64,000 bases of DNA, from contig CBDAOI010000004.1 in the NCBI GenBank assembly GCA_965198005.1, positions 1,613,779-1,677,778 on the forward strand, written 5' to 3'. Positions 1-64,000 of the stretch are shown one piece after another. Below the pieces are notes generated by a model. It was not told where the DNA came from, made no database searches, and worked only from the letters and a program-made list of their open reading frames with translations. The stretch comes from Spirochaetia bacterium (lineage in GTDB: Bacteria; Spirochaetota; Spirochaetia; SZUA-6; Bin103). How positions within the stretch are numbered: the stretch's first letter is position 1; the number at the start of each line of letters is the position of its first letter. The translations under genes and the position numbers were made by a program.

Positions 1-375
1 GATGCGTTTGATCTTGCTGCCCAACTGATCGTCGGTGGCGAGCAGCTTGCGCAGTTGGGGGACGCTCCTGGTGGGCAGCTCGTTGACCAGCGCGAGGAGC
101 TTGGCGCGCAGCCCAGGATCGTGGACGCGAGGCGAGGTGGGCCGCGGCCGGTAGAACAGCAGCCCCCGGGGGCCCTTCTTGCGATAGCGGTGGAGGTAGC
201 CTCTGATGGTGCGCCCCCCAACCCGATGCTGCTCGCAGTAGCGCCGGCGTTCCGCGCGTTTGTCGGCGTTCCCGATGTGCGGGTCGAGCAGCATCTCGAC
301 CAAGCGCAGGCGTTCGTCAAACGCCTCCATGGCCGCGTCCGGGATCTGCTCCCAAGGGAAGTCGGGGCCGCTCAT
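1..375 (-). mobile_element. N-terminal 125 aa of a Mu/Tn7-type (TnsB/TniA/MuA-like) DDE transposase. The start ATG is at 375 and the gene runs off the left edge of the window.
   Basis: Own translation of the reverse complement of 1-375 gives MSGPDFPWEQIPDAAMEAFDERLRLVEMLLDPHIGNADKRAERRRYCEQHRVGGRTIRGYLHRYRKKGPRG.... This fits the HTH-rich N-terminus pattern of TnsB/TniA-type transposases. The ATG overlaps the stop of the upstream ORF in an ATGA arrangement. Confidence 0.4.
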
Positions 376-1004
376 TCGAGGTCCTCGCGCTCGCCGACGA
401 CGGCCCGCCGGCACAGCCAATCGCGGTACTCGCTGGTGAGCTCGTCGAGGGACAGGCGGGACTGCTCAGCGTACAGCTCACGCAGGCGCTCGACCTCCTC
501 GGCGAGCTTCTGCAGCAGCACCTCGCCGGCTACCTCCAGGTGGTGTGAATCGAGCGACTGCCACGGCTCGGGAGTGAGGAACAACTCCAGCACCCAGTCA
601 CAGAGAAACTGCAACCGGTCGCCGATCAGCTGCAGCAGCTGGGAGAGTTCATCGAATCCGCCCAGCACGCACTGGGGAGCATCGATGAGCTGGCTCAGAA
701 TGTTCTCCCGCACCAGCGCCGCCTGGCGGCTGAAGATCGACCCCCGAGTGTGGTCGGCGTGCAGCAACGCCGTCGCATCGCTGCTGCGGTAGCCAGCCAG
801 GGCACGCCACAGATCGCGCTCATCGGCGCTCCTGCGCCGGCAATGCTCCAGCAACCAGTCGCGGCGGCGTGGCGGTGGCGTCGGTTCGGTCAAGATCCGA
901 TGAAAGAGCAGCAGCAGCTCTTCCAGCTGCGCCAAACGGTCGGGGGAAACCAGTAGTTGATCCACTTTGATGCCTCCTGAGGGTGGATGCTTAAGTGGTA
1001 TCAA
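372..1004 (-). CDS. hypothetical protein, translationally coupled to the downstream transposase gene
   Basis: 210 aa ORF. Its stop overlaps the transposase start. I recognise no motifs. Confidence 0.3.
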   Translation of the reverse strand: MIPLKHPPSGGIKVDQLLVSPDRLAQLEELLLLFHRILTEPTPPPRRRDWLLEHCRRRSADERDLWRALAGYRSSDATALLHADHTRGSIFSRQAALVRENILSQLIDAPQCVLGGFDELSQLLQLIGDRLQFLCDWVLELFLTPEPWQSLDSHHLEVAGEVLLQKLAEEVERLRELYAEQSRLSLDELTSEYRDWLCRRAVVGEREDLE

Positions 1005-1584
1005 ACCAACAGCCGCCTCGAAATACTAAACTCAATGGAATCGGCGGGGGGCTCCGGGCGCGCTCCGCGACGTAGGCGAGGTGAACGCAGCCGATAACGG
1101 TGAACGCTACTCCGATGGCGGTGAGCGCGGCCTGTCTGGCATCCTCCAGCGCGGCCACTGAGCGCCGCAACTGCGCCAGCGCACCTTCGCCCACGCGCAC
1201 CGGTGGCAAGGCGGTGAACGGCGCCAGCTCGGCCACCCACTCGTTCACCTCCAGCAGCATCGCTGCGATGTTGTCGTCCACCCACAGCAGATGACGCGCT
1301 ATGGTGCGCTCACAGGCGCTGCCGATCACCGCGTAGCCGTGGTCACGCGCGCTGCCGGCCGTGGGGTGCTTCTTCCGCAGCTCGAGCACCAGGTCGAGCC
1401 TGATGTTGCACTCGGGAATCACAAACCACGGCAGCATGCGTTTGGTGTACTGGGTGCCCGCTTCCCGCGCCCGCTCACAGATGATCACCACGATCAGGTG
1501 TTGGTGATTACTGCCGTCGGTGCACCGCACCAGGCGTTTGCAGTAGCAATGAATCACCACCGCATGGCTCTCCCCGCACAGCAC
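991..1584 (-). CDS. Cys/His-rich putative zinc-ribbon protein, mobile-element associated. It may start further upstream (in-frame codons continue to about 1650 with a non-ATG start).
   Basis: Motif CVLCGESHAVVIHCYCKRLVRC near the N-terminus. First gene in the same orientation as the two genes to its left. Confidence 0.3.
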   Translation of the reverse strand: MLCGESHAVVIHCYCKRLVRCTDGSNHQHLIVVIICERAREAGTQYTKRMLPWFVIPECNIRLDLVLELRKKHPTAGSARDHGYAVIGSACERTIARHLLWVDDNIAAMLLEVNEWVAELAPFTALPPVRVGEGALAQLRRSVAALEDARQAALTAIGVAFTVIGCVHLAYVAERARSPPPIPLSLVFRGGCWFDTT

Positions 1585-1799
1585 GCAGGGACGCTTGCCG
1601 CCTTCTCTGATCAGGGATTGGCGGTAGGCTTGAAAGTCGAAGCCGTCTAGTTCAGGATGATCCAGCTTTTAGGTGGGGGTCACCGTTGTACCCGGAGTAA
1701 GTACTGGCGGTGGCCCCTATCTTTTTTCGTGATCTCCGGAACGCTTCCCGGGCGAACCTATCCTACCCCACTGGCGGATTTGTCCACATCTCGGAAATC

Positions 1800-2291
1800 T
1801 CACCTGGCGGGCAACACGATGCGACCGAGCAACTCCCCGCGCAACTCCTCCGGTCCCACCTGCGTCTGGTCGATCAACAGGTGCGCGTAGCGCGGCACTC
1901 CCGGCCAATCTCGCACCGCTTCGGCAAACAGCTCCGCAAACTCGCGCGCTTCGCGCCAAACGCGCCCGCCCTGATACAGAACCAGCGGTACGATCGGGCG
2001 CAACTGTTTCTCCTGCGGATGCCGCCGCCGATCGCGTTCCCAGATCCGGATGCTGTACTTCAGCAGCCGCAGCCGCAACCACGGGTCCGGGGTCGACTGG
2101 TGCTCCAGCAGCACGTACAGCCACGCCGCGGCGCCGTCGGCCGTGCGCCGGATCGCGTACAGCAGGTCCGATTCGCTGTCGCGCAGGCGGTCGTCGATGA
2201 AGCTCACCGACTGCCACTCGAGGCTCGACCACAGCAATTCGCGGCTGACCGACGGCGGCAGGTAGGCTTGCAGCAGGCTGGCCGCCTCGGT
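1800..2291 (-). pseudogene. Rpn/YhgA-like (transposase_31, PD-(D/E)XK) recombination-promoting nuclease lacking its own start. It is fused in frame to a permease C-terminal fragment.
   Basis: ASLLQAYLPPSVSRELLWSSLEWQSVSFIDDRLRDSESDLLYAIRRTADGAAAWLYVLLEHQSTPDPWLRLRLLKYSIRIWER...PIVPLVLYQGG follows the order of motifs in E. coli RpnA/YhgA (FLEIHLP...ILWSV...YVLIEHQSSPD...LLRY...VIPVLFYHG). Confidence 0.5.
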
Positions 2292-2302
2292 CAGGGTCAG
2301 GC

Positions 2303-2745
2303 ACAGGCCTGACCACAGCGCCAGCCACGGCGCCTGCTCCATGTACTTGCGGCCGTCCCGGCTCAGCAGCGTCCCCCAGCTCGGAATCTCGGGCGACAGT
2401 CCGAACCCCAGGAAACTCAGCGACGCCTCGCTGATGATCACCGCGCCGATGTTGATGCAGCCCCGGAAACGCCATCCAGGCATCGACAACCCGCTGGACC
2501 ACCAGGTCCAGCTTGCCACCGAAGAATCCGGCCGTGCCGCCGATCAGCACCGCAACCAGGACGTTGAGGCTGGTCGCGACCAGGCCGACGAACATGGAAA
2601 TACGCGCCCCGTGGATATTGCGGCTCAAGAAGTCGCGCCCCAACTGATCGGTACCCATCAGATGCTCGGCCGACGGGGGCTTCAGCAGCGCTCTCAGGTG
2701 CACTTCATCGAAAATCGCCACCAGAATCAAGCCCAGTACGACCAC
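2303..2745 (-). pseudogene. degenerate, frameshifted copy of a DppC/OppC-like ABC permease (N-terminal segment in one frame, C-terminal segment in another)
   Basis: Frame A: EHLMGTDQLGRDFLSRNIHGARISMFVGLVATSLNVLVAVLIGGTAGFFGGKLDLVVQRVVDAWMAFPGL. Frame B: IISEASLSFLGFGLSPEIPSWGTLLSRDGRKYMEQAPWLALWSGLCL. Both align to the intact permease at 14861-15793. Confidence 0.5.
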
Positions 2746-3152
2746 GCCGCCAGCGGTGCCGAGCGGCTCTCTACGTCGACGCCAATGGCCTGCCAGTAGG
2801 AGGCAGCGAATTGTGCATAGTCGAAATCGGCATGTTCGAAATGGGACTCGGTAGCCTTGATTCGAATACCGTCGGCGCCGCGCGGATATCCAGCCTCATC
2901 CAGAAGCTTCTCGGCCCCTTCCGGGTCGTAGTAGGTGTCGTTCATCGTCTCGAGGTCGAGTGCCATCTGCATCGCCCGGCGCACCCTGACGTCTTTTGAG
3001 AACGGATTGTCCTTGCTCATGTTAAAAGCGAAAGCGTTCTCCGACCGAATCGACCACGGGTAGAATGTGATTTCGGGGTTGGTCCGCATGGAGGGGTCGG
3101 GGAATTCGCGGCTGACCGCCGTACGCGAAGCGTAGTAGTACTTGCCTTCCAT
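2727..3152 (-). pseudogene. fragment of a family-5 ABC substrate-binding protein with an internal deletion
   Basis: DVRVRRAMQMALDLET...YDPEGAEKLLDEAGYPRGADGIRIKAT...YWQAIGVDVE aligns to the intact substrate-binding protein at 11926-13749 but lacks about 30 residues. Confidence 0.5.
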
Positions 3153-3178
3153 CGCTGCCGGACGTACATTGGCCGTAC

Positions 3179-3466
3179 ATGCCGACAGTCACGAACCGTC
3201 GCCGCAGCGAGCGTTTGGAAGTCAGGACCACGCCGGAGGATCGCACTCTCATCGACCGAGCCGTTGCCGCGGAGGGAACTGATCTCACTGCGTTCGTCGT
3301 GAGCAGCGTCACAACCGCTGCGCGCCGCGTGCTCGCGGATCGGTCCGCGTTCATCATGACCCCCGAAGTTGCCAAGGTCTGGGAGGCCACCAACAAGCGC
3401 CAAGCCCGGGACTTGCCCGGACTTCGCAAGCTGATGAAGCGTGCCTCACCCTTCGTCACCGGATGA
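3179..3466 (+). CDS. DUF1778 (TacA/AtaR-like RHH) antitoxin
   Basis: 95 aa. Pattern RLEVRTTPEDRTLIDRAVAAEGTDLTAFVV...LRKLMKRASPF matches DUF1778 antitoxins. ATGA overlap with the downstream GNAT gene. Confidence 0.65.
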   Translation: MPTVTNRRRSERLEVRTTPEDRTLIDRAVAAEGTDLTAFVVSSVTTAARRVLADRSAFIMTPEVAKVWEATNKRQARDLPGLRKLMKRASPFVTG

Positions 3467-3984
3467 TCCACGGATACCTGCCGCCGGGACTGCTGACCAA
3501 CGACCACGTGGTGGAGAGCTTCGCGTGCCGTTCCGTGGAGCAGACCCAGTGGCTCAGACGATACGCCCGCCAGTCGGCTGCTGCCGGTACGACGAAGGTC
3601 TTGGTGGTCACGCAGTCCGACCGCGTGGAGGTCGTCGGCTATTACGCATGGTGCATGGCAAGCATCGCTGTGGAGGCCGCCCCGCAGCGGCTGAGGAGGG
3701 GAGCTGGACGCTATCCACAGCCGGTTGCTCTGCTGGCGCGACTTGGCGTCAGTGTCCGACACGAACGGCGTGGCTTGAGTGCAGGGATGCTGCAAGACGT
3801 GATCAAGCGCACCACCGCCCTTGGTACCGAAATCGGCTGTCGAGGGCTCCTGGTCCATGCCGAGACTGCTGAGGTCAGCGACTTCTACCGGCACCTGGTC
3901 CCCGAGTTCGAGCCCTCGCCGACAGACGAGCTCCATCTGCTGCTGCTCATGAAGGACATTCTCCGCACCCTGAGCGTGCGGTAG
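3463..3984 (+). CDS. GNAT-family acetyltransferase toxin (TacT/AtaT-like)
   Basis: 173 aa GNAT fold. Paired with the DUF1778 antitoxin and translationally coupled to it. Confidence 0.65.
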   Translation: MIHGYLPPGLLTNDHVVESFACRSVEQTQWLRRYARQSAAAGTTKVLVVTQSDRVEVVGYYAWCMASIAVEAAPQRLRRGAGRYPQPVALLARLGVSVRHERRGLSAGMLQDVIKRTTALGTEIGCRGLLVHAETAEVSDFYRHLVPEFEPSPTDELHLLLLMKDILRTLSVR

Positions 3985-3990
3985 CGCCGT

Positions 3991-4068
3991 CGGCAGGTAG
4001 GCTTGCAGCAGGCTGGCCGCTTCGGTTTCCTTGTGTTCTCCGAAGACGGAACGGAACAGGTGCCACAC
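3991..4068 (-). pseudogene. orphan N-terminal 26 codons of the Rpn/YhgA-like gene, with its start codon
   Basis: MWHLFRSVFGEHKETEAASLLQAYLP equals the RpnA N-terminus ([24 protein letters not shown]). It ends at the 36-bp repeat. Confidence 0.4.
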
Positions 4069-4151
4069 CAGACCGACGGGGGATCGGGAACTCCGGGTGG
4101 TAACCGCCCATGGCGCCTTCGTGAACCCGGGACATCGCCGCGCTTTGATCA

Positions 4152-4453
4152 GGCTGGTTCGTAGCGCTGAACTGCGATCTCACTCGCACGTGCACGCATC
4201 TGAGCGGCATCGTACCATGCCTGCATCTTCAGCAGCAGGTCCAGGCTGACGTCGAAGGCTTTCTCGATGCGCAACGCCATTTCCGGAGAGAGCGAGGCGT
4301 TGCCATTGAGCAGGGCCGAGAGGGTCGCCCGACGGACCCCGAGAATCAGGGCTGCCCTCGTTACGCTCAGCCCCAACTCCTCAATAACCTCCGTGCGGAT
4401 AAAATCGCCCGGATGAGATGGGGCCATGTTCACTTCGATACCGTTGGTAGCCA
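4152..4453 (-). CDS. higA: HigA antitoxin (XRE-family HTH)
   Basis: MATNGIEVNMAPSHPGDFIRTEVIEELGLSVTRAALILGVRRATLSALLNGNASLSPEMALRIEKAF. Start is immediately after the higB stop. Confidence 0.7.
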
Positions 4454-4747
4454 TCAGTGGTAATCCTCCAGATTCAAGCTGTCGATGTAGCCGTCCTCTA
4501 CTGCAAACGTGATCCGCCAATTGCCGGAGACCGAAACGCTCCAGTCGTGCTGCCGGTCACCGGAGAGTCGGTGAACACGCCAGCCAGGCGGCGCCGCGGC
4601 AATAAACTCGTCAATGTTCTCGGCCAGGATGAACACGGTCAGGATCTTTCGCACTCGGTCGACAAGGTCCTGCGGCAGAAACCTGGGGTTGTCGTCCTCG
4701 AGCAGGCGGCGCAACCCCCGGTGACGCACAGAGCGAATGATCACGCC
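4454..4747 (-). CDS. higB: HigB toxin (RelE/ParE superfamily, plasmid killer family), GTG start
   Basis: C-terminus NWRITFAVEDGYIDSLNLEDYH matches the HigB signature (NWRITFQF...ILNYEDYH). Confidence 0.7.
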   Translation of the reverse strand, partial: GVIIRSVRHRGLRRLLEDDNPRFLPQDLVDRVRKILTVFILAENIDEFIAAAPPGWRVHRLSGDRQHDWSVSVSGNWRITFAVEDGYIDSLNLEDYH

Positions 4748-4939
4748 ACAAGCGTACGGCTGCACCGTTCGCGTGGCAAGCAGCGCGTCGTGCGCGGTGG
4801 CGCGGCAAGCGGTGCCCGTTTCCCGGATCCGCGGCATCTCCCGGCGGTGGCGCGAGGTCGAAGTGTTCGGGAGGCTGTGACCTGCCCTCACCCGCGCGAC
4901 CGGCTGCGACCGGACCTGGGCCGTGCCCGCCGGCCGCGG

Positions 4940-5569
4940 CGCCGCCACGTTGGGCAGCACGTGGCGCACCAGCGCTCCCATCCGGGTGCTGCCGGTGGCC
5001 GTGGCCGCCTGCAGGTAGTCGTTCTCCTTGACCGCGATTACCGCGCCTCGGACCAGCCGCGAGGCCACCACGCCGCCCGTGACGCCCAGCACCAGGATGA
5101 GCTGCAGCAGGCCCTGTCCGACCAGCGACATGATCGTCAGCAACAGGAGCAGACCCGGAAACGCCATCCAGGCGTCGACAAACCGCTGCACCACCAGGTC
5201 CAGCTTGGCGCCGAAGAATCCGGCGGTGCCGCCGATCAGCACCGCAACCAGGACGTTGAGGCTGGTCGCGACCACGCCCACGAGCATGGAAACCCGAGCC
5301 CCGTGGATATTGCGGCTCAAGAAGTCGCGCCCCAACTGATCGGTACCCATCAGATGCTCGGCCGACGGCGGTTTCAGCAGCGCTCTCAGGTGCACTTCAT
5401 CGAACGGATAGGGGGCCAGCACGTCGGCGAAGATCGCCACCAGAATCAAGCCCAACACGACCACGCCGCCAGCGGTGCCGAGCGGCTTCTCGCGCCACAG
5501 CCGGAGCAGAAAGTGAACCAGCCCCGCTGATGGTGTCCTTGCGGCGTCCCCCATGCGCTCGGTCCCCAT
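4940..5569 (-). pseudogene. DppC/OppC-like ABC permease, N-terminal about 200 aa only. Truncated where higBA sits.
   Basis: Aligns to the 14861-15793 permease up to VRHVLPNVAAP, then reads through into non-homologous sequence. Confidence 0.55.
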
Positions 5570-5619
5570 ACCTGGCTAGGTGTAGCGCGGGTGACGACCG
5601 GAATGAGGGCGTTCTTGAC

Positions 5620-6108
5620 GGCGTGCCGGATGACCACGACCCGCTCCCGCAGTCCTTTCGACCAGGCGGTTCTGATGTAGTCCTGGCGCAGCACCTCCAG
5701 CATCATGGTGCGCGTCATGCGCATGGTGGCTGCCGACAGCGCCGTCCCCAGGATCAGGCCGGGAATGATGAACATGCCCAGGTGTCCCAGCGGGTCGTCG
5801 GAGAACGGAATGAGCTGCATCCGTGGCGTCCAACCCCACCAGATCACCGGATAGGTCATGAGTCGCCGAGGGTGCCGCGCAGGATAATGCCCTCCAACCA
5901 GCGGCCATACTGCACGTGGACCGGCACGTCCAACCCCAGCTCGTGCAGCAGCGCCTCGCGGTCCAGGCCGAACAGGGCATTGTCAGTCGCCACCATCTGG
6001 TCTATTACGTCGCCCGGGATGAAGCGGGCCGAGAGGAAAACCAGAATGCTCAATATGAAGAGCGTAGGGATGACGAGCAGCAGCCGCCGGATGACGTAGG
6101 CTCGCATA
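5620..6108 (-). pseudogene. DppB/OppB-like ABC permease with an internal deletion of about 75 aa and a scrambled C-terminus
   Basis: MRAYVIRRLLLVIPTLF...GTLGDS, then stop, then PVIWWGWTP...RTAWSKGLRERVVVIRHAVKNALIPVV, compared with the intact 13838-14851 permease. Confidence 0.5.
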
Positions 6109-6139
6109 GGCAGTTGAAGGCGCAGCGATTCCGTCGCAA

Positions 6140-6190
6140 TGAGCGGGAGAGCCGAGCGGCGACGCTCACCTGCGAAGCCTCTCCGCTCTC
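6140..6190. promoter_or_regulatory. GC-rich intercistronic stem-loop between the substrate-binding-protein fragment and the permease pseudogene
   Basis: GGGAGAGCCGAGCGGCG...CTCTCCGCTCTCCC inverted repeat. Analogous hairpins sit between substrate-binding protein and permease in all intact operons. Confidence 0.4.
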
Positions 6191-6218
6191 CCTGCGGCAA
6201 CCTGCGAGGGAAAAGCCC

Positions 6219-6893
6219 CTACTGACCCATTTCTTTCATCAGATCGTGGTCGAACCAGAGGCGGGAGAACACGAGAATACGGTCATCGCCGCCCAAGGTT
6301 GCTTCACCGTTATAGCCTATGACCCACGGCTGCACTGCGTTGAAGTTTGGAACCACGGGACCCCATATAGTGATGTGGTTCCGTATGTAGTACATATCTG
6401 CCGCTTTGACCGCCCTCTGCTGCTCCTCGACACTGGTAGCGTCTCGGACGGCTTCAAACAGCCGGTCATATTCCGGATCGTTGTAGTGTGGGGGGTTCCA
6501 TGTTGCCCCCGAGAAATAGTAGCCAATCGGCTCGACCGGGGCAAGATACTGGACCGCAGCAGCCCAGGAGACCATGTCTCCGTATTGCGCTTCACGAACC
6601 ATGCCCCCGTAAGCACCCGCCGGCGGAATGGACACATCCACGTCAACGCCAATTTCCATCCAGTAGCCGGCCACGAGTTCGAAGTAGTCAATGGCAAACT
6701 CGAAAGCGGTCATGGTGGCCTTCAATCGAATGCCGTCCGCGCCGCGCGGATATCCCGCCTCATCCAGGAGCTTCTCAGCTCCTTCCGGGTCATACGTATA
6801 GGCCTTCTTGACCTCTTCGGGCCACTCTCGGAATGGAGTATTGTACCCTACGAGGGCCTCCCCTATCAAACCCTGAGGCTGCCACTTGGACAA
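6219..6893 (-). pseudogene. family-5 ABC substrate-binding protein, C-terminal 224 aa only
   Basis: [38 protein letters not shown]...WGPVVPNFNAVQPWVIGYNGE aligns to the C-terminal third of the intact proteins at 11926, 35597 and 54155. Confidence 0.55.
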
Positions 6894-6939
6894 TCCCCGT
6901 GTCGCTTGATAGCACCTACCAGTTGAACACGGGTGGCAA

Positions 6940-7399
6940 CACGGATTTCCTCAATATGAAGGCCTTAGACCGCCTGAAGTCCAAGAAAGTCTCCAAGACG
7001 GAGTCCGTGCAGTCGCAATTGGACGAACGGCTGGATTCTCGGAACATTCATATTGGACCGTCCGACTACGTGCCGTGGCAGGGCGACAACAAGGTTGCCT
7101 TCATCCGGATGGAAGGTCGCGGCTTCGGGGACGTGCCGTTGGAACTCGAACTCAGGCTGTCGGTCCAGGATTCCCCCAACAGCGCCGGCGTGGTCATCGA
7201 TGCCATCCGTTGCGCCAGACTGGGGTTGGAGCGCGGCATCGGCGGACCATTGGAGGCGCCTTCCGCCTACTATATGAAAAGCCCTCCGAAACAGATGCGT
7301 GATTCGGTGGGCCATGATTTGACCGAGGCATTTATTCAAGGTAGTGATGCCGGCGGCACTTCCAGTACGGAGGATGTTCGAACAACCGCCGGTGAATAG
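6940..7399 (+). pseudogene. ino1: myo-inositol-1-phosphate synthase, C-terminal about 150 aa only (5' part lost)
   Basis: [70 protein letters not shown] matches the conserved C-terminal block of the synthase family. Confidence 0.55.
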
Positions 7400-7484
7400 C
7401 CCCGACAGTCAGGCTGCCGATAATGGTCCTGGCGGTGCGAACGCTGCGCGGACCGCCGCCTCGCCCTGGACGGAGCGGTTACTT

Positions 7485-8266
7485 ATGCTCCACCGCCAAG
7501 TGCGGAGTGCGGTCGCGAACGCCGACCGCGCTGGAACCGGATCCAGGAACGCGAAGGGCGACGATGTCAAACGCTTCGACCTGGTTGCCGACGACGCGGC
7601 TTTAGCTGTCCTCCGGGAACTCCAGTTGCCGGTCGTCATTGTTTCCGAGGAGGCGAGCCTCTTGAAATCGGTTCCGGCACGCCGCGACCTCGTCTCGTCC
7701 TCGATCCAGTGGATGGGTCCGACAACTGGGCGCAGGGGTTGCCGCTGTCAGCCTTGTCCTGCGCCGTGCTGCCGGCTGACGCCCCCCTCCACCCCGATTG
7801 GGTCGAAGCGGCTCTGGTTGGGCCGCTCGAGCCGGGCACGCCCCTGATCGCCGTTAAGGGCTCTGGTGCTTGGCGCGGGAAGCAACGCCTCCATACTTTC
7901 GGCGTCCGCAACGTCGCCGAGGCCACGATCTCGGTCGAACTCAATCATCATTCTCCGTCGCCGGGCCTTGCCCGCCTGATGACCGCTGCCAGAGGCGTGC
8001 GGTGTTACGGCTGCGCGTCACGCGCCATCTCCCTGGTCGCCGAGGGCGCGACAGACGCCCATGTGGACGCGCGTGGCCGTCTGACCGCGGAAAGCTACCT
8101 CGCCGCCGCTCGGTTGGTGATCGAGGCGGGGGGCTGGGTTGTCGGCCTCAACGGCGCGCCCTTGGCGGCGCCGGAAAGCTTGACCGACCGCGTCAGCCTG
8201 GTCGCCGCGTCGAGCCGGACGCTGTGCGATGAAATCGTGGAAGTTTTGGGCGATGAACAACACTGA
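7485..8266 (+). pseudogene. inositol monophosphatase family (SuhB/IMPase) with a +1 frameshift near 7665-7690
   Basis: Frame 1 has ...FDLVADDAALAVLRELQLPVVIVSEEASLLKSVPAR. The continuation RLVLDPVDGSDNWAQGLPLSALSCAVL... is in another frame. SuhB motifs ITEESG and WVIDPLDGTTNF are conserved. Confidence 0.55.
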
Positions 8267-9479
8267 CTTGACTACGGCGGCACCGGATATGGCGCTGATC
8301 CTGGCTGCCGGATTGGGGTCGCGGCTTCGACCGCAAACCAAGACACCGAAACCCCTGGCCAGGGTGCTTGGATTGACTCTCGCGGAACGGGTCGTGTGCA
8401 CAATGTTGGCCGCCGGCATCCGCCGGTTTCTTGTCATCCTTGGTCATGAGGCCGAAACGGTCAGAGCCCATTTTTCCGATATCGCCCAACGTCGCGGCGT
8501 CACGATTGACTTCATCGAAGGCGAGGCCTGGGAGCGCGGCAATGGCGCCAGTGCCCTGGCGGCCAAGGGTCGCACCGGCGAGGCGCCCTTCTTCCTGGTC
8601 ATGATCGATCATCTTTTTGATCCCCGGATCGCGCGTGCACTGGACGACGACCCTCCCGCACCAGGAGAAATGTGCCTCGCGGTGGACCGCGATAAGGATG
8701 GCATCTTCGATCTCGACGATGTCACTCGGGTCAAGATCGACGACGGACGCATTCAAGAGATCGAGAAGACGCTCGATGATTGGGATGCCGGCGACACCGG
8801 AGTCATGCTTTGTACGTCCGGCCTGTTCGAAGGGCTTGAGCGCGCGGCGGCGCGGAACGAGCATGGACTCTCCGACGGGCTCAGGGAACTGGCGCGTGAA
8901 GGCCGCGCGAGCACCGTCGATGTGACGGGAATGCCGTGGCTCGACGTGGATACACCCGAAGCCTTGCGTGAGGCCCAGCGAAGGCTCATGCGCGACCAAG
9001 CCGGTAAAACCTGGGACGGACCGGTGGCGCGCCATTTCAACCGACGGGTTTCCCGCTGGCTCAGCCGCTACCTGGTTGGCACAGCCGTGACGCCCAACCA
9101 AATTTCCCTAGCCTCCTGGTTGCTGTCGTGTATCGCGGCGGGATTGATGGCATTGGGCGGCTATCCGGCCCTGGCCGCCGGTGGCGTGCTCGCACAGCTG
9201 GCCTCGGTCGTCGACGGGTGCGATGGCGAGATCGCTCGTCTGAAGCACTCGCAGAGCGAGTTTGGCGGCTGGTTCGACGCGGTCCTCGACCGGTATGCCG
9301 ACGCCCCGCCTGCGTTCCTTAGCAATGCAGGAGCTACGCTCCTGCGTGACACGGGCGCACGTTGGGCGCGGCCCCCTAAAAAGCGGCCATTCGTCAGGAG
9401 ATCGGTGGTGGGTTGGCGCCTGCCAGGATCGCCTCCATCCGCAAGCGGACGCGGCTCAGGGTCGGCTCAGGATGGGTGA
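8256..9479 (+). pseudogene. bifunctional CTP:inositol-1-phosphate cytidylyltransferase / CDP-alcohol phosphatidyltransferase (IPCT/DIPPS-like). The C-terminus appears truncated or frameshifted after the DRYAD motif.
   Basis: N-terminal NTP-transferase motif LILAAGLGSRL. C-terminal CDP-OH transferase motif DGCDGEIARLKHSQSEFGGWFDAVLDRYAD. The expected about 100 further hydrophobic residues are missing; the ORF ends in a charged low-complexity tail. Confidence 0.55.
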
Positions 9480-9666
9480 GCAGGGTAGAACCGTTCCTCA
9501 CGGCTGCCATCGACCGCGAGACTGGCCACCGCCCCGGGGGAGATACCCTCGACCTGCTGCCGGTCGTAGCGGTGGTGATCCGCGTAACCGCGTATTTACT
9601 CGCGGCGTAGGTGGGCGCGCCGTGGGCAGAAGACGTCCCCGCTACAGTGTGGACAGTGTGGCGACC

Positions 9667-9695
9667 CGGCTTGACCACTCTGCCCCAGTCTAGTA
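9667..9695 (+). promoter_or_regulatory. sigma70-like promoter candidate upstream of the SDR gene
   Basis: TTGACC, 17 nt, TACCAA, followed by AAGGAG ribosome-binding site and ATG at 9709. Confidence 0.35.
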
Positions 9696-9708
9696 CCAAG
9701 GAGTCAAT

Positions 9709-10989
9709 ATGCCAAGAATTACAGGACCATCAGAGGGCCCCGTTGCCGTAACTGGCGCTGCCGGCTACATCGGCTCGCACGTCGTGCTCAAGCTCGTCCA
9801 GGCCGGCTATGATGTGCGTGCCTGCGTGCGCAACGCCCTCGACCACGAGAAGGTCGCGCACCTCAATCAGATGAACCACATCGAGGGCTGCGACGGCTCG
9901 GTCACCCTCTACGAGGCCGACATGACCGTGCAGGGCGCGTACGACGAGCCCTTCAGCGACGCTACCTGCGTCTTCCACGTCGCCGCCGAGATGGGCAACC
10001 TGCCGGACTCCACGCCGATGAAGGTGTACGAAGGGGGCCGCCTGGCCATCGTGCCCGTGATGAACAGCGTCAAGCAGAGCGGCAGCGTGAGGAGGTTCAT
10101 CTTCACGAGCTCGTTCGCGGCCGTTGGTCATCGTGGCAGCACACGGCCGTTCACCGAGGACTCATGGGCGTACTTCACCTCGAGCGACGACCACACCCCG
10201 CACGAGAACTGGACCATGGATGTGGTGCGCGTGAACCGGGACGTCGCGTATTCGATGACGAAGGTCGACACGGAGAAGTACTGCTACGAGGAAGGTGAGA
10301 AGTCCGGCGGTCAGTTCGATTGTTTTGGGATCATGCCGTGGACCGTCGTCGGGCCGGTGCTCTGCGCCAGGCACAACATTCAGTTCGGGTGGCAGTCGAT
10401 GGTCGGCGACCTCATGAACGGCTTCAGCCACAGAGACATGAACTACAATATCATCGATGTGCGTGACGTGGCGGAGGCGCAGCTCCGCATCGCCGAGAGC
10501 GACGCGGTCAGCAATGGCGACCGCTACAACCTCGTGTGCCATGGCGATGACGGTTTCATCACACTGGCGGAGGTCAAGCAGGTCCTGCAGGCGCATTTTC
10601 CGGGGAAGGGCATCGGCACTGGACTCCAGCAAAAGAAGAGTGGCGAGTGGGTGGAGTCCACGAACACCGGTGGCACGCCACCCGCAGTCCTCGAGAAGTG
10701 CATCACTCAGCTCGGGATGACTCCCATCCCGCCGGCGCAGTCACTCATCGACAATGCGGAGAGCCTCGTCTCGATGGGCTTGGTCAACCTGCGTGAGGGC
10801 GAGGACAATTTCCAAAAGGACATCATCTCACCACCCGGCGGCAAGGGGAAGACTTCGGGCGGCCTGGGCATCGAGTCCACCTGGCTTGGTGAGGGATATC
10901 CGGCGGGTCTCAACGCGCCGGAGTTTGAGGAGGGGGCCGGCGAGAGGGAACTCAGCGCAGCGGCGAAGCAGATGGGCGCGAAGCTGTAA
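9709..10989 (+). CDS. NAD-dependent epimerase/dehydratase-family (extended SDR) oxidoreductase with a long C-terminal tail
   Basis: VTGAAGYIGSHVVLKLVQAGYDVRACVR Rossmann motif. 426 aa. Confidence 0.7.
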   Translation: MPRITGPSEGPVAVTGAAGYIGSHVVLKLVQAGYDVRACVRNALDHEKVAHLNQMNHIEGCDGSVTLYEADMTVQGAYDEPFSDATCVFHVAAEMGNLPDSTPMKVYEGGRLAIVPVMNSVKQSGSVRRFIFTSSFAAVGHRGSTRPFTEDSWAYFTSSDDHTPHENWTMDVVRVNRDVAYSMTKVDTEKYCYEEGEKSGGQFDCFGIMPWTVVGPVLCARHNIQFGWQSMVGDLMNGFSHRDMNYNIIDVRDVAEAQLRIAESDAVSNGDRYNLVCHGDDGFITLAEVKQVLQAHFPGKGIGTGLQQKKSGEWVESTNTGGTPPAVLEKCITQLGMTPIPPAQSLIDNAESLVSMGLVNLREGEDNFQKDIISPPGGKGKTSGGLGIESTWLGEGYPAGLNAPEFEEGAGERELSAAAKQMGAKL

Positions 10990-11098
10990 CAGAAACGTGC
11001 CCAGGCCCACGCGAGCAGTGGCCGGTTGGCGGTGACGCGCGCAAGCTCAACGCATTGCAGGGCCGGGCGTGGCAAGGTGCACGAGGCCAAAATCGCTA

Positions 11099-11127
11099 TT
11101 GACGTTTCTTGCGCCGCGCCCTATACT
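11099..11127 (+). promoter_or_regulatory. near-consensus sigma70-type promoter driving the long leader of the 11.9-kb ABC operon
   Basis: TTGACG, 17 nt, TATACT. Confidence 0.5.
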
Positions 11128-11217
11128 ACCGGTTCACGACTCGACGGATGCCGATGAAGCGCCATGATGACATTCAGAGTAGTGGCCGGTTGGCGGTGAC
11201 GCAGCAACCGGTTTACT

Positions 11218-11229
11218 CCCCCCCCCCCC
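11218..11229. repeat. homopolymeric C12 tract inside the substrate-binding-protein leader
   Basis: Seen directly. Analogous tracts occur at 37771-37781 (G11), 53700-53707 (C8 plus (CA)5) and 43172-43194 ((GT)6 G11). Confidence 0.8.
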
Positions 11230-11925
11230 GCTAGCCGCCCAGCCAACCGCGCGGCAGCCGAGTGCGCGGCCCCGGTGCTGACTGCGGCACCATCGATCGG
11301 TGTGGCGCACACCCGCCACGCCTCCCTGTCCGGAACGGCAGACCACGTCGGCCGCAGCCTCCACCAGTGCACTGAGCCAGCGTTGCCGGCAACCCCAGCT
11401 CGAGCACCCAGCTACAGCTCACCTTCCGTGACTGCGTTCCCGTGTGGGGTGACCATAGCCGCGCCGCCTGCGGCAGCTCCCGTCCTTGTTCGCGGGCTTT
11501 CTCCGTTCATCGTCGGCGCACGTCCTTGGATTCCCGACACGGCCCGCGGCGCCATCCGCCACCGGCGAAGCTGGGATCTCCCGGCTCCCGCGCAGGGTGC
11601 CGTGACGCCTCGCAATATCGGCGTCCCGGGTGTGGCCGCCCTCGCGAGCGGCGGCGCATGACTCGGGGCCGCCGTGGGTCGCTAACCCTTCGACGTATGA
11701 CCCTTTCATTCACAACAACCCTGCCGGTTTTTGCCGGCGCACAGGAGGTGCAAAATGATACTCAAAGAACCGCACGCGCGCGCAGCGTGAACCCGCCGAG
11801 TCCCACGCCGCGCGCTCTTAGTGGATTTGACTCGGACTGGCCGCCTGCGTTGCGGGCTGCGAGAGTAGCCAGGGAGCGGCAATCCGCTTCGCAATACTCT
11901 TAAAGATCAAGATACGGAGTTACGT

Positions 11926-13749
11926 ATGCTAATTGTACACACGAGGACCTTCGCGGTTGCGTTGGTCCTGGTTCTGACCGCAACCGGCCTCTGGGCCGCG
12001 GGCGCAGACGAGGAGCCGGCAGCCGCCGCCGAGAAGGAGATGGTGCTCGATCCGACCACCGGCGAGATGGTGGAGGCGCCGCAGTATGGCGGGACACTAA
12101 CCTATGGCCTGGTCAGTTGGGCCGCGAACGTTGATGACTGGTATGGCTACGCGAAGGATAACACCGGTTTGGTTAATGAGCAGCTCGCCATCTGGGACTG
12201 GGGAATAGATAGGGACGTCTGGGACTGGCGGATCTTCGCAGAGACACCTGTATGGGCCATAAACGGGGCACTGGCGGAAAGCTGGGAAACGCCCGACGAT
12301 ACCACCATTATCTTCAACATCCGCAGGGGCGTTCACTGGCACAACAAGGCGCCGATGAACGGTCGGGAGCTCACTGCCGAGGATGTAGAATACAACTTTC
12401 ACCGCTATTTTGGGAATAGGTTGGCAGGGACCGAGTTCAGTGAAGCCGAACCTACCCCAGCGGCACGTAACCTCGTAGCTTTGCCAGTCGAATCGGTAAC
12501 GGCCACCGACAAGTATACGATGGTCGTCAAGCTGGAGAAGCCAGACCTCAGCGCCGTGAAACACTTTATCGGCTACGGCTACGGTGGATCGGGTACGGTA
12601 ATGCCTCCGGAGGTCATCGAGCAACACGGCGACTATCAGGATTGGCGGAACACGGTCGGCACCGGACCCTATGAGCTGACGGAGGTGGTCGAAGGCAGCT
12701 CCAGGACCTGGACCAAGTATCCTGACTACTGGGGCTTCGACGAAAAATACCCGGACAACCGCCTGCCCTATGCTGACGAGATACGGGCCTTGCGGATGGC
12801 GGAGTCAGCAACCCGTCTGGCGGCTCTGCGCACGGGTAAGATTGATATCCTGGGTCCCGGCGCCAGTACATTGAGGTCGATCGACACGGTAGAGAGCCTC
12901 GAGCGGACCGACCCGGAAATCGAGCTGTGGCCGTTCAAGTTTCGGTCCGACAACCAATTCTATATCGTCCGTATGGACATACCGCCCTTGAATGATATCC
13001 GGGTGCGCCAGGCACTGCAGATGGCACTGGACCTGGAGACCGTTGTAGCTACCTACTTCAAGGGTCGTGGCGATGCGACTCCGCAGGGACATTTCGCCAA
13101 TGATGTGCCGGGGATTGGCACGCCATTTGAGGAGTGGCCCGAAGAGGTCAAGAAAACCTATCGGTATGACCCGGAAGGGGCCGAAGCGTTGCTTGATGCG
13201 GCCGGGTATCCGCGCGGCGCCGACGGCATCAGGTTCAAGATGGGCATGGCCTACTTTGAACGATACGATGTGAGCTATGCGGAACTGGTCGCCGGATACT
13301 GGCGCGAGATTGGCGTGGACACGGAGACTGATGTTTTAGCTGGTGGGTCAGCCGAAATAACAATGGTCTATAATGATCCAGATCAGGATACGTACATAAT
13401 TAGATGGGGGGAAGGGGCCTTCAGGTATGGTATCCCGGATCGTCTGACATCACAATTTTATAAAGGCAACCTCAGCACCGGCCACTTGAACGACCCCGAA
13501 TATGACGCCATGGCTGACGCCGTCATGGCCGCTACCACCCTCGAGGAGATGAATAGGCTGGTAAAAGAAATAAATATGTACATCACGGAACAGCATTTTA
13601 AGATATGGGGTCCTGAAACCCCACAGTACCAGGCAACGCAGCCGTGGGTCAAAGGTTTTAACGGAGAACTCGGATCTTTTTCCGACGGGTTGAAACACTT
13701 AGCCCGCATCTGGATTGACCAGGAGATGAAGGAAGCAATGGGTTTTTAG
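11926..13749 (+). CDS. ABC transporter substrate-binding protein, family 5 (peptide/nickel/opine type)
   Basis: 607 aa with N-terminal signal/lipobox-like hydrophobic segment. Conserved blocks are shared with the paralogs at 35597 and 54155. Confidence 0.85.
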   Translation: MLIVHTRTFAVALVLVLTATGLWAAGADEEPAAAAEKEMVLDPTTGEMVEAPQYGGTLTYGLVSWAANVDDWYGYAKDNTGLVNEQLAIWDWGIDRDVWDWRIFAETPVWAINGALAESWETPDDTTIIFNIRRGVHWHNKAPMNGRELTAEDVEYNFHRYFGNRLAGTEFSEAEPTPAARNLVALPVESVTATDKYTMVVKLEKPDLSAVKHFIGYGYGGSGTVMPPEVIEQHGDYQDWRNTVGTGPYELTEVVEGSSRTWTKYPDYWGFDEKYPDNRLPYADEIRALRMAESATRLAALRTGKIDILGPGASTLRSIDTVESLERTDPEIELWPFKFRSDNQFYIVRMDIPPLNDIRVRQALQMALDLETVVATYFKGRGDATPQGHFANDVPGIGTPFEEWPEEVKKTYRYDPEGAEALLDAAGYPRGADGIRFKMGMAYFERYDVSYAELVAGYWREIGVDTETDVLAGGSAEITMVYNDPDQDTYIIRWGEGAFRYGIPDRLTSQFYKGNLSTGHLNDPEYDAMADAVMAATTLEEMNRLVKEINMYITEQHFKIWGPETPQYQATQPWVKGFNGELGSFSDGLKHLARIWIDQEMKEAMGF

Positions 13750-13761
13750 GGCAAAAAAGGG

Positions 13762-13803
13762 GGAGCTGGGAGGCGGTCGCCTGCAGGCGCGCCTCCCAGC
13801 TCC
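13762..13803. promoter_or_regulatory. intercistronic A-run plus GC-rich stem-loop between substrate-binding protein and permease
   Basis: GGGAGCTGGGAGGCG...CGCCTCCCAGCTCCC perfect inverted repeat. Confidence 0.5.
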
Positions 13804-13837
13804 CACAAACGCCGTGTAGAATGGCGAGACCTGTCAC

Positions 13838-14851
13838 ATGAGAGCCTATATCATCAGGCGGTTATTGCTTATAATCCCGACCTTGTGGATATTGACCACT
13901 CTGGTCTTTCTCTTGGTCCGCTTCCTCCCGGGCAACGTAGTAGACATGATGGCGCTGAGGATGGAAATCTCAGGGTTCGGGGGAGCGGACACGATTGACC
14001 GTGAAGCTATGGAACGTATGCTGGGACTGGACGTGCCTGCCCACGTGCAGTATGGACGCTGGATGGGAGTGTTGCCGACCCCTGACTGGATTACCGGTGA
14101 GTCCCACTTTAGAGGTCTCCTCCAGGGCACCCTTGGAGAATCACTGATCACCTCGCATTTGACGGTAGAAAAGGAGATATTCGGTAGATTGCCGGTAACC
14201 ATTCAGCTCGGCATCATGGCGATCGTCATCGGGCTCGTGCTAGCGCTGCCCGTCGGCATTTACTCGGCGATTCGCCAGGATACGGCCGCCGACTACCTGG
14301 GGCGCACCGCGGCCGTCATCGGCCTGGCTACGCCGAACTTCTGGCTGGCCCTGATGGTCATGATCTTCCCAGTAATATGGTGGGGCTGGGCGCCCCCTCT
14401 GGAATACATTCCTTTCATCGAAGACCCACTGGGAAGTCTCGCGGGGTTATTCGTTCCCGGCCTGATTCTGGGGACTGCCTCGGCTGCAGCCACCATGCGG
14501 ATGACCCGCACCATGATGCTGGAGGTGCTCAGGCAAGACTATATCAGGACCGCCTGGTCCAAGGGTCTCAAGGAGAGGGTCGTTATTATGAGGCACGCTA
14601 TCAAGAATGCCCTCATACCCGTGGTTACCCTGATAGGTCTGCAGTTGCCTATCCTGATAGGTGGCTCCGTCATCATAGAGACCATCTTCAACCTGCCCGG
14701 GATAGGTCGCCTCGTGGTGTTCGCCCTCACTGAGAGAGACTACCCGGTGGTCTCCGGAGTAAATCTGTTTTTCGCGACCGGGGTCTTAGGAGTCAATCTA
14801 ATGATCGATCTGATCTATTTCTATTTGGACCCCAGGGTCCGCTACAGTTAG
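13838..14851 (+). CDS. ABC transporter permease (DppB/OppB-like)
   Basis: MRAYIIRRLLLIIPTLW...RTAWSKGLKERVVIMRHAIKNALIPVV. 6-TM BPD transporter signature. Confidence 0.85.
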   Translation: MRAYIIRRLLLIIPTLWILTTLVFLLVRFLPGNVVDMMALRMEISGFGGADTIDREAMERMLGLDVPAHVQYGRWMGVLPTPDWITGESHFRGLLQGTLGESLITSHLTVEKEIFGRLPVTIQLGIMAIVIGLVLALPVGIYSAIRQDTAADYLGRTAAVIGLATPNFWLALMVMIFPVIWWGWAPPLEYIPFIEDPLGSLAGLFVPGLILGTASAAATMRMTRTMMLEVLRQDYIRTAWSKGLKERVVIMRHAIKNALIPVVTLIGLQLPILIGGSVIIETIFNLPGIGRLVVFALTERDYPVVSGVNLFFATGVLGVNLMIDLIYFYLDPRVRYS

Positions 14852-14860
14852 AGAGGGCTT

Positions 14861-15793
14861 GTGAGCGACGCAGTCGAGGTACGATCCGCAGTAATCGCGT
14901 CAAAGAGACGTTCCCAGCTGGCCGAATTCTCTATAAGAATGGTGAAAGAGAAGCCGCTAGGTACTATCAGCGGGATTATCATATTGATATTGATTCTCGT
15001 CAGTATCTTTGCCGATGCTCTGGCACCCTATCCATACTGGGAAATGCACCTGGCAGACAGGCTGCAGGGCTCATCAGCCCAATATCTGCTGGGTACCGAC
15101 CAGTTGGGGCGAGACTTCTTGAGCCGCATCATCGTAGGGGCTCGTCTTTCCATATTTGTCGGTCTGGCGGCGACCGCTCTCAATGTTGTGGTCGCTGTCC
15201 TGATAGGCGGCATTTCAGGATTCCTTGGTGGTAAATTGGACCTGGTTATGCAGAGATTTGTCGATGCCTGGATGGCTTTCCCGGGGCTGCTCATATTGTT
15301 GACCGTGATGTCCATAGCGGGGCGGGGTGTGTTGCAGATAATACTGGTCCTGGGGATAGCGGGAGGGATCGGCACCTCGAGAGTAGTCAGGGGCGCGGTT
15401 ATCGGCATTAAAGAGAATGACTATTTTCTGGCGGCCCCGGCAGTTGGCAGCGGCGGCACCGCGACACTGATGCGACACGTCCTGCCCAATATCATGCCTG
15501 TCTTGATCATCATATTCAGCATCAGCGTCGGGGGGGTGATCATGAGTGAGGCCAGCTTGAGCTTCCTGGGATTCGGTCTGCCAGTCGAGGTTCCTAGCTG
15601 GGGAGGTCTGCTCAGCCGGGAAGGGCGCCAGTTCATGGAGGTGGCGCCGCGGCTGGCGATGTGGCCCGGTCTGTTCCTGACGGTGACGGTGTACTGCCTC
15701 AACATGTTCGGCGACGCGGTGCGGGATCTGCTCGACCCGCGGCTGCGGGGCGGTGGGGGTCACCTCGGGGCCGGCGGTGTCACGTCGGTTTAG
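14861..15793 (+). CDS. ABC transporter permease (DppC/OppC-like)
   Basis: LLGTDQLGRDFLSRIIVGARLS...KLDLVMQRFVDAWMAFPGLL. No ATPase gene follows. Confidence 0.85.
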   Translation: MSDAVEVRSAVIASKRRSQLAEFSIRMVKEKPLGTISGIIILILILVSIFADALAPYPYWEMHLADRLQGSSAQYLLGTDQLGRDFLSRIIVGARLSIFVGLAATALNVVVAVLIGGISGFLGGKLDLVMQRFVDAWMAFPGLLILLTVMSIAGRGVLQIILVLGIAGGIGTSRVVRGAVIGIKENDYFLAAPAVGSGGTATLMRHVLPNIMPVLIIIFSISVGGVIMSEASLSFLGFGLPVEVPSWGGLLSREGRQFMEVAPRLAMWPGLFLTVTVYCLNMFGDAVRDLLDPRLRGGGGHLGAGGVTSV

Positions 15794-16124
15794 CCACCAA
15801 CCTTGACGCCGCTCTGCGCTCCGAGCCCGGAGGTGGCCTTCACCGGGCCGGCAAGCGTCGCCGCAAACGCCGCACTCAACGACTCGATGTCGTCGGCCAC
15901 ATCAATGCTGCGGAGTCTCTCTCGGCTTGTCGCTGCGCGGTTGCGGATGGTATCTTTTGCGTTACCAAACGTCGATGATCGAGATCCGGGAGTACATCGA
16001 CGCTGAAGGCCGTAGCCGGTACTGCGCTCCTGCGGGAAAGCGAGGTCGCACCTAACCGACAAAAGCGCGCTCGCCGGCAAGAGCCCGTCGGCGTTTCACC
16101 GTCTCCAACTGGCAGGCGCGAACG

Positions 16125-16300
16125 ATGCCGATGACCGCCTTCGCTGCCGGACTGGACCGGCCACCTGCTACCGCCGGCCAGCCGCCTCCCGAAGGGCTGA
16201 GCTGGACGCCCTTTACCTACCCGTTCAACATCACCGGCCAGCCGGCGGCCACCGTACCGTGCGGCTTCGACGCCGCCGGCCTGCCCATCGGACCCTCAAA
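16125..16300 (+). pseudogene. C-terminal fragment (about 55 aa) of an amidase-signature enzyme
   Basis: [33 protein letters not shown] matches the amidase family C-terminal block. The rest of the ORF is non-homologous. Confidence 0.4.
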
Positions 16301-16630
16301 CTGCCTCAGACCTCGGCCACCGGTCAGTCGGCCGCGCCACTCGCGCGAAGCGCCGAAGACGCAGAAAAAAAGGGCCGAGCCGGATGACAGGAATTCCGAC
16401 TCGGCACCACATATGGAGAAGACGTATGAATATCTTCATCAAATAGAACAACCATCGGCGAGTTTTGTTACTCGGGGCGTGCATGCCGTTAGCCGAATCC
16501 TCCGAGCACAGGGTGGGCACAGGCGCTCTCACCTTGTCGTCTTCCGGATCTGCGCATCCGAGCTTGGCCTCGGTGATTGGGGCTTGGGAGGCTGGTGTGA
16601 TGGCGGGCTGCTTGTGGTACCTTCCCCATC

Positions 16631-17011
16631 ATGCAGAGCACTGACAGCGCAGGCGTGACCAAGCAGGTCGACGCGGTTCCCCGCCAGCCGGTGGCAGCCG
16701 GCACCGCCACCGAGACGCACGTCCTGATCGGACCGGCAGATGGCGCTCCCAACTTCGCCCTGCGCCGCTTCGTCATGGGGCCGGGCGGAGGCATGCCGCG
16801 CCACACCAACGCGGTAGAGCACGAGCAGTTCGTCCTCGCCGGGGCAGCGCGCGTCACCATCGGCGACACGGTGCACCAGGTGCAGGCCGGCACCGCCCTG
16901 TACATCCCCGCCGAAGTACCCCACTCCTACGAGGTAACCGAGGCCCCGTTCGAGTTCCTGTGCATCGTCCCCAACCGCGAGGACTGTATCACCCTGACCG
17001 AACCACAGTGA
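16631..17011 (+). CDS. cupin-domain protein
   Basis: [47 protein letters not shown] two-motif cupin pattern. Confidence 0.6.
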
Positions 17012-17122
17012 CTGCCGACGATCTCTGCTTCCGGTGGTCGGCACGGTCCCGGACTTGGTCACGCACCTCTCGGTCGCCGTCTCGGCGCAGGCTGGCTGGT
17101 CGTCGGTCTCCCTCGGAGGACG

Positions 17123-18061
17123 TCAAAGCGAGGTGAGCGCTTCCAGGGTTTGCTGAATGTCAGGCGGGAGCGGGCCGGCCTGTGCGGCCACGACGCTCTC
17201 CTCAAGCTCCTCGGGTGTGGACGCGCCCACCAGGATGGTCGCAATCTCCCGATTCGTCATCAAGAAGCGCACACTCAGCGCCGCAATCGAAACACCGGTC
17301 GCCCGGGCCAACTCGAGCAGGCGCTCATCCTGGAACAGCGCGCCGTTGACGACGCCTCTGCCAGGAATGGAAAAAATGCCGCCGATCACGTAGGCAATTC
17401 CCTGTTCACGAATGACCGGGAGCATCACGCGTGGAGAACGACGGTCCATCAGCGAATACTCATTGGCGGACAGACACATGTCGAGCCTGACCCGCCGCAA
17501 CACGTGAGCCAGTGGCTCCGACCGGTTGGTGCTGAGACCCAGGTAGCGGCAGAACCCCTGCGCCTTTGCCTCACGCAGGGCTTGCATCACCGGCGCGTTC
17601 TCGTAGTCGAGCGGCTCATCGATCTCCAGCCGCTCCGTGTCGCTCGCATCCGGCTTCCAGAATCTTCTCTGCTCCATGTCGTGGCCCAGGAGCACGTCGA
17701 CCCGGTCACGACGCAGAATCCGGAGGTTGTCTCGTACCTCCGCAAGACAATCTTCTACCGTGTGATCATACGCCTGCCAGGCACCGATCTTGGTCGCCAG
17801 CAGATGCGGCTTGCTGGTCCCCTCGAGCCCCTCACCCGCGATTCGCTGCGACTCACCCTGGCTGATCCACCGACCATCAGGGCCCCCGATGCCGTACAAA
17901 GGAGAGGTATCGAAATAGCTGATCCCCAGATCAAGCGCATGTTTGACCGTGTCCAGCCCGTGCTGGTAGCTGTGCTTGTGGAGAGCGGCGCCACCCAGCC
18001 CGATGACGCTGACCGTCTCGCCGGTACGCCCGAACGGGCGCTGTTCCAGTGTCCCTGTCAT
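17123..18061 (-). CDS. aldo/keto reductase
   Basis: GLGGAALHK...DLGISYFDTSPLYG family motifs. 312 aa. Confidence 0.8.
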   Translation of the reverse strand: MTGTLEQRPFGRTGETVSVIGLGGAALHKHSYQHGLDTVKHALDLGISYFDTSPLYGIGGPDGRWISQGESQRIAGEGLEGTSKPHLLATKIGAWQAYDHTVEDCLAEVRDNLRILRRDRVDVLLGHDMEQRRFWKPDASDTERLEIDEPLDYENAPVMQALREAKAQGFCRYLGLSTNRSEPLAHVLRRVRLDMCLSANEYSLMDRRSPRVMLPVIREQGIAYVIGGIFSIPGRGVVNGALFQDERLLELARATGVSIAALSVRFLMTNREIATILVGASTPEELEESVVAAQAGPLPPDIQQTLEALTSL

Positions 18062-18158
18062 GGCAAGTCCTTTAATGCGTTCAAGCTAGCTAGGTGCAGG
18101 CGCACTCAGGTGTCAACACCGCGACACCGCGCAACGTGATCCGTGGTACGGTAGCACG

Positions 18159-19982
18159 GTGGGATTCCGAACGCGACCGGTGATCATGGGCCGCCGCGGC
18201 GTGGTGACCGCGGGTCACTACCTGGTGGCGTCGGCGGGGCTGCGGATCATGGTTGCGGGCGGCAACGCGATCGACGCGGCGGCGGCGATGGGCATCTGCG
18301 AGACGCTGATCGAGCCGCACAACTGCGGCATCGGCGGTGAGGTACCGGCGCTCATCTACTCGGCGCGCGAGCGGCGGACCTTCGCCATCTCCGGCGTGGG
18401 GTGGTCGCCGGCCGCGTTCACCATCGACTGGTGCCGCGACCACGGCATCGACCTCATTCCCGGCGACGGCTACCTGCCGGCGTGCGTTCCGGCGGTGGTC
18501 GGCACCTGGGCGGCCGCGCTGGCCCGGTTCGGGACCATGAGCTTCGCCGAGATCCTGCAGCCCACCATCGAGTTCGCCGAGCAGGGCTTCCCGGCGTACG
18601 CGTCGCTGAGCCGCCACCTGCAGGCGCAGCAGGCGACCTACACCGAGCGCTATCCGACCACCGGCGCGCTCTACCTGGCGGGCGGCGGCGCACCCGCCGT
18701 GGGCGACCTGCTGCGCAACCCCGACTTCGGCGCCATGCTGCGCATCATGTGCCGGGCGGAGCAGGCAGCGCGGGTCCGCGGCCGGGTGGCCGGCATCGAG
18801 GCCGCCCGCGATGCCTTCTATCGCGGCGAGATCGCCGAGCGGATCGTGCGCTTCATCACCGACCACCCGGTGACGGACGCCAGCGGTGCGCGGCACGCCG
18901 GACTCCTGACCAGCGATGACCTGGCCGAGTGGCGCGCCGGCGTCGAGCAGCCGGTGACGCTGCACTATCGCGGCCTGGACGTGCACAAGTGCTCGTCGTG
19001 GACCCAGGGGCCGGTGTTCCTGCAGCAGCTCGCGATTCTGCACAACCTGGACCTCGAGCGGCTGGGCCACAACTCCGCCGACTATCTGCACACCTGGGTC
19101 GAGTGCGCCAAGCTGGCATTCGCCGACCGCGAGGCGTACTACGGCGATCCCGCTTTCGACCGCGTGCCGTTCGACGTGCTGCTGTCGCCCGGTTACGGCG
19201 CCGCCCGCGCCGGGCAGATCGCCGACACCGCCTCGCTCGCCCTGCGGCCGGGCGACGCCGGCGGCGCGCTGCCCGAGTACACGGCGCGCAGCGTACTCGC
19301 AGACAACCGCATCGGGTTGGGCCGCGCGACGCATGCGGCGGCCACGGCGCCGAACTCCGACGCCGCCGAGTCACGCCCGGCGGACGCGGCGCACCGCGGC
19401 GATACCACCCACCTGGACGCCGTGGACGCGGAGGGGAACATGGTGGCGGCCACGCCGAGCGGCGGCTGGATCGGTTCGTCGCCGGTGATCGCAGGACTCG
19501 GCTTCCCGCTCGGCACGCGCGGCCAGATGTTCTACCTCAATCCGCGGCGACCCAACGCCCTGCAGCCGCGCAAGCGGCCGCGGGCGACCCTCACGCCCAC
19601 CATCGTCACCAGGGATGGCGCGCCGTACCTGGCGTTCGGCACCCCCGGCGGCGACGGCCAGGACCAGTGGACGCTGCAGTTCTTCCTGAACCACGTGGTG
19701 TTCGGCATGGACCTGCAGCAGGCGCTCGACGCCCCAACCGTCCACACCGAGCACTTTCCCTCATCGTTCTACCCGCGCGCCGCGCACCCCGGCCGGGTGG
19801 TCGCCGAGTCGCGCCTGCCGGAAGCGACCCTCGCCGAGCTGCGTCGCCGCGGCCACGACGTCTGGCTGACCGGCGGCTGGAGCAACGGCAAGGCGCTGGC
19901 AATCCGCTACCACGGCGACCGCGGAGTGATCGCCGGGGCCGCCACGGCCAAGGACAACATCGGCTACGCCATCGGCTGGTGA
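18159..19982 (+). CDS. ggt: gamma-glutamyltransferase
   Basis: Nucleophile region GDTTHLDAVDAEGNMVAATPSGGWIGSSPVIAGLGFPLG. 607 aa. Confidence 0.85.
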   Translation: MGFRTRPVIMGRRGVVTAGHYLVASAGLRIMVAGGNAIDAAAAMGICETLIEPHNCGIGGEVPALIYSARERRTFAISGVGWSPAAFTIDWCRDHGIDLIPGDGYLPACVPAVVGTWAAALARFGTMSFAEILQPTIEFAEQGFPAYASLSRHLQAQQATYTERYPTTGALYLAGGGAPAVGDLLRNPDFGAMLRIMCRAEQAARVRGRVAGIEAARDAFYRGEIAERIVRFITDHPVTDASGARHAGLLTSDDLAEWRAGVEQPVTLHYRGLDVHKCSSWTQGPVFLQQLAILHNLDLERLGHNSADYLHTWVECAKLAFADREAYYGDPAFDRVPFDVLLSPGYGAARAGQIADTASLALRPGDAGGALPEYTARSVLADNRIGLGRATHAAATAPNSDAAESRPADAAHRGDTTHLDAVDAEGNMVAATPSGGWIGSSPVIAGLGFPLGTRGQMFYLNPRRPNALQPRKRPRATLTPTIVTRDGAPYLAFGTPGGDGQDQWTLQFFLNHVVFGMDLQQALDAPTVHTEHFPSSFYPRAAHPGRVVAESRLPEATLAELRRRGHDVWLTGGWSNGKALAIRYHGDRGVIAGAATAKDNIGYAIGW

Positions 19983-20034
19983 CGCCGGCTCGCGCCAGGC
20001 GGACGACGTGTTCTTTCGGCGGTACCAAGCTCGG

Positions 20035-20871
20035 CTACCACATGACGAAGCCGCCCGGAGTGTTGATGTCCTGCCCGGTGATGCTGCGCGCTTCGTCGGA
20101 GGCGAGGAACACGGCCACGGCCGCCGCGTCGTCCGAGGTGCCGTGGTCCTGCACGTAGCCTTCGGACTGCAGCCAGTGCCCGGCCAGCACCTTGTTGGCC
20201 GGTTTCGGGCCGGGGGTATAGTTGATGTAGGTGTCGTCGTCTAACGGTTGTCCTCGGTAGCGGGCGAGCGCCTTGCCGTTCTCGTGGTCGCGCGCCGCGT
20301 GCCCGCCCGGACAGATGGCGTTGACGGTGACGTCATGGCGGCCCACCTCGGCCGCCAGCGTGCGGGTCAGGCCGATCACCGCCATCTTGGTGGTCGCGTA
20401 CGGCGCGCGGTGGGGCAGGGGCTGCTTGCCGGTGGGCGAGCTGAAGGTGATGATCCGGCCGCGGCGACGGCGGATCATCTCCGGCAGCACCGCCTTGCAG
20501 CACAGGAAGATCGAATCGAGATTGATCGCCAGCGTCTGTTTCCACTCGGCCAGCGTCACCTCGTGCAGGTCCTTGGTGGGGCCGGCGATGCCCACCACCG
20601 GGGCCAGGATGTCGATCGTGCCGTACTCGGCCAGCGTGCGCTCGACCATCCGGTTGACCTGCCGCTCATCCGCCACGTCGGTCCGAAAGCAAAGCGCGCG
20701 GCTGCCGGCCGCCCGCACCGCGGCGCCGGTGGTGGCGTCGAGCTCCTCGGCCGGCATCAGGTCGCAGATAGCCAGCAGCGCGCCCTCGGCGGCAAAGCGC
20801 CTGGCCATGGTTTCGGCATGACCTCGTGCGGCACCGGTAATCAGTGCGACCTTGTTCTCCAGTCGTCCCAT
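20035..20871 (-). CDS. short-chain dehydrogenase/reductase (FabG-like)
   Basis: VALITGAARGHAE Rossmann motif. Paralog of 21608-22443. Confidence 0.75.
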   Translation of the reverse strand: MGRLENKVALITGAARGHAETMARRFAAEGALLAICDLMPAEELDATTGAAVRAAGSRALCFRTDVADERQVNRMVERTLAEYGTIDILAPVVGIAGPTKDLHEVTLAEWKQTLAINLDSIFLCCKAVLPEMIRRRRGRIITFSSPTGKQPLPHRAPYATTKMAVIGLTRTLAAEVGRHDVTVNAICPGGHAARDHENGKALARYRGQPLDDDTYINYTPGPKPANKVLAGHWLQSEGYVQDHGTSDDAAAVAVFLASDEARSITGQDINTPGGFVMW

Positions 20872-20951
20872 TGCATCTCCTGTAGCGCGCCGTCAGCCCG
20901 CAGCAGCCGGCCAATTGCGGAACATTACCGTGCGGTATAGCCTCACGCACA

Positions 20952-21359
20952 ATGGTCGACAAGGTTGCGGTCAATACTACTATCGGCAAGGATTCCAGCT
21001 TCCAGGGCCGTTGTGCGGTAAAGGGCAGCCTGCGCATCGACGGCCACTTCGAGGGGCCGCGACTCGAGGTCGAACAGCTCTACGTCGGACCGTCGGCGCG
21101 GATCAAGACCGACCTGTTCGTTACCAGCGTGGTGGTGGAGGGGGTGGTGCTGGGCAACATAACGGCCGACAACCGCGTGCTGCTGTTGTCCACCGCACGC
21201 GTCATCGGCGATCTGCGCACCCCGGAGCTGATACTGCAGGACGGGGTGATCCTCGACGGCCGCTGCTCGGTCGGCCGCATGGGCCGGGACAGCGCCCACC
21301 GTTTCATCGCCGCGCTGTACGAAAAACAGGTGGCCGCCCCCGAAGCTGCCGCGCGCTGA
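20952..21359 (+). CDS. bactofilin-family (DUF583) polymer-forming protein
   Basis: IGKDSSFQGRCAVKGSLRIDGHFEG repeated beta-helical pattern. Confidence 0.6.
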   Translation: MVDKVAVNTTIGKDSSFQGRCAVKGSLRIDGHFEGPRLEVEQLYVGPSARIKTDLFVTSVVVEGVVLGNITADNRVLLLSTARVIGDLRTPELILQDGVILDGRCSVGRMGRDSAHRFIAALYEKQVAAPEAAAR

Positions 21360-21463
21360 CCGTCACCCGCCGATGGTAGATCCGGCTACGCGAGCCGGCT
21401 CAGCAGACCCCGGACGAGCCGCTTGACATCGCGGGCTGCGTGCGGCACCTTTGGTTGGTAGTT

Positions 21464-21535
21464 GGCCCCTTCGTCTATCGGCTAGGACATGAGACTCTCA
21501 TTCTCAAAAGAGGGGTTCGATTCCCCTAGGGGCTA
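21464..21535 (+). tRNA. tRNA-Glu (anticodon CUC), 72 nt, 4-nt variable loop, CCA not encoded
   Basis: Manual fold: acceptor GGCCCCU/AGGGGCU; anticodon stem UGAGA/UCUCA; loop CUCUCAU; T arm AGGGG-UUCGAUU-CCCCU. The body is near-identical to canonical bacterial tRNA-Glu. Confidence 0.7.
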
Positions 21536-21607
21536 ATCCAAGCGGGCGCTCGCTCAGGCTCGGCGCCTAGCCGCCGAATGCCCCGTACACGAGTTCGACG
21601 TGGCCGT

Positions 21608-22443
21608 TCACCACATCACCGAGCCGCCCTCCACGTTGAGGTCCTGGCCGGTGATGTGGCGCGCCTCGTCGGATGCGAGGAACACGGCCATGGCGGCCAC
21701 GTCTTCGGGGGTGCCGAAGTCGTGCCGGTAGCCTTCAATGGCGGACCAGCGTCCCGCCAGGCTCGCGCCCTGGTTGGGTTGGTCCTCGGCGGGCGGCCGG
21801 TACTCTTTCTCATCGTACGGCGCGCCCAGGTATTCGGCCATGGCGCGCCGCAGTTCGCGGCTGCGCGCTTCATGCGAGCCCGGACAGATCGCATTCACCG
21901 TGATCCGATAGCGGCCGACGTCGGCGGCCAAGGTGCGGGTAAAGCCGATCACCCCCATCTTGGTGGTCGCATACGGCGCGCGGTGCACCAGCGGCTGCTT
22001 GCCGGTCGCCGAGCTGAAGTTGATGATCCGACCCCGCCGCCGCCGGATCATCTCCGGCAGCACCGCCCTGGAACACAGAAACAGGGAGTCGAGATTGACC
22101 TGGAGCGTGAGGCGCCACTCGCCGAGGGACGTCTGCCAGATGTCCTTGGTCGGGCCGGCGATGCCGACCACGTTGCCCAGGATGTCGATGGTGCCGTACT
22201 CCTCGATGGTACGCTGCACCATCGCGTTGACCTGCTCCTCGTCCGATACGTCGGTCTGAAAGCACAGCGCGCGCCGGCCGCACGCGCGGATTGCGGCGCC
22301 GGTGCTCTGTTCGAGCTGGCTGGTCGGGACGATGTCGCAGATCGCCAGATCGGCCCCTTCGCGGGCAAACCGCTTGGCGACCGCCTCGGCGTGACCGCGC
22401 GCCGCTCCGGTCACGAGCGCGATCCTGCCTCTTAGGCGGCCCA
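21608..22443 (-). CDS. short-chain dehydrogenase/reductase, paralog of 20035-20871
   Basis: IALVTGAARGHAEAVAKRFAREGADLAICD. Start probably MGRLRGR. The upstream part of the ORF-track ORF is likely untranslated. Confidence 0.7.
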
Positions 22444-22636
22444 TGCCGACCGTCCCGCGGCCGGCAGAGCAGCCGCCGGCAGAGCTTCGTACGTGCGCAT
22501 ACCGCGACAAAGAAAACAATAGAGCGGTGCGCGGGTCAACCCGTTTGCGTCACTACGTCACGCCGCGTCACCCCCCGATGCGCTTACCGGCGATTGACTG
22601 AAACCGGACCTCGTGCGATGACGGCCGCACACGAGC

Positions 22637-23581
22637 ATGGCACGCCGCATCAATCGAGCGATCGAGCTGCTGGCCGACGGGGAGCCGGTCTACTACGCCG
22701 GCGGCCACACCGGGCTGGGGCGCACCTTCGGCAGCGTGCCGGCCGGCACGCTGACCGGCGAGCACTCTCCGATTCTGACCTGTGAGCAGGGCCGCACCGA
22801 CGCCGGGCACTGGGCCGACTACATCAACGTCGGGTTCGAGCACGGCTCCTTCAATCCGGCCGGCCTCGATGACTATCTGCACGGCATGGTCGACGCCGGG
22901 CCGACCCGTAGCGGACACCGCACGCCGGCGGTCATCGTCGAGGCGCCGGTCGGCGGGATCTCGCGCGAGATGGTGCGCTTCAATGCCTGGCAGTTCCAGC
23001 AGATCCTGGCGCGCGGGGTGCACGGCATCATTCTGTGCCAGGCCACGGTGCCGGGGGCGGTGCAGGCGTTCGTGGAGGGCTGCCGCTACGCGGTGAACCG
23101 GACCGGCGTCGGCAAGGGGCTGGACGTCGGCTACCGCGGGATCGGCTCGGAACGGAGCGCAGCCCACGTCTGGGGCGTCGATGCCGATACTTACATCGCC
23201 AAGGCCGACCCCTGGCCGCTGACCCCGGACGGAGAGCTGCTGCTGGGAGTCAAGATCGAATCGAAGGCGGCGGTGCCCCACGTCGAGGAGATCCTGGCCG
23301 TGCCCGGCATCATGTTCGCCGAGGTGGGACCCGGTGACCTGGGGCTGACCCTCGGCTACCGCAAGCTGCCCGATCCGTGGCCGCCGGAGATGGTCGAAAT
23401 CGAGCAGCGGGTGGCGGAGGCCTGCCGGGCCAACGGCGTCGGCTTCCATCCGTTCACCGGCAACGTCGAGCTGGCCGACATCCCCGCCGTGATCGACCGC
23501 GGCGGCCGGTACTTCACCGCCACCAGCGAGGAGTTGGCCAAGCTCGGCCGCGCCCATACGCGCCGCCGGATGCCCGTCTAG
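22637..23581 (+). CDS. HpcH/HpaI aldolase / citrate-lyase beta family protein
   Basis: RRINRAIELLADGEPVYY...PGIMFAEVGPGDLGLTLG family blocks. Confidence 0.7.
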   Translation: MARRINRAIELLADGEPVYYAGGHTGLGRTFGSVPAGTLTGEHSPILTCEQGRTDAGHWADYINVGFEHGSFNPAGLDDYLHGMVDAGPTRSGHRTPAVIVEAPVGGISREMVRFNAWQFQQILARGVHGIILCQATVPGAVQAFVEGCRYAVNRTGVGKGLDVGYRGIGSERSAAHVWGVDADTYIAKADPWPLTPDGELLLGVKIESKAAVPHVEEILAVPGIMFAEVGPGDLGLTLGYRKLPDPWPPEMVEIEQRVAEACRANGVGFHPFTGNVELADIPAVIDRGGRYFTATSEELAKLGRAHTRRRMPV

Positions 23582-23587
23582 GACCCT

Positions 23588-24760
23588 TCAGGAAAGAAAC
23601 ACGTCCATGAACCGGTCGATCGCGAAGTGCTCTTCGAACAGGCGTTCGATCTCCGCGATCTTGCCGGTGTCGTATACCTGCAGCTTGGTGCTCTCGTAGA
23701 TCCGGAACAGCCGCTCCTCGGTGGCGGCGGAATCTTCCCTGACGTACAGCGCCGGGACGCCGGCCCGGATCAGCGCGTCGCGCGCGCCCGCATCGACCGC
23801 CTCGGTCTCGCCGCAGGTGAGGATCACTCCGGCGATGCCGCCGCGGCGCAGAATTGCCGCGTGATACTCGAGGATCAGGTGAATCCGCGGCGTCGAACTG
23901 GCGCCGATGATCAGGACGTCGCCCGGCCCCACGTAGTGCTCGATCTGTGACCGCAGTTGCCGCGCCGGCAGCGATACCAGCTTGACCGACATGCACGGGC
24001 GGCGCCAGGCGATCGCCTCCGGGTCGCCGAACGGCTCCACCTTCGGCAGCGCCCCCAGGATCACGCGCATCGAGGGCCGCGGCAGGTTGGGAATGACCGG
24101 CATGTAGCCGAAGATGTGCAGCGGCCCGCCGTTGGCGTGCGCGTAGCGCTGGTTGATCAGATCCTCGGTGATGTAGCGGCGCACCAGCTCCGCCTTTTCC
24201 GGAATCACCTTATTGATGATCAGCCCGCGTACGCGGCAGCCGTGATACAGGAAGTAGGTGAGATCGACGTCGATCATGTCCAGCGCCTGGCCGATGCCGG
24301 CGCCGGAAACGAAGATGGTCTCGGCGCCGAGCAGCTTCCCGACCACCGCGTTCGACAAGCCCACCACGCTGCCGACGCCGGGATGCCCCGACCCCTCGGC
24401 AATCACGATCCGCCGTCCGGCGAGATGCTTCAGAGCCTGGTCGATCTCCATCGACAGCGCGCGCGTGAGGCGCTTGCGGTAGCGCGAGTCGAGGTAGGAG
24501 CGGGTGAAGTTGCCGGAGAACCGGACCGGCGAAAGCTTCTCCAACGGCAGATCGGGGATCTGCGCGAACTCCCCGATCAACTCGACGTCCTTGTCCACCA
24601 CGCTCGCGCCGTGGCGCACGAGCTGCTGGCCGACCGGCTTGAGGTAGCCGATCTCGTGCGCCGGGAGGTATTTGCGCAGTTGCGAGATCAGCCCGAGGCT
24701 GGTCACCGTCTTGCCCGCGTGCTGGCGGAAGCCGGTCAGATAGACGATGACGGGAGCCAT
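23588..24760 (-). CDS. P-loop (Pta N-terminal-like, AAA_26) plus DRTGG-domain protein
   Basis: N-terminus VIVYLTGFRQHAGKTVTSLGL resembles the Pta N-domain (IMLIPTGTSVGLTSVSLG). C-terminal DRTGG-like LIIGASSTPRIHL...VILTCG. Confidence 0.55.
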   Translation of the reverse strand: MAPVIVYLTGFRQHAGKTVTSLGLISQLRKYLPAHEIGYLKPVGQQLVRHGASVVDKDVELIGEFAQIPDLPLEKLSPVRFSGNFTRSYLDSRYRKRLTRALSMEIDQALKHLAGRRIVIAEGSGHPGVGSVVGLSNAVVGKLLGAETIFVSGAGIGQALDMIDVDLTYFLYHGCRVRGLIINKVIPEKAELVRRYITEDLINQRYAHANGGPLHIFGYMPVIPNLPRPSMRVILGALPKVEPFGDPEAIAWRRPCMSVKLVSLPARQLRSQIEHYVGPGDVLIIGASSTPRIHLILEYHAAILRRGGIAGVILTCGETEAVDAGARDALIRAGVPALYVREDSAATEERLFRIYESTKLQVYDTGKIAEIERLFEEHFAIDRFMDVFLS

Positions 24761-24787
24761 CGGCGTGAGCGCGGGACCGGCGCGTGC

Positions 24788-26755
24788 CTACCGGAACAGC
24801 TCGGCGATGCGGCTCGCGTACTGATCGGAGATCACGTGGCGCCGCATCTTCAGCGTATGGGTGAGCTCGCGCCCCACCTCGAACGGCTGCTGGATCAGCG
24901 CGATGCGGGCGATGCGCTCGAAGCTCTTGAACCCGTTCTTGGCGTTGACCCGGCTCTGCACTTCGCCCTGGATCAGGTTGCGGACCGCGTCGGTGGCGAG
25001 CAGCGCCGCCGGGTCGTCGCGCGGCAGTCCCTGCTCGGCGGCGAAGGCGGCCAGGTGGTCGGCGTTGGGCACGATCAGGGCGCCCAGGAAGCGCTGGTCC
25101 TGTCCCACCACCATGACGTGCTCGACGTAGTCCGACTGCCGCACCAGTTCCTCGATCGGCTCCGGCTCGACGTTCTCGCCGCCGAGCAGCACGACCGTGT
25201 CCTTGGCCCGCCCGGTGATCCGGATCTGACCGTCGACGGTGAGGGTGCCGATGTCACCGGTGTCCAGCCAGCCCTCGCCAGAGATCACCGTGGCCGTGTC
25301 GTCGACCCGCTTGTAGTAGCCGCGCATGATCTGCGGCCCGCGCACGTGGATCACGCCCCGCTCGCCGGGCGCCGCCTGCTCGCCGTTTTCCTTGACGATC
25401 TTGACCTCGGTGCCGGCCAGCGGCGGTCCTACCGTGCCGGTCACCGGCCGGCGCAGCGTCCGTACCGAGACCACCGGCGCGGCCTCGGTCAGCCCGTAGC
25501 CTTCCAGCACCACGATGCCGGCCGCGGCAAAGAACTCGTCCACGTAGCCGGGCAGGGCGCCCGCGCCGGACACGCCCGCCTTGAACCGCTTGCCGAGCCG
25601 GGCCGTGATCTTCTTGAACACCAGCACCGTGCCCAGGAGCTGGAACGGGGTGAGCAGCAGCAGCGGCAGGATCGCGGCCAGCATGTCGAGCACGCGCGGC
25701 CGGCGCGTAAACCGCGGCAACTGCCCGAGCAGCAGCATCTTCATCTTGCCGTGCAGAGCGCCGACGGCGATGAAAAACTTGAACAGCGCCGCCTTGACGC
25801 CGCCCTCGGCTTCGACGTTGCGATACACGCCGGCGCGCACCGCCTCCCAGATGCGCGGCACGGTCGGGAAGTAGGTGGGGTTGGCCTCGACCAGATCGGC
25901 CAGCATCACGTCGCGGAGCGGTTTGGAGTAGGCGATGGTGGCGCCCGCGCACAGCCCTACGTACTCGATGATCCGTTCGTAGGAGTGCCACACCGGCAGC
26001 ACCGAGAGCAGCGTGTCGTCGGTGCCGATGGGCAGCGAGTGGGGCATGGCATCGATCTGATACATGAAGTTGGCGTGGGTCAACATCACCCCCTTCGGTT
26101 CGCCGGTGGTGCCGGAGGTGTAGATGACGGTGGCTACGTCGTCGCCGGAGCCCGCGGCCACCGCCGCGCGAAACCGTGCCTCCGGTTGCTCCGACGCTTC
26201 CCCGGCTTGGCGCAGGTCGTCGATGGTCACCACCCGCAGCCCGCGGCTGGCGGCCGCGGCGGCCGCGTCGCCGTCGAGGTCGGTCGGATCGAGCACGAAC
26301 GCGGTGTGGAGCTGCGGCAGCCGATCCTTGATGCCCGCCAGCTTCGCCAACTGGGCCGCATCCTCGACGCAGGTCAGCTTGCAGTCGGCGTGTCCGAGGA
26401 TGTAGGCCAGCTCGTCGCCGGTGGAATCGCTGCCGCGCGGCACGTCGACCGCGCCCAGTCCGAGCAGCGCCAGGTCGAGCAGCAGCCACTCCTTGCGCGT
26501 GTCGCAGATCAGGCCCACGTGATCGCCGCGCGCCACCTCGTGGCGGGCCAGCCCCGCCGCCAGCGTGGCCACCTCCGCCAGGAGCTGCCGCTCGGTGGTC
26601 GGCTGAAACGGGCCGCCGGCGCCTCGACTGAGCACCGCGTTCTGGTCCGGGTACCGCTCCACCACGCGCAGGAAGCGCTGGGGGACGGTTTCGCCTGCCG
26701 CGCCGCCGGGGGTGCCGGGGCCGGGCGATTCTAAGTTCCGCGTAGACATAGCCAT
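24788..26755 (-). CDS. long-chain acyl-CoA (or acyl-ACP) synthetase, AMP-binding family
   Basis: VIYTSGTTGEPKGVMLTH AMP-binding motif. 655 aa. Confidence 0.8.
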   Translation of the reverse strand: MAMSTRNLESPGPGTPGGAAGETVPQRFLRVVERYPDQNAVLSRGAGGPFQPTTERQLLAEVATLAAGLARHEVARGDHVGLICDTRKEWLLLDLALLGLGAVDVPRGSDSTGDELAYILGHADCKLTCVEDAAQLAKLAGIKDRLPQLHTAFVLDPTDLDGDAAAAAASRGLRVVTIDDLRQAGEASEQPEARFRAAVAAGSGDDVATVIYTSGTTGEPKGVMLTHANFMYQIDAMPHSLPIGTDDTLLSVLPVWHSYERIIEYVGLCAGATIAYSKPLRDVMLADLVEANPTYFPTVPRIWEAVRAGVYRNVEAEGGVKAALFKFFIAVGALHGKMKMLLLGQLPRFTRRPRVLDMLAAILPLLLLTPFQLLGTVLVFKKITARLGKRFKAGVSGAGALPGYVDEFFAAAGIVVLEGYGLTEAAPVVSVRTLRRPVTGTVGPPLAGTEVKIVKENGEQAAPGERGVIHVRGPQIMRGYYKRVDDTATVISGEGWLDTGDIGTLTVDGQIRITGRAKDTVVLLGGENVEPEPIEELVRQSDYVEHVMVVGQDQRFLGALIVPNADHLAAFAAEQGLPRDDPAALLATDAVRNLIQGEVQSRVNAKNGFKSFERIARIALIQQPFEVGRELTHTLKMRRHVISDQYASRIAELFR

Positions 26756-27183
26756 TCAGCCTCCGCTGCCAGCTCGTCGCCAACGTAGACCTTGCCACTC
26801 TGGCGGAGCGAGTTGGGAGTCATTCGTTTGGTTCGTACCACGATCCGCGCCTCGTCGCCGGGACGCACCTGACGCCGGAAGCGGGCCTTCTCGACGCTGG
26901 CCAGGAAGCTGACGCCGGTCTCGCCCGCGGCCGCCGCGGCGGTTGCCCCCGCCCCGCCGCACTGCGCCATGCACTCGACCAACAGCACGCCCGGCACCAC
27001 CGGATAGCCGGGGAAGTGTCCGGCGAAGAACGGCTCATCGGGTTTGAACCGCCTGTAGCCAATGATTTCGCCGTCACCGGCCTGCTCGATCCGGTCGACC
27101 AGCAGGAACGGGTCGCGGTGGGGCAGCAGCTCGGTGATCGGCCGCACGCTAGATGATCCCCAGCTTGCGCGCCTGCGTGGCAC
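26731..27183 (-). CDS. FabZ-like 3-hydroxyacyl-ACP dehydratase (hotdog fold)
   Basis: LLPHRDPFLLVDRIEQ...GHFPGYPVVPGVLLVECMAQ. Confidence 0.7.
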   Translation of the reverse strand: MPRRRASWGSSSVRPITELLPHRDPFLLVDRIEQAGDGEIIGYRRFKPDEPFFAGHFPGYPVVPGVLLVECMAQCGGAGATAAAAAGETGVSFLASVEKARFRRQVRPGDEARIVVRTKRMTPNSLRQSGKVYVGDELAAEAEWLCLRGT

Positions 27184-28405
27184 AGGTCTCCAGCGCGCAG
27201 TCCAGCTCGTCGTCGCTGTGGATCGCCATGTAGGAGGTGCGGATCAGCGCCCCGTCCGGCGGTGCGGCGGGACTCACCACCGGATTGGTGTACAGCCCGT
27301 GATCCATCAGCGCCCGGTAGAATTGAAAGGTGAGGACGTCGTCGCCGATGATCAGCGGCACGATCGGCGTCTCGGTATCGCCGACGTTGAATCCCAGGCG
27401 TTTGAACTCGCGGATCATGCGCTGGCCGATCGCCTGCAGGCGCTGCGTATGGTGCGGCTCCTCCTTCATGATGCGCAGGGCCGTAGCAACCGCGGCGATG
27501 GTGGCGGGCGGCATGCTGGCGCTGAAGATGAACGAGCGCGCGTTGTGCTTGACATGGTCGATCACGTCGGCTTCGCCGGCGATGAAGCCACCCACGGCGC
27601 CGAATGACTTGGAGAAGGTGCACATCAGGATATCGGCCGCGTCGTAGCAGTCGAAGTGCTCCTGGGAGCCGCGTCCGGTAGCGCCGATCACGCCCAGGGA
27701 GTGCGCTTCATCCAGGTACAGGCGGGCGCCGTAACGGCGCCCGAGGTCTCCCAGCTCCGGCAGCGGCGCGATGTCGCCGTCCATGGAGAATACGCCGTCG
27801 GTTACGATCAACTTGCCGCCGCCGTCGTTCACGCTGCGCAGCAGGCGCTCCAGGTCCTCGAGATCGTTGTGATGATAGCGGTGGATGCGGGCGCCGCCGG
27901 TGATGCCCGCGGCCAGGAACATGCCGTCCATCAGCGAGCCGTGGTTGAGCCGGTCGGAGAACACGTGGTCGCGGCGCCCGACCAGGGCCTGAATCGCTCC
28001 CAGATTGGTCTGGTACCCGGTGGTGAACGACAGCGTGGCGGGCTTGCTCACGAACTCCGCCAGCTCCGTTTCCAGCTCCTCGTGCAGATGCAGGGTTCCG
28101 TTCAGGAAGCGCGAGCCGGAACAGCTCGTGCCATACCGGCGGGTGGCTGCGATCGCCGCCTCGATGACCCGCGGGTCCCACGACAGGCCGAGGTAGTTGT
28201 TCGAGCCGATCATGATCAGCTCGCGGCCGTCGATGATGACACGTGAACCGAGGTTCTCCTGAATCGCGGTGTAGTAGGGATAGAAGCCGATCGCCTCCAC
28301 CCGGGCCGCCTTCTGCGCGATGTAGGTGCGTACTTTCTGAAACAGATCCGTGGGCTGGTCGCTTGCGGGTGCTCGCTGCATCGTTATGTATAAGCCTGCT
28401 GGCAT
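27149..28405 (-). CDS. alpha-oxoamine synthase family PLP enzyme (serine palmitoyltransferase / KBL / BioF-like)
   Basis: NNYLGLSWDPRVIEAAIAATRRYGTSCSGSRFLNGT...FSKSFGAVGGFIAG PLP-lysine region. Confidence 0.8.
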   Translation of the reverse strand: MPAGLYITMQRAPASDQPTDLFQKVRTYIAQKAARVEAIGFYPYYTAIQENLGSRVIIDGRELIMIGSNNYLGLSWDPRVIEAAIAATRRYGTSCSGSRFLNGTLHLHEELETELAEFVSKPATLSFTTGYQTNLGAIQALVGRRDHVFSDRLNHGSLMDGMFLAAGITGGARIHRYHHNDLEDLERLLRSVNDGGGKLIVTDGVFSMDGDIAPLPELGDLGRRYGARLYLDEAHSLGVIGATGRGSQEHFDCYDAADILMCTFSKSFGAVGGFIAGEADVIDHVKHNARSFIFSASMPPATIAAVATALRIMKEEPHHTQRLQAIGQRMIREFKRLGFNVGDTETPIVPLIIGDDVLTFQFYRALMDHGLYTNPVVSPAAPPDGALIRTSYMAIHSDDELDCALETCATQARKLGII

Positions 28406-28493
28406 TGTGATACACCGTATCCAGCCGAATGTAAAGGACGCTCCCGCGGCGTCTGCCGCGTCTGCCGCACCCGCTGCATCGCCGGCCCGCCCG

Positions 28494-29150
28494 CTACCGC
28501 TCGCGGCCGGCCAGGGCGGCGAACAGGCGGGTGTACGCCGGGTCGTCCCAGCTCCGGATGCCGATGGCCCGCGCCAGAATCGATCCGTCCTTGTCGATGA
28601 CGTAGCTCATCGGCAGGGTGCGGGCGCCGTAGGTCGCCGCCGTGGAGCCGTCGCTGTCGAGCAGCACCGGGAACGTGAGCCCCAACTCCTGCACGAACTG
28701 TTCCACCACCGCCGCCTGCTCCTGCAGGTTCACGGCCACCACCGCGAAGCCGGGGGTGCCCGCGAGGGAGTCGTGCAGCCGCTGCATGGCCGGCATCTCG
28801 GTGCGGCAGGGCGCGCACCAGGTGGCCCAGAAGTTCAGGAACACGACGCTGTCGCGATACGTATCGAGCGAATAGGGGTCTCCGGCCACGTCCTGCAGAG
28901 AGAAGTCCACCGCGGCCACCGTGCGCTGCGGCATCTGGAAGCCGAGGTTCTGCATCTGCGCCAGCAGCGGGTCGCTGCCGGTGGCGGCGGTCACCGAGGC
29001 TGCCGGCGCCGCCTCGGGGTCGGGTGCGAGCGCCGGCGCCGGATGCCGTTCGCGCCACCCGAAGCCGGCGCCGCCGACCGCGGCCAGCGTGCCCAGTGCA
29101 AGTACCAGCACCCCGGGCCTGAAGGCGCGCACCGTACGCTGCATCGTCAT
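28494..29150 (-). CDS. TlpA/ResA-like thiol-disulfide oxidoreductase (thioredoxin fold)
   Basis: WATWCAPC active site. N-terminal membrane anchor. Confidence 0.65.
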   Translation of the reverse strand: MTMQRTVRAFRPGVLVLALGTLAAVGGAGFGWRERHPAPALAPDPEAAPAASVTAATGSDPLLAQMQNLGFQMPQRTVAAVDFSLQDVAGDPYSLDTYRDSVVFLNFWATWCAPCRTEMPAMQRLHDSLAGTPGFAVVAVNLQEQAAVVEQFVQELGLTFPVLLDSDGSTAATYGARTLPMSYVIDKDGSILARAIGIRSWDDPAYTRLFAALAGRER

Positions 29151-29843
29151 TGCCAGGAGCGCATGGTAGCGAACCCCTGGTGCGTGAACAAGCTGAGCGC
29201 CAGCACCGTGCCATTGAAGATCGCGTGCGCCCACGCCAGCCGATGTACCGAGCGGCGCCGGCGGTACAGTACGGCCAAGCCGCTGCCGAGCACCAGCGCC
29301 ACCGCCGCCGCCAGCCAGCCCTGATACAGGTGCCCGGCGCTGAACAGCAGCGACGCCGCCAGCACCGCGACCCAGGGCGGTGTGGCGATCTCGTCCAGCA
29401 GGGTGAGCAGGTAGGCGCGGAAGTACAGTTCCTCGCGGTAGGCGCCGAGCAGCACGAACGCGATCGCCAGCGGCGCCTGGGACAGACCCTCCAGGCGCCA
29501 GCGTTCGCCGCGCAGCAGGGCGTTCGCTACCGGTTCCGGCAGCGCCGCCACCAGCAGCGACGCCAGCACCAGCACGCCCAGCGCGGCCGCCGCGATCAGC
29601 GGCGCGTCCGCGGCGTCGCGCCACCGCGCCGTCAGGCCGAACCGCGGCCAGGCCGGGTCGGCGCGCAGCACTGCCGCCAGCACCGCGAGCTGCAGCAGCG
29701 AGCCGGCGGTGGTGGTGGCCAGGGTACGGGCGGGGCCGAGCAGTCCGGGCGCCAGAAACAGCAGCACGAACAAGCCTGCCATCTGGGCCAGCGCCGGCAC
29801 CCGCCGGCGTCGCGCCAGCGTGCGGTCTGCCTGCTCCATGGGG
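29147..29843 (-). CDS. CPBP-family (CAAX/Abi) intramembrane metalloprotease
   Basis: EELYFRAYLL ... GHLYQG ... HAIFNG motifs. Confidence 0.6.
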
Positions 29844-29946
29844 GCCATCTTAGCCGCCAAGGCCTCCTCCGACCGCCCGCGGCCGCGAGCGCGTGTCCGG
29901 GCGCCGGTGAAGCGGCAGGGTCGCGCGGGTCGTTGAACCAATTGAA

Positions 29947-31467
29947 GTGGTGGCCAACCGGCAGGGGCCGGGCAACCGGCAGGGACTGCTCGTCCGACAG
30001 GGGCTGGGCGTCCGGCAGCGGCGCAGGCGCGCCCGCCGCGGCCGCGCGCGCCGAGGCGGACCGCGGCCGATCGAACCGGCGGTGGCCGCGGCCGTGGCCG
30101 TGGTAGCGGTCCTGCTGGCGCTGCCGCACGTGGGGCGGTCCGCGGTGGACGGCGGCGGCGTGCTGCTGCTGGTCACCCCGGCGCTGGTGCCGGCGGCGCT
30201 GGCCGCGGTGGCGCCGGCGCGCTGGCGGTGGCGGAGTCTGGTGCTGGCGGCGGCGGCCGGGTGCACGCTGGCGGTCGGCCTCGACCTGGGCGCGCGCTGG
30301 CGTCTGGCCGGTTACGGCGCGGCGCTGCCGCCGGCGGCGATCGACGAGCTGCACGGCACGCTGCTGCAGGACGACCGCCCGACCGCCGGCGGCACCCGCT
30401 ACCGGATTGCGGTCGACACGGTCGGTTCCACCCGCATGGCGGTGCGGGCGACGGCCCGGTTCACCGCCACGGTGACCGCCCCGGGCAGCTCCGCACGCGC
30501 CTACCGCGGCCAGCGCCTGCGTGTGCACGGGGTTGCAGTGCGGGCCGCGAGCGGCGGCCGCCTGCTGGTCGACGGGCGCCGCGCCCGGGTCGTGCCGGCG
30601 GCTGCGGCATCCGGGCGGCCTGCCGCGGTACGCGCCGGCGTACGGGCGCGTGTGGAGCACCTCATCCAGCGCCAACGCGGGCCCGCCGCGGCGCTGCTGG
30701 CCGCCCTCCTGCTCGGCGACCGCCATCACCTGACCGCGGAACAAGTGGCGGCGTTCCGGCGCGCCGGGGCGATGCATCTGCTGGCGCTGTCCGGCCTGCA
30801 CGTGGGGCTGGCCTATGCGGTTGCGGCCACCTTGGCACGGGGCGTGACCTGGCTGGGGGCGATGCTCGTGCCGCGCGGCCAGCGCTGCTGGGTCGCATTG
30901 GCGGCCGGCCTGGGGGTCGCCGCGGTGTTTCTCTACGTGGAGCTCGCCGGGTCACGCGCGTCTCTGGCGCGGGCCGCGACCATGCTGGCGCTGGCGCGCG
31001 CGGGGGCGCAGCTCGGGCGGCCGGCGCGGTCGCTCAACCTGCTGGCGTGGTCCGCGCTGGTGGTGCTGGCGGCTGACCCGGCGGTGGTGCACGAGCTGTC
31101 GTTTCAGCTCTCCTACACGGCGCTGCTCGGCATCCTCCTGCTCGGGCCTGCTCTGGCTGACCGCCTGCCCGCGCTGCTGCCGATTTCCCTGCGGTCCGGG
31201 ATCGGCATGGCGGTGGGGGCGCAGGCGGCGACGCTGCCGCTGGTGCTGGCGACCTTCGGCAGCGCCTATCCGGTCGGCGCCGTGTCCGGGCTGGTCCTCG
31301 TCCCCTATACGGCGCTGTTTCTGTGGACCGGGATGGTGGGCTTGGCGCTCGCGGTCCTCAGCGCCGGAGGTACGGAGCCCGCTACCGCCGGCGTGCTGAA
31401 CCTGATGTATAGTGGCTTCGAGATGTTGAACGGACTGTTCGCATGGGCGCCCGGGATCCGGATGTGA
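29947..31467 (+). CDS. ComEC/Rec2-family competence membrane protein
   Basis: HLLALSGLHVGL and ELSFQLSYTALLGILLLGP competence-domain blocks. Confidence 0.6.
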   Translation: MVANRQGPGNRQGLLVRQGLGVRQRRRRARRGRARRGGPRPIEPAVAAAVAVVAVLLALPHVGRSAVDGGGVLLLVTPALVPAALAAVAPARWRWRSLVLAAAAGCTLAVGLDLGARWRLAGYGAALPPAAIDELHGTLLQDDRPTAGGTRYRIAVDTVGSTRMAVRATARFTATVTAPGSSARAYRGQRLRVHGVAVRAASGGRLLVDGRRARVVPAAAASGRPAAVRAGVRARVEHLIQRQRGPAAALLAALLLGDRHHLTAEQVAAFRRAGAMHLLALSGLHVGLAYAVAATLARGVTWLGAMLVPRGQRCWVALAAGLGVAAVFLYVELAGSRASLARAATMLALARAGAQLGRPARSLNLLAWSALVVLAADPAVVHELSFQLSYTALLGILLLGPALADRLPALLPISLRSGIGMAVGAQAATLPLVLATFGSAYPVGAVSGLVLVPYTALFLWTGMVGLALAVLSAGGTEPATAGVLNLMYSGFEMLNGLFAWAPGIRM

Positions 31468-32348
31468 ATCACAACTCGCCGGCCGCGATCCGGGCTCTGC
31501 TCGGCAGCCACAACCTGCGCCCCCAGAAACGCTGGGGGCAGAACTTCATGGTCAATCCCCGCGCGCGGGCAAAGCTGGTGACCACGCTGGACGCTCGGCC
31601 GGAGGATACCGTATGGGAGATCGGCCCGGGGCTGGGCGCCCTCACCGCCGCGCTCCTGAAGCGCTGTGCGCGCCTGGTGGTGTTCGAAATCGACCACGGA
31701 CTGATCCGCCTGCTGGAGCGCGAATACGCGGCGGACTCGCGGCTCACCATCGTCCCGGGCGACTACCTGCGCACCTGGCGCACCGCCGCCGCCCGCGTTG
31801 CCCCCGACCGCATCATCGGCAATCTCCCGTTCAGCAGCTCGTCGGCGATCATCGCCGCCCTGATCGAGCACGACGCCGTGCCGGCCGCCTGCGTGTTCAC
31901 GGTGCAGAAGGAGTTGGCGCAGCGCGCGGCGGCCGCGCCCGGCACCCGCAACTACTCGTCGTTCTCCGTCCTGTGCCAGTGTCTGAGCGAGGTCACGGAT
32001 CACGGGGAGTTGGCCCCCCGCACCTTCTATCCGGTGCCGGAGGTGACCGCCTCGGTGATCGAGTTGCGGCGCGCCGAGCGCGCGGCCCAGGTGCGCAGCC
32101 GCCCGATTCTGTTCCAATTGATCCGGACCTGCTTCCACGCCCGCCGCAAGACGCTACGCAACAACCTGCTGGCCCAGGGGCAGTTCGGTCTGCCGAAGTC
32201 GAAGCTGCTGGAGGCGGTGGAGGAGGTCGGCGTCGATGCGGGCCTGCGCGCCGAAGAGCTGGCCCCGCGCACCATCATCGCGCTGGCCAACACGCTGGTC
32301 ACGCACGGAGCGGTGACCGGCGCGCCGGCCGCCGGCGCCCAGGAGTAG
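31443..32348 (+). CDS. rsmA: 16S rRNA (adenine1518/1519-N6)-dimethyltransferase
   Basis: LGSHNLRPQKRWGQNFMVNP...VWEIGPGLGALT SAM-binding motif. Confidence 0.85.
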   Translation: MGARDPDVNHNSPAAIRALLGSHNLRPQKRWGQNFMVNPRARAKLVTTLDARPEDTVWEIGPGLGALTAALLKRCARLVVFEIDHGLIRLLEREYAADSRLTIVPGDYLRTWRTAAARVAPDRIIGNLPFSSSSAIIAALIEHDAVPAACVFTVQKELAQRAAAAPGTRNYSSFSVLCQCLSEVTDHGELAPRTFYPVPEVTASVIELRRAERAAQVRSRPILFQLIRTCFHARRKTLRNNLLAQGQFGLPKSKLLEAVEEVGVDAGLRAEELAPRTIIALANTLVTHGAVTGAPAAGAQE

Positions 32349-32385
32349 CGCCCCAAAACCGTTGCCCCGGGGCGCGCGGTGCGGG

Positions 32386-33288
32386 TCAGGCCGCGCCGGC
32401 TGCCGCCTCCAGGTCGTGGTAGTCCGCCAGCACCCGCTGCAGCTCGGCCTTGGCGCTCGCGCCGAGCGGCGTCATCGGCAGCCGGTAGCGTTCCTCGACC
32501 AGGCCCGCCAGGTGCATCGCCGCCTTGACCGGAATCGGGTTGGTGTCCAGTCCCATGAGCGCGCTGATCACCGGCAGCAGCTTGTAGTGCTCGGCCCGCG
32601 CTGCGGCGGTGTCGCCGGCCAGCATGCGGTTGACCAGCGCCACCATCGCCTCCGGGAGCAGGTTGCTGGTGACCGAGATCACCCCGTTGCCGCCGAGCGC
32701 CATCAGCGGCAGCGTTACCTCGTCGTCTCCCGAGAGCACCGTGAAGTCCGGCGGCCGGCGGCGGATCAGATCCATCATTTGCGAAATGTCTCCGCTCGCC
32801 TCCTTCACGCCGACGATGTTGGGATGCTCCGCCAGCGCCAGCATGGTCCGGTTGTCGATGTTCTTGCCGACGCGGCCGGGGATGTTGTAGACGATCAGCG
32901 GCAGGTCGACTTGGTCCGCGATCAGCCGGAAGTGGCGCAGAAAACCCTCCTGAGACGGCTTGTTGTAGTAACCCGCGACGTGCAGACTCGCCTGCGCCCC
33001 GACCTCGCGTGCGAACCGGGTGTGCTCCAGCGCCTCGACCGTGTTGTTCGACCCGCACCCGGCGATCACCGGCACGCGTCCGGCGGCCTGCTCGAGCACC
33101 ACGCGGATCACCTCGTGGTGCTCGTCATCGGTCAGGGTCGGACTCTCCCCGGTGGTGCCGACCGGTACCAAGCCGGTAATCCCGGCCGCGATCTGCCGGT
33201 CGACCAGCCCGCGCAGGGTGTCGCGGTCCAATTCTCCGGACGCGGTGAACGGCGTAACCAGCGCCGTGTAGGTGCCTTCAAACCTCAT
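32386..33288 (-). CDS. dapA: 4-hydroxy-tetrahydrodipicolinate synthase
   Basis: TALVTPFTASGELD...VPVGTTGESPTLTDDEH. Confidence 0.85.
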   Translation of the reverse strand: MRFEGTYTALVTPFTASGELDRDTLRGLVDRQIAAGITGLVPVGTTGESPTLTDDEHHEVIRVVLEQAAGRVPVIAGCGSNNTVEALEHTRFAREVGAQASLHVAGYYNKPSQEGFLRHFRLIADQVDLPLIVYNIPGRVGKNIDNRTMLALAEHPNIVGVKEASGDISQMMDLIRRRPPDFTVLSGDDEVTLPLMALGGNGVISVTSNLLPEAMVALVNRMLAGDTAAARAEHYKLLPVISALMGLDTNPIPVKAAMHLAGLVEERYRLPMTPLGASAKAELQRVLADYHDLEAAAGAA

Positions 33289-34054
33289 GCGTGCTCTCCT
33301 TGGCTAACATCTCGTCGATGAAGTCGTCGATTCCAAAAAAACCGCTCTTGCGCGGTTCGGCGGCGAGCCAGGTCGCCACTTGTAACGCTCCGGCCGCCAG
33401 CGCGGCTCGTCCGCGCGCGCGGTGGGTCAACTCGATCGTGTCGTCGAGCGAGTCGAACAGCAGCACGTGCGTGCCCGGCTCCTCGCCGCCGCGCACCGAC
33501 GCCACGTGCAACTCGTCGGCCTCGATCGGGCGGTCCAGCCGTTCGGTTGCCACCCGCCGCTTGCGCGTGCTGCTGGCCAGCACGGCGGCGGCCAGCGTGA
33601 GCGCCGTGCCCGACGGAGAATCCGCCTTGCGCCGGTGATGGCGTTCGAACACCGCCGCGTCATAGTCAGGGAACGGCTCCATCAGGGCCGTGGCCTGGCC
33701 CGCCAAGCGCAGGAACAACTGCACGCCCAGCGAGAAGTTGGTCGCATGCAGGTAGCCGCTGCAGCCGCCCTCGATGATGGCGCGCACTTCCTCCAGCCGC
33801 GCGCCCCAGCCGGTGGTGCCGACCGCGGCGTTGAGCCCCGCCGCCGCGTAGCCGCGCGCGTTGTCCACCACCGCCTCGGCGATGCTGAACTCGATCGCTA
33901 CGTCGGCGCCCGCCGCGATCTCCGGGGTGAGCCGGGCGGCATCGGCATCGGCGGCGACCGGGTCGACGCGGGCTACGATCTCGTGCCCGGCGGCGGCCGC
34001 TACGCGCGCGGCCTCGCGGCCCATGCGGCCGTAGCCCACGATCGCGATCCTCAT
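33278..34054 (-). CDS. dapB: 4-hydroxy-tetrahydrodipicolinate reductase
   Basis: MRIAIVGYGRMGRE ... family blocks. 258 aa. Confidence 0.85.
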   Translation of the reverse strand: MRIAIVGYGRMGREAARVAAAAGHEIVARVDPVAADADAARLTPEIAAGADVAIEFSIAEAVVDNARGYAAAGLNAAVGTTGWGARLEEVRAIIEGGCSGYLHATNFSLGVQLFLRLAGQATALMEPFPDYDAAVFERHHRRKADSPSGTALTLAAAVLASSTRKRRVATERLDRPIEADELHVASVRGGEEPGTHVLLFDSLDDTIELTHRARGRAALAAGALQVATWLAAEPRKSGFFGIDDFIDEMLAKESTHEV

Positions 34055-34116
34055 CTCAAGCCACCCATGACGGTCATCATAGCGCGTCTGGCCGCGGCGG
34101 CCAAGCGCACCGGGTG

Positions 34117-34440
34117 CTAGTATATCATATCATTGACAATCGTATGTCCCGCTTGTATGGTCGATGGTGTGGAGTGGTGGGGTCCGGTCACCGCAATATC
34201 GGGTGCAGCAGTAGCGGTAGTGGCGATCGCGGCCGCGATCACCACTACCATTCAAGAGCATCCGGGATGAAGTCAAGAGCATCCGTGGGAGAGCTCAAGG
34301 TTCAGATCGGAACGGACATCCGCCGCGGGAGCTGAAGCGACCTGCTTACCGAATATCTGTTACAACGGGCGCGTGTCGTTGCTGCTTCAACGCCACTCTC
34401 GCTGCCTGCCTGCGGCGCCGCTCGACCCGGGGCAACCCAG
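34117..34440 (+). repeat. doubly deleted copy of the 41.6-42.8 kb coiled-coil cassette plus its about 100-bp boundary repeat. It occupies the position of the missing dppC.
   Basis: 34117-34330 matches 41657-41790 plus 42011-42030; 34316-34440 matches 42625-42760. The residual ORF encodes only the TM segment of the 41651 protein before a stop. Confidence 0.6.
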
Positions 34441-34475
34441 CGCGTGGCGTATCCGGTGTGGCACGGCTCATTGGC

Positions 34476-35477
34476 TCATTCATAGCGCACCCTCGGATCC
34501 AGGACCGCGTAGACCAGGTCGATGAGCAGATTGATCACCACCACCCCAGTGGCGAACAACAGGTTGATGCCGGAGACCATCGGGTAGTCTCGGTCATTGA
34601 GGGCATGCAGAAAGAGGCGACCGAGCCCCGGCAGGTTGAAGATGTTCTCCATGATCACCGCGCCCCCCACCAGGATCGGCAACTGCAGGCCGATCAGGGA
34701 CACCACCGGGATGAGGGCATTCTTGGCGGCGTGCCGGATCACCACGGCCCGCTCCTTCAGCCCCTTGGACCAAGCGGTCCGGATATAGTCCTGCCTCAGC
34801 ACCTCCAGCATCATGGTGCGCGTCATCCGCATGGTGGCGGCCGCCGAGGCCGTTCCCAGTATCAGGCCGGGAATGAGGAACACCGCCAGATTCCCCAGCG
34901 GGTCTTTCGTGAAGGAAACCAGCTCCAGCGGCGGCGCCCAGCCCCACCAGATGGCCGGGTAGATCATGACCATGACGCCCAGCCAGAAGTTGGGCGTGGC
35001 CAGGCCGATGATGGCGACCGAGCGCCCCAGGAAGTCTGCGACCGTATCCTGGCGAATCGCCGAGTAGATGCCGACCGGCAGCGCGATCACCAGCCCGATG
35101 AGGATTGCCATCAAACCAAGCTCGATGGTTACCGGCAGTCTACCTAGTATCCTGTCCTCTACCGCCAAACCGCCATACAGTGATTCGCCAAGCGTACCCT
35201 GGAGGAGACCTTTGAAGTGGGACTCACCGGTAACCCGGTCAGGGGTCGGCAACACCCCTATCCAGCGTCCGTACTGCACCCAGACAGGCACATCCAATCC
35301 CAGCCGACGCTCGAGCGCTGCACGGTCAATCCCCCCCGTTACGTAGATCTGCACCCGAGCCTCCAATACGTCTATGACATCGCCGGGGATGAAGCGGACC
35401 GAGAGAAAGACCAGGATGCTCAAGATAAACAGGGTGGGGACGACCAGCAGCAGCCGCCGGATGATGTAGGCTCTCAT
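34476..35477 (-). CDS. ABC transporter permease (DppB/OppB-like)
   Basis: MRAYIIRRLLLVVPTLF...RTAWSKGLKERAVVIRHAAKNALIPVVSL. Confidence 0.85.
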   Translation of the reverse strand: MRAYIIRRLLLVVPTLFILSILVFLSVRFIPGDVIDVLEARVQIYVTGGIDRAALERRLGLDVPVWVQYGRWIGVLPTPDRVTGESHFKGLLQGTLGESLYGGLAVEDRILGRLPVTIELGLMAILIGLVIALPVGIYSAIRQDTVADFLGRSVAIIGLATPNFWLGVMVMIYPAIWWGWAPPLELVSFTKDPLGNLAVFLIPGLILGTASAAATMRMTRTMMLEVLRQDYIRTAWSKGLKERAVVIRHAAKNALIPVVSLIGLQLPILVGGAVIMENIFNLPGLGRLFLHALNDRDYPMVSGINLLFATGVVVINLLIDLVYAVLDPRVRYE

Positions 35478-35493
35478 GTCTTCGTAGTAAATG

Positions 35494-35525
35494 GGCGCCG
35501 GGAAGATCGAGGCTCCCGGCGCCCT
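35494..35525. promoter_or_regulatory. intercistronic GC-rich stem-loop between substrate-binding protein and permease
   Basis: GGGCGCCGGGA...TCCCGGCGCCC. Confidence 0.45.
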
Positions 35526-35596
35526 TCTCTGCAGGCAGAACGAGCGCGAAACGCCCGCGGACCCCGCTGCCAGGCGTGGTCCGCGAAGCCGTTGCC

Positions 35597-37378
35597 TCAG
35601 AATCCCATTTCTTTCTTCAGGGCACTATCAATCCAGAGACGGGAGAAGATCACTTCCTCGCCCCCGCTTGATATCAGTTCACCGTTATAGCCTATGAGCC
35701 ACGGCTGGTTCACCGAAAACTGTGGAAGCAAAGGACCATATATCGTCCAGTATTGCTCTAATGCGTACATGACCAAGTCTGGCACCAGCCTGTTCCGCTC
35801 CTCGACGGTGGTCGCGGCTGCGGCTGCGGCATGCATGGCGTCATAAGTCGGGTCGTTGACGCTGCTATTTACACCATCCGTGGTAAACCCACTCATGATT
35901 GACACTGCCCACTGCATGGAAACAGCATACGCCGTATCGTTACTGGCCATTTCGTATTCCTGAGCTTTTCTTCTGGGGCCCCATGCAGCGTTTGGCGTTA
36001 CTTCAACCTCCACATCAACGCCAATCTTCTTCCAGTATGAAGCGGCTAATTCCGCATAGTTTAGATCGAAACGCTCAAGGTGCATCAACACGGTCTTGAA
36101 TCTAGTGCCGTCCGCGCCGCGAGGATACCCGGCAGCATCAAGCAACGCTTCGGCCCCTTCCGGGTTATACGTGCGGCCCTTCTGGAGCTCCTCGGGCCAC
36201 TCTTCAAATGGGGTGGAACCGTCTGTCATGAAACGGCCCAGCCGCCCTTGAGGCATCGGATCTGAGAAACCCTTGAAGTACGAATTGTCAATGGTTTCGA
36301 AGTCCAGTGCCATGTTCATTGCCTTGCGCACCCTGATGTCGTCAAAGGGTTCTATCTGAGTGTTCATTGCAAAACCATTGTCCGATCGAAACCGTACCGG
36401 CCACAATTCGACGTCGGGGTTGGTCCGCTGGATGCTCTCTACCTGCTCGATAGTCCGGAGTTGAGCTACCCCGGCCACACCCACGTAATCCACCTTACCC
36501 GTGCGCATTGCCGCCAGTTGTGTTGCCACTTCGGGCATAATCAGAGCCCTTAACGTGTCAACATATGGCAAACGGTTTTCCGGGTATTTTTCGTCGTAGC
36601 CCCAGTAGCCAGGATTCTTGGTATAGGTGATGGAGCTGCCCTCGGTCCAGTCAGTCAGCTCAAAAGGACCGGTGCCGACCAGGTTGCTCCAAGCCGTTAC
36701 GTCCCCGTGTTCCTTGATCACCTCGGGGGGGTACATGACAGCAAGGGAGTCGTCGAGGATAACCATCAGCGTAAGGAGATTTGGCTCCTTCAGCTTGAAA
36801 ACCACCGTCCATTTGTCGGTGGCCGTTATGGATTCGAATGACACCCCAGTCAAAACACTATAAGCAGCGCTAGGTTCGGTGAAGCCGCTGCCCAGACCCA
36901 GAGTACGGTGAAAGTTATATACGACATCGTCGGCAGTCAGCTCCCGACCGTTCATTGGTGCCTTATCGTGCCAGTGAACGCCCTGGCGGACTTTGACGAC
37001 AACTGTTTTGTCGTCGGGCATTTCCCAGCTCTCCGCCAGAGCCCCCCTCGTGTACTTTGGAGCGGCCATGGTCGGGAAGTTATATTCGTCCCTGGGCGTT
37101 GCCCAGTCGCCGATGCCTAGCTTCTCTACGACCAGGCCCACGGCCACGACACCCCCACTCAAATGTTTGTCAGTATGCGAGGGCGATTCTTTCTTGACGT
37201 AGGTTATTGTCCCGCCATACTCCGGCGCGGTCACCATCTTGCCGGTGGTCGGGTCGGTCACCATTTCCTTCTCCATCGCCGCGGCCGGCTCCTCCTCCGA
37301 GGCAGCCGCCCAGAGGCCGGTGGCGGTCAGTGCGAGGCCACACAGCACGGCGAGCGAAATGCGCATTACGAAATGCAT
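35597..37378 (-). CDS. ABC transporter substrate-binding protein, family 5
   Basis: 593 aa. Paralog of 11926 and 54155. Confidence 0.85.
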   Translation of the reverse strand: MHFVMRISLAVLCGLALTATGLWAAASEEEPAAAMEKEMVTDPTTGKMVTAPEYGGTITYVKKESPSHTDKHLSGGVVAVGLVVEKLGIGDWATPRDEYNFPTMAAPKYTRGALAESWEMPDDKTVVVKVRQGVHWHDKAPMNGRELTADDVVYNFHRTLGLGSGFTEPSAAYSVLTGVSFESITATDKWTVVFKLKEPNLLTLMVILDDSLAVMYPPEVIKEHGDVTAWSNLVGTGPFELTDWTEGSSITYTKNPGYWGYDEKYPENRLPYVDTLRALIMPEVATQLAAMRTGKVDYVGVAGVAQLRTIEQVESIQRTNPDVELWPVRFRSDNGFAMNTQIEPFDDIRVRKAMNMALDFETIDNSYFKGFSDPMPQGRLGRFMTDGSTPFEEWPEELQKGRTYNPEGAEALLDAAGYPRGADGTRFKTVLMHLERFDLNYAELAASYWKKIGVDVEVEVTPNAAWGPRRKAQEYEMASNDTAYAVSMQWAVSIMSGFTTDGVNSSVNDPTYDAMHAAAAAATTVEERNRLVPDLVMYALEQYWTIYGPLLPQFSVNQPWLIGYNGELISSGGEEVIFSRLWIDSALKKEMGF

Positions 37379-37961
37379 CAGATAACTCCTGTTGCTCGAG
37401 AGTACTGAATCGACTGCCGGCCCCTCGCCTACTCTCGAGTTATGCCTGCTTCAACGCCGGCGAGCACAAGCGAGGGCGACAGCGCGGGTCCCCAGGCGGT
37501 ACGGCGCTTGGAGACGAGCCCGGGTTTAGTCGTGGTTAGTCGTAACCGGTCTTGGGTGCCATCCCATCCTCCTTTGACGTGCGCGCACCACCGGCCGTTC
37601 GGATCGCGTCGGGACCTGCGTCCCAGCGTCCACGCGGCTGGCGAGGCGAGTTGGATTGGATTGGCCGGCGACGCCGGCGGTAGAGTTGATAAGTGGGTTG
37701 ATGAGGCCCGGTACGCCGGTCTCGGCGCTGAACGGACACCGCGTGAGGCGCCGGATGGGTTAGCTGTGTTGGGGGGGGGGGACTCCTCACCATTAAGCAA
37801 GCGCGCCGCGAGCTGATTTTCAGCAAATCTCGGCGCGCGGCTGTCAGGGGAACAGAGTGTCATAAGCGTTGACGTGTTATAAGTCACTCAAGCCCTCCGC
37901 AGGTGAGGCACAGCCATACCCAGATGTAGTCGCGATGTCGCGATTGACTGGATCCCACCCT
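37379..37961 (-). promoter_or_regulatory. about 580-nt 5' leader of the 35.6-kb substrate-binding-protein operon. It has a conserved 190-nt structured 5' block, a G11/C11 tract and a hairpin next to the ribosome-binding site.
   Basis: The 5' block 37770-37975 is about 90 percent identical (reverse-complemented) to 53528-53720. The ribosome-binding-site-proximal palindrome CTCGAGAGTA...TACTCTCGAG is shared with the 54.1-kb and 11.9-kb operons. Confidence 0.5.
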
Positions 37962-37990
37962 ATCGTAACCTCCGCTCCCGTGGACGTCAA
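37962..37990 (-). promoter_or_regulatory. sigma70-like promoter for the leader above
   Basis: On the minus strand: TTGACG, 17 nt, TACGAT, immediately before the conserved leader block. Confidence 0.4.
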
Positions 37991-38261
37991 CCACGAATCG
38001 GCCCAGCAATTCTCGGTGAACGGCAGTCGATGGCCTGAAGAGACAGTCTGGAGGGGCCCCCACCATTCGCCAACCCCCGCCGCGAAAGGATTCCGGGGGG
38101 GAGGGGATGGGCAAGGGTAGGACGCGCCGGTTGCGTTGCCCCTAACCGGTGGCAGCGCTGAGTAGTGTTTTCAGCCATCTTTTGCATCCGTTCAAACCTG
38201 AGACTTTCAGTATGCCACCCCTGCGGCACAAATCAACAGGAAAAACTGGCGAATTGAAGGT

Positions 38262-40420
38262 TTCTTGAGATTTCTTTCGGGCAGCCGCGGCAGCCGAGAG
38301 CCCCTCGCGGCGCCGACTCGGGCGCATCGCCCCTCCAGAGCCGTCATTCGCCGGCGATGTGGCCGTCCGCAGGCCGTTCACCGTCCACGTCGGCCTCACA
38401 GCGGCCCGCTGAGGGCATTCCAGCCCCTCGGGGGTAGCCTGGGTACGAGCGCCAGGCTAACTGGCATATGACAGAGGGTGAAAGTCCCTCGGAACGAAGG
38501 AGCAGCCAATCCACGTTTCTCCGCGAGCCGTGCGTTGGCACCTGCGAGGGTGCAGGCGAAGCGTCGGCAGCGGTGCGTGCGGGCAGAGTTATGGAGCGCC
38601 GCAAAATACGACATCTGGAGTGCCGAGACTCTGTACTCGGTCGAAGGCAACACCGGTCGAGCCAGTATGGTGAGGATCGACCGGGCTCCACGGCGTCGAA
38701 GAACTCAGGCACGTGCGTACGTCATATACCGGGACCTGGGAGGTCTTCGGGTCGTCCCGGCGAGTCGTCGCCGGGACCGCGGAGGGAAGGCGTGAGGCTG
38801 GACCAAAGATGAACGACCCGAAGGAGTCGGACATGGGCATAGTAGCGGCGAAGCCGGCGAACAAGGGAGCGCAAGCGACTGCGGAGACGGTGGAGCGAAG
38901 GCCCATGACCAACGGGAATTCGCAAGGTCAAAGCACGGGCCGGACGCAGAGTCGGGCAACCGTGACACAGGCGGCCGAGCGGATACGGCAATTCGTAAAG
39001 AGAGAACCGCAGGAGAAACTCACTGCGCTGCTGCACCACGTGACGCCGGAAGCGCTGCGGGTGGCCTATTACGCGCTGAAGCGTGAAGCGGCCCCGGGGG
39101 TGGACGGGATGACGTGGCGGGAGTACGAGACGGGGTTGGAAGTGCGCTTGCACGACCTGCACCGGCGAGTACACACAGGAGCGTACCGAGCGACCCCGGT
39201 ACGGCGGGTCAACATCGACAAGCCGGACGGAGGCACACGACCGCTGGGGGTGGCCGCGCTGGAGGACAAGATCGTCCAGAAGGCCGTGGTGGATGTGATC
39301 CTGACACCGATCTATGAGGAGGAATTTCTCGGGATCAGCTATGGGTTTCGACCGGGGCGCGGGGCACACGATGCGTTGGACGCACTGGCCTACGCCATCG
39401 AACGGCGCGAAGTGAACTGGATATTGGACGCGGACATTCGCGCCTACTTCGACACGATCTCGCGGGACTGGTTGATCAGATTCCTGGAGCATCGGATTGG
39501 AGATCGGCGGGTGCTGCGGCTGATAAAGAAGTGGCTGCGCGCTGGGGTACTGGAAGAAGGCCGACAGATCGACGCGGGGCGGGGTACAGCGCAAGGGTCG
39601 GTGATTTCACCGATGCTCGCGAATATATACTTGCACTACGTGTTGGACCTGTGGGTCACCAAGAAGTGGCGGCCGCAGGAGGCGCGCGGAGACATGATCA
39701 TAGTGCGCTACGCAGATGACTATGTCGCCGGGTTCGAGCATCGTGACGATGCGGAACGCTTCCTGCGGGAACTGAAGGAGCGATTCAGAGGCTTCGAGCT
39801 GGAACTGAACGCCGACAAGACCCGACTCCTCGAGTTTGGACGGTATGCCGAAAGGAACCGCCGAGCACGTGGGGAAGGGCGACCGGAGACGTTCGACTTT
39901 CTGGGTTTCACGCATTATTGCAGGAAGGACAGGAAAGGACGCTTCGGGCTGGGGCGGAAGCCAATTCGGAAGCGGATGAATCGTACGCTGAAGAGGATCA
40001 AGATCGAGCTCCGCAGACGAATGCATGATGACGTGATGGAAACCGGGCGCTGGCTGGGACGGGTACTGCGCGGATGGCTCAACTACTACGCGGTACCCAC
40101 CAGCTACCGCTATCTGCACCGATTCGTGTGGCGTCTGCGAGGAATCTGGGTAAAGATTCTACGCCGGAGGTCCCAGAAGGACCGATTCTCCTGGGCTTGG
40201 ATGCTGGCGATCAGCATCAAGCTGTGGCCCCAACCCCGAATCGTACACTCATGGCCGGACCGGCGATTTGCCGTCAACCACCGAAGGTAGGAGCCGGATG
40301 GTTTAACGACCACGTCCGGATCTGTGCGGGGGGCGCCGGGTAACCGGCGTTCCTACCGCGCCCCCCTGCAACACCCGTCAACGCCGATTCCCGGCACCGC
40401 TGGCTCCGTATTGACCGCGC
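38262..40420 (+). mobile_element. group II intron (retroelement). The RNA boundaries are approximate.
   Basis: Contains a complete reverse-transcriptase/maturase ORF. There is a GNRA-capped GC-rich hairpin 30-80 nt after the ORF stop (40324-40370) in the position expected for domain V. Structured GC-rich RNA-like sequence precedes the ORF. Confidence 0.6.
38809..40290 (+). CDS. group II intron-encoded reverse transcriptase/maturase (RT domains 0-7 plus X domain, no En/HNH domain)
   Basis: AAPGVDGMTWREYE..., RAYFDTISRDWLIRFLEH, QGSVISPMLANIYLHYVLD, IVRYADDYVAGF (YADD), and the X-domain WLNYYAVPTSYRYL. The ORF track starts at 38713; the likely true start is near 38809-38833. Confidence 0.85.
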   Translation: MNDPKESDMGIVAAKPANKGAQATAETVERRPMTNGNSQGQSTGRTQSRATVTQAAERIRQFVKREPQEKLTALLHHVTPEALRVAYYALKREAAPGVDGMTWREYETGLEVRLHDLHRRVHTGAYRATPVRRVNIDKPDGGTRPLGVAALEDKIVQKAVVDVILTPIYEEEFLGISYGFRPGRGAHDALDALAYAIERREVNWILDADIRAYFDTISRDWLIRFLEHRIGDRRVLRLIKKWLRAGVLEEGRQIDAGRGTAQGSVISPMLANIYLHYVLDLWVTKKWRPQEARGDMIIVRYADDYVAGFEHRDDAERFLRELKERFRGFELELNADKTRLLEFGRYAERNRRARGEGRPETFDFLGFTHYCRKDRKGRFGLGRKPIRKRMNRTLKRIKIELRRRMHDDVMETGRWLGRVLRGWLNYYAVPTSYRYLHRFVWRLRGIWVKILRRRSQKDRFSWAWMLAISIKLWPQPRIVHSWPDRRFAVNHRR

Positions 40421-40595
40421 CGCCACCGCCCGCAGCCCAGCCTGGTCGGGTCGCAGCCACCTCCAGGACCAGCTACTAGCGACGGCAGACCTCCTCGAGC
40501 GTCAAGCCGCCGCTCCGTCAGTCGCCGCGCGCGCGGGGAATTGGGCCGTTGCTGCGGCCGTCGCGGCGCTCCGGAGGTGCAACCGCGAGCCGCTC

Positions 40596-40800
40596 GTCGG
40601 TTGAGTTCGAGGCTGCTCGGACAGGAGCGGCAGCACGAGCGCCGCCGCGGCGACGATCTCGGCACTCGGACCCGTTCAGGGCCGGCATTCACGGCCGATT
40701 GGCCGGCAGCGGGCCGCTCGGCGTCCGAGTCGGCCTCATAGCGGCCCCCTGACGGCCTTCCAAACCCAGGGAGATACCCCAGGGTACCCCCAGAATCCCG
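40596..40800 (+). repeat. diverged second copy (about 65-70 percent identity) of the 38262-38470 segment that precedes the intron ORF
   Basis: Blocks such as GTCGGCCTCAYAGCGGCCCSCTGASGGC and CATTCRC-GGC-GAT-TGGCC align between the two positions. Confidence 0.4.
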
Positions 40801-40914
40801 CAAAGTGCCCGTCAAAGCCGTTTCCCACCACCGCTGACACCGCTGACACGCCGCGCGGTCCGCCACCCCGGCTCCCGTGTGCCACCTCGAACATCAATCC
40901 GAGACCGGCACTGA

Positions 40915-41598
40915 TCAGCGCTTGCAGGTCAGGAACGACGTGAGGTGCGGGCTGCAGAGCCCCCCCCAGTCGCGCCCAAACCCGCGCGGCGGCTCGACGC
41001 TCTCCAGTTCGGCAAGATCAAGCCCGCACATCGCCTCCAGCCGCTGTGCGAGCGCGGACTCCTGGAGACTGTCGGGCAAGTGGTCGAGCCACGCTTGATA
41101 CTCACCCTGGAGGTCGAGCAGGGTGCCTACCGCATCCTGCCAGCGCTGCGGTCGGGACCTGCGGTCTTGCGGCCTGCGGTACTGCACCCGGGGCTGCGCT
41201 GCCTTGCGGCGCTCTCGATAGCGCCGTTGTCGTTCCGTGCGGTCACGCAGCATCGCGCACGCCACCGCGAGCAACCGGTCCGCGACCGTACGCAGCGCCC
41301 GGCCATGGCGCTGCCCGCGCGCGCGTAGCGCCGCATACCGCTCCCGACTCACCGGATCGTGCTGGATCGCCACCCGCGCCCAGTGATACATCGCGTTGCT
41401 CAGCCGCTGGTTGCAGGCACGGCGCATGCTCACCTGGCAACTCTTCCCCTGCGATTGATCAGCCCGTTGCGTTCCTCCTGCAACTCGGCAGTCCGGCGCG
41501 ACCATTCCCGCAACTCGATCACCGGCGGTGCCTGCACCTGCAACTGACGAAAGCTGCTGATAAGAAATCAGCCAGCCCGGCAGGTATCTTTGGCTCAC
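40915..41598 (-). pseudogene. IS110-family transposase, C-terminal portion only. The N-terminal DEDD domain is absent, and the C-terminal extension is unrelated.
   Basis: APDCRVAGGTQRADQSQGKSCQVSMRRACNQRLSNAMYHWARVAIQHDPVSRERYAALRARGQRHGRALRTVADRLLAVACAML parallels the IS110 block PRQHQSG..RGRISKRGN..LRRALYMAAL.A.RHNP....FY.RL...GK..KVALVA..RKLL....AML. Confidence 0.45.
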
Positions 41599-41650
41599 TT
41601 ACTCGTGATGGCAGGCCCAGCTTGCGGGTCAGGGGAGTACCGGAGTAGCC

Positions 41651-42100
41651 ATGAGCCGCAGTATATCATTGACAATCGTATGTCCCGCTTGTATAGTCGA
41701 TGGCGTGGAGTGGTGGGGTCCGGTCACCGCAATATCGGGTGCGGCAGTCGCGGTAGTGGCGATCGCGGCCGCGATCACCAGACCATTCAAGAGCATCCGG
41801 GATGAAGCTCGGCAGGCCCATGCCCTGATCGGGGAGAACATCAATGCCGTGCGCACCGACCTGGGCGCCAAGATCGACGGCGTGCGCGCCGAACTGCATG
41901 CCGACATCAAGGCGGTAGATGCCAAGGTCGACGGCGTGCGCACCGACCTCACCGCCAAGATCGACGGCGTGCGCACCGACCTGACCGACTTGGCCAAAGA
42001 CGTGGGAGAGCTCAAGGTCCAGATCGGCCGGATCGACGAACGCACCAGAGCATCGACCGAACAGACGAACGCTCCACTCCCGTCACCCCCACAGCATTAG
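41651..42100 (+). CDS. small membrane-anchored coiled-coil protein with imperfect 13-residue repeats (VRTDLxAKIDGVR)
   Basis: 149 aa. N-terminal hydrophobic helix VTAISGAAVAVVAIAAAIT, then repeats. No family assignment is possible from sequence alone. Confidence 0.45.
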   Translation: MSRSISLTIVCPACIVDGVEWWGPVTAISGAAVAVVAIAAAITRPFKSIRDEARQAHALIGENINAVRTDLGAKIDGVRAELHADIKAVDAKVDGVRTDLTAKIDGVRTDLTDLAKDVGELKVQIGRIDERTRASTEQTNAPLPSPPQH

Positions 42101-42121
42101 TGCACAGGCGGATGAAGTGGG

Positions 42122-42522
42122 CTACGCGACGCCTTCCCGCGGCTTGTCGGGCGGCTGGTTGCGGCTGCTCCAGAACAGCCCCTCGATGATTCCCTCGACC
42201 TTCGACAGCCGGTCCCCGATGTTGACGACGCGTGCGGTGAGTTCCTTGAAGCCGGCCTGCATCTCTGCCCGCAGCCGGCCGTCGCCGGCCCTTATTTCGT
42301 CCCGCAACGCGCTCTCGACGCCCTTTATTTCGTCCCGCAACGCGCTCTCGACGCCCTTTATTTCGTCCCGCAACGTGCTCTCGACGCCCTTTATTTCGTC
42401 CCGCAACGCGCCTCACTGGCCCGCAACTCGCGCAACTCGTGACGGATGCCGCGATTGGACGCCAACGTCACGGTGCCGAGGGCGATTGTCGCTGCGATGA
42501 TCCCTATCAGCTCCAGGCTCAT
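42122..42522 (-). CDS. second small membrane-anchored coiled-coil repeat protein, convergent with 41651-42100. It is interrupted by a 1-nt frameshift at the first of 3.5 tandem 36-bp repeats.
   Basis: ATG at 42522 with GGAGAG ribosome-binding site. MSLELIGIIAATIALGTVTLASNRGIRHELRELRASEAR, then out of frame, then (A)LRDEIKGVES x3 ... GIIEGLFWSSRNQPPDKPREGVA. Confidence 0.4.
42283..42420. repeat. tandem 36-bp repeat (about 3.5 units), coding for a 12-aa repeat
   Basis: CGCTCTCGACGCCCTTTATTTCGTCCCGCAACGCG repeated head-to-tail. The first unit carries one extra base. Confidence 0.8.
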
Positions 42523-42651
42523 GTACACCTCTCCGGCGCTCCGCTCCCTGCCCGGCAGTCTACCGCTTGGCGGCCACGGTGTCACCTTGGCTGCGGCCCC
42601 ACGCCTCCTCGCCACGCCGAAGTCGCGCACGACGGACATCCGCCGCGGGGA

Positions 42652-42760
42652 GCTGAAGCGACCTGCTTACCGAATATCTGTTACAACGGGCGCGTGTCGT
42701 TGCTGCTTCAACGCCACTCTCGCTGCCTGCCTGCGGCGCTGCTCGACCCTGGGGCACCGC
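42652..42760. repeat. about 100-bp boundary repeat shared with 34334-34440
   Basis: Direct sequence identity over about 100 bp with 2-3 mismatches. Confidence 0.75.
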
Positions 42761-43140
42761 AGCGCGTGGCTCAGGGACACCACCGGGATGAGGGCATTCT
42801 TGACGGCGTGCCGGATCACCACGGCCCGCTCCTTCAGCCCCTTGGACCAGGCGGTGCGGATAGGGCGTGGCTTCAATGAGTAAGGGAGCTGGGAAGTCTG
42901 AGCCTCCCAGCTCCCTTTTTTTGGCCTGAGGCCAGGCACAACGGGTGCAACCCCTAATGCCCCATTTCTTCCTTCAGCTCAGAATCAACCCAGAGGCGGG
43001 TGAAGACCGTATTGTATTGACCGCGTCCCAACGCCAATTCACCGTTAAAACTCTTGACCCACGGCTGGACGGCCACATACTGTGGGGCCGCACCACCCCA
43101 TATCTGCCAGAACTGCTCTATCGCATACGAGGCGATCAGC
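42760..43140 (-). pseudogene. remnant of a fourth ABC operon: substrate-binding-protein C-terminal about 60 aa, intercistronic hairpin, and about 30 aa of permease B
   Basis: Minus-strand translation of 42950-43140 gives ...AYAIEQFWQIWGGAAPQYVAVQPWVKSFNGELALGRGQYNTVFTRLWVDSELKEEMGH. 42667-42850 gives IRTAWSKGLKERAVVIRHAVKNALIPVVSL. Hairpin GGGAGCTGGGAAGTCTGAGCCTCCCAGCTCCC at 42884-42915 with a T7 run on the plus strand. Confidence 0.5.
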
Positions 43141-43340
43141 CGGAGCGGTTAGTTGTTTCTCGGTTCGAAAAGTGTGTGTGTGTGGGGGGGGGGGACGATA
43201 GGATGCACCGGCTGCGTCACTGCCAACCGGCCACTGCGCTGACTGTCATCATGGCACCCTCCCGGTGCACCCGAGCACGCCCGCCGCACCCCGGCGCTTC
43301 GGCGAGCGCGCACGCCTTGCGCGGCGGACGAGCGTTTCCG
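43130..43340 (-). promoter_or_regulatory. truncated substrate-binding-protein leader fragment, including the (GT)6 G11 tract
   Basis: Reverse complement matches the 53.7-kb leader (GATCAGCCGGAGCGGTTAGTTGTT...CGAAAAG) and the 11.2-kb leader (CATGATGACA.TCAG...AGTGGCCGGTTGGC.GTGACGCAGC). Confidence 0.45.
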
Positions 43341-43354
43341 TATGATGCGCGGCG

Positions 43355-44152
43355 ATGGAGTTGGGAGTCTACGGCCTGGGCCGCTTCGGGACGTTCTGGG
43401 CCGCGGAGCTGGCCCGACACTTCACGGTATGCGCCTACTCGCGCCGCGCCCATCACGCTCCGGCCGGCGTGCGGATAGTGTCCGAGGACGAGTTGCTGCA
43501 GTGCCCGGTGGTCGTGCTGTGCGTGGCCATCTCGGCCATGGAGGAGGTAGCCGAACGCATCCGCCCGCGCCTCGGGGCCGACACACTGGTGATGGACACG
43601 TGCTCGATCAAGGGGTTCCCGGCGCGCGTCATGACGGAACGGTTGCCCGCGGCGACGCGCATTCTGGCCACCCATCCGCTGTTCGGCCCCGACTCGGCCC
43701 GCGCCGGCGTAGCCGGGCAGCCGATGATCCTCTGCCCGGTGCGGTTGAGCGCCGCCGAAGTGGGGGAGTGGCAGGGCCGGTTCCGGGCCATGGGGCTGCG
43801 CGTCATCACCATGACCCCGGAGCAGCACGACCGGGAGGCGGCGTTCACGCAGGGCGTGACCCACTACCTCGGCCGCGTGCTGGCCGAGATGGGGTTGCGC
43901 GATTCCCCGATCTCGACCGTCGGCTATCAGCAGCTCCGCACCATCGTGGAGCAGACCTGCAACGACTCGCTGCAGCTCTTCCTCGACCTCCAACGGTACA
44001 ATCCCTACACGCGGGCGATGCGCGACCGCCTCGAGCGGGCGCTGGGCACCGTCAAGGCCCGGCTCGACGCGCCGGCTCCCGGCGAACCGTCGACCGGGCG
44101 GCCCGTTCGTCCGGATCGTCCGGGCGCGTCCGGTCAGTCCGGTCAGGCTTGA
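43355..44152 (+). CDS. tyrA: prephenate/arogenate dehydrogenase
   Basis: MELGVYGLGRFGTFWAAEL Rossmann motif plus the C-terminal dimerisation domain. Confidence 0.75.
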   Translation: MELGVYGLGRFGTFWAAELARHFTVCAYSRRAHHAPAGVRIVSEDELLQCPVVVLCVAISAMEEVAERIRPRLGADTLVMDTCSIKGFPARVMTERLPAATRILATHPLFGPDSARAGVAGQPMILCPVRLSAAEVGEWQGRFRAMGLRVITMTPEQHDREAAFTQGVTHYLGRVLAEMGLRDSPISTVGYQQLRTIVEQTCNDSLQLFLDLQRYNPYTRAMRDRLERALGTVKARLDAPAPGEPSTGRPVRPDRPGASGQSGQA

Positions 44153-44223
44153 GCGGCTTGATCAGTGACGATTGCATGCCATACGCTGTAGGCGCGCCGT
44201 CCGGAGCGCGCACGCCGATGTTC

Positions 44224-44296
44224 GGGCCGCTAGCTCAGTAGGTAGAGCAACAGCCTTTTAAGCTGTGGGTGCGGGGTTCGATCCCCCGGCGGCTCA
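44224..44296 (+). tRNA. tRNA-Lys (anticodon UUU), 73 nt
   Basis: GGGCCGC acceptor; D arm UAGCUCAGUAGGUAGAGCA; anticodon arm ACAGC-CUUUUAA-GCUGU; T arm CGGGG-UUCGAUC-CCCCG. Confidence 0.85.
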
Positions 44297-44366
44297 TTCC
44301 GATAGCCATGATGCGAAGCAGTACAGGGTCGCGACACGACCAGGCGCCGCCGCGAGGGGGCAGCGG

Positions 44367-45680
44367 ATGATGCGCGCCGGCTATACCCGAGCGGAGCGCG
44401 CTTGGGTGCTGTACGACATCGGCAACTCCGCGTACGTGCTGGCGGTCGTGACCGCGATCTTTCCGCTGTTCTTCAAGAACGTGGTCGCCGCGGACGTCCC
44501 CGACGCCGATTCGACCGCCTGGCTGGCCTACGCCAGCAGCCTGTACACCCTGGTGGTGGCCGTGCTGGCCGCCGTGCTGGGTCCGCTGGCCGACTACGAA
44601 GGGCGCAAGAAACGGTTCTTTGCGCTGTTCTTCGGTATCGGCGTGGTCACCACCGGCGTGCTGGCGTTTGCCGCCGAGGGGCGGGCCGCGGTGACGCTCG
44701 CGGTCTACGTCCTGTCCTCGATCGGCTTTGCCGGCGCCAACGTGTTCTACGACTCCTTTCTGACCGACGTCACGTCACCGGAACGGATGGATCGGTTGTC
44801 CAGCAGCGGCTACGCCTGGGGCTACATCGGCAGCACGGTGCCGTTCGTGGTGGCCATGGCGGTGGTGGTGGGGGGGCCGGAGCTCGGCGTGCTGGCGACC
44901 ACGGTCTCGGTGCGCATCGCGTTTCTGATTACCGCCGTATGGTGGGTGGCGTTCACCGTGCCGCTGCTGCGCCGAGTACGGCAGACGCAGTTCATCCCGC
45001 GGGTAGAGTCTCCGCTGCGCCACAGCTTCGCGCGCGTGGCGGAGCTGGTGCGCGAGCGCCGGCAGTACCGCACGGTGCTGCTGTTTCTGGCGGCCTATTT
45101 CTTCTACATCGATGGCGTGGGCACGGTGATCAAGCTGGCCACGGCGTACGGCACCGACCTGGGTCTGTCCGCCAATACGCTGCTGCTGATGCTGCTGGTG
45201 GTGCAGGTGGTGGCGTTTCCGTGCGCCCTGATCTACGGACACCTGGCGCGGACGCACGTGTTGTCCGTCCGTACCCTGCTGCTGGTCGGGGTCGGCGTGT
45301 ACGTACTGGTGACGGTGCTGGCGTTCGCTATTCCGCGGCTGCCGGTGCCGGCGCAGGTGCCGCTGTTCTGGGTGATCTCGATGCTGGTGGCCAGCTCGCA
45401 GGGGGGCATCCAGGCGCTCTCCCGCTCCTACTTCGGCCAGTTGATCCCGGCCGCCGCGTCGGCCGAGTTCTTCGGGTTCTACAACATGTTCGGCAAGTTC
45501 GCGGCCATCCTGGGGCCGCTGCTGGTGGGGCTGTTCGCCCAGCTCACCGGCGATTCGAGCATCGGCGTGCTCAGCATCGCCGTGCTGTTCGTGGTCGGCG
45601 GCGTGCTGCTGCTGCGGGTGCCGCGGCAGCCGAGCGCGGCCGTAGCCGAATACTCGCCACCGCCCGCGCCGGCCGGTTAG
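44367..45680 (+). CDS. MFS transporter (UMF1/Atg22-like family)
   Basis: 12 predicted TM helices. The start MMRAGYTRAERAWVLYDIGNSAY is typical of this family. Confidence 0.7.
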   Translation: MMRAGYTRAERAWVLYDIGNSAYVLAVVTAIFPLFFKNVVAADVPDADSTAWLAYASSLYTLVVAVLAAVLGPLADYEGRKKRFFALFFGIGVVTTGVLAFAAEGRAAVTLAVYVLSSIGFAGANVFYDSFLTDVTSPERMDRLSSSGYAWGYIGSTVPFVVAMAVVVGGPELGVLATTVSVRIAFLITAVWWVAFTVPLLRRVRQTQFIPRVESPLRHSFARVAELVRERRQYRTVLLFLAAYFFYIDGVGTVIKLATAYGTDLGLSANTLLLMLLVVQVVAFPCALIYGHLARTHVLSVRTLLLVGVGVYVLVTVLAFAIPRLPVPAQVPLFWVISMLVASSQGGIQALSRSYFGQLIPAAASAEFFGFYNMFGKFAAILGPLLVGLFAQLTGDSSIGVLSIAVLFVVGGVLLLRVPRQPSAAVAEYSPPPAPAG

Positions 45681-45686
45681 ATCAGG

Positions 45687-46872
45687 TCAACCGCGGGCGA
45701 GCACGGGGGGCGCCAGATCCCCGATTGAGCCGCCGAGATCACCATCGTCGGCAGTCCGCTCGCGGGTGGCCGGCCGGGCCGGTGCCGGCACCGGGGTGTC
45801 GTACTGGTAGCCGGGCTCGACCTGCTGCCGCTTCCAGGTGGCGCGCATCTCGCGCCAAGCGCCGAGCACGCTCTTCGCCTCCGGCAGGTCGCCGGCGATC
45901 GCGGTGCGCAGCTTGCGCAGGTTGTAGCACGGCACGCCGGCGTACATGTGGTGCTCCATGTGGTAGTTCATGCGCCAGTACATGAGCGACGAGACCGGGT
46001 CCAGCTTGATGGTGCGCGTGCACTTGCGGAAGTCGGCCACGTTGTCGCGCAGGCCGCAGTGCATCGGCAGAAACACCAGACAGCGCCACCAGTTGGCGAT
46101 GAACCGGGAGAGGGTGATGAACACCGGCAGCAGCCAAAGCTGGAGCAGGATGGCCGCGCCGATGACCGCGGCGTGGAACAGCAGAATCTTGCGCGCCCAG
46201 CGCACCGCCTTGATCCGCTCCTCGGGGTGGGCCGCGTACAGCGCCGCCAGCCACTCCCGCGTGCGCGGGGCGAGCGGCTCGGTCTCGCCGAGGGAGTCCG
46301 GGCCCAGCGGCCGGCCAAGCGCGGTTTGCACCGTGTCCCGGACCCGGGCGATCACCCCGTCGCACGCCGGCGCGCCGAACAGGTTGAAGGTAAACAGTTG
46401 CACCACGATCAGGGCCCGCAGCGCAGCCGACTGCGGCAGCACCACCTCCCGGTCACCGTCCGGATGCAGCGTGTAGCGATGGTGATAGGTGTGGCTGAGC
46501 GCGTAGTCGTCCGGGTTGAACCAGGTTATGAGCGAGAACAGGCGCAGAAAGAAGCGATTGAGCGCCTTGGTCTTGAACACCGTACCGTGGTCCAGCTCGT
46601 GCGACGCCGCCCCCAGGAAGCTGGCGAAGGTGCCGTACGCGAACAGCGCCACGGCGAAGGCCAGCCACTGCTGGCGGGCGAACAACCAGGCGGTGACCAG
46701 GGCCATCCCGACCAGGCACGCACCTACCCCCAACGTCTGCAGCCAACCCTGCAGGTCGCTGCGCTGCATGAGCCGGCGCAGCAGCGCCGGCTCGATCGGA
46801 CTGCGGTACCACTTTACGCGCAGCGAACGGCGGACGTCGGCCAGCGGTGGACGTGGGTTCGACATGGCACGA
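45687..46872 (-). CDS. membrane fatty-acid desaturase (three His boxes)
   Basis: HELDHG, HTYHHRY, HMEHHM motifs. Confidence 0.75.
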
Positions 46873-46982
46873 AACTGGTTGGATCGCGCGTGCGAGTCAA
46901 GGAGAATTTCCGCCGAGTCCGGCGGGCCCGGCGGGACCACATCTCTTGACTTCGTCCGGGCGCTGTGTTTATTTCAGCGGCC

Positions 46983-48029
46983 ATGGCCCACACGGTTGTA
47001 GTGGATGACGGCACGACCTCGCGCGACGCCAAGGGCGAATGGGTGCCGGCGCGGATGCGCGCGGCGCCGGGCCGCGGGACGAAGGCGTTGCTCCTGCGCC
47101 AGATCAGGACCGTGTTCGGTTTCCCCGGCCTGCTCTGGCCGTGGCCGGCGATGTACGCCGGCCTTGCCCTGATCACTTGGCTGTACCTCCAGCCGGGCGC
47201 CGCGGTGCTCGGATTCAACGATCTGAGCCGGTTCGAGCTGCGCTTCGACTGGCTGCTGCTGATGTACGCGCGCAACGTCGCGCTCGCGATCCTGATCTAC
47301 GGCGGGTGGCACCTGCCGCTCTATTGGCAGCGCATTCAGGGGACGCGGTTCAAGTACAACAGGCGGTGGCTGACCAGGAACAGCAAGGCGTTCCTGTTCC
47401 GCAACCAGCTCTGGGACAACCTGTTCTGGACCCTGGTCAGCGGAGTCGGCATCTGGACCATATACGAGGCGCTGATGCTGTGGGCGTACGCGGAAGGCTG
47501 GCTGGCGATCATGGAGTTCCGCAACAACCCGATCTGGTTCGTGGCGTTGTTCCCGGTGATCACCATCTGGAACGACTTCCACTTCTACTTCGTGCATCGC
47601 CTGCTGCACTGGAAGCCGCTGTATCGCGCGGCGCACTATCTGCATCACCGCAACGTCAACGTCGGACCGTGGTCAGGCTTGGCGATGCATCCGCTGGAGC
47701 ACGTCATCTACCTGACGCGCTGGTTGATTCTGTTGGTGGTTCCCTCCCATCCGCTGCACATGATCTACGTGATGCACTGGGCGGCGCTCGGGGCTGCGCC
47801 CGGGCATACCGGCTTCGAGGAGATGGTGGTGCACAAGAAGGGCGACGTCCGCATGCCGGTCAAGTCGTTCAACCACTACCTCCATCACCGCTACTTCGAG
47901 TGCAACTACAGCGGCGGGCCGCTCCCGCTCGACCGCCTGTTCGGGACGTTCCACGACGGCAGCCCGGAGGCGCACGCGCGCATGCGGGCCAAACGGAAAA
48001 TGCCGCGGGAGGCCGCGCAGCACCCCTGA
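46983..48029 (+). CDS. fatty-acid hydroxylase / sterol-desaturase superfamily membrane oxygenase
   Basis: HRLLHW, HYLHHR, HMIYVMHW, NHYLHHRYF histidine-box motifs. Confidence 0.7.
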   Translation: MAHTVVVDDGTTSRDAKGEWVPARMRAAPGRGTKALLLRQIRTVFGFPGLLWPWPAMYAGLALITWLYLQPGAAVLGFNDLSRFELRFDWLLLMYARNVALAILIYGGWHLPLYWQRIQGTRFKYNRRWLTRNSKAFLFRNQLWDNLFWTLVSGVGIWTIYEALMLWAYAEGWLAIMEFRNNPIWFVALFPVITIWNDFHFYFVHRLLHWKPLYRAAHYLHHRNVNVGPWSGLAMHPLEHVIYLTRWLILLVVPSHPLHMIYVMHWAALGAAPGHTGFEEMVVHKKGDVRMPVKSFNHYLHHRYFECNYSGGPLPLDRLFGTFHDGSPEAHARMRAKRKMPREAAQHP

Positions 48030-48077
48030 GACGGGCCGAGGTTCAGTGCGAATCCAGCTCGGCGGCGGAGCCCGCCC

Positions 48078-49631
48078 TCAGCCGTCCGCCACCTCGAACG
48101 CGGTCACGTTGCGCGTCTCGCGGCTGAACTCCACCCCGATCAGGTGGATCGGCTGTTTCAGGTGACGGTACTTGGCCGCGTAATCCCGGCTCTCGAGCTG
48201 CGCCAGCGCCGACCCCGGCGGCGCCATCTCCACGACCTTGAACTCGAACAGGTACACGTGCCCGCCGGTGCGCACCGCCATGTCCAGCCGACCGTGGCTG
48301 CTCGACTCCTCCACTGCGATCTCGTACCCCAGCGCCGCGAAGTAGGAGTAGACCACGCTTGCGTAGAAGCCCTCGTAATCGGCGATGGCGTTGTTCGTGT
48401 ACCACTGGTACGGGATGCTCGCGAAAAAGGCGTGGAACAGCTCCTTCAGCCCCGCGCAGTCGTGCGCCTCCAGCAATCGCGCCAAACGCACGCTGTTGGC
48501 CGTCTGCCGCTCCGCGTCCTGCACCAGTTGCCGCAGCAGCACCCGGTTCAGGCTCTGGCGCACCTCCCGGTTGGGATAGCCCAGCCGATACAGCGCCATG
48601 CCGCCCAGCTCCTCTTCCCCCGTAATCGTCAGGTAGCCGGTCTGGAACAGCAGCGCTTCGGTGCCGATGTGCTCTACGTCGAACTTCGACAGCAGATCCT
48701 CCGTGCTCACCGTCCGGTCCAGTGACACCGACGCGACCCGGCGCTCGAACAGCGTGTCCACCAGGAACGCCGGGGTCCCGGTCTCGAACCAGTGGGCGGC
48801 AAACTTGCGACGGCGCAGCAGCAGCAGCACGTCGTACGGGTTGTACACCCTCTCCGCGCCCAGCCAGCTATAGCCGTTGTACCACTCGCGCACCCGCTCC
48901 CGGTCCAGGCCTTCCAACTCCGGCGCGAACACCGTCTCCAGGTCGCCCTCCGTGTAGCCGCAGATCGACGAGTAAGCCGGATCCAGGGTGATGTCGGTGA
49001 GGTTGTTCAGGTCGGAAAACAAGCTCACCTTGGTGAACTTGCTCACCCCGGTCACGAACGTGAACCGCACGTGCGCGTCGCTCGCCTTGATCACCCCGTA
49101 CAGGCCGCGCAGGTAGTCGCGGTTGGCACGGGCGATCTCCGGCGTCTCCAGCGCGTCCAGGATCGGCTTGTCGTACTCGTCCACCAGCACCGCCACCCGC
49201 TGCCCGCTCCGCTCGTGCAGCGACCGGATCAGGTAGCCGAACCGTTCAGGCGGCGTGTCGTAGCGCGGACTCACCCCGGTGGCTACCTCCATGCCGTCCA
49301 ACTGCGCCGCCAGGTTGATCCGGAGATAGCCCGGATCCTTGAAGCTCCCGCCGGCGAAGTCCAGCCGCACCACCGGGTGGCGCGCCGACCAGTTCCAGTC
49401 CCCGTGGTCGTGGACGTGGAGCCCCGTGAACAGCTCCTCGTTGCCCTCGAACAGCTCCTTCAGGGTGTCCAGAAGCAGACTCTTGCCGAACCGCCGCGGG
49501 CGCGACAGGAAATAGTGGGCGCCTTCATCGAGCAGCCGTTCGATGTAGGGCGTCTTGTCCACGTAATAACAGTCCTGTTCGCGCAGCTTGCGGAAGGTCT
49601 GCATGCCGATGGGCAGTCTGCGTCGGGCCAC
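48078..49631 (-). CDS. AAA-ATPase-like (PF09820-type) N-domain plus PD-(D/E)XK (PDDEXK_9-type) C-domain protein, copy 1
   Basis: MARRRLPIGMQTFRKLREQDCYYVDKTPYI...LSRPRRFGKSLLLDTLKELFEGNEELF. C-terminal GRLDMAVRTGGHVYLFEFKVVE. Confidence 0.7.
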   Translation of the reverse strand: MARRRLPIGMQTFRKLREQDCYYVDKTPYIERLLDEGAHYFLSRPRRFGKSLLLDTLKELFEGNEELFTGLHVHDHGDWNWSARHPVVRLDFAGGSFKDPGYLRINLAAQLDGMEVATGVSPRYDTPPERFGYLIRSLHERSGQRVAVLVDEYDKPILDALETPEIARANRDYLRGLYGVIKASDAHVRFTFVTGVSKFTKVSLFSDLNNLTDITLDPAYSSICGYTEGDLETVFAPELEGLDRERVREWYNGYSWLGAERVYNPYDVLLLLRRRKFAAHWFETGTPAFLVDTLFERRVASVSLDRTVSTEDLLSKFDVEHIGTEALLFQTGYLTITGEEELGGMALYRLGYPNREVRQSLNRVLLRQLVQDAERQTANSVRLARLLEAHDCAGLKELFHAFFASIPYQWYTNNAIADYEGFYASVVYSYFAALGYEIAVEESSSHGRLDMAVRTGGHVYLFEFKVVEMAPPGSALAQLESRDYAAKYRHLKQPIHLIGVEFSRETRNVTAFEVADG

Positions 49632-49804
49632 GCCTCATCTTACCCCGTCGCCCGACGGATTCAAACACACCCTGTCGGCTTGTCGGCTCGGAGAGATGGA
49701 CACGCACCGCACGCCTGACGATACCCCTGACCTGACCCTGCGTCGGAATGCGCCGGAAAAAGGTGCTTGACGCCTTGCTGTCTCCCGAGACGGCGAGCCC
49801 GCCC

Positions 49805-51358
49805 TCAGCCGTCCGCCACCTCGAACGCGGTCACGTTGCGCGTCTCGCGGCTGAACTCCACCCCGATCAGGTGGATCGGCTGTTTCAGGTGACGGTACTT
49901 GGCCGCGTAATCCCGGCTCCGGAGCTGCGCCAGCGCCGACCCCGGCGGCGCCATCTCCACGACCTTGAACTCGAACAGGTACACGTGCCCGCCGGTGCGC
50001 ACCGCCATGTCCAGCCGACCGTGGCTGCTCGACTCCTCCACTGCGATCTCGTACCCCAGCGCCGCGAAGTAGGAGTAGACCACGCTTGCGTAGAAGCCCT
50101 CGTAATCGGCGATGGCGTTGTTCGTGTACCACTGGTACGGAATACTCGCGAAGAAGGCGTGGAACAGCTCCTTCAGCCCCGCGCAGTCGTGCGCCGCAAG
50201 CAGCCGTTGCAGGCGGATGCTGTTCGCGGTCTGCTGTTCGCTGTCCTCCACCAGATGCTGCAGTAGATACTCATTCAGGCTCTGCCGCACCTCGCGGTTG
50301 GGGTAGCCCAGCCGGTACAGCGCCTTGCCGCCCAGCTCCTCTTCCCCGGTGATCGTGAGGTAACCGGTCTGGAACAGCAGCGCCTCGGTGCCGATGTGCT
50401 CTACGTCGAACTTCGACAGCAGCGCCTCGGTGCTCACCGTCTGGTCCAGCGACACCGACGTGACCCGCCGCTGGAACAGCGTGTCCACCAGGAACGCCGG
50501 GGTCCCGGTCTCGAACCAGTGGGCGGCAAACTTGCGACGGCGCAGCAGCAGCAGCACGTCGTACGGGTTGTACACCCTCTCCGTACCCAGCCAGCTATAG
50601 CCGTTGTACCACTCGCGCACCCGCTCCCGGTCCAGGCCTTCCAACTCCGGCGCGAACACCGTCTCCAGGTCGCCCTCCGTGTAGCCGCAGATCGACGAGT
50701 AAGCCGGATCCAGGGTGATGTCGGTGAGGTTGTTCAGGTCGGAAAACAAGCTCACCTTGGTGAACTTGCTCACCCCGGTCACGAACGTGAACCGCACGTG
50801 CGCGTCGCTCGCCTTGATCACCCCGTACAGGCCGCGCAGGTAGTCGCGGTTGGCACGGGCGATCTCCGGCGTCTCCAGCGCGTCCAGGATCGGCTTGTCG
50901 TACTCGTCCACCAGCACCGCCACCCGCTGCCCGCTCCGCTCGTGCAGCGACCGGATCAGGTAGCCGAACCGTTCAGGCGGCGTGTCGTAGCGCGGACTCA
51001 CCCCGGTGGCTACCTCCATGCCGTCCAACTGCGCCGCCAGGTTGATCCGGAGATAGCCCGGGTCCTTGAAGCTCCCGCCGGCGAAGTCCAGCCGCACCAC
51101 CGGGTGGCGCGCCGACCAGTTCCAGTCCCCGCGGTCGTGGACGTGGAGCCCCGTGAACAGCTCCTCGTTGCCTTCGAACAGCTCCTTCAGGGTGTCCAGA
51201 AGCAGACTCTTGCCGAACCGCCGCGGGCGCGACAGGAAGTAATGCTTGCCCTCGTCCAGCAACCGCGCGATGTAGGGCGTCTTGTCCACGTAATAACAGT
51301 CCTGTTCGCGCAACTCGCGGAAGGTCTGCATGCCGATGGGCAGTCTGCGTCGGGCCAC
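49805..51358 (-). CDS. AAA-ATPase-like plus PD-(D/E)XK protein, copy 2. Tandem duplicate, about 95 percent identical to copy 1.
   Basis: Same length (517 aa), with identical N- and C-termini. The unit period is 1727 bp. Confidence 0.7.
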   Translation of the reverse strand: MARRRLPIGMQTFRELREQDCYYVDKTPYIARLLDEGKHYFLSRPRRFGKSLLLDTLKELFEGNEELFTGLHVHDRGDWNWSARHPVVRLDFAGGSFKDPGYLRINLAAQLDGMEVATGVSPRYDTPPERFGYLIRSLHERSGQRVAVLVDEYDKPILDALETPEIARANRDYLRGLYGVIKASDAHVRFTFVTGVSKFTKVSLFSDLNNLTDITLDPAYSSICGYTEGDLETVFAPELEGLDRERVREWYNGYSWLGTERVYNPYDVLLLLRRRKFAAHWFETGTPAFLVDTLFQRRVTSVSLDQTVSTEALLSKFDVEHIGTEALLFQTGYLTITGEEELGGKALYRLGYPNREVRQSLNEYLLQHLVEDSEQQTANSIRLQRLLAAHDCAGLKELFHAFFASIPYQWYTNNAIADYEGFYASVVYSYFAALGYEIAVEESSSHGRLDMAVRTGGHVYLFEFKVVEMAPPGSALAQLRSRDYAAKYRHLKQPIHLIGVEFSRETRNVTAFEVADG

Positions 51359-52028
51359 GCCTCATCTTACCCCGTCGCCCGACGGATTCAAACACGCGGC
51401 ACCAGTATATACCCTGACCTTGACTCGGCGTCCCCGGCTTGTGGACGCCTACGCGCCCGGTGCTGCCGCCGTTGCGTGCCGCGGTGCGTTCGGGGTAGCG
51501 CCGTCAGCCCTTCACGCCGCCCTGGGTAAGGCCCTGGGGTTGAGCGGCTTCGGAGCTCAAGCCCAACGGCTGACGGTTCTCTCGTCGAATCGCTCGGTGG
51601 CGCGGGGTGCGCCGATCGAGGCGGTGGGGCATACGGACCTCCTGGTACGCAATGCGCGCGGCGAGCGGCAGCGCATCGTGCAGGCCGACCAGATACTGTT
51701 CCTGCATCCGGCGCGAGGTGGGCACGGGCGCGCTGCCGGAGGTGGTGCTGGAGGTGGACAACACCACCGACGTACGCCGCGGCAAGCTCGGCTCTCCGAG
51801 TCGTGGGGTTTTCCGGAGGTGTGGGCGGAGGTGCCGGACGAGCCCGCGCCGAGCCGGCCAGCGGCGCTTGGTCCCGGCAGCGGCGGCGTGAGCGCGGGGC
51901 CCTTGACGTGATACAGGGTTGATAGGGGGCGCAGTTGTGCCTACAATAATGCTTCTGGCGCCGTGCTGGAGTTCATCGAAGCAAACGGAGAGTCCGTGTT
52001 ATCAACTGCTCGAACCGGAACAGGTTGA

Positions 52029-52730
<702 letters not shown>

Positions 52731-53059
52731 TCGTGGGGCTTTCGGGAGGTGTGGGTGGAGGTGCCGGACGAGCCTGCGCCGAGCCGGCCGGCTGTGCTTG
52801 GTCCCGGTCTGACGATCTACGTGTCGGGGCGGGCGGGGCTGCGTCCGGCGCCGGCGAGCTGAATCGGGTGGGGCGTTTGCTGGGTGCTGCGGAGGGCACG
52901 GGGCCGGATAGCGATCCGTTCTTGCGGAGCCAGCGCCGCGAGAGCCACGCCGCGGGATGGGTAGGGGGGCATGCCGAAGGCCGGGCGGAGGCCCAGCGTG
53001 CGAGTGCGCTACAGGTGCTCGAGACCCGTGGCGTTGCCGTATCGGCTTCCCTGGCGGCG

Positions 53060-53350
53060 CGGTTGGCAGAGATGGACACGCACCACACCTCTCACCTTGA
53101 CCCTGCGTCGGAATGCGCCGGAAAAGGTGCTTGACGCCTTGCTGTCTCCCGAGACGGCGAGCCCGCCCTCAGCCGTCCGCCACGTCGAACGCCGTCACGT
53201 TGCGCGTCTCGCGGCTGAACACTGGTACGGAATGCTCGCGAAGAAGGCGTGAAACAGCTCCTTCAGGCCCGCGCAGTCGTGCGCCTCCAGCTTGCGGAAG
53301 GTCTGCATGCCGATGGGCAGTCTGCGACGGGCCACACCTCATCTTACCCC
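53060..53350 (-). pseudogene. deletion-riddled third copy of the AAA-ATPase-like/PD-(D/E)XK gene (3' end, a middle block and 5' end only)
   Basis: 53070-53220 matches the 3' flank and C-terminus of copies 1 and 2. 53221-53290 matches the WYGMLAKKAWNS...CAS block. 53291-53350 matches the N-terminus plus upstream flank. Confidence 0.5.
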
Positions 53351-53498
53351 GTCGCCGGTCGAGTGGCCGCCGCCGGCGCAGCCTGATCGCGGGTGCTACG
53401 CCGGGCGTAAGCTTGTCGACGGGGTGTCGGAGTGTCGGGGTGCTGATCGATCTGCCGGGTGACTTCAAGAAACTTCGGCAGTTGGGCCGTTTCGTGGT

Positions 53499-53527
53499 TT
53501 GACTCCCACGGGAGCCGAGGTTATTAT
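53499..53527 (+). promoter_or_regulatory. near-consensus sigma70-type promoter for the 54.2-kb ABC operon leader
   Basis: TTGACT, 17 nt, TATTAT, directly before the conserved leader block. Confidence 0.5.
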
Positions 53528-54154
53528 ATGGTGGGATGCAGTCAATCGTGACTACATCTGGGTATAGCTGTGCCTCACCTGCGGAGGGCTTGAGTGACTT
53601 ATAACACGTCAACGCTTATGACACTCTGTTCCCCTGACAGCCGCTCGCCGAGAATTGCTGAAAATCAGCTCGCGGCGGGCTTGCTTAATGGTGAGGAGTC
53701 CCCCCCCACACACACACTTTTCGTACAACAGAGCAACCGAGAACAACTAACCGCTCCGGCTGATCGCTCCGTGCGCGTCCCCGCGCACGCCGTCGCCTTC
53801 ACCACGACGCCTGCGCCCACGGCGGCAGCCAGCCGTGGCGCCGGCTCGTGCGATCGCCGACCGAGCCAGCGCAGCGACGTCGTCACCTTCACAGCCCGCC
53901 ACCGCCCGGCGCCGGCCTTGCCGACCACTCGGACTCGCTGCCTCGCCGACCGACACAGGCGTGGGGTGCCACGCCTGTCCACGCATACAAGGAGGCACGG
54001 GATGACACCCAAGACGGGATACGACTAACGCCCCAAGACCGCCGCGCGGGGCGGACACGGAACGACCGAGGGTGTCGCCCTTGCTTTCGAGAGTAGGCGA
54101 GGGGTCGGCAGTGGAATCGGTACTCTCAGAATCAACAATTCGAGGAGATTCTCA
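53528..54154 (+). promoter_or_regulatory. about 630-nt 5' leader with a conserved structured 5' block, a C8(CA)5 tract and a hairpin next to the ribosome-binding site
   Basis: See the 37379-37961 leader. The internal hairpin GC(G/T)CGCCGAGA-TTGCTGAAAATCAGC-TCGCGGCG(C/G)GC carries a G-C to U-G covariation between the two copies. Confidence 0.5.
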
Positions 54155-55939
54155 ATGAGTAATCTGTTCAAAACATGCGTCGCCGTAGTGTTCGGTCTCG
54201 TGCTGATCGCCATCGGCGTCGGGGCAAGCCCGGCCGGGGAAGAGGAGCCGGCCGCGGCGATGGAGAAGGAGATGGTGCTCGACCCCACCACCGGCAAGAT
54301 GGTGTCGGCGCCGGAGTATGGCGGCACATTCACCTGGGGCGATGCCACCGGGGCTCCGCACTGTGACCCTCACATCCATGGCTGGGGGCCACGGGCCATC
54401 GACGGCGTTGCAGAGAGGCTAGGCATCAGGGACTGGGCAGCAGATAGGAACGAAATCAGCTTTTCAGACTCTTATACTCCTCTCCGTTTCGTGAGAGGGG
54501 CGCTGGCGGAAAGCTGGGAGATGATCGACTCACTGACGTATGTCTACCACATCCGCAAGGGCGTTCGCTGGCACGACAAAGCGCCGATGAATGGTCGGGA
54601 GTTCACTGCCCAGGATGTCGTATACAACTTTCACCGTTATACGGGTTCGGGCAGCGGCTTCACCGAACCTAGCGCCGCTGCTGGCACACTCGCTTCGATA
54701 CCACTCGAATCGATAACCGCCAGCGACGATTCGACGGTTGTCTTCAAGCTGACGCAGCCAAAGGTAGACTTGCTGGATGTCCTTGCCATCGACTGGAGTG
54801 CCGCTATGTTACCCCCAGAGGTAATCGAGCAATACGGCGACCTGACGGACTGCGACAACATGGTCGGTACCGGGCCCTATATGCTGACAGAATGGGTCGA
54901 TAACACGTCTATGACGTATTCCAAGAATCCTGACTACTGGGGCTTTGACGAAAAATATCCGGAGAACCGCTTGCCCTACATCGACCAGATAAACCGGCTA
55001 ATCATGCCGGAAAAGGAAACACAGCTGGCGGCGCTACGCTCGGGTAGGCTCGATTACATCGGTCAGTCCGGCGGGGGTCAGTTACAAGTGGCCCAGGTGG
55101 AGAACCTACAGCGGACCAACCCCGAAATCGTTTTATACCCGTGGGCCTTTCGGTCGGAGACCTCTGTTGCATTCAACCTGCGCCACCCGTCGCCCTTTCA
55201 AGACATCAGGGTTCGCAAGGCGATGCAGATGGCCATTGATCTGGAGACCATCAACAATACTTACTTTCGTGGCTTTGCAATGACGAAACCCCAAGGAATC
55301 ATAGGAGACGGTCTGAAGGGGTACTACATCCCATTCGAAGAGTGGCCCGAAGAGACCAGGAAAGTCTTTGCGTATGACCCGGAAGGGGCCGAAGCGTTGC
55401 TTGATGAGGCTGGGTATCCGCGCGGTGCGGATGGCATTCGATTCAAGACCGTCCTGAACCCCGTGCCCTCGTGGGATGTGGGTTATCAAGAAATAGCCGC
55501 TGAATACTGGGCTGCGATTGGCGTTGACGTAGAGGTTAAGATAACTGAAGTCGCTCAACTGATGGCGCTGGTAACTGAAGGTACTTATGAAGGGATGGCC
55601 TATATGGATATCGGCAATGACGGCTCGATTCAATGGCTGATGAGTGTTCTTCAAATCGGAGCGCAATGGGGCCGCACAGGACATCAGGACCCGGTGATGG
55701 ACGCCAAGGCAAAAGCCGCTATGGCCGCTACCAGGCTCGAGGAGCAGCAGCGGCTGGTGGCGGAGGCAGATATGTACTCGATCCAGCAGCATTGGTTCAT
55801 ATGGGGTCCTAAAGTTCCCCAATTTGAGGCGGTGCAGCCGTGGGTGATAGGTTTTAACGGTGAAATCTGGTATACTACACATGCGCCTTTCGAGCGCCTG
55901 TGGATCGATAGTGCGCTGAAGAGCGAAATGGGTTTCTGA
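54155..55939 (+). CDS. ABC transporter substrate-binding protein, family 5
   Basis: 594 aa. Paralog of 11926 and 35597. Confidence 0.85.
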   Translation: MSNLFKTCVAVVFGLVLIAIGVGASPAGEEEPAAAMEKEMVLDPTTGKMVSAPEYGGTFTWGDATGAPHCDPHIHGWGPRAIDGVAERLGIRDWAADRNEISFSDSYTPLRFVRGALAESWEMIDSLTYVYHIRKGVRWHDKAPMNGREFTAQDVVYNFHRYTGSGSGFTEPSAAAGTLASIPLESITASDDSTVVFKLTQPKVDLLDVLAIDWSAAMLPPEVIEQYGDLTDCDNMVGTGPYMLTEWVDNTSMTYSKNPDYWGFDEKYPENRLPYIDQINRLIMPEKETQLAALRSGRLDYIGQSGGGQLQVAQVENLQRTNPEIVLYPWAFRSETSVAFNLRHPSPFQDIRVRKAMQMAIDLETINNTYFRGFAMTKPQGIIGDGLKGYYIPFEEWPEETRKVFAYDPEGAEALLDEAGYPRGADGIRFKTVLNPVPSWDVGYQEIAAEYWAAIGVDVEVKITEVAQLMALVTEGTYEGMAYMDIGNDGSIQWLMSVLQIGAQWGRTGHQDPVMDAKAKAAMAATRLEEQQRLVAEADMYSIQQHWFIWGPKVPQFEAVQPWVIGFNGEIWYTTHAPFERLWIDSALKSEMGF

Positions 55940-56070
55940 GCATGTCGCCGTAGGCGACTTGCAGTGGACCCGCCTTCAGGCGGGGCACGAGCGGCTCCGC
56001 CGTTGGCTGAATCAATCGCCCGTTGGGCGATTGAAACGGGAGTCGCTGCGCGACTCCACGAGCACCGCGG

Positions 56071-56119
56071 GCGCCGGGAGGACGCTTCCGAGTGCGCTTC
56101 AGAGCGCGCTTCCCGGCGC
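56071..56119. promoter_or_regulatory. intercistronic GC-rich stem-loop between substrate-binding protein and permease
   Basis: GCGCCGGGAGG...CTTCCCGGCGC. Confidence 0.45.
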
Positions 56120-56136
56120 TCATTTACCACGAAGAT

Positions 56137-57090
56137 ATGAGAGCCTATGTCATCAGGCGCGTATTGCTGGTCATCCCCACTCTGTTCATATTGACCATAG
56201 TCGTCTTTCTCTCGGTCCACTTCCTCCCGGGCGATGTCATAGACGCCATGGTGGGTGACATGCAATACCAAATGGGCTTCGACCGTGCAGCTCTCGAGCG
56301 TATGCTGGGATTGGATGTGCCTGTCCCCGTGCAGTATGGACGCTGGATAGGAGGTATCTTCCTGCACGGCACACTTGGCGAATCGCTGTGGGGCGATAGC
56401 CCGGTAGAGGAGTTGCTACGAGACGGGCTGCCGGTAACGCTGGGGCTTGGCTTCCTGGCTATCGTCATCGGGCTGGTGATCGCGCTGCCGGTCGGCATCT
56501 TCTCGGCGATCCGTCAGGGTACCTTTACCGACTACGCGGGGCGCTCGGTCGCCATCATCGGCCTGGCAACGCCCAACTTCTGGATAGCAGTCATGGTCTT
56601 GCTGTATCCGGCCATCTGGTGGGGCTGGACGCCGCCCTTGCAGTGGGTTCCCTTCACCGAAGACCCGCTGGGGAATCTCGGGGTGCTGATCATTCCCAGT
56701 CTGATTCTGGGGACCTACCTGTCGGCCAGCACCATGCGGATGATCCGCACCACGATGCTGGAGGTGCTCCGGCAGGATTATGTGCGGACGGCCTGGTCGA
56801 AGGGGTTGCGGGAGCGGGCCGTGGTGATGCGACATGTCGTCAAGAATGCCCTCATCCCGGTGGTTTCGCTGGTCGGCCTGCAGTTGCCGATCCTGGTCGG
56901 CGGGTCGGTGATCATCGAGAACATATTCAACCTGCCGGGCGTAGGTCGGCTCATGGTAGATGCGCTGGGACGCAGAGACTACCCGGTGGTCTCCGGTGTG
57001 AACCTGATGTTCGCCACTGGGGTCATGGCGATCAATCTGGTTACCGACCTGATGTATCCCTATCTGGACCCCCGACTCCGTTATGAATGA
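56137..57090 (+). CDS. ABC transporter permease (DppB/OppB-like)
   Basis: MRAYVIRRVLLVIPTLF... The ORF-track start at 56092 is probably upstream of the real start. Confidence 0.85.
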   Translation: MRAYVIRRVLLVIPTLFILTIVVFLSVHFLPGDVIDAMVGDMQYQMGFDRAALERMLGLDVPVPVQYGRWIGGIFLHGTLGESLWGDSPVEELLRDGLPVTLGLGFLAIVIGLVIALPVGIFSAIRQGTFTDYAGRSVAIIGLATPNFWIAVMVLLYPAIWWGWTPPLQWVPFTEDPLGNLGVLIIPSLILGTYLSASTMRMIRTTMLEVLRQDYVRTAWSKGLRERAVVMRHVVKNALIPVVSLVGLQLPILVGGSVIIENIFNLPGVGRLMVDALGRRDYPVVSGVNLMFATGVMAINLVTDLMYPYLDPRLRYE

Positions 57091-57955
57091 TAGGGGGCGC
57101 AGTTTCTTTGTCAGGCTGTGGCGGGAACGGCCGGTGGGTGCTGTCGGCGGCATCATCGTACTGATCTTGATTCTGGTCAGTATCTTGGCCGATTTCCTTG
57201 CGCCTTATCGCCCGCGGGAGGTGAACCTGCCAGACATCTTGCAAGGTCCGTCGGCCACTCATCTCCTGGGTGCCGACCACCTGGGGCGAGACGTCCTGAG
57301 CCGCCTCATTCACGGGGCGCGCATCTCGATATTCGTCGGGTTTGCCGCGACCACCCTCAACGTTGTCGTGGCCGGGCTGATCGGCGGCACGTCGGGCTTC
57401 CTGGGCGGCAAGCTGGACCTGGTGGTGCAGCGCTTCGTCGATGCCTGGATGTCGTTCCCGGGACTACTGCTGCTGTTGACGGTCATGTCGATAACGGGGC
57501 GGGGGATTCTACAGCTCATCGTGGTGCTGGGCATCGTCGGCGGCATCCCCGCCTCACGCGTGGTGCGAGGGGCTGTGCTCGGGGTCAAGGAGAATACCTA
57601 CTTTCAAGCCGCGGAGGTGATCGGCTGCTCGACAGGGAAGACGCTGGTTCGCCACGTGCTGCCCAACATCGCGGCTCCGATAATCGTCATCTTCAGCATC
57701 AACATCGGGGCGGTGATCATCACCGAGGCGTCTCTGAGCTTCCTCGGTTTCGGTCTGCCGCTCCGGATTCCCAGTTGGGGCGGCATGCTCAGTCGGGAAG
57801 GGCGCCAGTACATGGAGATGGCGCCGCGGCTGGCTCTGTGGCCCGGCCTCTGCCTGACGATCGTCGTCTACAGTCTGAACATGTTCGGCGACGCGGTGCG
57901 CGACCTGCTCGACCCGCGGCTGCGCGGTGGTACCGGTCGTTACGGCGGCAGGTAA
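57083..57955 (+). CDS. ABC transporter permease (DppC/OppC-like)
   Basis: LLGADHLGRDVLSRLIHGARIS...KLDLVVQRFVDAWMSFPGLL. Confidence 0.85.
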   Translation: MNDRGRSFFVRLWRERPVGAVGGIIVLILILVSILADFLAPYRPREVNLPDILQGPSATHLLGADHLGRDVLSRLIHGARISIFVGFAATTLNVVVAGLIGGTSGFLGGKLDLVVQRFVDAWMSFPGLLLLLTVMSITGRGILQLIVVLGIVGGIPASRVVRGAVLGVKENTYFQAAEVIGCSTGKTLVRHVLPNIAAPIIVIFSINIGAVIITEASLSFLGFGLPLRIPSWGGMLSREGRQYMEMAPRLALWPGLCLTIVVYSLNMFGDAVRDLLDPRLRGGTGRYGGR

Positions 57956-58011
57956 GGTGACAGGTAAGCTGACAGGTAAGCAGGAGGAGAGTTGCTCGAT
58001 CGTGCGGAGGA

Positions 58012-59220
58012 CTAGTGCGCCTTGGGCGGGTGGCGGGCGAGGGCGGCCTCGTCCGGCTCGGTGCCCCAGCCCGGGGTGTCGGGCAGGTGCAGGTGGCCCT
58101 GGCGGATGTCCGGCGCCACGGTGAACAACTGGTCGTCCCACGGTCCCCGGTCGACGTCGGTCTCCATGATGCGCAGGTTGGGCACCGCCGCGCACAAGTG
58201 GGCGCTCATCATCGTCGCCAAGTGTCCGTAGTAGTTGTGCGGGGCGACGTTGATCTGGTGGGCGTCGGCGATCGCCGCGATCTTCATTGATTGCCAGACG
58301 CCGTTCCAGACCGCGTCGATGATCGCCACGTCCATCGCCTGCAGCCGGAAGTAGGGGAGGAACGCGGTCGGGGTGATCAGCGACTCGCACGAGCTGATGG
58401 TATGCGGGCTGCCGCGCCGCACGTCGGCCAGCGCTTCCGGGTGCGGGGTGTCGATCTCGAACCAGAAGACGTCCAGATCGGCCAGCGCCCGCAGGATCCG
58501 CAGGTACCCCTCCGGTTTCGCGTTGTAGTTGAGGTCCACCAGGATGTCCAGGTCGGGCCCGGCGCCGTCGCGAAACGCCTCCAGATGGGCGCGGAGCTGG
58601 CGGATGACGTGCCGCTCCACGTTCTGGTCGGGTTGAAACGGGTGGCCGAATCCCGGTGCCCAGCCGGTCACCGTCTCCCCGCGGTAGTCGAAGATGTTGG
58701 TCTTGAGCGCGGTGAAGCCCGATTCCCGTACCTCGGCGCCGAGCGCCCGGATGCCGTCCAGGCCGGTCACCGTGGTGCGGTGCAGGCCGGGATGGGCGAT
58801 GCGCCAAGTGCCGCAGTGCGACCAGTACACGCGGATCCGGTCGCGTATCTTGCCGCCGAGCAGCTCGCAGCACGGCACGCCGAGCAGCTTGGCCTTGGCG
58901 TCGAGCAGGGCGTTCTCGAGCGCCCCGATTCCCATCGCCATCACGCCCGACATCGACTGGCGCGCCCGCGCCTGCAACTTGGCGAACACCCGTTCCGTGT
59001 CCTGCACGCGCTCGCCGGCCACGAACGGGGTCAGCCGCTGCACCACGCTGGTGACGCCGGCGGCGCCCTGATGCTCGTCGTACTCGCTCCAGCCGACGAG
59101 GCCGTCCTCGGTGGTGAGCTTGACGAAGTGATAGTTGCGCCAGCCGGCGTCGCAGTGGCGCGTCTCGATGCTGCGGACCTTCATGCCGCAGAACGCCGCT
59201 TCGCTGTGGTTTGCATGACC
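58012..59220 (-). CDS. mandelate racemase / muconate lactonizing enzyme family (enolase superfamily) sugar-acid dehydratase-like
   Basis: MKVRSIETRHCDAGWRNYHFVKLTTEDGLVGWSE...DLNYNAKPEGYLRILRALADLDVFWFEID...MDVAIID. Confidence 0.7.
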   Translation of the reverse strand, partial: GHANHSEAAFCGMKVRSIETRHCDAGWRNYHFVKLTTEDGLVGWSEYDEHQGAAGVTSVVQRLTPFVAGERVQDTERVFAKLQARARQSMSGVMAMGIGALENALLDAKAKLLGVPCCELLGGKIRDRIRVYWSHCGTWRIAHPGLHRTTVTGLDGIRALGAEVRESGFTALKTNIFDYRGETVTGWAPGFGHPFQPDQNVERHVIRQLRAHLEAFRDGAGPDLDILVDLNYNAKPEGYLRILRALADLDVFWFEIDTPHPEALADVRRGSPHTISSCESLITPTAFLPYFRLQAMDVAIIDAVWNGVWQSMKIAAIADAHQINVAPHNYYGHLATMMSAHLCAAVPNLRIMETDVDRGPWDDQLFTVAPDIRQGHLHLPDTPGWGTEPDEAALARHPPKAH

Positions 59221-59299
59221 AGACAGTACGTGGTCAGAATAGGGTGTGGCAAGCGCGCACCGACCGCCGCGACCGACGGGAGATGGAGCAGGTCCAGAA

Positions 59300-59745
59300 C
59301 GTGCCACACGATTGCTGGACCGCCCGATCATCACGCCCGAGTTCGACCCGTCGATCGGGCGCAACATCCAGGGGCCGTCGATCATCCGGGGCCGCGTCTG
59401 TTCAACCCGAATATGCGCCACAGCGCGCTGCTGGTGCGCCACGAGACGCTGTACGTGTTCTGGACGCAGGTCGGGCACGCCCCGGAGCGGATCCTGCTGA
59501 GCACGATCGACCTTGCGGGCGACTGGCGCGCGTGGCGGGAGTCGGCGCCGGTGGAGGTTCTGCGCCCCGAGCGAGTCTGGGAGGGCGCCGCGGCGCCGGT
59601 GCGGTCGTCGGTGCGCAGCACCGCGTATGGGATCGTCAACCAGCTTCGCGATCCGGCCATCCTGGAGGATGAAGGCCGCACCTACCTGCTGTACGCCGTC
59701 GCCGGCGAGAGCGGCATCGCGCTGGCGGAGCTGCGGTTTGAGTGA
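59300..59745 (+). pseudogene. frameshifted C-terminal fragment of a beta-propeller (glycoside-hydrolase-like) protein
   Basis: PEFDPSIGRNIQGPSIIRG in one frame, and LLVRHETLYVFWTQVGH...DPAILEDEGRTYLLYAVAG in another. Confidence 0.25.
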
Positions 59746-60607
59746 CTCGAACGACCGCGGACCACCGCGGCCGCCGGCGCTGCGTCCCCCGCCCGGCGCC
59801 TGCGATACCCACGTGCACTTCTACGACGCGCGCTACCCGGAGGCGCCGACCTCCCGCTTCTACCCCCCGGACGCCGGCGTGGAAGAGTATCGCCGGCTGC
59901 AGGCACGGCTCGGGCTGGAGCGGGTGGTGACCGTGCAGCCGTCGACCTACGGCACCGACAACTCCTGCCAACTCGCCTGCCGCCGCGCGTTCGGCGACGC
60001 CGCCCGCCTGGTGGTGGTGGTGGACGCGGCGGTCACCGGCGCCGAGCTGGAAACCTGGACCCGGCGCGGCGCGCGCGGCGCCCGGTTCTACATGCTGCGC
60101 GGCGCGCCGCTGTCCTGGGAGCAACTGGAGCCCGTGGCCGCGCGTGTGCACGAGTTCGGCTGGCACATCCAACTGCAGACCGATGGCCGCGAGCTGGCCG
60201 ACCTCAAGCCGCGGCTCGCGGCCCTGCCGGGCGACCTGGTGATCGACCATATCGGTCGCTTTATGGAGCCCGTGGGCGTCGCTCACCCGAGCTTCCGGGC
60301 GCTGCGGGAACTGGTCGAACGCGGGCGCTGCTGGGTCAAGCTGTCGGCCCCGTACGAGTCGTCGCGGCGCGCTCCGCCATTCGACGACCTGCGGGAGATG
60401 GCGCGGACGCTGGTCCGGACCGCGCCGGAGCGTATGCTGTGGGCGACCAACTGGCCGCACCCCAACCACCACGGCCAATACGACGACGCCGCCCTGCTCG
60501 ATCTGCTGCTGGACTGGACCGACGACGCCGCCACCCGCCGGCGCATTCTGGTCGACAACCCGGCCCGGCTCTACGGGTTCGCTGCCAGCCCGACCAGCTC
60601 CGACTAG
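59741..60607 (+). CDS. amidohydrolase-2 family (TIM-barrel metal-dependent hydrolase, LigI-like)
   Basis: CDTHVHFYD ... WHIQLQTDGRE ... LVIDHIGR ... LWATNWPHP. Probable TTG/GTG start near 59741. Confidence 0.7.
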   Translation, partial: SDSNDRGPPRPPALRPPPGACDTHVHFYDARYPEAPTSRFYPPDAGVEEYRRLQARLGLERVVTVQPSTYGTDNSCQLACRRAFGDAARLVVVVDAAVTGAELETWTRRGARGARFYMLRGAPLSWEQLEPVAARVHEFGWHIQLQTDGRELADLKPRLAALPGDLVIDHIGRFMEPVGVAHPSFRALRELVERGRCWVKLSAPYESSRRAPPFDDLREMARTLVRTAPERMLWATNWPHPNHHGQYDDAALLDLLLDWTDDAATRRRILVDNPARLYGFAASPTSSD

Positions 60608-60779
60608 CTGGCGGACGATTGTCGATCAGGCGCGGGGCCCGTAAGATCGGCGCGACTACAGGCCGCCTGCGGAGCCGCGTCTCAGCTTGGCGCACCACTC
60701 GCCGGACCGGTTCGACCTTGCCGAGCGCCGCCGCAACGCCATGGCGTACGTCAACGAAATCGGCCGGCGCGCCGCCGAC

Positions 60780-61000
60780 GGCCGCATCGCCTGCGCCTTG
60801 GACGCGTCGCCGCCGACGGCAGCGAGTACGTGCCCGGCTTCACGGTGTCGGCGGTGGTCGACACCACGGGCGCCAGCGACGCCTTCGACGCCGCGCTGGC
60901 CGTCGGGCCGGCCGAGGGCCGCCCCCTCCCCAAGGCCGCCCGTTTCGCCAACGCCGTAGCGGTGCTATGCTGCACCGCGCTCGCTACCCTGCCGGCCCTA
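60780..61000 (+). pseudogene. C-terminal fragment of a PfkB-family sugar kinase (ribokinase-like)
   Basis: VVDTTGASDAFDAALAVG...AARFANAVAVLCCTALA matches the PfkB C-terminal GAGD/anion-hole block. No N-terminal part is present. Confidence 0.4.
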
Positions 61001-61165
61001 CCGTCGGCGGGCGGAGGTGGACGCATTCGCAGCATCCGGAGCCGGTGTTGCCTGATTGCGCTACAATAGGTGGTTCCCAATCGCGCGTTACGACGATAAG
61101 ATGTGTATTGGCATGTACCTGAGTTACGTGGCACCGGATGGCGGGCTGTGCACGCATGCTGCTTC

Positions 61166-61195
61166 TTGCGTATCCCACGGAATCCTCGCTATACC
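61166..61195 (+). promoter_or_regulatory. candidate promoter for the GHKL-STAS-PIN operon
   Basis: TTGCGT, 18 nt, TATACC, about 28 nt upstream of the TTG start with a GGAGA ribosome-binding site. Confidence 0.3.
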
Positions 61196-61222
61196 GCGAA
61201 TTGAGACTGACGGAGAACCTGA

Positions 61223-62092
61223 TTGACTTTCCATTTGCAAGCCATTTGTAGCGGTCGCTCGGGATTCGAGCGGCTTAGCCAACTCGCCAAGTCGACCGAG
61301 CATCTTTTCGCCGACCATCTTGAACTCAACATTTCGCAAGTAAGCTCGTTCGACGGCAACATGGCCGCTCCGCTGGGAGTTGTACTGGCGCATGTTACGG
61401 ATGACTTCAACTTTGTTGAGATTGTTGCCATCCCCTCAGGTATCAAGCGAGTACTCCGAAAGAACCGATTTCTTACGCACTTTCGCTATAGTCCGATGGA
61501 TGACATTCATGGTACTACGATGCCCTATCGTCGCCTTCGACTGACTGATGAAGGAGCATTCGAGGACTACATCCAACTGCAACTCAAAGATAAGGCCATT
61601 CCCGAGATGTCCGCAAAAGCGAGCCAAAGATTCAAGCAGAAGGTATTTGAAGTATACCAAAATGCTGTTTCTCACTCGGAATCTGACGTTGGCGTGTTCG
61701 TTTGCGGCCACATGTTCCCGCGCGAAAATCGTCTCGACTTTACCATCGCTGATGGCGGTATGGGTATTCGTGATGCTGTGCGTGGTTACTTCAAAACTGA
61801 TAGAATCAGTTCGATTGCAGCACTAAAATGGGCTCTGGAGCAGAATCACACCACAAAACGTGGTAGTCATCCTGGTGGCCTTGGTCTTGGGTTTCTTCGA
61901 GCATTTTCCGCTCTGAACGAAGGAAAGATTCGGATTGTCTCGCGGTTCGCGTTTTATGAATTTGACTGTGGACAAGAAGCATTCCACAAAATGCAGTATG
62001 ACTTCCCCGGAACCGCCGTAACGGTTCAGATCAACACTGCCGATACAGGGAAGTATATTCTACCCGCAGAGATCACTACGGAGGAACCATGA
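61223..62092 (+). CDS. GHKL-type ATPase / putative serine kinase (RsbW-like HATPase_c at residues about 150-260) with an uncharacterised N-terminal domain of about 140 aa. TTG start.
   Basis: N-box FEVYQNAVSHSE, G1 box IADGGMGI, G2 box HPGGLGLGFL. Stop overlaps the next start (ATGA). Confidence 0.6.
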   Translation: MTFHLQAICSGRSGFERLSQLAKSTEHLFADHLELNISQVSSFDGNMAAPLGVVLAHVTDDFNFVEIVAIPSGIKRVLRKNRFLTHFRYSPMDDIHGTTMPYRRLRLTDEGAFEDYIQLQLKDKAIPEMSAKASQRFKQKVFEVYQNAVSHSESDVGVFVCGHMFPRENRLDFTIADGGMGIRDAVRGYFKTDRISSIAALKWALEQNHTTKRGSHPGGLGLGFLRAFSALNEGKIRIVSRFAFYEFDCGQEAFHKMQYDFPGTAVTVQINTADTGKYILPAEITTEEP

Positions 62093-62457
62093 CCGAACCG
62101 ATTCTCGTGCGAGTGTACGACATCGTAGGGGGCCCGCTCGGCGTGTCAACCGAGGATGGTCAGCGCTTGCATGACAAGATTGCGCCACTCCTCAAGGCCG
62201 GTACGCCGGTCGTTCTTTCATTCGAACGCATCGAGACGATGATATCGGCATTTCTCAACGCAGCCGTTGGGCAACTCTACGGTGAGTTGTCTGAAGATAG
62301 TGTCGATCACCTGCTGTCTGTCAGCGATATGGCTCTCGACGATAGCCACGTGTACCAACACGTTGTCACGAACGCGAAGGCTTACTTCAAAGACCCTGGC
62401 AAGTTTGAAAGGGCATGGAGAGAAGAATTGGGCTCCGAAATGGATGATGAAGAATAA
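62089..62457 (+). CDS. STAS-like DUF4325-family protein (anti-sigma-antagonist-like)
   Basis: VVLSFERIETMISAFLNAAVGQLYGEL...VVTNAKAYF matches the DUF4325 pattern (V.LDF.G.E.M...FLN.A.G.LY......VV..A...F) closely. Confidence 0.6.
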   Translation: MTEPILVRVYDIVGGPLGVSTEDGQRLHDKIAPLLKAGTPVVLSFERIETMISAFLNAAVGQLYGELSEDSVDHLLSVSDMALDDSHVYQHVVTNAKAYFKDPGKFERAWREELGSEMDDEE

Positions 62458-62998
62458 AGCACACAACTTGTCTGGGTATTCATTCCAAAGGGGCGAGTCG
62501 TTGCTGTTCGACACTAACGTGTGGCTCTATCTCTATCCCGCACCGGCGGCGAGCGTCTATCGGCATGCAGCAAGGTACAGCAGCGGGTTAAAATCAATGC
62601 TTCAGGCAGGCGCGCAGATGGTTGTCGACGCAGTCGTGCTTAGTGAGTACTTGAATCGTTATTGTCGTATCGAGTGGAGCGCAAACCATAGGGCAATGTA
62701 TCGAGACTTCAAGGCATTCCGTATGTCAGCTGATTTCGCGCCGGCTGGGCAAGCAGCGGCTGCCTATGCAAATCAGATACTAAAGCTTGGCAAGCGTTAC
62801 GATCACCCGTTTTCGCTAATCGATCTCATGCGAATACTGACCGATTTCGAATCTGGATTGTGCGATTTCAACGATGGTTTGCTAGTGGAGACCTGCCGCC
62901 ATCATGGATGGAAAATCGTGACGAACGATTCTGATTTTGTCTCTGGGGGTATCGAAGTCTTGACCACGAACCCCAAGCTCTTGAAAGCGTGTCCATAG
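62443..62998 (+). CDS. PIN-domain nuclease
   Basis: LLFDTNVWLYL (first acidic motif) and KIVTNDSDF (C-terminal motif). The start overlaps the end of the STAS-like gene. Confidence 0.6.
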
Positions 62999-63119
62999 AC
63001 CGTATGGGTATGCGGAGAAGTGACGCGGAGAGATCTGAGGGGAAGCAGGCTCTCCGGTTGGTGTACGACACGCCGCTGCCGCCGACCCGCTCGCCACGGT
63101 GGCTGCGGCCGCCGGCAGC

Positions 63120-64000
63120 TCAGTCGGTGGGCAACGCCGCGCCGTACAGAAAGTCGACCAGGTTGATATGCCGAATGCCGTCGAGGGGTCCCGGCGCGAC
63201 GGGGTCCAGCGAGAGCATCACCTTGGCGTGGGCGTCGCCGGTGCCGAGCAGGGCGGACTTCTCCCGCTCGAGTGTCTCCGGGGACTCGATCAGATAACTC
63301 ACCTGCACGTACACGCGGCCCTGCGCGCCTTCGGCGACGAAGTCGACCTCGTGGGCGCCGGCAACCCCCACCGCGACCCGGTAACCCCGGCGCAGCAACT
63401 CGTGGAACACCAGATTCTCCAGGTCGCCGGCAATCCACCGTTCCTGCGTGCCCAGCAACCCATGACGCAGGCCGAGGTCGCCCAGGTAGTACTTGCTGCC
63501 GATCTGCAGATGGCGCCTGCCGCGCAGGTCGAACCGGTCGACTTTGTCCAGCACGAACGCTTCGCACAGATACGAGAGGTAGTTGAGGACCGTATCGGCC
63601 GTGCCGCGTCGCTGATGGGACCGCATGAAGTCGGAGATTCTCTTGCCCGACGTGAGATTGCCGACGTTGTCCATCGCGAAGCGGACGATCGACTCGAACG
63701 TGTCCGGATCGCGAATGGATCGCCGCTGCACGACGTCCCGCAGCGCGATCGTGCTGTAGACGTCGCCCAGCATCTGCCGCACGAGGTCCGGAGAAAGGTC
63801 GGTGTGGAGCAGCCCCGGCAGGCCGCCCAACGTTCGGTAGCGCGCGAACAGCTCGGCTCTCGACGGCTTCCCCGGTTGGGTCGCCGCGAAGAGGTCCGCG
63901 AACTCGCGCAGCGAAAGCGGCAGCACGCGAAGCGTGAGGTAGCGCCCGGCAAGCCGCGTGGCCAGCTCCCCGGCGAGCAGCGTCGAGTTCGAGCCGGAGA
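63120..64000 (-). CDS. AAA+ ATPase with DUF4143-like C-domain (COG1373-type), 5' end beyond the window
   Basis: GSNSTLLAGELATRLAGRYLTLRVLPLSLREFADLF ... YLGDLGLRHGLLG pattern. Confidence 0.55.
   Translation of the reverse strand, partial: SGSNSTLLAGELATRLAGRYLTLRVLPLSLREFADLFAATQPGKPSRAELFARYRTLGGLPGLLHTDLSPDLVRQMLGDVYSTIALRDVVQRRSIRDPDTFESIVRFAMDNVGNLTSGKRISDFMRSHQRRGTADTVLNYLSYLCEAFVLDKVDRFDLRGRRHLQIGSKYYLGDLGLRHGLLGTQERWIAGDLENLVFHELLRRGYRVAVGVAGAHEVDFVAEGAQGRVYVQVSYLIESPETLEREKSALLGTGDAHAKVMLSLDPVAPGPLDGIRHINLVDFLYGAALPTD

Follow-up and report, generated by a model that had tools for sequence, protein, structure and literature searches.

The leader of op35 (positions 37379-38236, minus strand), which lies 5' of an ABC importer operon of the family-5 substrate-binding-protein type (SBP_bac_5), is one of about 50 modular leaders that form a lineage-specific family in high-GC bacteria. 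Throughout this family the order of the modules is kept, a sigma70-like promoter being followed by a first upstream open reading frame (uORF1), a C-rich repeat, a spacer, a Shine-Dalgarno sequence with a second upstream open reading frame (uORF2) and a hairpin adjacent to the ribosome-binding site (RBS) of the substrate-binding-protein (SBP) gene. Dozens of related loci show these elements in one and the same order and always on the sense strand, so chance does not account for them. The long 5' leaders probably act in cis. About 50 of them combine a conserved RNA fold with an unstable C-rich repeat and a pair of very small upstream genes, and this suggests that each transporter may be tuned individually.

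The leader family and its 5' modules

The modular leader is present at at least 46 of 52 paralogous SBP_bac_5 loci from five related 'Spirochaetia' MAGs, and at none of 28 loci from other MAGs. With nhmmer the motif adjoining the SBP ribosome-binding site was found at 46 of the 52 and at none of the 28; every match lay on the sense strand and immediately 5' of the SBP gene. One pattern scan of the JGI metagenomes added a single lineage, from a metagenome of the marine sponge Aplysina aerophoba; a second match of that scan, inside a CRISPR-like array, was discarded as chance. As to the SBP substrate, no NCBIfam equivalog was found at or above the cut-off. In the window, i.e. the whole 64-kb stretch of DNA analysed, the op35 locus comprises, from 5' to 3':

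38209-38236, minus: putative upstream promoter P1, TTGATT-16-CATACT, weak (8/12 matches, read from the sequence; it scores under the promoter-scan threshold)
38095-38187, minus: type-B 5' module (copy of uORF1, MQKMAENTTQRCHRLGATQPARP...), continuing into the C-rich tract at 38095-38111 (nhmmer, translation)
37962-37990, minus: promoter P2, TTGACG-17-TACGAT (promoter scan)
37782-37961, minus: type-A 5' module with a conserved AUG (AACGCUUAUG) and a nested hairpin at 37801-37841
37771-37781, minus: C11 homopolymer (G11 on the plus strand), predicted unpaired probability 0.92
37576-37770, minus: C-rich, G-poor spacer of rut-like composition, with no codon periodicity
37536-37575, minus: Shine-Dalgarno sequence AAAGGAGG (37568-37575) and uORF2, MAPKTGYD* (37536-37562)
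37526-37543, minus: tandem ACGACTAA duplication after uORF2
37395-37480, minus: RBS-adjacent element with segment A, GUCGCCCUCGCU (37469-37480), and hairpin H (37444-37462)
37395-37439, minus: helix B/B', CUCGAGAGUA...UACUCUCGAG, its loop carrying A', GGCGAGGGG
35597-37391, minus: Shine-Dalgarno sequence (AGGAG), ATG (37378) and SBP_bac_5 gene

The original prediction had placed sigma70-like promoters directly 5' of a block of about 190 nt shared by op35 and op54, and this was confirmed in both. P2 was the sole promoter-like site that the promoter scan gave in 37300-38500, where a terminator scan gave no site on the leader strand, and four SNPs between the window and a second assembly of the op35 locus cluster within it (37962-37990). 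That the leaders are long was also borne out, since sense-strand promoter-like sites cluster at 400-700 nt upstream of the RBS-adjacent hairpin (16 of 26, the transcription starts being consensus matches only).

The shared block, here the type-A 5' module, is indeed about 90% identical in op35 and op54 (89.7% over 242 nt with the promoters included), and 37765-37936 is 95% complementary to 53545-53716 across 172 nt. Promoter and 5' module form cassettes of at least two interchangeable kinds, of which this is one, and among the uORF1 sequence families, at least two in number, the block represents the rarer; in its ORF all three differences (3/3) are non-synonymous. The commoner alternative 5' module, type B, behaves like a short ORF, and a consensus RNA structure for it was rejected, as RNAalifold returned zero pairs. 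The earlier description of the op35 leader was right as regards the block, but had left out the upstream one of its two cassettes (38095-38236), which has a C-rich tract and a type-B module matched by nhmmer at 38208-38104 (E=2.6e-6). The other leaders of the window comprise:

53499-53527, plus: op54 promoter, TTGACT-17-TATTAT
53499-53767, plus: op54 cassette with type-A block (53528-53699), C8 followed by (CA)5 (53700-53717) and post-C module (53718-53767)
53988-54128, plus: op54 Shine-Dalgarno sequence (53988-53995) and uORF2, MTPKTGYD* (54002-54028)
54074-54085 and 54087-54128, plus: op54 segment A and helix B/B', without hairpin H
11099-11127, plus: op11 promoter, TTGACG-17-TATACT
11099-11234, plus: op11 cassette, the promoter and type-B uORF1 MPMKRHDDIQSSGRLAVTQQPVYSPPPR* (11148-11234), including C12 (11218-11229)
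11742-11900, plus: op11 Shine-Dalgarno sequence (11742-11750) and uORF2, MILKEPHARAA* (11755-11790)
11804-11815, plus: 3' arm of the GC-rich helix P0 of op11, the 5' arm of which is overlapped by uORF2
11840-11857 and 11861-11900, plus: op11 hairpin H and helix B/B'
43132-43254, minus: decayed chimeric leader with type-B module, C11, (AC)6 and post-C module

The promoter, C12 tract and RBS-adjacent hairpin attributed to the 11.9-kb operon were all located (11099-11127, 11218-11229 and 11861-11900). A fourth, truncated leader copy had been announced as well; it is present at 43132-43254, although as a chimera joined to the remnant of an SBP gene 3' end (43001-43128). Extensive mosaicism, with chimeras, decayed copies and cassette swapping, was observed among the leaders.

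Upstream reading frames, C-rich repeats and spacer

All the elements originally listed for the leaders are present, but two conserved upstream ORFs had been overlooked. uORF1 has a conserved AUG (17 of 25 copies) preceded by a weak Shine-Dalgarno sequence only, and encodes the peptide MPMKRHDDSQRSGRLAVTQP followed by Pro codons, its 3' end being formed by runs of 3-5 Pro codons or by Pro-rich repeat units. The pN/pS ratio is 0.43 in frame, compared with 2.05 and 1.01 in the shifted frames, and a second uORF1 subgroup gave no codon-position signal. uORF2, which takes the form MxPKTGYD*, MILKEPHARAA* or a bare start-stop, follows a near-perfect Shine-Dalgarno sequence: in about 40 of 50 leaders GGAGG stands 4-6 nt ahead of a start codon (AUG, GUG or UUG), and nearly every leader has a perfect AAGGAGG(UG) some 100-215 nt before the 3' end of the hairpin, in some cases with the bare start-stop. 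The uORF2 peptides are conserved (pN/pS 0.46; shifted frames 0.89 and 1.84). Thus, the short ORF with a start signal and constrained peptide or codons which characterizes leader peptides is found in both uORF1 and uORF2, weakly so in one uORF1 subgroup, and the Pro codons at the 3' end of uORF1 lie where regulatory codons of a putative stall site would be expected.

A C-rich simple-sequence repeat occupies the same position in almost all leaders, either as poly-C, which gives Pro codons (the C11 tract of op35 does so whatever the frame), or as units of 7, 8 or 10 nt. In the window there are five runs of at least 8 identical bases, three of them in the leaders of op35, op54 and op11, while the remaining two are a C8 at 40960-40967 and, within the 43-kb fragment, 11 identical bases at 43184-43194. 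The C8-C11 run expected after the block was recovered as C11 at 37771-37781 and as C8 followed by (CA)5 at 53700-53717. Across the 4-kb regions, 21 locus-bins at -800 to -300 have C-dense tracts (11 or more C in 14 nt), compared with 3 elsewhere, and no stretch of the leaders is as G-dense. Moreover, 50 of 82 simple-sequence repeats lie at -750 to -250, all of them C-rich and on the sense strand only; that is, as in contingency loci, the repeat tract is positioned where it could affect expression. The predominant units are 1, 7, 8 and 10 nt long, and most units have a length not divisible by three. From the predicted -10 boxes to the C tracts downstream the distance is about 95-190 nt, and the tracts have a predicted unpaired probability of 0.72-0.92.

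The suggestion of slipped-strand variation gains support in that the repeats are in place and their copy number varies among near-identical leaders (L048 and L062, about 3 vs 14.5 units of a 10-mer; L016 and L041, 4 vs 8 units of an 8-mer), but the op35 C11 has equal length in both assemblies of its locus, the homopolymer lengths being read from contigs whose names suggest 5-12x coverage. No tract-length variation between independent assemblies was found at the op35 and op54 loci, the second record of the op54 leader being 100% identical and possibly the window's own assembly; the op11 protein, sought for the same comparison, had no database record.

The spacer of about 250 nt (C 0.38-0.41, G 0.26-0.28) matches rut composition in its excess of C over G. 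It has no 3-base periodicity (median chi-square 6.8 vs about 20 in coding sequence) and its stop triplets are not depleted (187 observed vs 162 expected from dinucleotide shuffles, z=+2.6), so that long read-through of uORF1 is not under selection, and the idea that frame-dependent read-through of this kind is selected for was rejected. On the same two grounds the mid-leader ORFs of 100-200 codons seen across many leaders are not a real gene, and are to be regarded as a by-product of base composition. Nor is the C-rich spacer unusually unstructured, its predicted unpairedness being no greater than that of its flanks.

The RNA element adjoining the ribosome-binding site

The RBS-adjacent hairpin, of the motif GAGAGUAG...UACUCUC, covaries and includes a candidate pseudoknot. 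In the window it occurs at 37395-37439 (10 bp), 54087-54128 (about 8 bp) and 11861-11900. The 10-bp palindrome described at this point exists as a hairpin, though with the full 10 bp in op35 only, and it lies about 330-380 nt past the C run rather than the 600 nt first given, or about 550-590 nt past the promoter. Compensatory changes, assessed across 26-49 sequences, support the hairpin as a conserved RNA element: 87% of the cells are paired and 9 pairs are changed on both sides, a value matched by 0 of 500 shuffles. In helix B/B' 6 pairs are changed on both sides, again with 0 of 500 shuffles matching the observed values, and an AU-to-GC change occurs 7 times across all leader types. In the candidate pseudoknot pairing reaches 95%, and a single compensatory change is seen. 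Since three variant sequences of type-2 leaders showed no compensation by eye, a pseudoknot is considered possible for type 1 leaders only. A covariation analysis of all columns against all was uninformative, its signal being dominated by the subtype split.

Conserved structure had been claimed for the leaders in general; it is upheld for the RBS-adjacent element, the only part with the features of a structured cis-regulatory RNA, but not for the 190-nt block. The Rfam scan that had been proposed gave no family match: at the gathering threshold the whole window contained only a group II intron and two tRNAs, and at E up to 5 the op35 and op11 leaders gave nothing beyond chance-level matches. 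As for uORF2, modelling a ribosome at its stop left the predicted accessibility of the SBP Shine-Dalgarno sequence unchanged (0.38 vs 0.35; 0.44 vs 0.43), so the opening or closing of this site by uORF2 occupancy was rejected for want of a consistent effect, and this footprint model gave no mutually exclusive RNA structures tied to ribosome position.

Proposed mechanism, rival explanations and known systems

The reading we favour, with a probability of about 0.4, is an attenuation of the tna/mgt type, which would be translation-coupled and Rho-type, gated by uORF1, tuned by repeat length and endowed with a second checkpoint at the RBS. Ribosomes translating uORF1 would reach, or stall at, the Pro-rich repeat which heads the C-rich tract of Rho-loading type (Rho being proposed from base composition only), and their position there would decide whether transcription continues through the spacer. 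The length of the mutable repeat would set the number of Pro codons as well as the frame and stop of uORF1, thus giving each operon a heritable setting, while uORF2, with its strong Shine-Dalgarno sequence, and the RBS-adjacent structure would form the second checkpoint, acting on translation or on mRNA stability. Polyproline together with rut sites is known to lead to Rho termination upon ribosome stalling (PMC5021804), and there is a precedent for tandem uORF attenuators containing Pro codons (PMC3641672). A wider proposal, in which a hypermutable repeat in each of dozens of importer operons, placed in a Pro-rich leader peptide that gates Rho-type termination, would combine with a pseudoknotted RNA at each RBS to give the population of a nutritional symbiont, instead of a pathogen, a contingency-locus strategy with an uptake repertoire that is combinatorial, reversible and heritable, is speculative and for the present doubtful.

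It is unlikely that the leaders are riboswitches or protein-binding attenuators, in which the 190-nt block or the RBS-adjacent element would bind a metabolite or a protein and switch expression. The type-A block does fold better than its shuffles (z=-3.8), and its nested hairpin at 37801-37841 has the same fold in op35 and op54, one predicted pair being preserved through a double change (G-C to U-G); the covarying pair first reported is therefore present, but as a single event between two copies. In fact, the block exists in just these two copies, 95% identical. Its single diverged copy, L068, retains the 5' half only, without the half bearing the nested hairpin, and the counterpart in L030 folds no better than shuffles (z=-0.01), so that the structure is not retained in diverged homologues and the block could not be sustained as a conserved riboswitch-like aptamer. 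The RBS-adjacent element, with invariant loop and stem bases and covarying pairs, does resemble an aptamer or protein operator; nevertheless, the position of the block is held by different modules in other leaders, the Shine-Dalgarno sequence showed no alternative pairing partner, no Rfam match appeared at E up to 5, and it would be unusual for about 50 paralogues with just about 50% identity to share a single ligand. Improbable, too, is a C-rich repeat working as a rheostat independently of translation, be it as a platform for Rho or a C-binding protein, as a template-strand G-quadruplex or, like hmw, as a hairpin that RNase III cleaves. Such a role would agree with repeats that are all C-rich and on the sense strand only, several units of which yield template-strand G3N5-7 arrays, and with the precedents of the hmw (ATCTTTC)n repeat (PMC12721329), the tlpB G-repeat (PMC8295292) and antisense G-rich heptamers upstream of ORFs (PMC4692102). 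It leaves aside, however, the in-frame synonymous excess and conserved AUG of uORF1, about half of the repeat units lack a GGG run, and an hmw-type hairpin with a G-rich arm was not found, the C tracts being predicted unpaired (0.72-0.92) and the G-poor spacer offering no G-rich partner.

We consider it quite unlikely that the long transcript is simply trimmed, a STAB-SD-like Shine-Dalgarno sequence and the hairpin protecting a highly expressed SBP mRNA while the upstream parts are dispensable. The perfect AAGGAGG(UG) found in almost all leaders has a counterpart of like geometry in cry3A, with a -558 transcript and a STAB-SD at about -129 (PMC4113751), but in the leaders a start codon at optimal spacing and a constrained peptide follow it, and uORF1, the repeats and the C>G spacer are left unexplained. 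Finally, the mosaicism, with its chimeras, decayed copies and swapped cassettes, is what would be expected if gene conversion or duplication among paralogues had spread leader fragments as a non-functional by-product, the repeats being neutral slippage. Given the conserved order and strand of the modules, the covarying hairpin, the pN/pS below 1 of both uORFs and the restriction of the repeats to one position, this explanation is very improbable.

If the favoured attenuation is true, leader-peptide attenuation, the polyproline/EF-P sensitivity of translation and contingency switching by simple-sequence repeats would be joined in one reusable cassette, copied about 50 times per genome before a hugely expanded transporter family of uncultured bacteria. 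Repeat-based tuning of individual genes would then extend beyond the surface antigens of pathogens. The analysis also yields an RNA motif without an Rfam match, with about 50 examples and covariation, and two conserved micro-peptide families.

The proposed mechanism would join, in a new form, two known kinds of control, by leader peptides and by contingency repeats. In the tna leader of E. coli, the 3' end of tnaC abuts a Rho-loading tract (rut), and about 220-250 nt of spacer precede the first structural gene. The leaders share this arrangement of a short leader peptide abutting a tract, here a putative Rho-loading one, then a spacer of about 220-250 nt, whereas the stall signal would be a Pro run or repeat instead of tryptophan-bound TnaC, the role of Rho is putative, and a second uORF and a pseudoknot-like element are added. 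In another spirochaete, Treponema pallidum, the poly-G tracts of the tpr genes lie at the promoter or transcription start site, upstream of paralogous genes. Homopolymeric G/C tracts upstream of paralogues are common to both cases, but a tpr-type switch in the promoter spacer does not fit the leaders, where the tract is about 95-190 nt downstream of the predicted -10 box.

The mgtCBR and mgtA leaders of Salmonella (PMC3641672), which govern transcription of a transporter operon, are similar in being long and in having a pair of short ORFs, one Pro-codon-rich. Nevertheless, the sequences are not similar, the present leaders gave no alternative stem-loops, and their Pro codons make up a homopolymer or repeat that is mutable and occurs in about 50 paralogous copies per genome. 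Consecutive Pro codons followed by a C-rich tract, a pairing which the present leaders share, make expression dependent on Rho and EF-P (PMC5021804), although in engineered or natural E. coli ORFs and not in a dedicated leader. Repeat length in the 5' leader sets expression in H. influenzae hmw, with (ATCTTTC)n (PMC12721329), and in H. pylori tlpB, with a G-repeat (PMC8295292); the leaders resemble both in having a pyrimidine-rich or homopolymeric repeat within a 5' leader, transcription being predicted in the present case, and differ from them in three respects: neither a G-rich pairing arm nor an sRNA partner was found, a uORF contains the repeat or ends with it, and the host appears to be a symbiont and not a pathogen. 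Lastly, a perfect Shine-Dalgarno sequence deep within a leader of about 550 nt recalls the STAB-SD of cry3A (PMC4113751), and those uORF2 copies that are a bare AUG-UAG recall bacterial start-stops (bioRxiv 10.1101/520783), whereas most uORF2 copies here encode conserved peptides of 3-11 residues.

Architecture of the leaders

Within its 64 kb the window, whose G+C content is about 65–70%, carries three intact family-5 substrate-binding-protein (SBP_bac_5) ABC operons, and the leader under study is that of op35:

11926-13749, plus strand: SBP_bac_5 gene of op11, followed by permease genes
35597-37378, minus strand: SBP_bac_5 gene of op35, followed by permease genes
54155-55939, plus strand: SBP_bac_5 gene of op54, followed by permease genes

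The op35 operon appears truncated, with one permease gene and then dapB. All the elements listed in the original prediction (shared block, promoters, nested hairpin, homopolymers and ribosome-binding-site hairpin) are present. One genome per species was scanned with an alignment of the window's three SBPs, giving 80 loci, 52 of them from five MAGs labelled Spirochaetia or Spirochaetaceae, in which up to dozens of paralogues occur per genome of about 7 Mb. Comparison by BLAST of the three window leaders with all loci revealed mosaics of shared modules in the following order:

Modules of the leaders, from promoter to SBP gene
Module 1, promoter: 16 of 26 sense-strand promoter-like sites lie 400-700 nt upstream of the hairpin
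Module 2, 5' module: at least two unrelated sequence families
Module 3, C-rich tract: at least 11 C per 14 nt in 21 locus-bins from -800 to -300, and in three elsewhere in the 4-kb regions
Module 4, 'post-C' module, A/U-richer: ACUUUUCGA...CAACUAACCG
Module 5, spacer of about 250 nt: C 0.38-0.41, G 0.26-0.28
Module 6, uORF2: near-perfect Shine-Dalgarno (A)AGGAGG(UG), 4-6 nt, AUG/GUG/UUG and a tiny ORF
Module 7, GC-rich hairpins
Module 8, hairpin adjoining the ribosome-binding site
Module 9, A-rich linker, then Shine-Dalgarno and SBP start codon

Promoter-like sites on the antisense strand number nine in total, and no G stretches as dense as the C tracts occur within the leaders. In Dehalococcoidia MAGs (L021, L044, L049, L075), sense-strand G8–G12 runs lie about 470–670 nt upstream of the SBP match; these accompany related SBP genes in a different phylum, with a polarity opposite to that of the C tracts of the Spirochaetia leaders. 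Residues 39–594 of the op35 SBP are 97%, 93.5% and 93.3% identical to the proteins of L002, L003 and L004, whose signal peptides and leaders are of different types, so that leader and signal peptide seem, from these alignments, to have been swapped as one cassette; its junction lies near residue 39, at a conserved AAAMEKEM motif.

The G+C content of the SBP genes (12001-15000, 35001-37000, 54001-56000) is 0.54–0.58, clearly below the 0.65–0.74 of the surrounding genome. Just upstream of the op35 leader, on the opposite strand, lies a group II intron (38481-40290, plus strand; RF02005, 169.5 bits, at 38481-38705) with its reverse-transcriptase ORF at 38713-40290, and in the op11 spacer (11596-11706, minus strand) the group II intron D1-D4 model has a weak match below threshold (24 bits, E=1e-4), which may be an intron remnant. 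A decayed paralogous operon (4454-6893, minus strand), upstream of which no leader motif was detected, comprises an SBP C-terminal fragment (6219-6893) and split permease ORFs, and its ORF at 4454-5569 has an OppC N-terminus fused to a HigB-like toxin domain. A truncated SBP_bac_5 paralogue (52235-53134, plus strand), some 1 kb upstream of the SBP gene of op54, has an ORF that matches approximately positions 115–253 of the 368-position Pfam profile. Two tandem genes, both for AAA-ATPase_like plus PDDEXK_9 proteins (48078-49631, 49805-51358), share a 300-nt stretch of 99% identity, and a third, partial copy (53122-53361) precedes the op54 promoter by about 140 nt.

Structure at the ribosome-binding site and in the 190-nt block

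A GAGAGUAG...UACUCUC hairpin stands just 5' of the ribosome-binding site of all three window SBP genes. An HMM of this motif matched 46 of the 52 Spirochaetia/Spirochaetaceae loci, every match being a sense-strand one directly 5' of the SBP start, and five more were recognised by eye; none of the 28 loci of other MAGs was matched. A pattern scan of metagenomes added one lineage, MKWU01004483.1, from a metagenome of the sponge Aplysina aerophoba; one of the bins of that metagenome is a Spirochaetaceae bin (PMC5649159). In all 49 sequences the GAGAG/CUCUC core hardly varies, and inner hairpin pairs covary, seven sequences having GC in place of AU and two CG in place of UA. Among the 26 sequences of type 1, pairing extends to 87% of cells, as against 36–50% in slid controls, nine pairs have changed on both sides, and the covariation score is 0.162 versus 0.122 ± 0.009 when shuffled, with none of 500 shuffles reaching 0.162. 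In addition, the upstream type-1 segment GCCCUCGC is able to pair with the loop GCGAGGG as a candidate pseudoknot (95% paired, one compensatory change, eight wobble changes); for the type-2 equivalent, read by eye, three variant sequences displayed no compensation. The leader includes an RNA motif without Rfam counterpart; no family matched any leader, whether at the gathering score or with E relaxed to 5.

The original prediction had drawn attention to a 190-nt block (type A) shared by op35 and op54, directly 5' of each copy of which lies a sigma70-like promoter. The copies are 95% identical over 172 nt, or 89.7% over 242 nt with the promoters; the block alone folds well (z=-3.8), the nested hairpin folds alike in both, and the two differences within it do concern a single predicted pair, G-C in one copy and U-G in the other, but the evolutionary support consists of this single double substitution between two 95%-identical copies. 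Type A is the rarer of the 5' modules and is found beyond the window's two copies only as fragments: the promoter and 5' half up to AACGCUUAUG, with C7 directly after, in L068, and the 3' end, AAUGGUGAGGAGU then C11, in L030. The nested hairpin is absent from L068, the only diverged copy, because this has the 5' half only, and the counterpart in L030 does not fold better than shuffled sequences. The original interpretation is supported in part: the leader is probably cis-regulatory, but the 190-nt block is not a conserved riboswitch.

Further upstream, op35 has a second unit (38095-38236), in which a type-B module is combined with a C-rich tract and a weak promoter of its own. The supposed fourth leader copy at 43 kb exists, but as a chimera of type-B module, C11, (AC)6 and op54-type post-C module fused to an SBP 3' end. 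A segmental duplication (34127-34785 and 41663-42862, 96–97% identity) links this decayed leader with the region downstream of op35, and inside the segment 41663-42862 are two arrays of 33-nt tandem repeats (41841-42016, 42253-42417), of 4–5 copies each. Twice in op35 a C run is preceded by the motif AAUGGUG(R)GG(R)G (about 38050-38068 and 37782-37794, minus strand). The two occurrences flank the type-A block and its promoter P2; insertion, or unequal recombination between such motifs, may have brought the block in.

Upstream reading frames and C-rich repeats

The commoner 5' module (type B), present at about 30 places, reads as an ORF, uORF1. RNAalifold predicted zero pairs in its consensus. 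A conserved AUG, found in 17 of 25 copies, opens a peptide family of MPMKRHDDSQRSGRLAVTQPVH and then Pro codons, with a second form starting MQKMAENTTQRCHRLAATQP; the C tract supplies 3–5 Pro codons, and in about half of the copies a stop follows 2–15 codons past it (op11 reads MPMKRHDDIQSSGRLAVTQQPVYSPPPR, then stop). For the subgroup with better sampling, the AUG frame has a pN/pS of 0.43 and the shifted frames have 2.05 and 1.01, and mean pairwise difference is 0.17, 0.25 and 0.35 by codon position; the second subgroup gave no codon-position signal. The peptide of uORF2, always closed by a stop, is MILKEPHARAA in type 2, M[A/T/E/Q/P]PKTGYD or MKSPYD in type 1a, and a bare M (start-stop), MQN or MRN in type 1b. 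With a pN/pS of 0.46 in frame versus 0.89 and 1.84 in shifted frames, uORF2 too is conserved as a peptide. Both upstream ORFs are central to the leader architecture. The spacer is not coding sequence. Long open frames span many leaders; nevertheless, the spacer lacks 3-base periodicity (median chi-square 6.8; p<0.01 in 4% of leaders, as against 71–80% of regions in SBP coding sequence), and it shows no shortage of stop triplets (187, where 162 would be expected from dinucleotide shuffles).

Homopolymers are C11 in the op35 leader, C8 in op54 and C12 in op11, with an 11-base run in the 43-kb fragment, and just one other run of at least 8 identical bases exists in the 64 kb. They are one form of a general leader repeat: in a search by TRF and for homopolymers, 50 of the 82 repeats fell in the interval from -750 to -250. 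Besides poly-C there are units 7, 8 or 10 nt long, in up to 14.5 copies (for example CCCTCACG, ACCCGACT, TCCACTCG, AATCCCGTCC, CGTACCC and CCATTCGG). On the sense strand every unit is rich in C, and most lengths are not multiples of three. The tandem paralogues L048 and L062 of one genome, whose leaders are nearly identical from the promoter onward, indels aside, share a 10-mer that is present in about 3 copies in the former and 14.5 in the latter, and L016 and L041 have 4 and 8 copies of one 8-mer; copy number therefore changes faster than the surrounding sequence. The slipped-strand variation originally suggested is supported to this extent, but the op35 C11 is equally long in the window and in a second assembly of the locus (L001), exact homopolymer lengths being uncertain since contig names suggest 5–12x coverage. 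L001, 99.6% identical overall, differs by four SNPs within 37962-38010, clustered in P2 and including one in the -35 box (TTGACG to TTGGCG), and is without the 10-nt ACGACTAACC duplication after uORF2 (window 37526-37543). For the op54 leader, a second record shows no difference from the window; that record may represent the same assembly.

Proposed mechanism and known systems

The op35 leader is probably a cis-regulatory leader, and probably repeat-tunable. The data show which parts there are and in what order and on which strand they lie, as well as the covariation, the signals in the codon frames and the differences in copy number; the mechanism itself we infer. uORF1 would end in Pro codons where a C-rich, G-poor untranslated tract begins, an arrangement in which stalled or absent ribosomes could expose the RNA to Rho; the length of the repeat would determine how many Pro codons uORF1 has, as well as its frame and its stop, and uORF1 would gate a tna/mgt-like attenuation with a putative role for Rho. 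uORF2 and the pseudoknot-like element would provide a second checkpoint; a ribosome modelled at the uORF2 stop left the predicted accessibility of the SBP Shine-Dalgarno unaltered.

Other explanations have to be weighed against this attenuation. There might be a sensor RNA or a protein operator at the ribosome-binding site, or the leader might act as a STAB-SD-like stabiliser (PMC4113751). The repeat, for which uORF1-gated attenuation assumes translation into Pro codons, might instead act without it, by serving as a platform for Rho or by forming a G-quadruplex on the template strand or an hmw-like hairpin, and precedents exist for such action (PMC12721329, PMC8295292, PMC4692102). The exchange of modules among leaders might also be neutral mosaicism.

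Attenuation gated by uORF1 is proposed on the strength of three precedents. In the tna operon, an adjacent rut site is masked by the ribosome stalled at the end of tnaC. With polyproline and rut sites combined, lack of EF-P lowered expression approximately 30-fold in a Rho-dependent manner (PMC5021804), and transcription into mgtCBR is controlled by Pro-codon uORFs (PMC3641672). On this reading the leader is a variant of control by leader peptide and contingency repeat.

Follow-up and report, generated by a model that had tools for sequence, protein, structure and literature searches.

Two convergent genes for repeat-bearing, putatively membrane-anchored proteins and their upstream regions beside peptide-transporter genes of a Spirochaetia bacterium

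The DNA analyzed here, called the window below, is a stretch of 64,000 nucleotides from a Spirochaetia bacterium (GenBank assembly GCA_965198005.1, contig CBDAOI010000004.1), and the locus under study lies in a cluster of redundant peptide-transporter operons. Two small genes, ORF1 and ORF2, converge on each other beside fragments of a dppB-type permease gene and an SBP_bac_5 substrate-binding protein gene, and a decayed second copy of the locus adjoins the intact dppB gene near 34 kb. The coordinates are collected in Table 1. The IS110 remnant and the group II intron, which had been noticed at one flank in an earlier sequence-only reading, are both present, and the intron sits between the upstream region of the SBP_bac_5 gene and ORF1. 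Besides the dpp genes, the window neighbors include a prephenate dehydrogenase gene and an Rpn-like nuclease gene. Searching 41500-43400 against Rfam with E up to 1 gave no match.

Table 1. Features of the ORF1-ORF2 locus and of its second copy in the window
Feature	Position	Strand	Basis or remark
dppB-type permease gene, intact	34476-35477	-	stop overlaps vestigial dppC start (ATGAATGA)
SBP_bac_5 substrate-binding protein gene, same operon as dppB	35597-37378	-	
Decayed second ORF1 copy	34120-34310	+	promoter, first ~50 codons (frameshifted), 27-bp piece of 3' part
Second copy of ORF2 upstream region	34312-34448	-	motif at 34364-34389; ORF2 itself deleted
Group II intron	38481-40290	+	RNA domains 38481-38705, reverse-transcriptase ORF 38713-40290
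IS110-family transposase remnant	40915-41598	-	partial Transposase_20 domain
ORF1 promoter, sigma-70-type (TTGACA, 17-nt spacer, TATAGT)	41669-41697	+	promoter scan, upstream conservation
ORF1	41705-42100	+	probable GTG start; 131 aa in window, 119 aa in L001
Degenerate 33-bp repeats in ORF1 (DGVRTDLTAKI units)	41841-42016	+	repeat analysis
4-bp deletion (AATA) in ORF1 relative to L001 and L002	42059-42060	+	alignment
ORF2	42122-42522	-	TM helix, 11-residue repeats, C-terminal module (GDRLSKVEGIIEGLFWSSRNQPPDKPREGVA); frameshifted in window
33-bp tandem array in ORF2 (3.8 copies, 96% match, ALRDEIKGVES units)	42288-42411	-	repeat search
1-bp deletion frameshifting ORF2 in window	42412-42413	-	comparison with L001/L002
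ORF2 proximal promoter, sigma-70-type (GTGACA, 17-nt spacer, TAGACT)	42557-42585	-	scan, family alignment
"Boundary repeat", 139 bp, distal part of ORF2 upstream region	42632-42770	-	repeated at 34312-34448
ORF2-family distal motif (TGAAGCAGCAACG, 9 nt, CGTT)	42685-42710	-	upstream alignment
Internal dppB fragment, 92 bp	42771-42862	-	97% identical to 34694-34785
SBP_bac_5 3'-end fragment, more distant paralogue	42954-43076	-	46-bp stretch 83% identical to gene at 35597-37378

The ORF1 frame has been listed as 41651-42100 on the plus strand, opening at an annotated ATG. A gene is present there, but this ATG is probably a spurious start and the true start GTG 41705, because the GTG lies 8 nt past the -10 box of the ORF1 promoter, homologues begin with MEWWQ or MDWWQ, and residues 1-28 counted from the ATG have pLDDT below 50 in the AlphaFold2 model. 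The promoter scored 11/12 in the scan, where 0.1 such hits are expected by chance, and the conservation upstream of ORF1, seen in eight copies in different contexts, starts about 10 nt 5' of TTGACA. The end of the frame is changed as well: since the AATA deletion removes the stop codon, the window frame counted from ATG 41651 has 149 aa and not 137 aa. ORF2, which had been taken for a second intact gene, does lie convergently at the expected place, but it is broken in the window by the deletion after 42412 into two parts: one of 43 codons from ATG 42522 on, which falls inside a listed 82-aa ORF (42391-42639), and a 94-aa ORF. In the metagenome contigs L001 and L002, which are 99.7-99.8% identical to the window, ORF2 is unbroken and has 133 aa. 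The N-terminal hydrophobic helix and the tandem repeats reported for both proteins were found again, with a repeat period of 33 bp or 11 residues instead of the 12-13 residues first given.

The frameshift in ORF2 and the stop loss in ORF1 may mean that these are non-functional copies of one strain, or they may be assembly errors. One could go further and regard both genes in this genome as dead remnants which do nothing in a decaying region, as the copy near 34 kb is clearly a pseudogene and the neighboring dpp operons are in fragments, invaded by the intron and IS elements. This is hardly likely, because ORF1 and ORF2 are intact in the two independent assemblies mentioned above, and because all five indels between the window and L001 are deletions in the window, suggesting assembly error. 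Furthermore, both families are under purifying selection: dN/dS was 0.22-0.25 for ORF1, and 0.05-0.35 for the TM and C-terminal modules of the ORF2 family in in-register pairs, pairs with values above 1 due to mis-registered N-termini being left out.

More than 180 homologues of ORF2 were found at full coverage, and they belong to no curated family. All 33 genomic loci of the ORF2 family are in metagenome-assembled genomes (MAGs) of Spirochaetia, and the better-sampled of these genomes carry 3-6 copies each. The homologues occupy at least seven syntenic chromosomal loci, with flanks about 90% identical within a syntenic group and unrelated neighbors between loci, and they adjoin metabolic genes. 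When ORF1, dppB, and dppC were sought at the 33 loci, none of them carried any of the three, and the idea that ORF2 relatives are tied to dpp genes or to ORF1 was dropped; ORF1 stands next to ORF2 only in the present species. At one locus, L014, a distant SBP_bac_5 gene lies about 1.7 kb off. Rpn-like nuclease genes occur near some ORF2 paralogues, and at L032 the paralogues alternate in tandem with such genes. For ORF1, the true full-length relatives that came from an exhaustive profile search make up a single cluster at 50% identity; most of the other 673 matches have the repeat alone in common, and a few show the same architecture. ORF1 defines a smaller family related to that of ORF2. An hhalign comparison of the two gave 94% probability, which we take only as a suggestive hint because a transmembrane-plus-repeat composition inflates such scores.

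The region upstream of ORF2 consists of two parts. Next to the gene, the proximal promoter is followed by a ribosome-binding site, GGAGAGGTG, and both promoter boxes and this site are kept in most of the 24 aligned ORF2-family loci. The distal part corresponds to the boundary of about 100 bp that had been described as the end of a cassette. The sequence is certainly repeated at both places, over 139 bp with 96% identity and just twice within the window. However, it aligns to the native upstream intergenic region of an ORF2 homologue in L043, which, like its relative L044, has a genomic context different from that of the window. The repeat is thus intergenic sequence native to the 5' side of ORF2, with a motif found throughout the family, and not a cassette end.

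A conserved motif lies in this distal part, and its 13-mer core, TGAAGCRGCARCG, was found on the gene's strand at 22 of 35 Spirochaetia loci. It is single per locus and just 5' of the ORF2 homologue, with two exceptions, and no chance match is expected in the window. For scans of other genomes, the pattern can be written as TGAAGCRGCAGCG, 9-10 nt, CGTT. Most family members examined have a sigma-70-type promoter on the gene, and most full-length members also carry the distal conserved element; its spacing would suit a regulator site or an alternative sigma factor of ECF type, and stress regulation is accordingly possible. ECF -35 boxes typically have AAC, but the motif has AAG, and its spacer GCAGCG is conserved, so it may rather be a site for a regulator. 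A sigma-54 promoter was rejected, as the GG is not conserved (R is found there) and the spacing is off. When metagenome sequences were scanned with the distal motif, 120 chance matches came from unrelated organisms, and no ORF2 homologue accompanied any of them; so short a pattern is uninformative in that collection.

The arrangement of the transporter genes was compared with four related contigs, in which SBP, dppB, and dppC follow one another and ORF1 converges on the stop of dppC. The window instead has ORF2 with its upstream region behind dppB, and all that is left of dppC is its start (ATGAATGA). The proposal that a cassette stands in place of dppC is therefore valid for ORF2 with its upstream region, which occupies the dppC slot, while ORF1 is the usual convergent neighbor of dppC. 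The junction was also considered as what is left of the 5' end of dppC, but this reading was dropped, since no similarity extends past the start codon. The dppB fragment beside ORF2 was also confirmed, but it is 92 bp of the gene's interior and not its 3' end. The copy near 34 kb proved to be a deleted duplicate, as had been supposed: a 5' part of ORF1 with about 50 frameshifted codons (34127-34272) and 27 bp from its 3' part (34284-34310) are kept, and ORF2 is gone.

These results can be set against the proposal of a single cassette, mobile or recombining site-specifically, that comprises ORF1, ORF2, and the boundary repeat and targets the dppB/dppC junction. The two copies have both ends in common (34120/41660 and the 139-bp segment), the ORF2 module is exactly in the dppC slot, and its closest relatives are at another locus, so that the module has been moved or copied; the IS110 remnant, the group II intron, and the Rpn-like gene nearby, and the tandem alternation at L032, can also be cited in its favor. 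We nevertheless consider such a cassette very unlikely. The supposed end is the promoter-distal region of ORF2 itself, and ORF1 relatives occur without ORF2 just as ORF2 relatives occur without ORF1 and dpp. Members of the ORF2 family reside at stable syntenic loci, where homologues share only the gene and about 130-250 bp upstream of it. Neither terminal inverted repeats nor target duplications were found, including a search for inverted repeats bracketing 41560-42900, and of short sequences just ATCAT, at 34130, is duplicated. A unit repeated with the same ends at unrelated sites was not seen, the junction occurring twice and both times at this locus. Because the homology between the two copies runs 92 bp into dppB, it agrees with a segmental duplication and not with a discrete element.

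The history of the locus can be outlined as follows. In related genomes, ORF1 is the usual convergent neighbor of dppC. In this species, ORF2 with about 250 bp of its native upstream region would have taken the place of the dppC coding sequence from the third codon to the stop; the closest ORF2 relatives are found at a different locus, and the order seen in relatives is a 592-aa gene, ORF2, and PhyH. Later, a segment of about 1.45 kb, with ORF1 at one end and the middle of dppB at the other, would have been duplicated, and the copies would have lost complementary parts. Finally, the group II intron and the IS110 element, which are missing from the related contigs and are independent insertions, would have entered between the two copies. 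In the 42-kb copy, the dppB fragment matches the intact dppB at 97% identity, but the adjoining binding-protein fragment reaches just 83% with its counterpart, so a simple tandem duplication does not explain everything. On balance, we favor the reading that ORF1 and ORF2 are two ordinary, separate convergent genes with their own promoters, which encode membrane-anchored stalk proteins and have been brought to their present state by replacement, duplication, and decay, with no single cassette; this seems to us a probable account, though not a secure one.

Each protein would consist of a very short acidic N-terminus, one TM helix, a stalk, and a conserved C-terminal module, and each stalk is predicted to be a continuous helix some 100 residues long, in which repeats of 11 residues (33 bp) give a hendecad periodicity. 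In the AlphaFold2 models, made for single chains, residues 3-121 of ORF2 form one helix with pLDDT 90 and residues 27-136 of ORF1 another. Hydrophobic residues recur with a period of 3.65 in the ORF2 family and of 3.62 in ORF1-like proteins, near 11/3, and the ORF2 signal is 6.9 times stronger than that at 3.5. Both proteins thus have the mark of a hendecad, a hydrophobic periodicity of about 3.67 across a long uninterrupted helix. The stalks of the ORF2 family are 37-118 residues long and fall into classes 8, 4, and 0 modulo 11, indicating that the register is kept. The N-terminal flank of the TM helix has a net charge of -1 and the C-terminal flank 4.5 K+R against 2.9 D+E (+1.7); by the positive-inside rule, the helix is predicted from this charge bias to project into the cytoplasm in both proteins.

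From these properties, the proteins may self-associate, beyond the single chains modeled, as a right-handed coiled-coil rod, which would hold the conserved C-terminal peptide FWSSRNQPPDKPREGAA off the membrane at a distance set by the number of repeats and serve for tethering or scaffolding. We infer that the proteins likely function as a stalk or tether in the cytoplasm, with a length set by the repeats. A much bolder extension would make the ORF2 family Spirochaetia-specific membrane "rulers," in which stalks of 37-118 residues tune the distance of the C-terminal peptide, co-regulated through the distal motif by an alternative sigma factor and copied with their promoter into further sites, in this case that of dppC, through illegitimate recombination that Rpn-type nucleases promote; we give this combination little credence.

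Attempts to assign a family agreed with the earlier statement that none can be given: scans of both proteins against Pfam, NCBIfam, PHROGs, and PADLOC returned just sub-threshold coiled-coil noise, a sequence-profile search of PDB gave weak apolipoprotein matches alone (the best being apolipoprotein A-I with E = 0.005), and Foldseek against PDB gave nothing. The likeness to spanin, XhlA, or apolipoproteins that had been suggested was reduced by the membership tests to one of architecture. The Apolipoprotein A-I/E family of Pfam (PF01442) was matched below threshold by 18 of 21 ORF2-family members (best E 1.8e-6), and ORF1 reached 21.2 bits against a gathering cut-off of 90. For XhlA (PF10779), no Pfam match was obtained even at E up to 10.

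The apolipoprotein matches bear on the main alternative for function, in which the proteins are membrane-tethered amphipathic proteins with 11-residue repeats, like apolipoproteins, LEA group 3, alpha-synuclein, and perilipin, that lie on the inner membrane surface and stabilize or sense it under stress. The 11-residue periodicity and these matches, which are the best of the sub-threshold ones, are compatible with it, and the distal promoter-like motif could serve a stress sigma factor. In addition, glycine recurs in every repeat unit (KGV, DGV), which is unusual in a rigid coiled coil and fits better to amphipathic repeats on a lipid surface. However, all matches are under curated cut-offs, the narrow hydrophobic face (positions 1, 5, and 8) is typical of a coiled-coil core, and the register from TM helix to C-terminal module is kept in steps of 11, 7, or 4 residues, which favors a structural rod. 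We therefore hold the surface-lying proteins to be an unlikely alternative, though one worth keeping in mind beside the rod, and the apolipoprotein match most likely reflects shared repeat composition and not common descent.

A phage origin, with the proteins as lysis or membrane-fusion proteins (i-spanin, XhlA, or holin-like) left over from a prophage, is suggested by the N-terminal TM helix plus coiled coil, as in Rz-type i-spanins, and by a weak PHROG match of ORF1 to an Rz-like spanin (E = 0.013). It is extremely improbable, because no PHROG, Pfam, or PADLOC match is significant and ORF2 has no PHROG spanin match; no lipobox signal peptide is present in any ORF of at least 20 aa in 41600-42700, so no o-spanin partner was seen. 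Phage genes and a holin/endolysin lysis cassette are absent nearby, the family is at conserved chromosomal loci beside metabolic genes, and the cytoplasmic orientation predicted from charge bias is opposite to that of the spanin coiled coil, which lies in the periplasm (N inside, C outside).

Because the apparent mobile cassette is best explained as a gene with its own regulatory region caught in local duplication and decay, a false lead is removed. What emerges instead is an uncharacterized multi-copy family, which this analysis met in Spirochaetia genomes alone and whose hallmarks are a TM anchor, a register-keeping hendecad stalk of variable length, a strongly conserved C-terminal peptide, and a conserved two-part upstream region. 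ORF1 and ORF2 proteins are testable candidates for membrane tethers or stress proteins, and the shared upstream motif provides a handle on the family's regulator.

Several known systems resemble these proteins in part. I-spanin (Rz) and XhlA are likewise small proteins with a TM helix plus coiled coil; in XhlA the TM helix is C-terminal, whereas it is N-terminal in ORF1 and ORF2. Apolipoproteins (A-I, E) share the 11-/22-residue amphipathic helical repeats but have no TM anchor. Tethers of the YhcB/ZapG (DUF1043), ZipA, and EzrA type are bitopic, with a short N-terminus outside and a helical or coiled-coil part in the cytoplasm, and YhcB is about the same size as ORF1 and ORF2; this is a resemblance only, there being no sequence similarity at the thresholds used and no link to cell-division genes. 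DUF1640/CCDC90-like (MCUR1) proteins are membrane-anchored coiled-coil stalks (PMC4786415), and Massilia proteins annotated as DUF1640 contain repeats nearly the same as the ORF1 unit DGVRTDLTAKI. The family (PF07798) was matched below threshold by 15 of 21 ORF2-family members (best E 9.8e-6), but it was rejected for ORF2 (14.3 bits against 33.5), as its members begin with a head domain and carry their TM helix C-terminally, while ORF1 and ORF2 are headless with an N-terminal one. Subunit b of F-type ATP synthase, which makes up the peripheral stalk, has a cytoplasmic helix of hendecad periodicity that forms a right-handed coiled coil (PMC3293630, PMC6131620). It is similarly small, with one N-terminal TM helix (N outside, C inside) and a long cytoplasmic helix, an orientation which is predicted for the present proteins; ORF1 and ORF2 have no Pfam match to subunit b and lie outside any atp operon. 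Unlike subunit b, they possess near-identical tandem repeats in variable number, another C-terminal module, and several copies per genome.

Two convergent small genes of the window, ORF1 (plus strand) and ORF2 (minus strand), are ordinary chromosomal genes with separate promoters, which encode membrane-anchored hendecad-repeat proteins of uncharacterised role. The observation behind the sequence-only reading is largely real, and its interpretation, a mobile two-gene cassette, was a misreading. ORF1 is given in the table as listed. The minus-strand gene proposed at 42122-42522 is not one ORF in the window (G+C 65%): translation from ATG 42522 halts after 43 codons, and the repeat-bearing rest (42122-42406, 94 aa) lies in a different frame. 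Two metagenome contigs, L001 (615 kb; 99.8% identical to the window over 20.4 kb) and L002 (99.7% over 14.5 kb), both have an extra G after 42412, so that ORF2 is intact (133 aa), and an extra AATA after 42059, which places the ORF1 stop at 137 aa. The window differs from L001 by five indels (34178, 37770, 42059, 42412, and 51411), and in every case it is the window that lacks bases, a pattern suggestive of systematic assembly error, although strain-specific lesions may also account for it.

Features of the ORF1/ORF2 region and matches between its 34-kb and 42-kb copies
Feature	Position	Strand	Remarks
dppB	34476-35477		intact
SBP_bac_5 gene	35597-37378		intact
Group II intron RNA	38481-38705		Rfam RF02005, 169 bits
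Group II intron reverse-transcriptase ORF	38713-40290
IS110 Transposase_20 remnant	40915-41598	-	between dppB/SBP_bac_5 genes and ORF1
ORF1	41651-42100	+	listed ORF, 149 aa
ORF1 promoter	41669-41697	+	score 11/12
ORF1 degenerate repeat copies	41841-42016	+	Tandem Repeats Finder
ORF2 tandem array	42288-42411	-	3.8 copies, 96% match (Tandem Repeats Finder)
ORF2 promoter	42585-42557	-	GTGACA, 17 nt, TAGACT
34-kb/42-kb match	34127-34272 = 41663-41807		96% identity
34-kb/42-kb match	34284-34310 = 42001-42027		96% identity
34-kb/42-kb match	34312-34448 = 42632-42770		96% identity
34-kb/42-kb match	34694-34785 = 42771-42862		97% identity

Eight ORF1 copies from different contexts are conserved from about 10 nt upstream of TTGACA-17 nt-TAT(A/G)GT onwards, with no similarity farther upstream, and the frame that continues upstream to ATG 41651 is unconserved. 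A conserved in-frame GTG at 41705 sits 8 nt past the -10 box, homologues with ORF1 architecture start with MEWWQ or MDWWQ at the matching position, and residues 1-28 of the long form have pLDDT <50 in the AlphaFold2 prediction. We infer, as the best reading, that the ORF1 mRNA is leaderless or near-leaderless and begins at GTG 41705.

The repeat period found by Tandem Repeats Finder is 33 bp in both genes, and the unit is thus 11 residues instead of the 12-13 proposed previously. In the AlphaFold2 predictions each protein forms a single unbroken helix (ORF1, residues 27-136; ORF2, residues 3-121, mean pLDDT 90), and hydrophobic periodicity peaks near 11/3, at 3.65 for the ORF2 family, with 6.9-fold the power found at 3.5, and at 3.62 for ORF1-like proteins. 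The consensus unit is L-R-E-E-M/I-K-A-L/G-D-S-A with its core at positions 1, 5, and 8. ORF2 has more than 180 homologues at full coverage, and common to the family are a conserved TM segment (ELIGIIAAxIALG), a varying number of 11-residue units and a strongly conserved C-terminus (LRxEMQAGFKELTARVVNIGDRLSKVEGIIEGMFWSSRNQPPDKPREGAA). For 98 members, the stretch from TM helix to GDRLSK is 37-118 residues long, almost always in classes 8, 4, and 0 modulo 11 (steps of 11, 7, or 4 residues), showing that the register between anchor and C-terminal module is kept. A net charge of -1 and an invariant Glu4 in the N-terminal flank, against 4.5 K+R and 2.9 D+E in the C-terminal flank, predict a topology with the N-terminus outside and the C-terminus inside. 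In the modules outside the repeats, dN/dS is 0.22-0.25 for ORF1 and 0.05-0.35 for ORF2. Profile comparison relates the two families with 94% probability, and links both through intermediates (P0168, P0198, and others) with 97-98%; they may form one broad class, while composition bias inflates such scores.

The proposal that dppC had been replaced was supported by synteny. Only four other ORF1 clusters at 90% identity were found, and these are 77-89% identical. ORF1 converges on and abuts the dppC stop of an intact SBP-dppB-dppC operon in L003, L004, L005, and L008, and lies downstream of dppC in the same direction in L006; the dpp operon is absent from L007, and ORF2 from all of L003-L008. At 34 kb in the window, ATGAATGA overlaps the stop of dppB, an arrangement that in the 57-kb paralogue makes up the dppB stop and the dppC start, and the sequence beyond is unrelated to dppC. 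ORF2 with its upstream region has thus replaced the dppC coding sequence from about the third codon to the end. The 64-kb window contains at least four dpp-type loci for peptide ABC transporters, paralogous to one another (2289-6107, 12604-15748, 34476-37378, and 54180-57916), of which two are fragmented or without dppC. The group II intron lies between the dppB/SBP_bac_5 genes and ORF1. Because the binding-protein upstream region (the counterpart of window 37200-37755) is about 160 bp from ORF1 in L003, L004, L008, and L009, the intron and the IS element were inserted later. The ORF at 40915-41598 couples a partial IS110 Transposase_20 domain with a C-terminal tail of unrelated sequence that ends in PRGFGRD, and has the look of a chimeric remnant. 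Two genes without a Pfam match, of 516 aa (L003, 7565-9115) and 526 aa (L006, 10373-11953), adjoin ORF1 homologues; the former, flanked on each side by one half of a divided binding-protein gene, may thus be an uncharacterised insertion element.

A BLAST comparison of the two loci confirmed the deleted second copy reported near 34.1 kb. The 34-kb copy lacks the repeats and 3' end of ORF1, the whole ORF2 and its proximal promoter, and the 42-kb copy is missing 245 bp from the 3' end of dppB and all 5' of a 92-bp internal dppB piece. The shared segment, once about 1.45 kb with ORF1, ORF2, the ORF2 upstream region and the dppB 3' third, now survives as two complementary wrecks. A 46-bp 3'-end fragment of a binding-protein gene (42961-43006) matches the intact gene at only 83% identity, and is thus derived from an older paralogue. 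Between the dppB and binding-protein fragments, a GC-rich hairpin followed by TTTTTTT (42884-42922, plus strand; GGGAGCTGGGA...TCCCAGCTCCC) reads as a terminator, though no gene on that strand stops at this point. Elsewhere in the window are a tRNA gene (44224-44296, plus strand; Rfam RF00005, 64 bits) just downstream of a prephenate dehydrogenase gene, and two adjacent gene copies, 95.8% identical (about 48063-49668 and 49791-51395), with AAA-ATPase_like and PDDEXK_9 domains (annotation from L001).

The 139-bp boundary repeat, previously taken as the cassette end, occurs just twice in the window, and in L001 and L002 only at the same two places. Alignment of the upstream regions of 24 ORF2-family loci with a locatable start gave a conserved promoter (GTGACA-17 nt-TAGGAT) and a GGAGAGGTG ribosome-binding site followed by ATG or GTG. 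A second conserved element (TGAAGCRGCAGCG, 9-10 nt, CGTT) is found farther upstream. At most family loci examined this distal element precedes the conserved sigma-70-like promoter, some 130 bp ahead of the ORF2 homologues in L010-L039; its core 13-mer is on the gene's strand in 22 of 35 Spirochaetia loci, nearly always single and just upstream of the homologue. The window has exactly two (42685-42710 and 34364-34389; none expected by chance), within both repeat copies. The closest ORF2 relatives, P0034 and P0035 (L043 and L044), have a 592-aa gene on one side and a PhyH gene on the other, with the same flanking sequence in L014, and window 42672-42755 can be aligned with the intergenic region upstream in L043. 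The shared motif and this alignment identify the boundary repeat as ORF2's own 5' region rather than the end of an element. The distal element has a spacing compatible with an alternative-sigma promoter or with a regulator site.

Scanning one genome per species gave 33 ORF2-family loci from about 17 genomes; the MAGs concerned are all labelled Spirochaetia or Spirochaetaceae, and the better-sampled among them have 3-6 copies each. By their flanks, which are about 90% identical between species, the loci sort into at least seven syntenic sets, with unrelated neighbours between sets (GFO/IDH/MocA oxidoreductase, sugar ABC permease, LeuA, GNAT, polysaccharide exporter, and methyltransferase), and DNA likeness to the window ORF2 stops at the stop codon. 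With such stable sites, no inverted repeats bracketing the ORF1/ORF2 region of the window, and ORF1-ORF2 adjacency limited to this species, there is no sign of a transposable unit, and the ORF2 module evidently entered the dpp locus once, by copying or by relocation. ORF2 and its regulatory region have taken the place of dppC, and the ORF1/ORF2 unit would then have been partly duplicated and afterwards have decayed, amid redundant dpp operons and insertions. As a separate observation, a fusion at 1800-2519 (minus strand) joins a dppC 3' fragment and a YhgA-like/Rpn putative transposase domain (PF04754, E = 1.7e-32), and DNA homologous to window 1867-2298 occurs three times in L032 (4748-7857) between tandem ORF2-family paralogues, as a tandemly repeated unit of paralogue and Rpn-like gene. 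This alternation suggests that relocation of ORF2-family genes might be linked to Rpn-type recombination-promoting nucleases.

No match above threshold was found for either protein in Pfam, NCBIfam, PHROGs, or PADLOC, and nothing significant by sequence search or Foldseek of PDB, in agreement with the earlier view that no family can be assigned. The ORF2 family, though uncharacterised, is tidy enough to deserve a note, and mechanistic novelty is not found here. The likenesses suggested earlier did not hold: for spanin and XhlA the profile match, the partner gene and the context are all wanting, and the orientation predicted from charge would not fit either, and the weak matches (Apolipoprotein, Baculo_PEP_C, CCDC90-like, and DUF1664), all below threshold, probably reflect the composition of the 11-residue repeat. 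The ORF1 unit is near-identical to repeats of Massilia proteins annotated as DUF1640 (family described in PMC4786415), which differ in having a head domain and a C-terminal anchor. A near-identical AKIDGVRTDLT unit is also seen in unrelated bacteria (Massilia and Acidiferrobacterales; P0006, P0007, P0008, P0012, and P0024), in proteins of opposite architecture with a C-terminal TM helix. The closest architectural analogues are small tethers such as YhcB and ATP synthase subunit b, which has an N-terminal anchor and a hendecad right-handed coiled coil (PMC3293630, PMC6131620); this likeness may concern how the ORF1 and ORF2 proteins work rather than membership.

Follow-up and report, generated by a model that had tools for sequence, protein, structure and literature searches.

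The question raised by this locus is what a kinase-like gene, a STAS-like gene and a PIN nuclease gene, joined in one AT-rich operon, are likely to encode together. The window (the whole 64,000-nucleotide stretch of DNA that was analyzed) comes from an uncultured, high-GC bacterium of the Spirochaetia. In an earlier note made from the letters of the sequence, the three genes were read as a tripartite module in which a kinase and a STAS antagonist gate a PIN RNase, and the triad was not recognized as a named system. The locus is, we have little doubt, an intact vapKSC operon, and as such it would be a toxin-antitoxin and anti-phage module of three components under the control of a kinase; this assignment is based on homology, gene order and conserved residues. 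The operon was named by Chambers, Rani, Min, Villa and Corbett (EMBO J 2026; PMC13373217; PDB 9Z7O), whose VapKSC came from Escherichia sp. E4736.

Operon layout and surroundings

All three genes lie on the forward strand. The first, vapK (61223–62092), encodes a STAS plus GHKL serine-kinase-like protein of 289 amino acids. It is followed by vapS (62089–62457; 122 amino acids), for a DUF4325 STAS-like putative antitoxin whose C-terminus has a short helix and an acidic tail, and by vapC (62444–62998; 184 amino acids), for a PIN-domain putative toxin of the VapKSC type. The ATG of vapS overlaps the TGA of vapK as ATGA at 62089–62092, and vapS and vapC overlap by 14 nucleotides (62444–62457). The proposal of a single coupled operon is thereby borne out, as is the second overlap itself, for which the coordinates 62443–62457 had been given; its start is one base off. 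A Shine-Dalgarno-like GGAG (61212–61215, forward strand), read from the sequence, lies 7 nucleotides 5′ of the TTG start of vapK. This start codon is supported because homologues align from residue 1, with S10, G14 and E16 invariant. Scans for promoters and terminators gave sites no more frequent than in shuffled sequence, and none 5′ of vapK.

Composition profiles place the operon in a low-GC island (approximately 61050–63000, ∼0.51 GC). GC content is 0.47–0.55 over 61200–63000, versus 0.68–0.74 upstream and 0.63–0.69 downstream, and of all kilobases in the window the two that cover the island have the lowest GC. For the triad the value is 0.506, versus 0.653 for the remaining window. The AT-richness that had been judged by eye is thus confirmed, and the proposal that the island was acquired horizontally matches the evidence. 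When att-like or terminal repeats were sought around the island, the matches were all short, and no direct or inverted flanking pair stood out as a border.

Both flanking features named in the earlier note were found. Directly 5′ of the island, only the 3′ part of a sugar-kinase gene of the PfkB type is left (60805–61029, forward strand); it matches the 3′ end of the PfkB gene in a related locus, L001, at 77% DNA identity. In L001 the PfkB gene is intact and abuts vapK; no intact PfkB open reading frame is present in the window. On the other side, an AAA_14/DUF4143 (COG1373) ATPase gene (63120–64000, reverse strand; Pfam DUF4143) converges on the operon and runs off the window end. Its full-length copy in the near-identical contig L046 matches the PADLOC PDC-S01 model PDLC04787 (E = 2.3e-120). 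This PDC-S01-like defence candidate is a neighbour that lies outside the operon. Because the surroundings are otherwise made up of metabolic genes, the locus is not a classical defence island.

Homology to the Escherichia proteins

VapS, the product of gene 2, was assigned to DUF4325 by Pfam (E = 3.5e-14), as had been predicted, and was without a Pfam match to an HTH. The single sequence matches chain 9z7o_A, “Escherichia VapS”, with E = 2.1e-9, and the family profile does so with E = 6.7e-17, aligned over profile positions 9–116, which cover the STAS domain and the C-terminal region. In these alignments Ser53 (codon 62245–62247, forward strand) falls on chain residue 66, which is S48 in the chain numbering of −17 to 116, so that it would be equivalent to the phospho-acceptor of Escherichia VapS. 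The column is S or T in 150 of 163 homologues and in every VapS copy examined from VapK-linked loci.

For VapC the prediction of a PIN domain was likewise upheld (Pfam PIN, E = 4e-8). The family profile matches 9z7o_C, “Escherichia VapC”, with E = 4.4e-9; the protein alone matches the same chain over its full length with E = 0.0034, the sole PDB sequence match below E = 0.01. Four acidic motifs are invariant (D23, E68, D141/D144 and D162/D164). By alignment, Asp23 (codon 62510–62512, forward strand) is the probable equivalent of catalytic D28 of Escherichia VapC. The AF2 model, built from a 20-sequence alignment, was without beta-strands (pLDDT 60, pTM 0.49) and was too poor for a fold search. 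NCBIfam models gave only weak VapC and SpoIIAB matches across the triad. Note also that vapC was missed by some gene callers in the near-identical contigs L046 and L047.

VapK has the same plan as Escherichia VapK, to which it is homologous: a CapK-like STAS domain (approximately residues 1–90; 61223–61492, forward strand), which includes the invariant F43, and then a GHKL, or Bergerat-fold, kinase domain (approximately residues 130–275; 61610–62047, forward strand). The N, G1 and G2 boxes of the latter, which had been likened to those of RsbW, are invariant in the homologue alignment, and the family as a whole (∼290 amino acids) is strongly conserved. Comparison was made with the Escherichia VapK sequence taken from the supplementary AF3 model of PMC13373217. 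BLASTP gave 28% identity over 275 amino acids (E = 7e-33), and hhalign gave a probability of 99.8%. A PDB sequence search with the VapK profile returned nothing meaningful, and Pfam placed HATPase_c below threshold. An AF2 model of VapK (pLDDT 73, pTM 0.77) was obtained, and in structure the kinase domain comes closest to SpoIIAB and RsbW. The sole PADLOC match was the GHKL-like segment of a DrmA model (E = 4e-9). We read this as the sharing of a domain and not as membership in DISARM.

The alignment is inexact at one residue. Opposite Escherichia F54, which belongs to the predicted ssDNA site (CapK W68), the window copy has S42; the next residue is F43 (codon 61349–61351, forward strand), which is invariant in the family, and many homologues have Phe at position 42 as well. 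From the alignment, F43 is likely to be equivalent to F54, though shifted by one position. Because the proposed ssDNA-contact residue aligns inexactly, there is also an outside chance that in this environmental clade VapK responds to some signal that is not ssDNA.

The triad in other genomes

Related loci were recovered from contigs representing one genome per species. The same kinase-STAS-PIN gene order was found in 38 of these 41 loci, in at least ten phyla, which answers the question of co-occurrence of DUF4325, HATPase_c and PIN genes that had been put forward as a check. Hosts include Rhodothermales, Latescibacterota, Gemmatimonadota, Spirochaetia, Planctomycetales, Elusimicrobia, Verrucomicrobiota, Acidobacteriota and Methylomonas. 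The triad has a lower GC content than its flanks in all 41. Values of dN/dS relative to L001 are 0.14–0.19 for vapK, vapS and vapC, and by this sequence comparison all three genes are under purifying selection. Independent metagenome contigs encode a VapS with 100% identity to that of the window, and for L046 the identity is also 100% for VapC and 99.7% for VapK. Scanning IMG/VR viral contigs with the VapK alignment gave no relatives and thus no evidence that this clade is phage-borne.

Some related loci are decayed, with a truncated vapC, a frameshifted vapK or an orphan vapS, and some keep vapK and vapS with a truncated vapC directly 5′ of a DUF1156 methylase gene. In certain orphan VapS copies, which are otherwise intact, the phospho-serine is replaced by Ala or Pro; they lie beside DUF1156-methylase defence islands, in loci that lack the cognate vapK and have no vapC or just a remnant of it. 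There is an outside chance that such non-phosphorylatable proteins are not simple decay products and act as kinase-insensitive “anti-VapC” immunity factors, or that they have been re-used by the neighbouring system.

Proposed mode of action, alternatives and annotation

In the Escherichia system, VapS is the antitoxin of VapC. Toxicity depends on D28, and VapC D28A is neither toxic nor protective. For neutralization VapS needs its C-terminus, and the phosphomimetic S48E no longer neutralizes; a crystal structure of the VapS–VapC complex shows direct binding. The operon gives ∼2 logs of protection against phage Bas42, and this protection is lost in VapC D28A, VapS S48A and VapK F54A. Escherichia VapK was insoluble. 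Its kinase activity toward VapS, its activation by ssDNA and the identity of the RNA cut by VapC are inferred in that study (PMC13373217), and likewise here for the window copy.

By homology to this published model, the window proteins would work as follows. In unstressed cells VapS, through its STAS domain and C-terminal helix, would bind the PIN nuclease VapC and hold it inactive in a VapS2–VapC2 complex. Upon DNA damage or phage infection, VapK would be activated by ssDNA bound in the groove that separates its STAS and GHKL domains; active VapK would then phosphorylate the conserved serine of VapS, S53 in the window copy. Phospho-VapS would dissociate from VapC, and the free nuclease would arrest growth, probably by cleaving tRNA or rRNA. 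The gating scheme proposed in the earlier note is supported by the same homology.

The window operon and that of Escherichia agree in gene order and in translational coupling. Each encodes a kinase of the STAS plus GHKL type, then a STAS protein that ends in a helix, and then a PIN nuclease. All three proteins are homologous, and conservation extends to the phospho-acceptor serine, the Bergerat ATP-binding motifs and the catalytic aspartate of the PIN domain. Both operons belong to a system that is sporadic across phyla and often near defence genes. They differ in that VapK is 28% identical while VapS and VapC are recognizable mainly at the profile level, in the lengths of VapC (184 amino acids here, 203 in Escherichia) and VapS (122 and 116), and in the shift of the proposed ssDNA-contact aromatic by one alignment position. 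As in type II VapBC systems, a PIN toxin would be neutralized by a small protein encoded upstream, with a C-terminal segment reaching the active site. In contrast to VapB antitoxins, VapS has a STAS (DUF4325) fold and is not a DNA-binding protein of the RHH, AbrB, HTH or PHD type; release is proposed to occur by phosphorylation, not by antitoxin proteolysis, and a third gene, the kinase, is obligatory in VapKSC.

Three other readings were weighed against a vapKSC operon. In a CapK-CapS-type transcriptional switch, the kinase would phosphorylate a STAS repressor and thereby de-repress a downstream operon, of which the PIN gene would be regulated cargo. CapK-CapS itself is a DNA-damage-activated kinase paired with a STAS-wHTH repressor of a downstream immune operon, and VapK is a homologue of CapK, with the STAS plus GHKL architecture common to both (PMC13373217). 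Both pairs also have a STAS substrate with a conserved phospho-serine and ssDNA as the proposed trigger, and the loci in which vapK and vapS precede a methylase gene fit such a switch. However, CapK has an additional N-terminal HTH and CapS a C-terminal wHTH, and neither is present in the window proteins: VapK opens with its STAS domain, and VapS, at 122 amino acids versus ∼182 for CapS constructs, has no Pfam HTH. VapS instead matches the VapC-binding VapS of 9Z7O over both the STAS domain and the C-terminal region, and the output proposed here is direct release of a bound nuclease where CapS represses transcription. We consider this switch very improbable. Even less credence is given to a partner switch of the RsbW/RsbV or SpoIIAB/SpoIIAA type acting on a sigma factor encoded elsewhere, with the PIN gene an unrelated neighbour. 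The structural matches of the kinase domain and the STAS-like gene 2 would suit it, but among the genes of L046 none within 10 kb was called as a sigma factor, in line with what had been remarked of the vicinity. In addition, the PIN gene overlaps vapS by 14 nucleotides and accompanies the pair in nearly all related loci across phyla, and the homologous VapS binds VapC directly in the crystal structure (PMC13373217). In those switches the kinase sequesters a sigma factor, whereas here the STAS protein would sequester a PIN nuclease; the window kinase has its own fused STAS domain, and the operon is without a PP2C phosphatase gene.

The locus might also be horizontally acquired DNA in decay, a remnant without function, given that it adjoins PfkB pseudogene debris, that related loci have lost or broken one or more of the genes, and that some gene callers miss vapC in near-identical contigs. 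Against this, none of the three open reading frames is truncated, no catalytic or regulatory residue is missing, both the Shine-Dalgarno sequence and the coupled starts are preserved, and the low dN/dS values and the near-complete protein identity between independent contigs point the same way. Such decay is as hard to credit as the CapK-CapS-type switch, and an intact vapKSC operon is the reading we retain.

The triad is already known and is not a new system; the novelty implied in the earlier note is refuted by the 2026 description (PMC13373217), a published identity under another name having been anticipated in the earlier note as what would overturn it. Coupling of a PIN domain to DUF4325 had itself been recorded as group PIN.4 by Matelska et al. 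in 2017 (PMC5499597), who set this context apart from contexts of the toxin-antitoxin type. The gene pair, as described there, is the same as that found here; that survey makes no mention of a kinase and proposes no mechanism. Pfam, NCBIfam and PADLOC v2 do not recognize the triad as a system, and the relevance of the present result is mainly for annotation: the genes should be labeled vapK, vapS and vapC. To the 289 IMG instances already published (PMC13373217), the survey also adds groups dominated by metagenome-assembled genomes, including Latescibacterota, Rhodothermales, Gemmatimonadota and Spirochaetia, and reveals an operon that is consistently AT-richer than its hosts across the surveyed loci. 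A homologue from a different clade, for example the window copy, could help the biochemistry of the family if it proves more soluble than Escherichia VapK.

Operon organization and identity

The three overlapping reading frames described in the earlier note are present on the forward strand. Gene 1 (vapK, 61223–62092) starts with TTG, preceded by GGAG 7 nt upstream; gene 2 (vapS, 62089–62457) starts with its own ATG, which overlaps the gene 1 TGA as ATGA; and gene 3 (vapC, 62444–62998) overlaps gene 2 by 14 nt. The TTG start is supported because homologues align from residue 1. Gene 1 is a member of a family of ∼290-aa proteins that is tightly conserved, the best 120 of 211 matches having E ≤1e-97 and 53–85% identity. 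The Bergerat motifs noticed earlier are invariant among homologues (N-box, E143 and N147; G1, D177xGxG181; G2, G218-G-L-G-L), and the Pfam HATPase_c match is sub-threshold (20.9 bits, cut-off 26.4). The 140 N-terminal residues previously considered unassigned form a STAS domain plus linker, because precomputed PF13466 STAS_2 matches are found in many homologues. The sole PADLOC match of the operon aligns gene 1 (61223–62092) residues 139–273 with positions 142–273 of the 1750 in DrmA model PDLC02567 (E 4.3e-9). Some DISARM DrmA proteins would therefore carry a related GHKL-like N-terminal segment.

The assignments of gene 2 as DUF4325 STAS-like and gene 3 as a PIN nuclease were confirmed with Pfam (E 3.5e-14 and E 4e-8, respectively). 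Homologues of gene 2 are ∼118–122 aa and share an invariant core (S20, D23, G24, S44, F55 and the motif GQxYG), while those of gene 3 are ∼183 aa and share four invariant PIN acidic positions (D23, E68, D141/D144 and D162/D164). When family profiles were compared with PDB sequences, gene 2 matched 9z7o_A, “Escherichia VapS”, at E 6.7e-17 (E 2.1e-9 for the window protein alone), and gene 3 matched 9z7o_C, “Escherichia VapC”, at E 4.4e-9 (E 0.0034 for the window protein alone, its only match below E 0.01). PDB 9z7o was reported by Chambers, Rani, Min, Villa and Corbett (EMBO J 2026, PMC13373217; bioRxiv preprint February 2026). [quoted passage not shown] Coupling of PIN and DUF4325 was recorded earlier as group PIN.4 by Matelska et al. 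(PMC5499597). The Escherichia VapK sequence, taken from the supplementary AF3 model of PMC13373217, is 28% identical to gene 1 across 275 residues (E 7e-33) and matches the gene 1 family profile with an hhalign probability of 99.8%.

Note that gene calls stored for L046 and L047, two contigs near-identical to the window, omit vapC entirely (L046:10356–10907, equivalent to window 62444–62998) and place the vapK start at an internal ATG, which shortens the protein from 289 to 243 aa. In L048, vapC is called with a length of 133 aa, so automated annotation under-reports the operon.

Conservation and genomic setting

To survey the triad, the gene 1 alignment was scanned against one genome per species, yielding 41 loci in which genes were located by phmmer. 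The co-occurrence suggested for checking in the earlier note was found in 38 of these, with all three genes tightly packed in the same order, which speaks against the refutation named in that note, a lack of joint conservation. The exceptions are three distant GHKL-only matches in Clostridia. Gene 1 identity among surveyed loci is 35–63%, and hosts of the triad include Rhodothermales, Latescibacterota, Gemmatimonadota, Spirochaetia, Planctomycetales, Elusimicrobia, Verrucomicrobiota, Acidobacteriota, Bryobacterales and Methylomonas. No relative was found in the IMG/VR viral contigs scanned with the VapK alignment. In the published IMG survey, 36% of 289 vapKSC instances lie within 10 kb of PADLOC hits (PMC13373217).

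The AT-rich character first judged by eye was borne out by the composition profile: GC is 0.47–0.55 at 61200–63000, where the two kilobases lowest in GC anywhere in the 64-kb window lie, versus 0.68–0.74 just upstream and 0.63–0.69 downstream. In all 41 loci the triad has lower GC than the DNA on either side (mean 0.527 versus 0.608). In L001, a ∼70% GC genome, it has 51% GC and directly follows an intact PfkB gene (L001:5060–6004) that overlaps the vapK start. Relative to the L001 copy, dN/dS is 0.14–0.19 per gene, with dS near saturation at ∼1.2–1.6.

Both flanks named in the earlier note were found. Upstream is a 225-bp PfkB 3′ remnant (60805–61029, forward strand) with 77% DNA identity to the end of the L001 gene. 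This shared PfkB end 5′ of vapK points to either an old common insertion, after which most of the window PfkB was lost, or a PfkB 3′ fragment that travelled with the island. Downstream, a convergent AAA_14/DUF4143 ATPase of COG1373 type (63120–64000, reverse strand; full length at L046:11032–12246) matches the PADLOC single-gene defence candidate PDC-S01 (E 2.3e-120), which is listed beside several published vapKSC operons (PMC13373217). VapS and VapC of L046, a metagenome contig, are 100% identical to those of the window and VapK is 99.7% identical; its neighbours are metabolic (ABC transporter genes, an MR_MLE enzyme and an amidohydrolase).

Elsewhere in the window, a group II intron occupies 38481–40290 (forward strand), comprising an Rfam group-II-D1D4-6 element (38481–38705, 169.5 bits) followed by a 525-aa reverse-transcriptase ORF (38713–40290, forward strand). 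Three paralogous clusters of SBP_bac_5 solute-binding and ABC permease genes (11926–15793, 34476–37378 and ∼54000–57000) have GC of 0.54–0.58 versus the window average of ∼0.65 and are not defence-related. The forward-strand genes for tRNA-Glu(CTC) (21463–21536) and tRNA-Lys(TTT) (44224–44296) are not adjacent to the island.

Orphan vapS and truncated vapC

The phospho-acceptor residue of VapS has been called absolutely conserved (PMC13373217). Ala or Pro occupies this column in 13 of 163 VapS homologues, none of the 13 coming from loci found through VapK. Five variant contigs were examined, of which L049 and L050 share one variant, and all carry orphan vapS genes (L049:8001–8360, L050:3058–3417, L051:8001–8357, L052:4026–4382 and L053:6001–6360). 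No vapK was detectable near any of the five, and vapC is either missing or survives as a remnant of 18–33 codons. These genes adjoin DUF1156 methylase, AAA_15/21, TIR (TIR_2), SIR2 (SIR2_2) or DUF499 genes in defence-like islands; the DUF1156 proteins of L049 and L051 carry a fused Y1 transposase domain. Loss of the site fits the model because without the kinase there is no selection on it, and the variants slightly qualify the published conservation. In a Latescibacterota lineage (L002, L003, L004 and L015, about 7238–7537), vapK and vapS are intact and vapC is cut to 99 aa, without PIN motifs 3 and 4. A DUF1156 methylase gene of 960 aa follows, its start overlapping the vapC stop.

Mechanism and alternatives

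The earlier proposal that the kinase and STAS protein gate the PIN nuclease is supported by homology to published VapKSC, whose mechanism most likely applies to the window copy. VapS would keep VapC inactive; ssDNA from DNA damage or infection would switch on VapK, which would phosphorylate VapS S53, and VapC set free would cause growth arrest. In the VapS2–VapC2 crystal structure, the C-terminal helix of VapS lies ∼6 Å or less from the VapC active site (PMC13373217). Toxicity of Escherichia VapC requires D28, and its neutralisation requires the VapS C-terminus and is abolished by S48E (PMC13373217). The Escherichia operon gives ∼2 logs of protection against phage Bas42, which is abolished by VapC D28A, VapS S48A or VapK F54A (PMC13373217). 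VapC D28 aligns with window D23, and VapS S48 (chain residue 66 in a chain numbered −17 to 116) with S53. VapK F54 aligns with S42, and the family-invariant F43 one position later is, from the alignment, probably its equivalent. Even for Escherichia, phosphorylation of VapS by VapK, activation of VapK by ssDNA and an RNA target of VapC have been inferred; Escherichia VapK is insoluble, and the biochemical ssDNA evidence is for CapK only (PMC13373217).

Transcriptional control of the kind exerted by the related CapK–CapS system, with its STAS-wHTH repressor, is disfavoured by the lack of an HTH in VapK or VapS. A sigma-factor partner switch is likewise disfavoured, given the tightly linked PIN gene and the finding that no sigma factor was called within 10 kb in L046. 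Intact ORFs and key residues, together with low dN/dS, argue against a dead remnant. The vapKSC module is real, selected and mobile, and the window carries a typical, though unlisted, copy of it.
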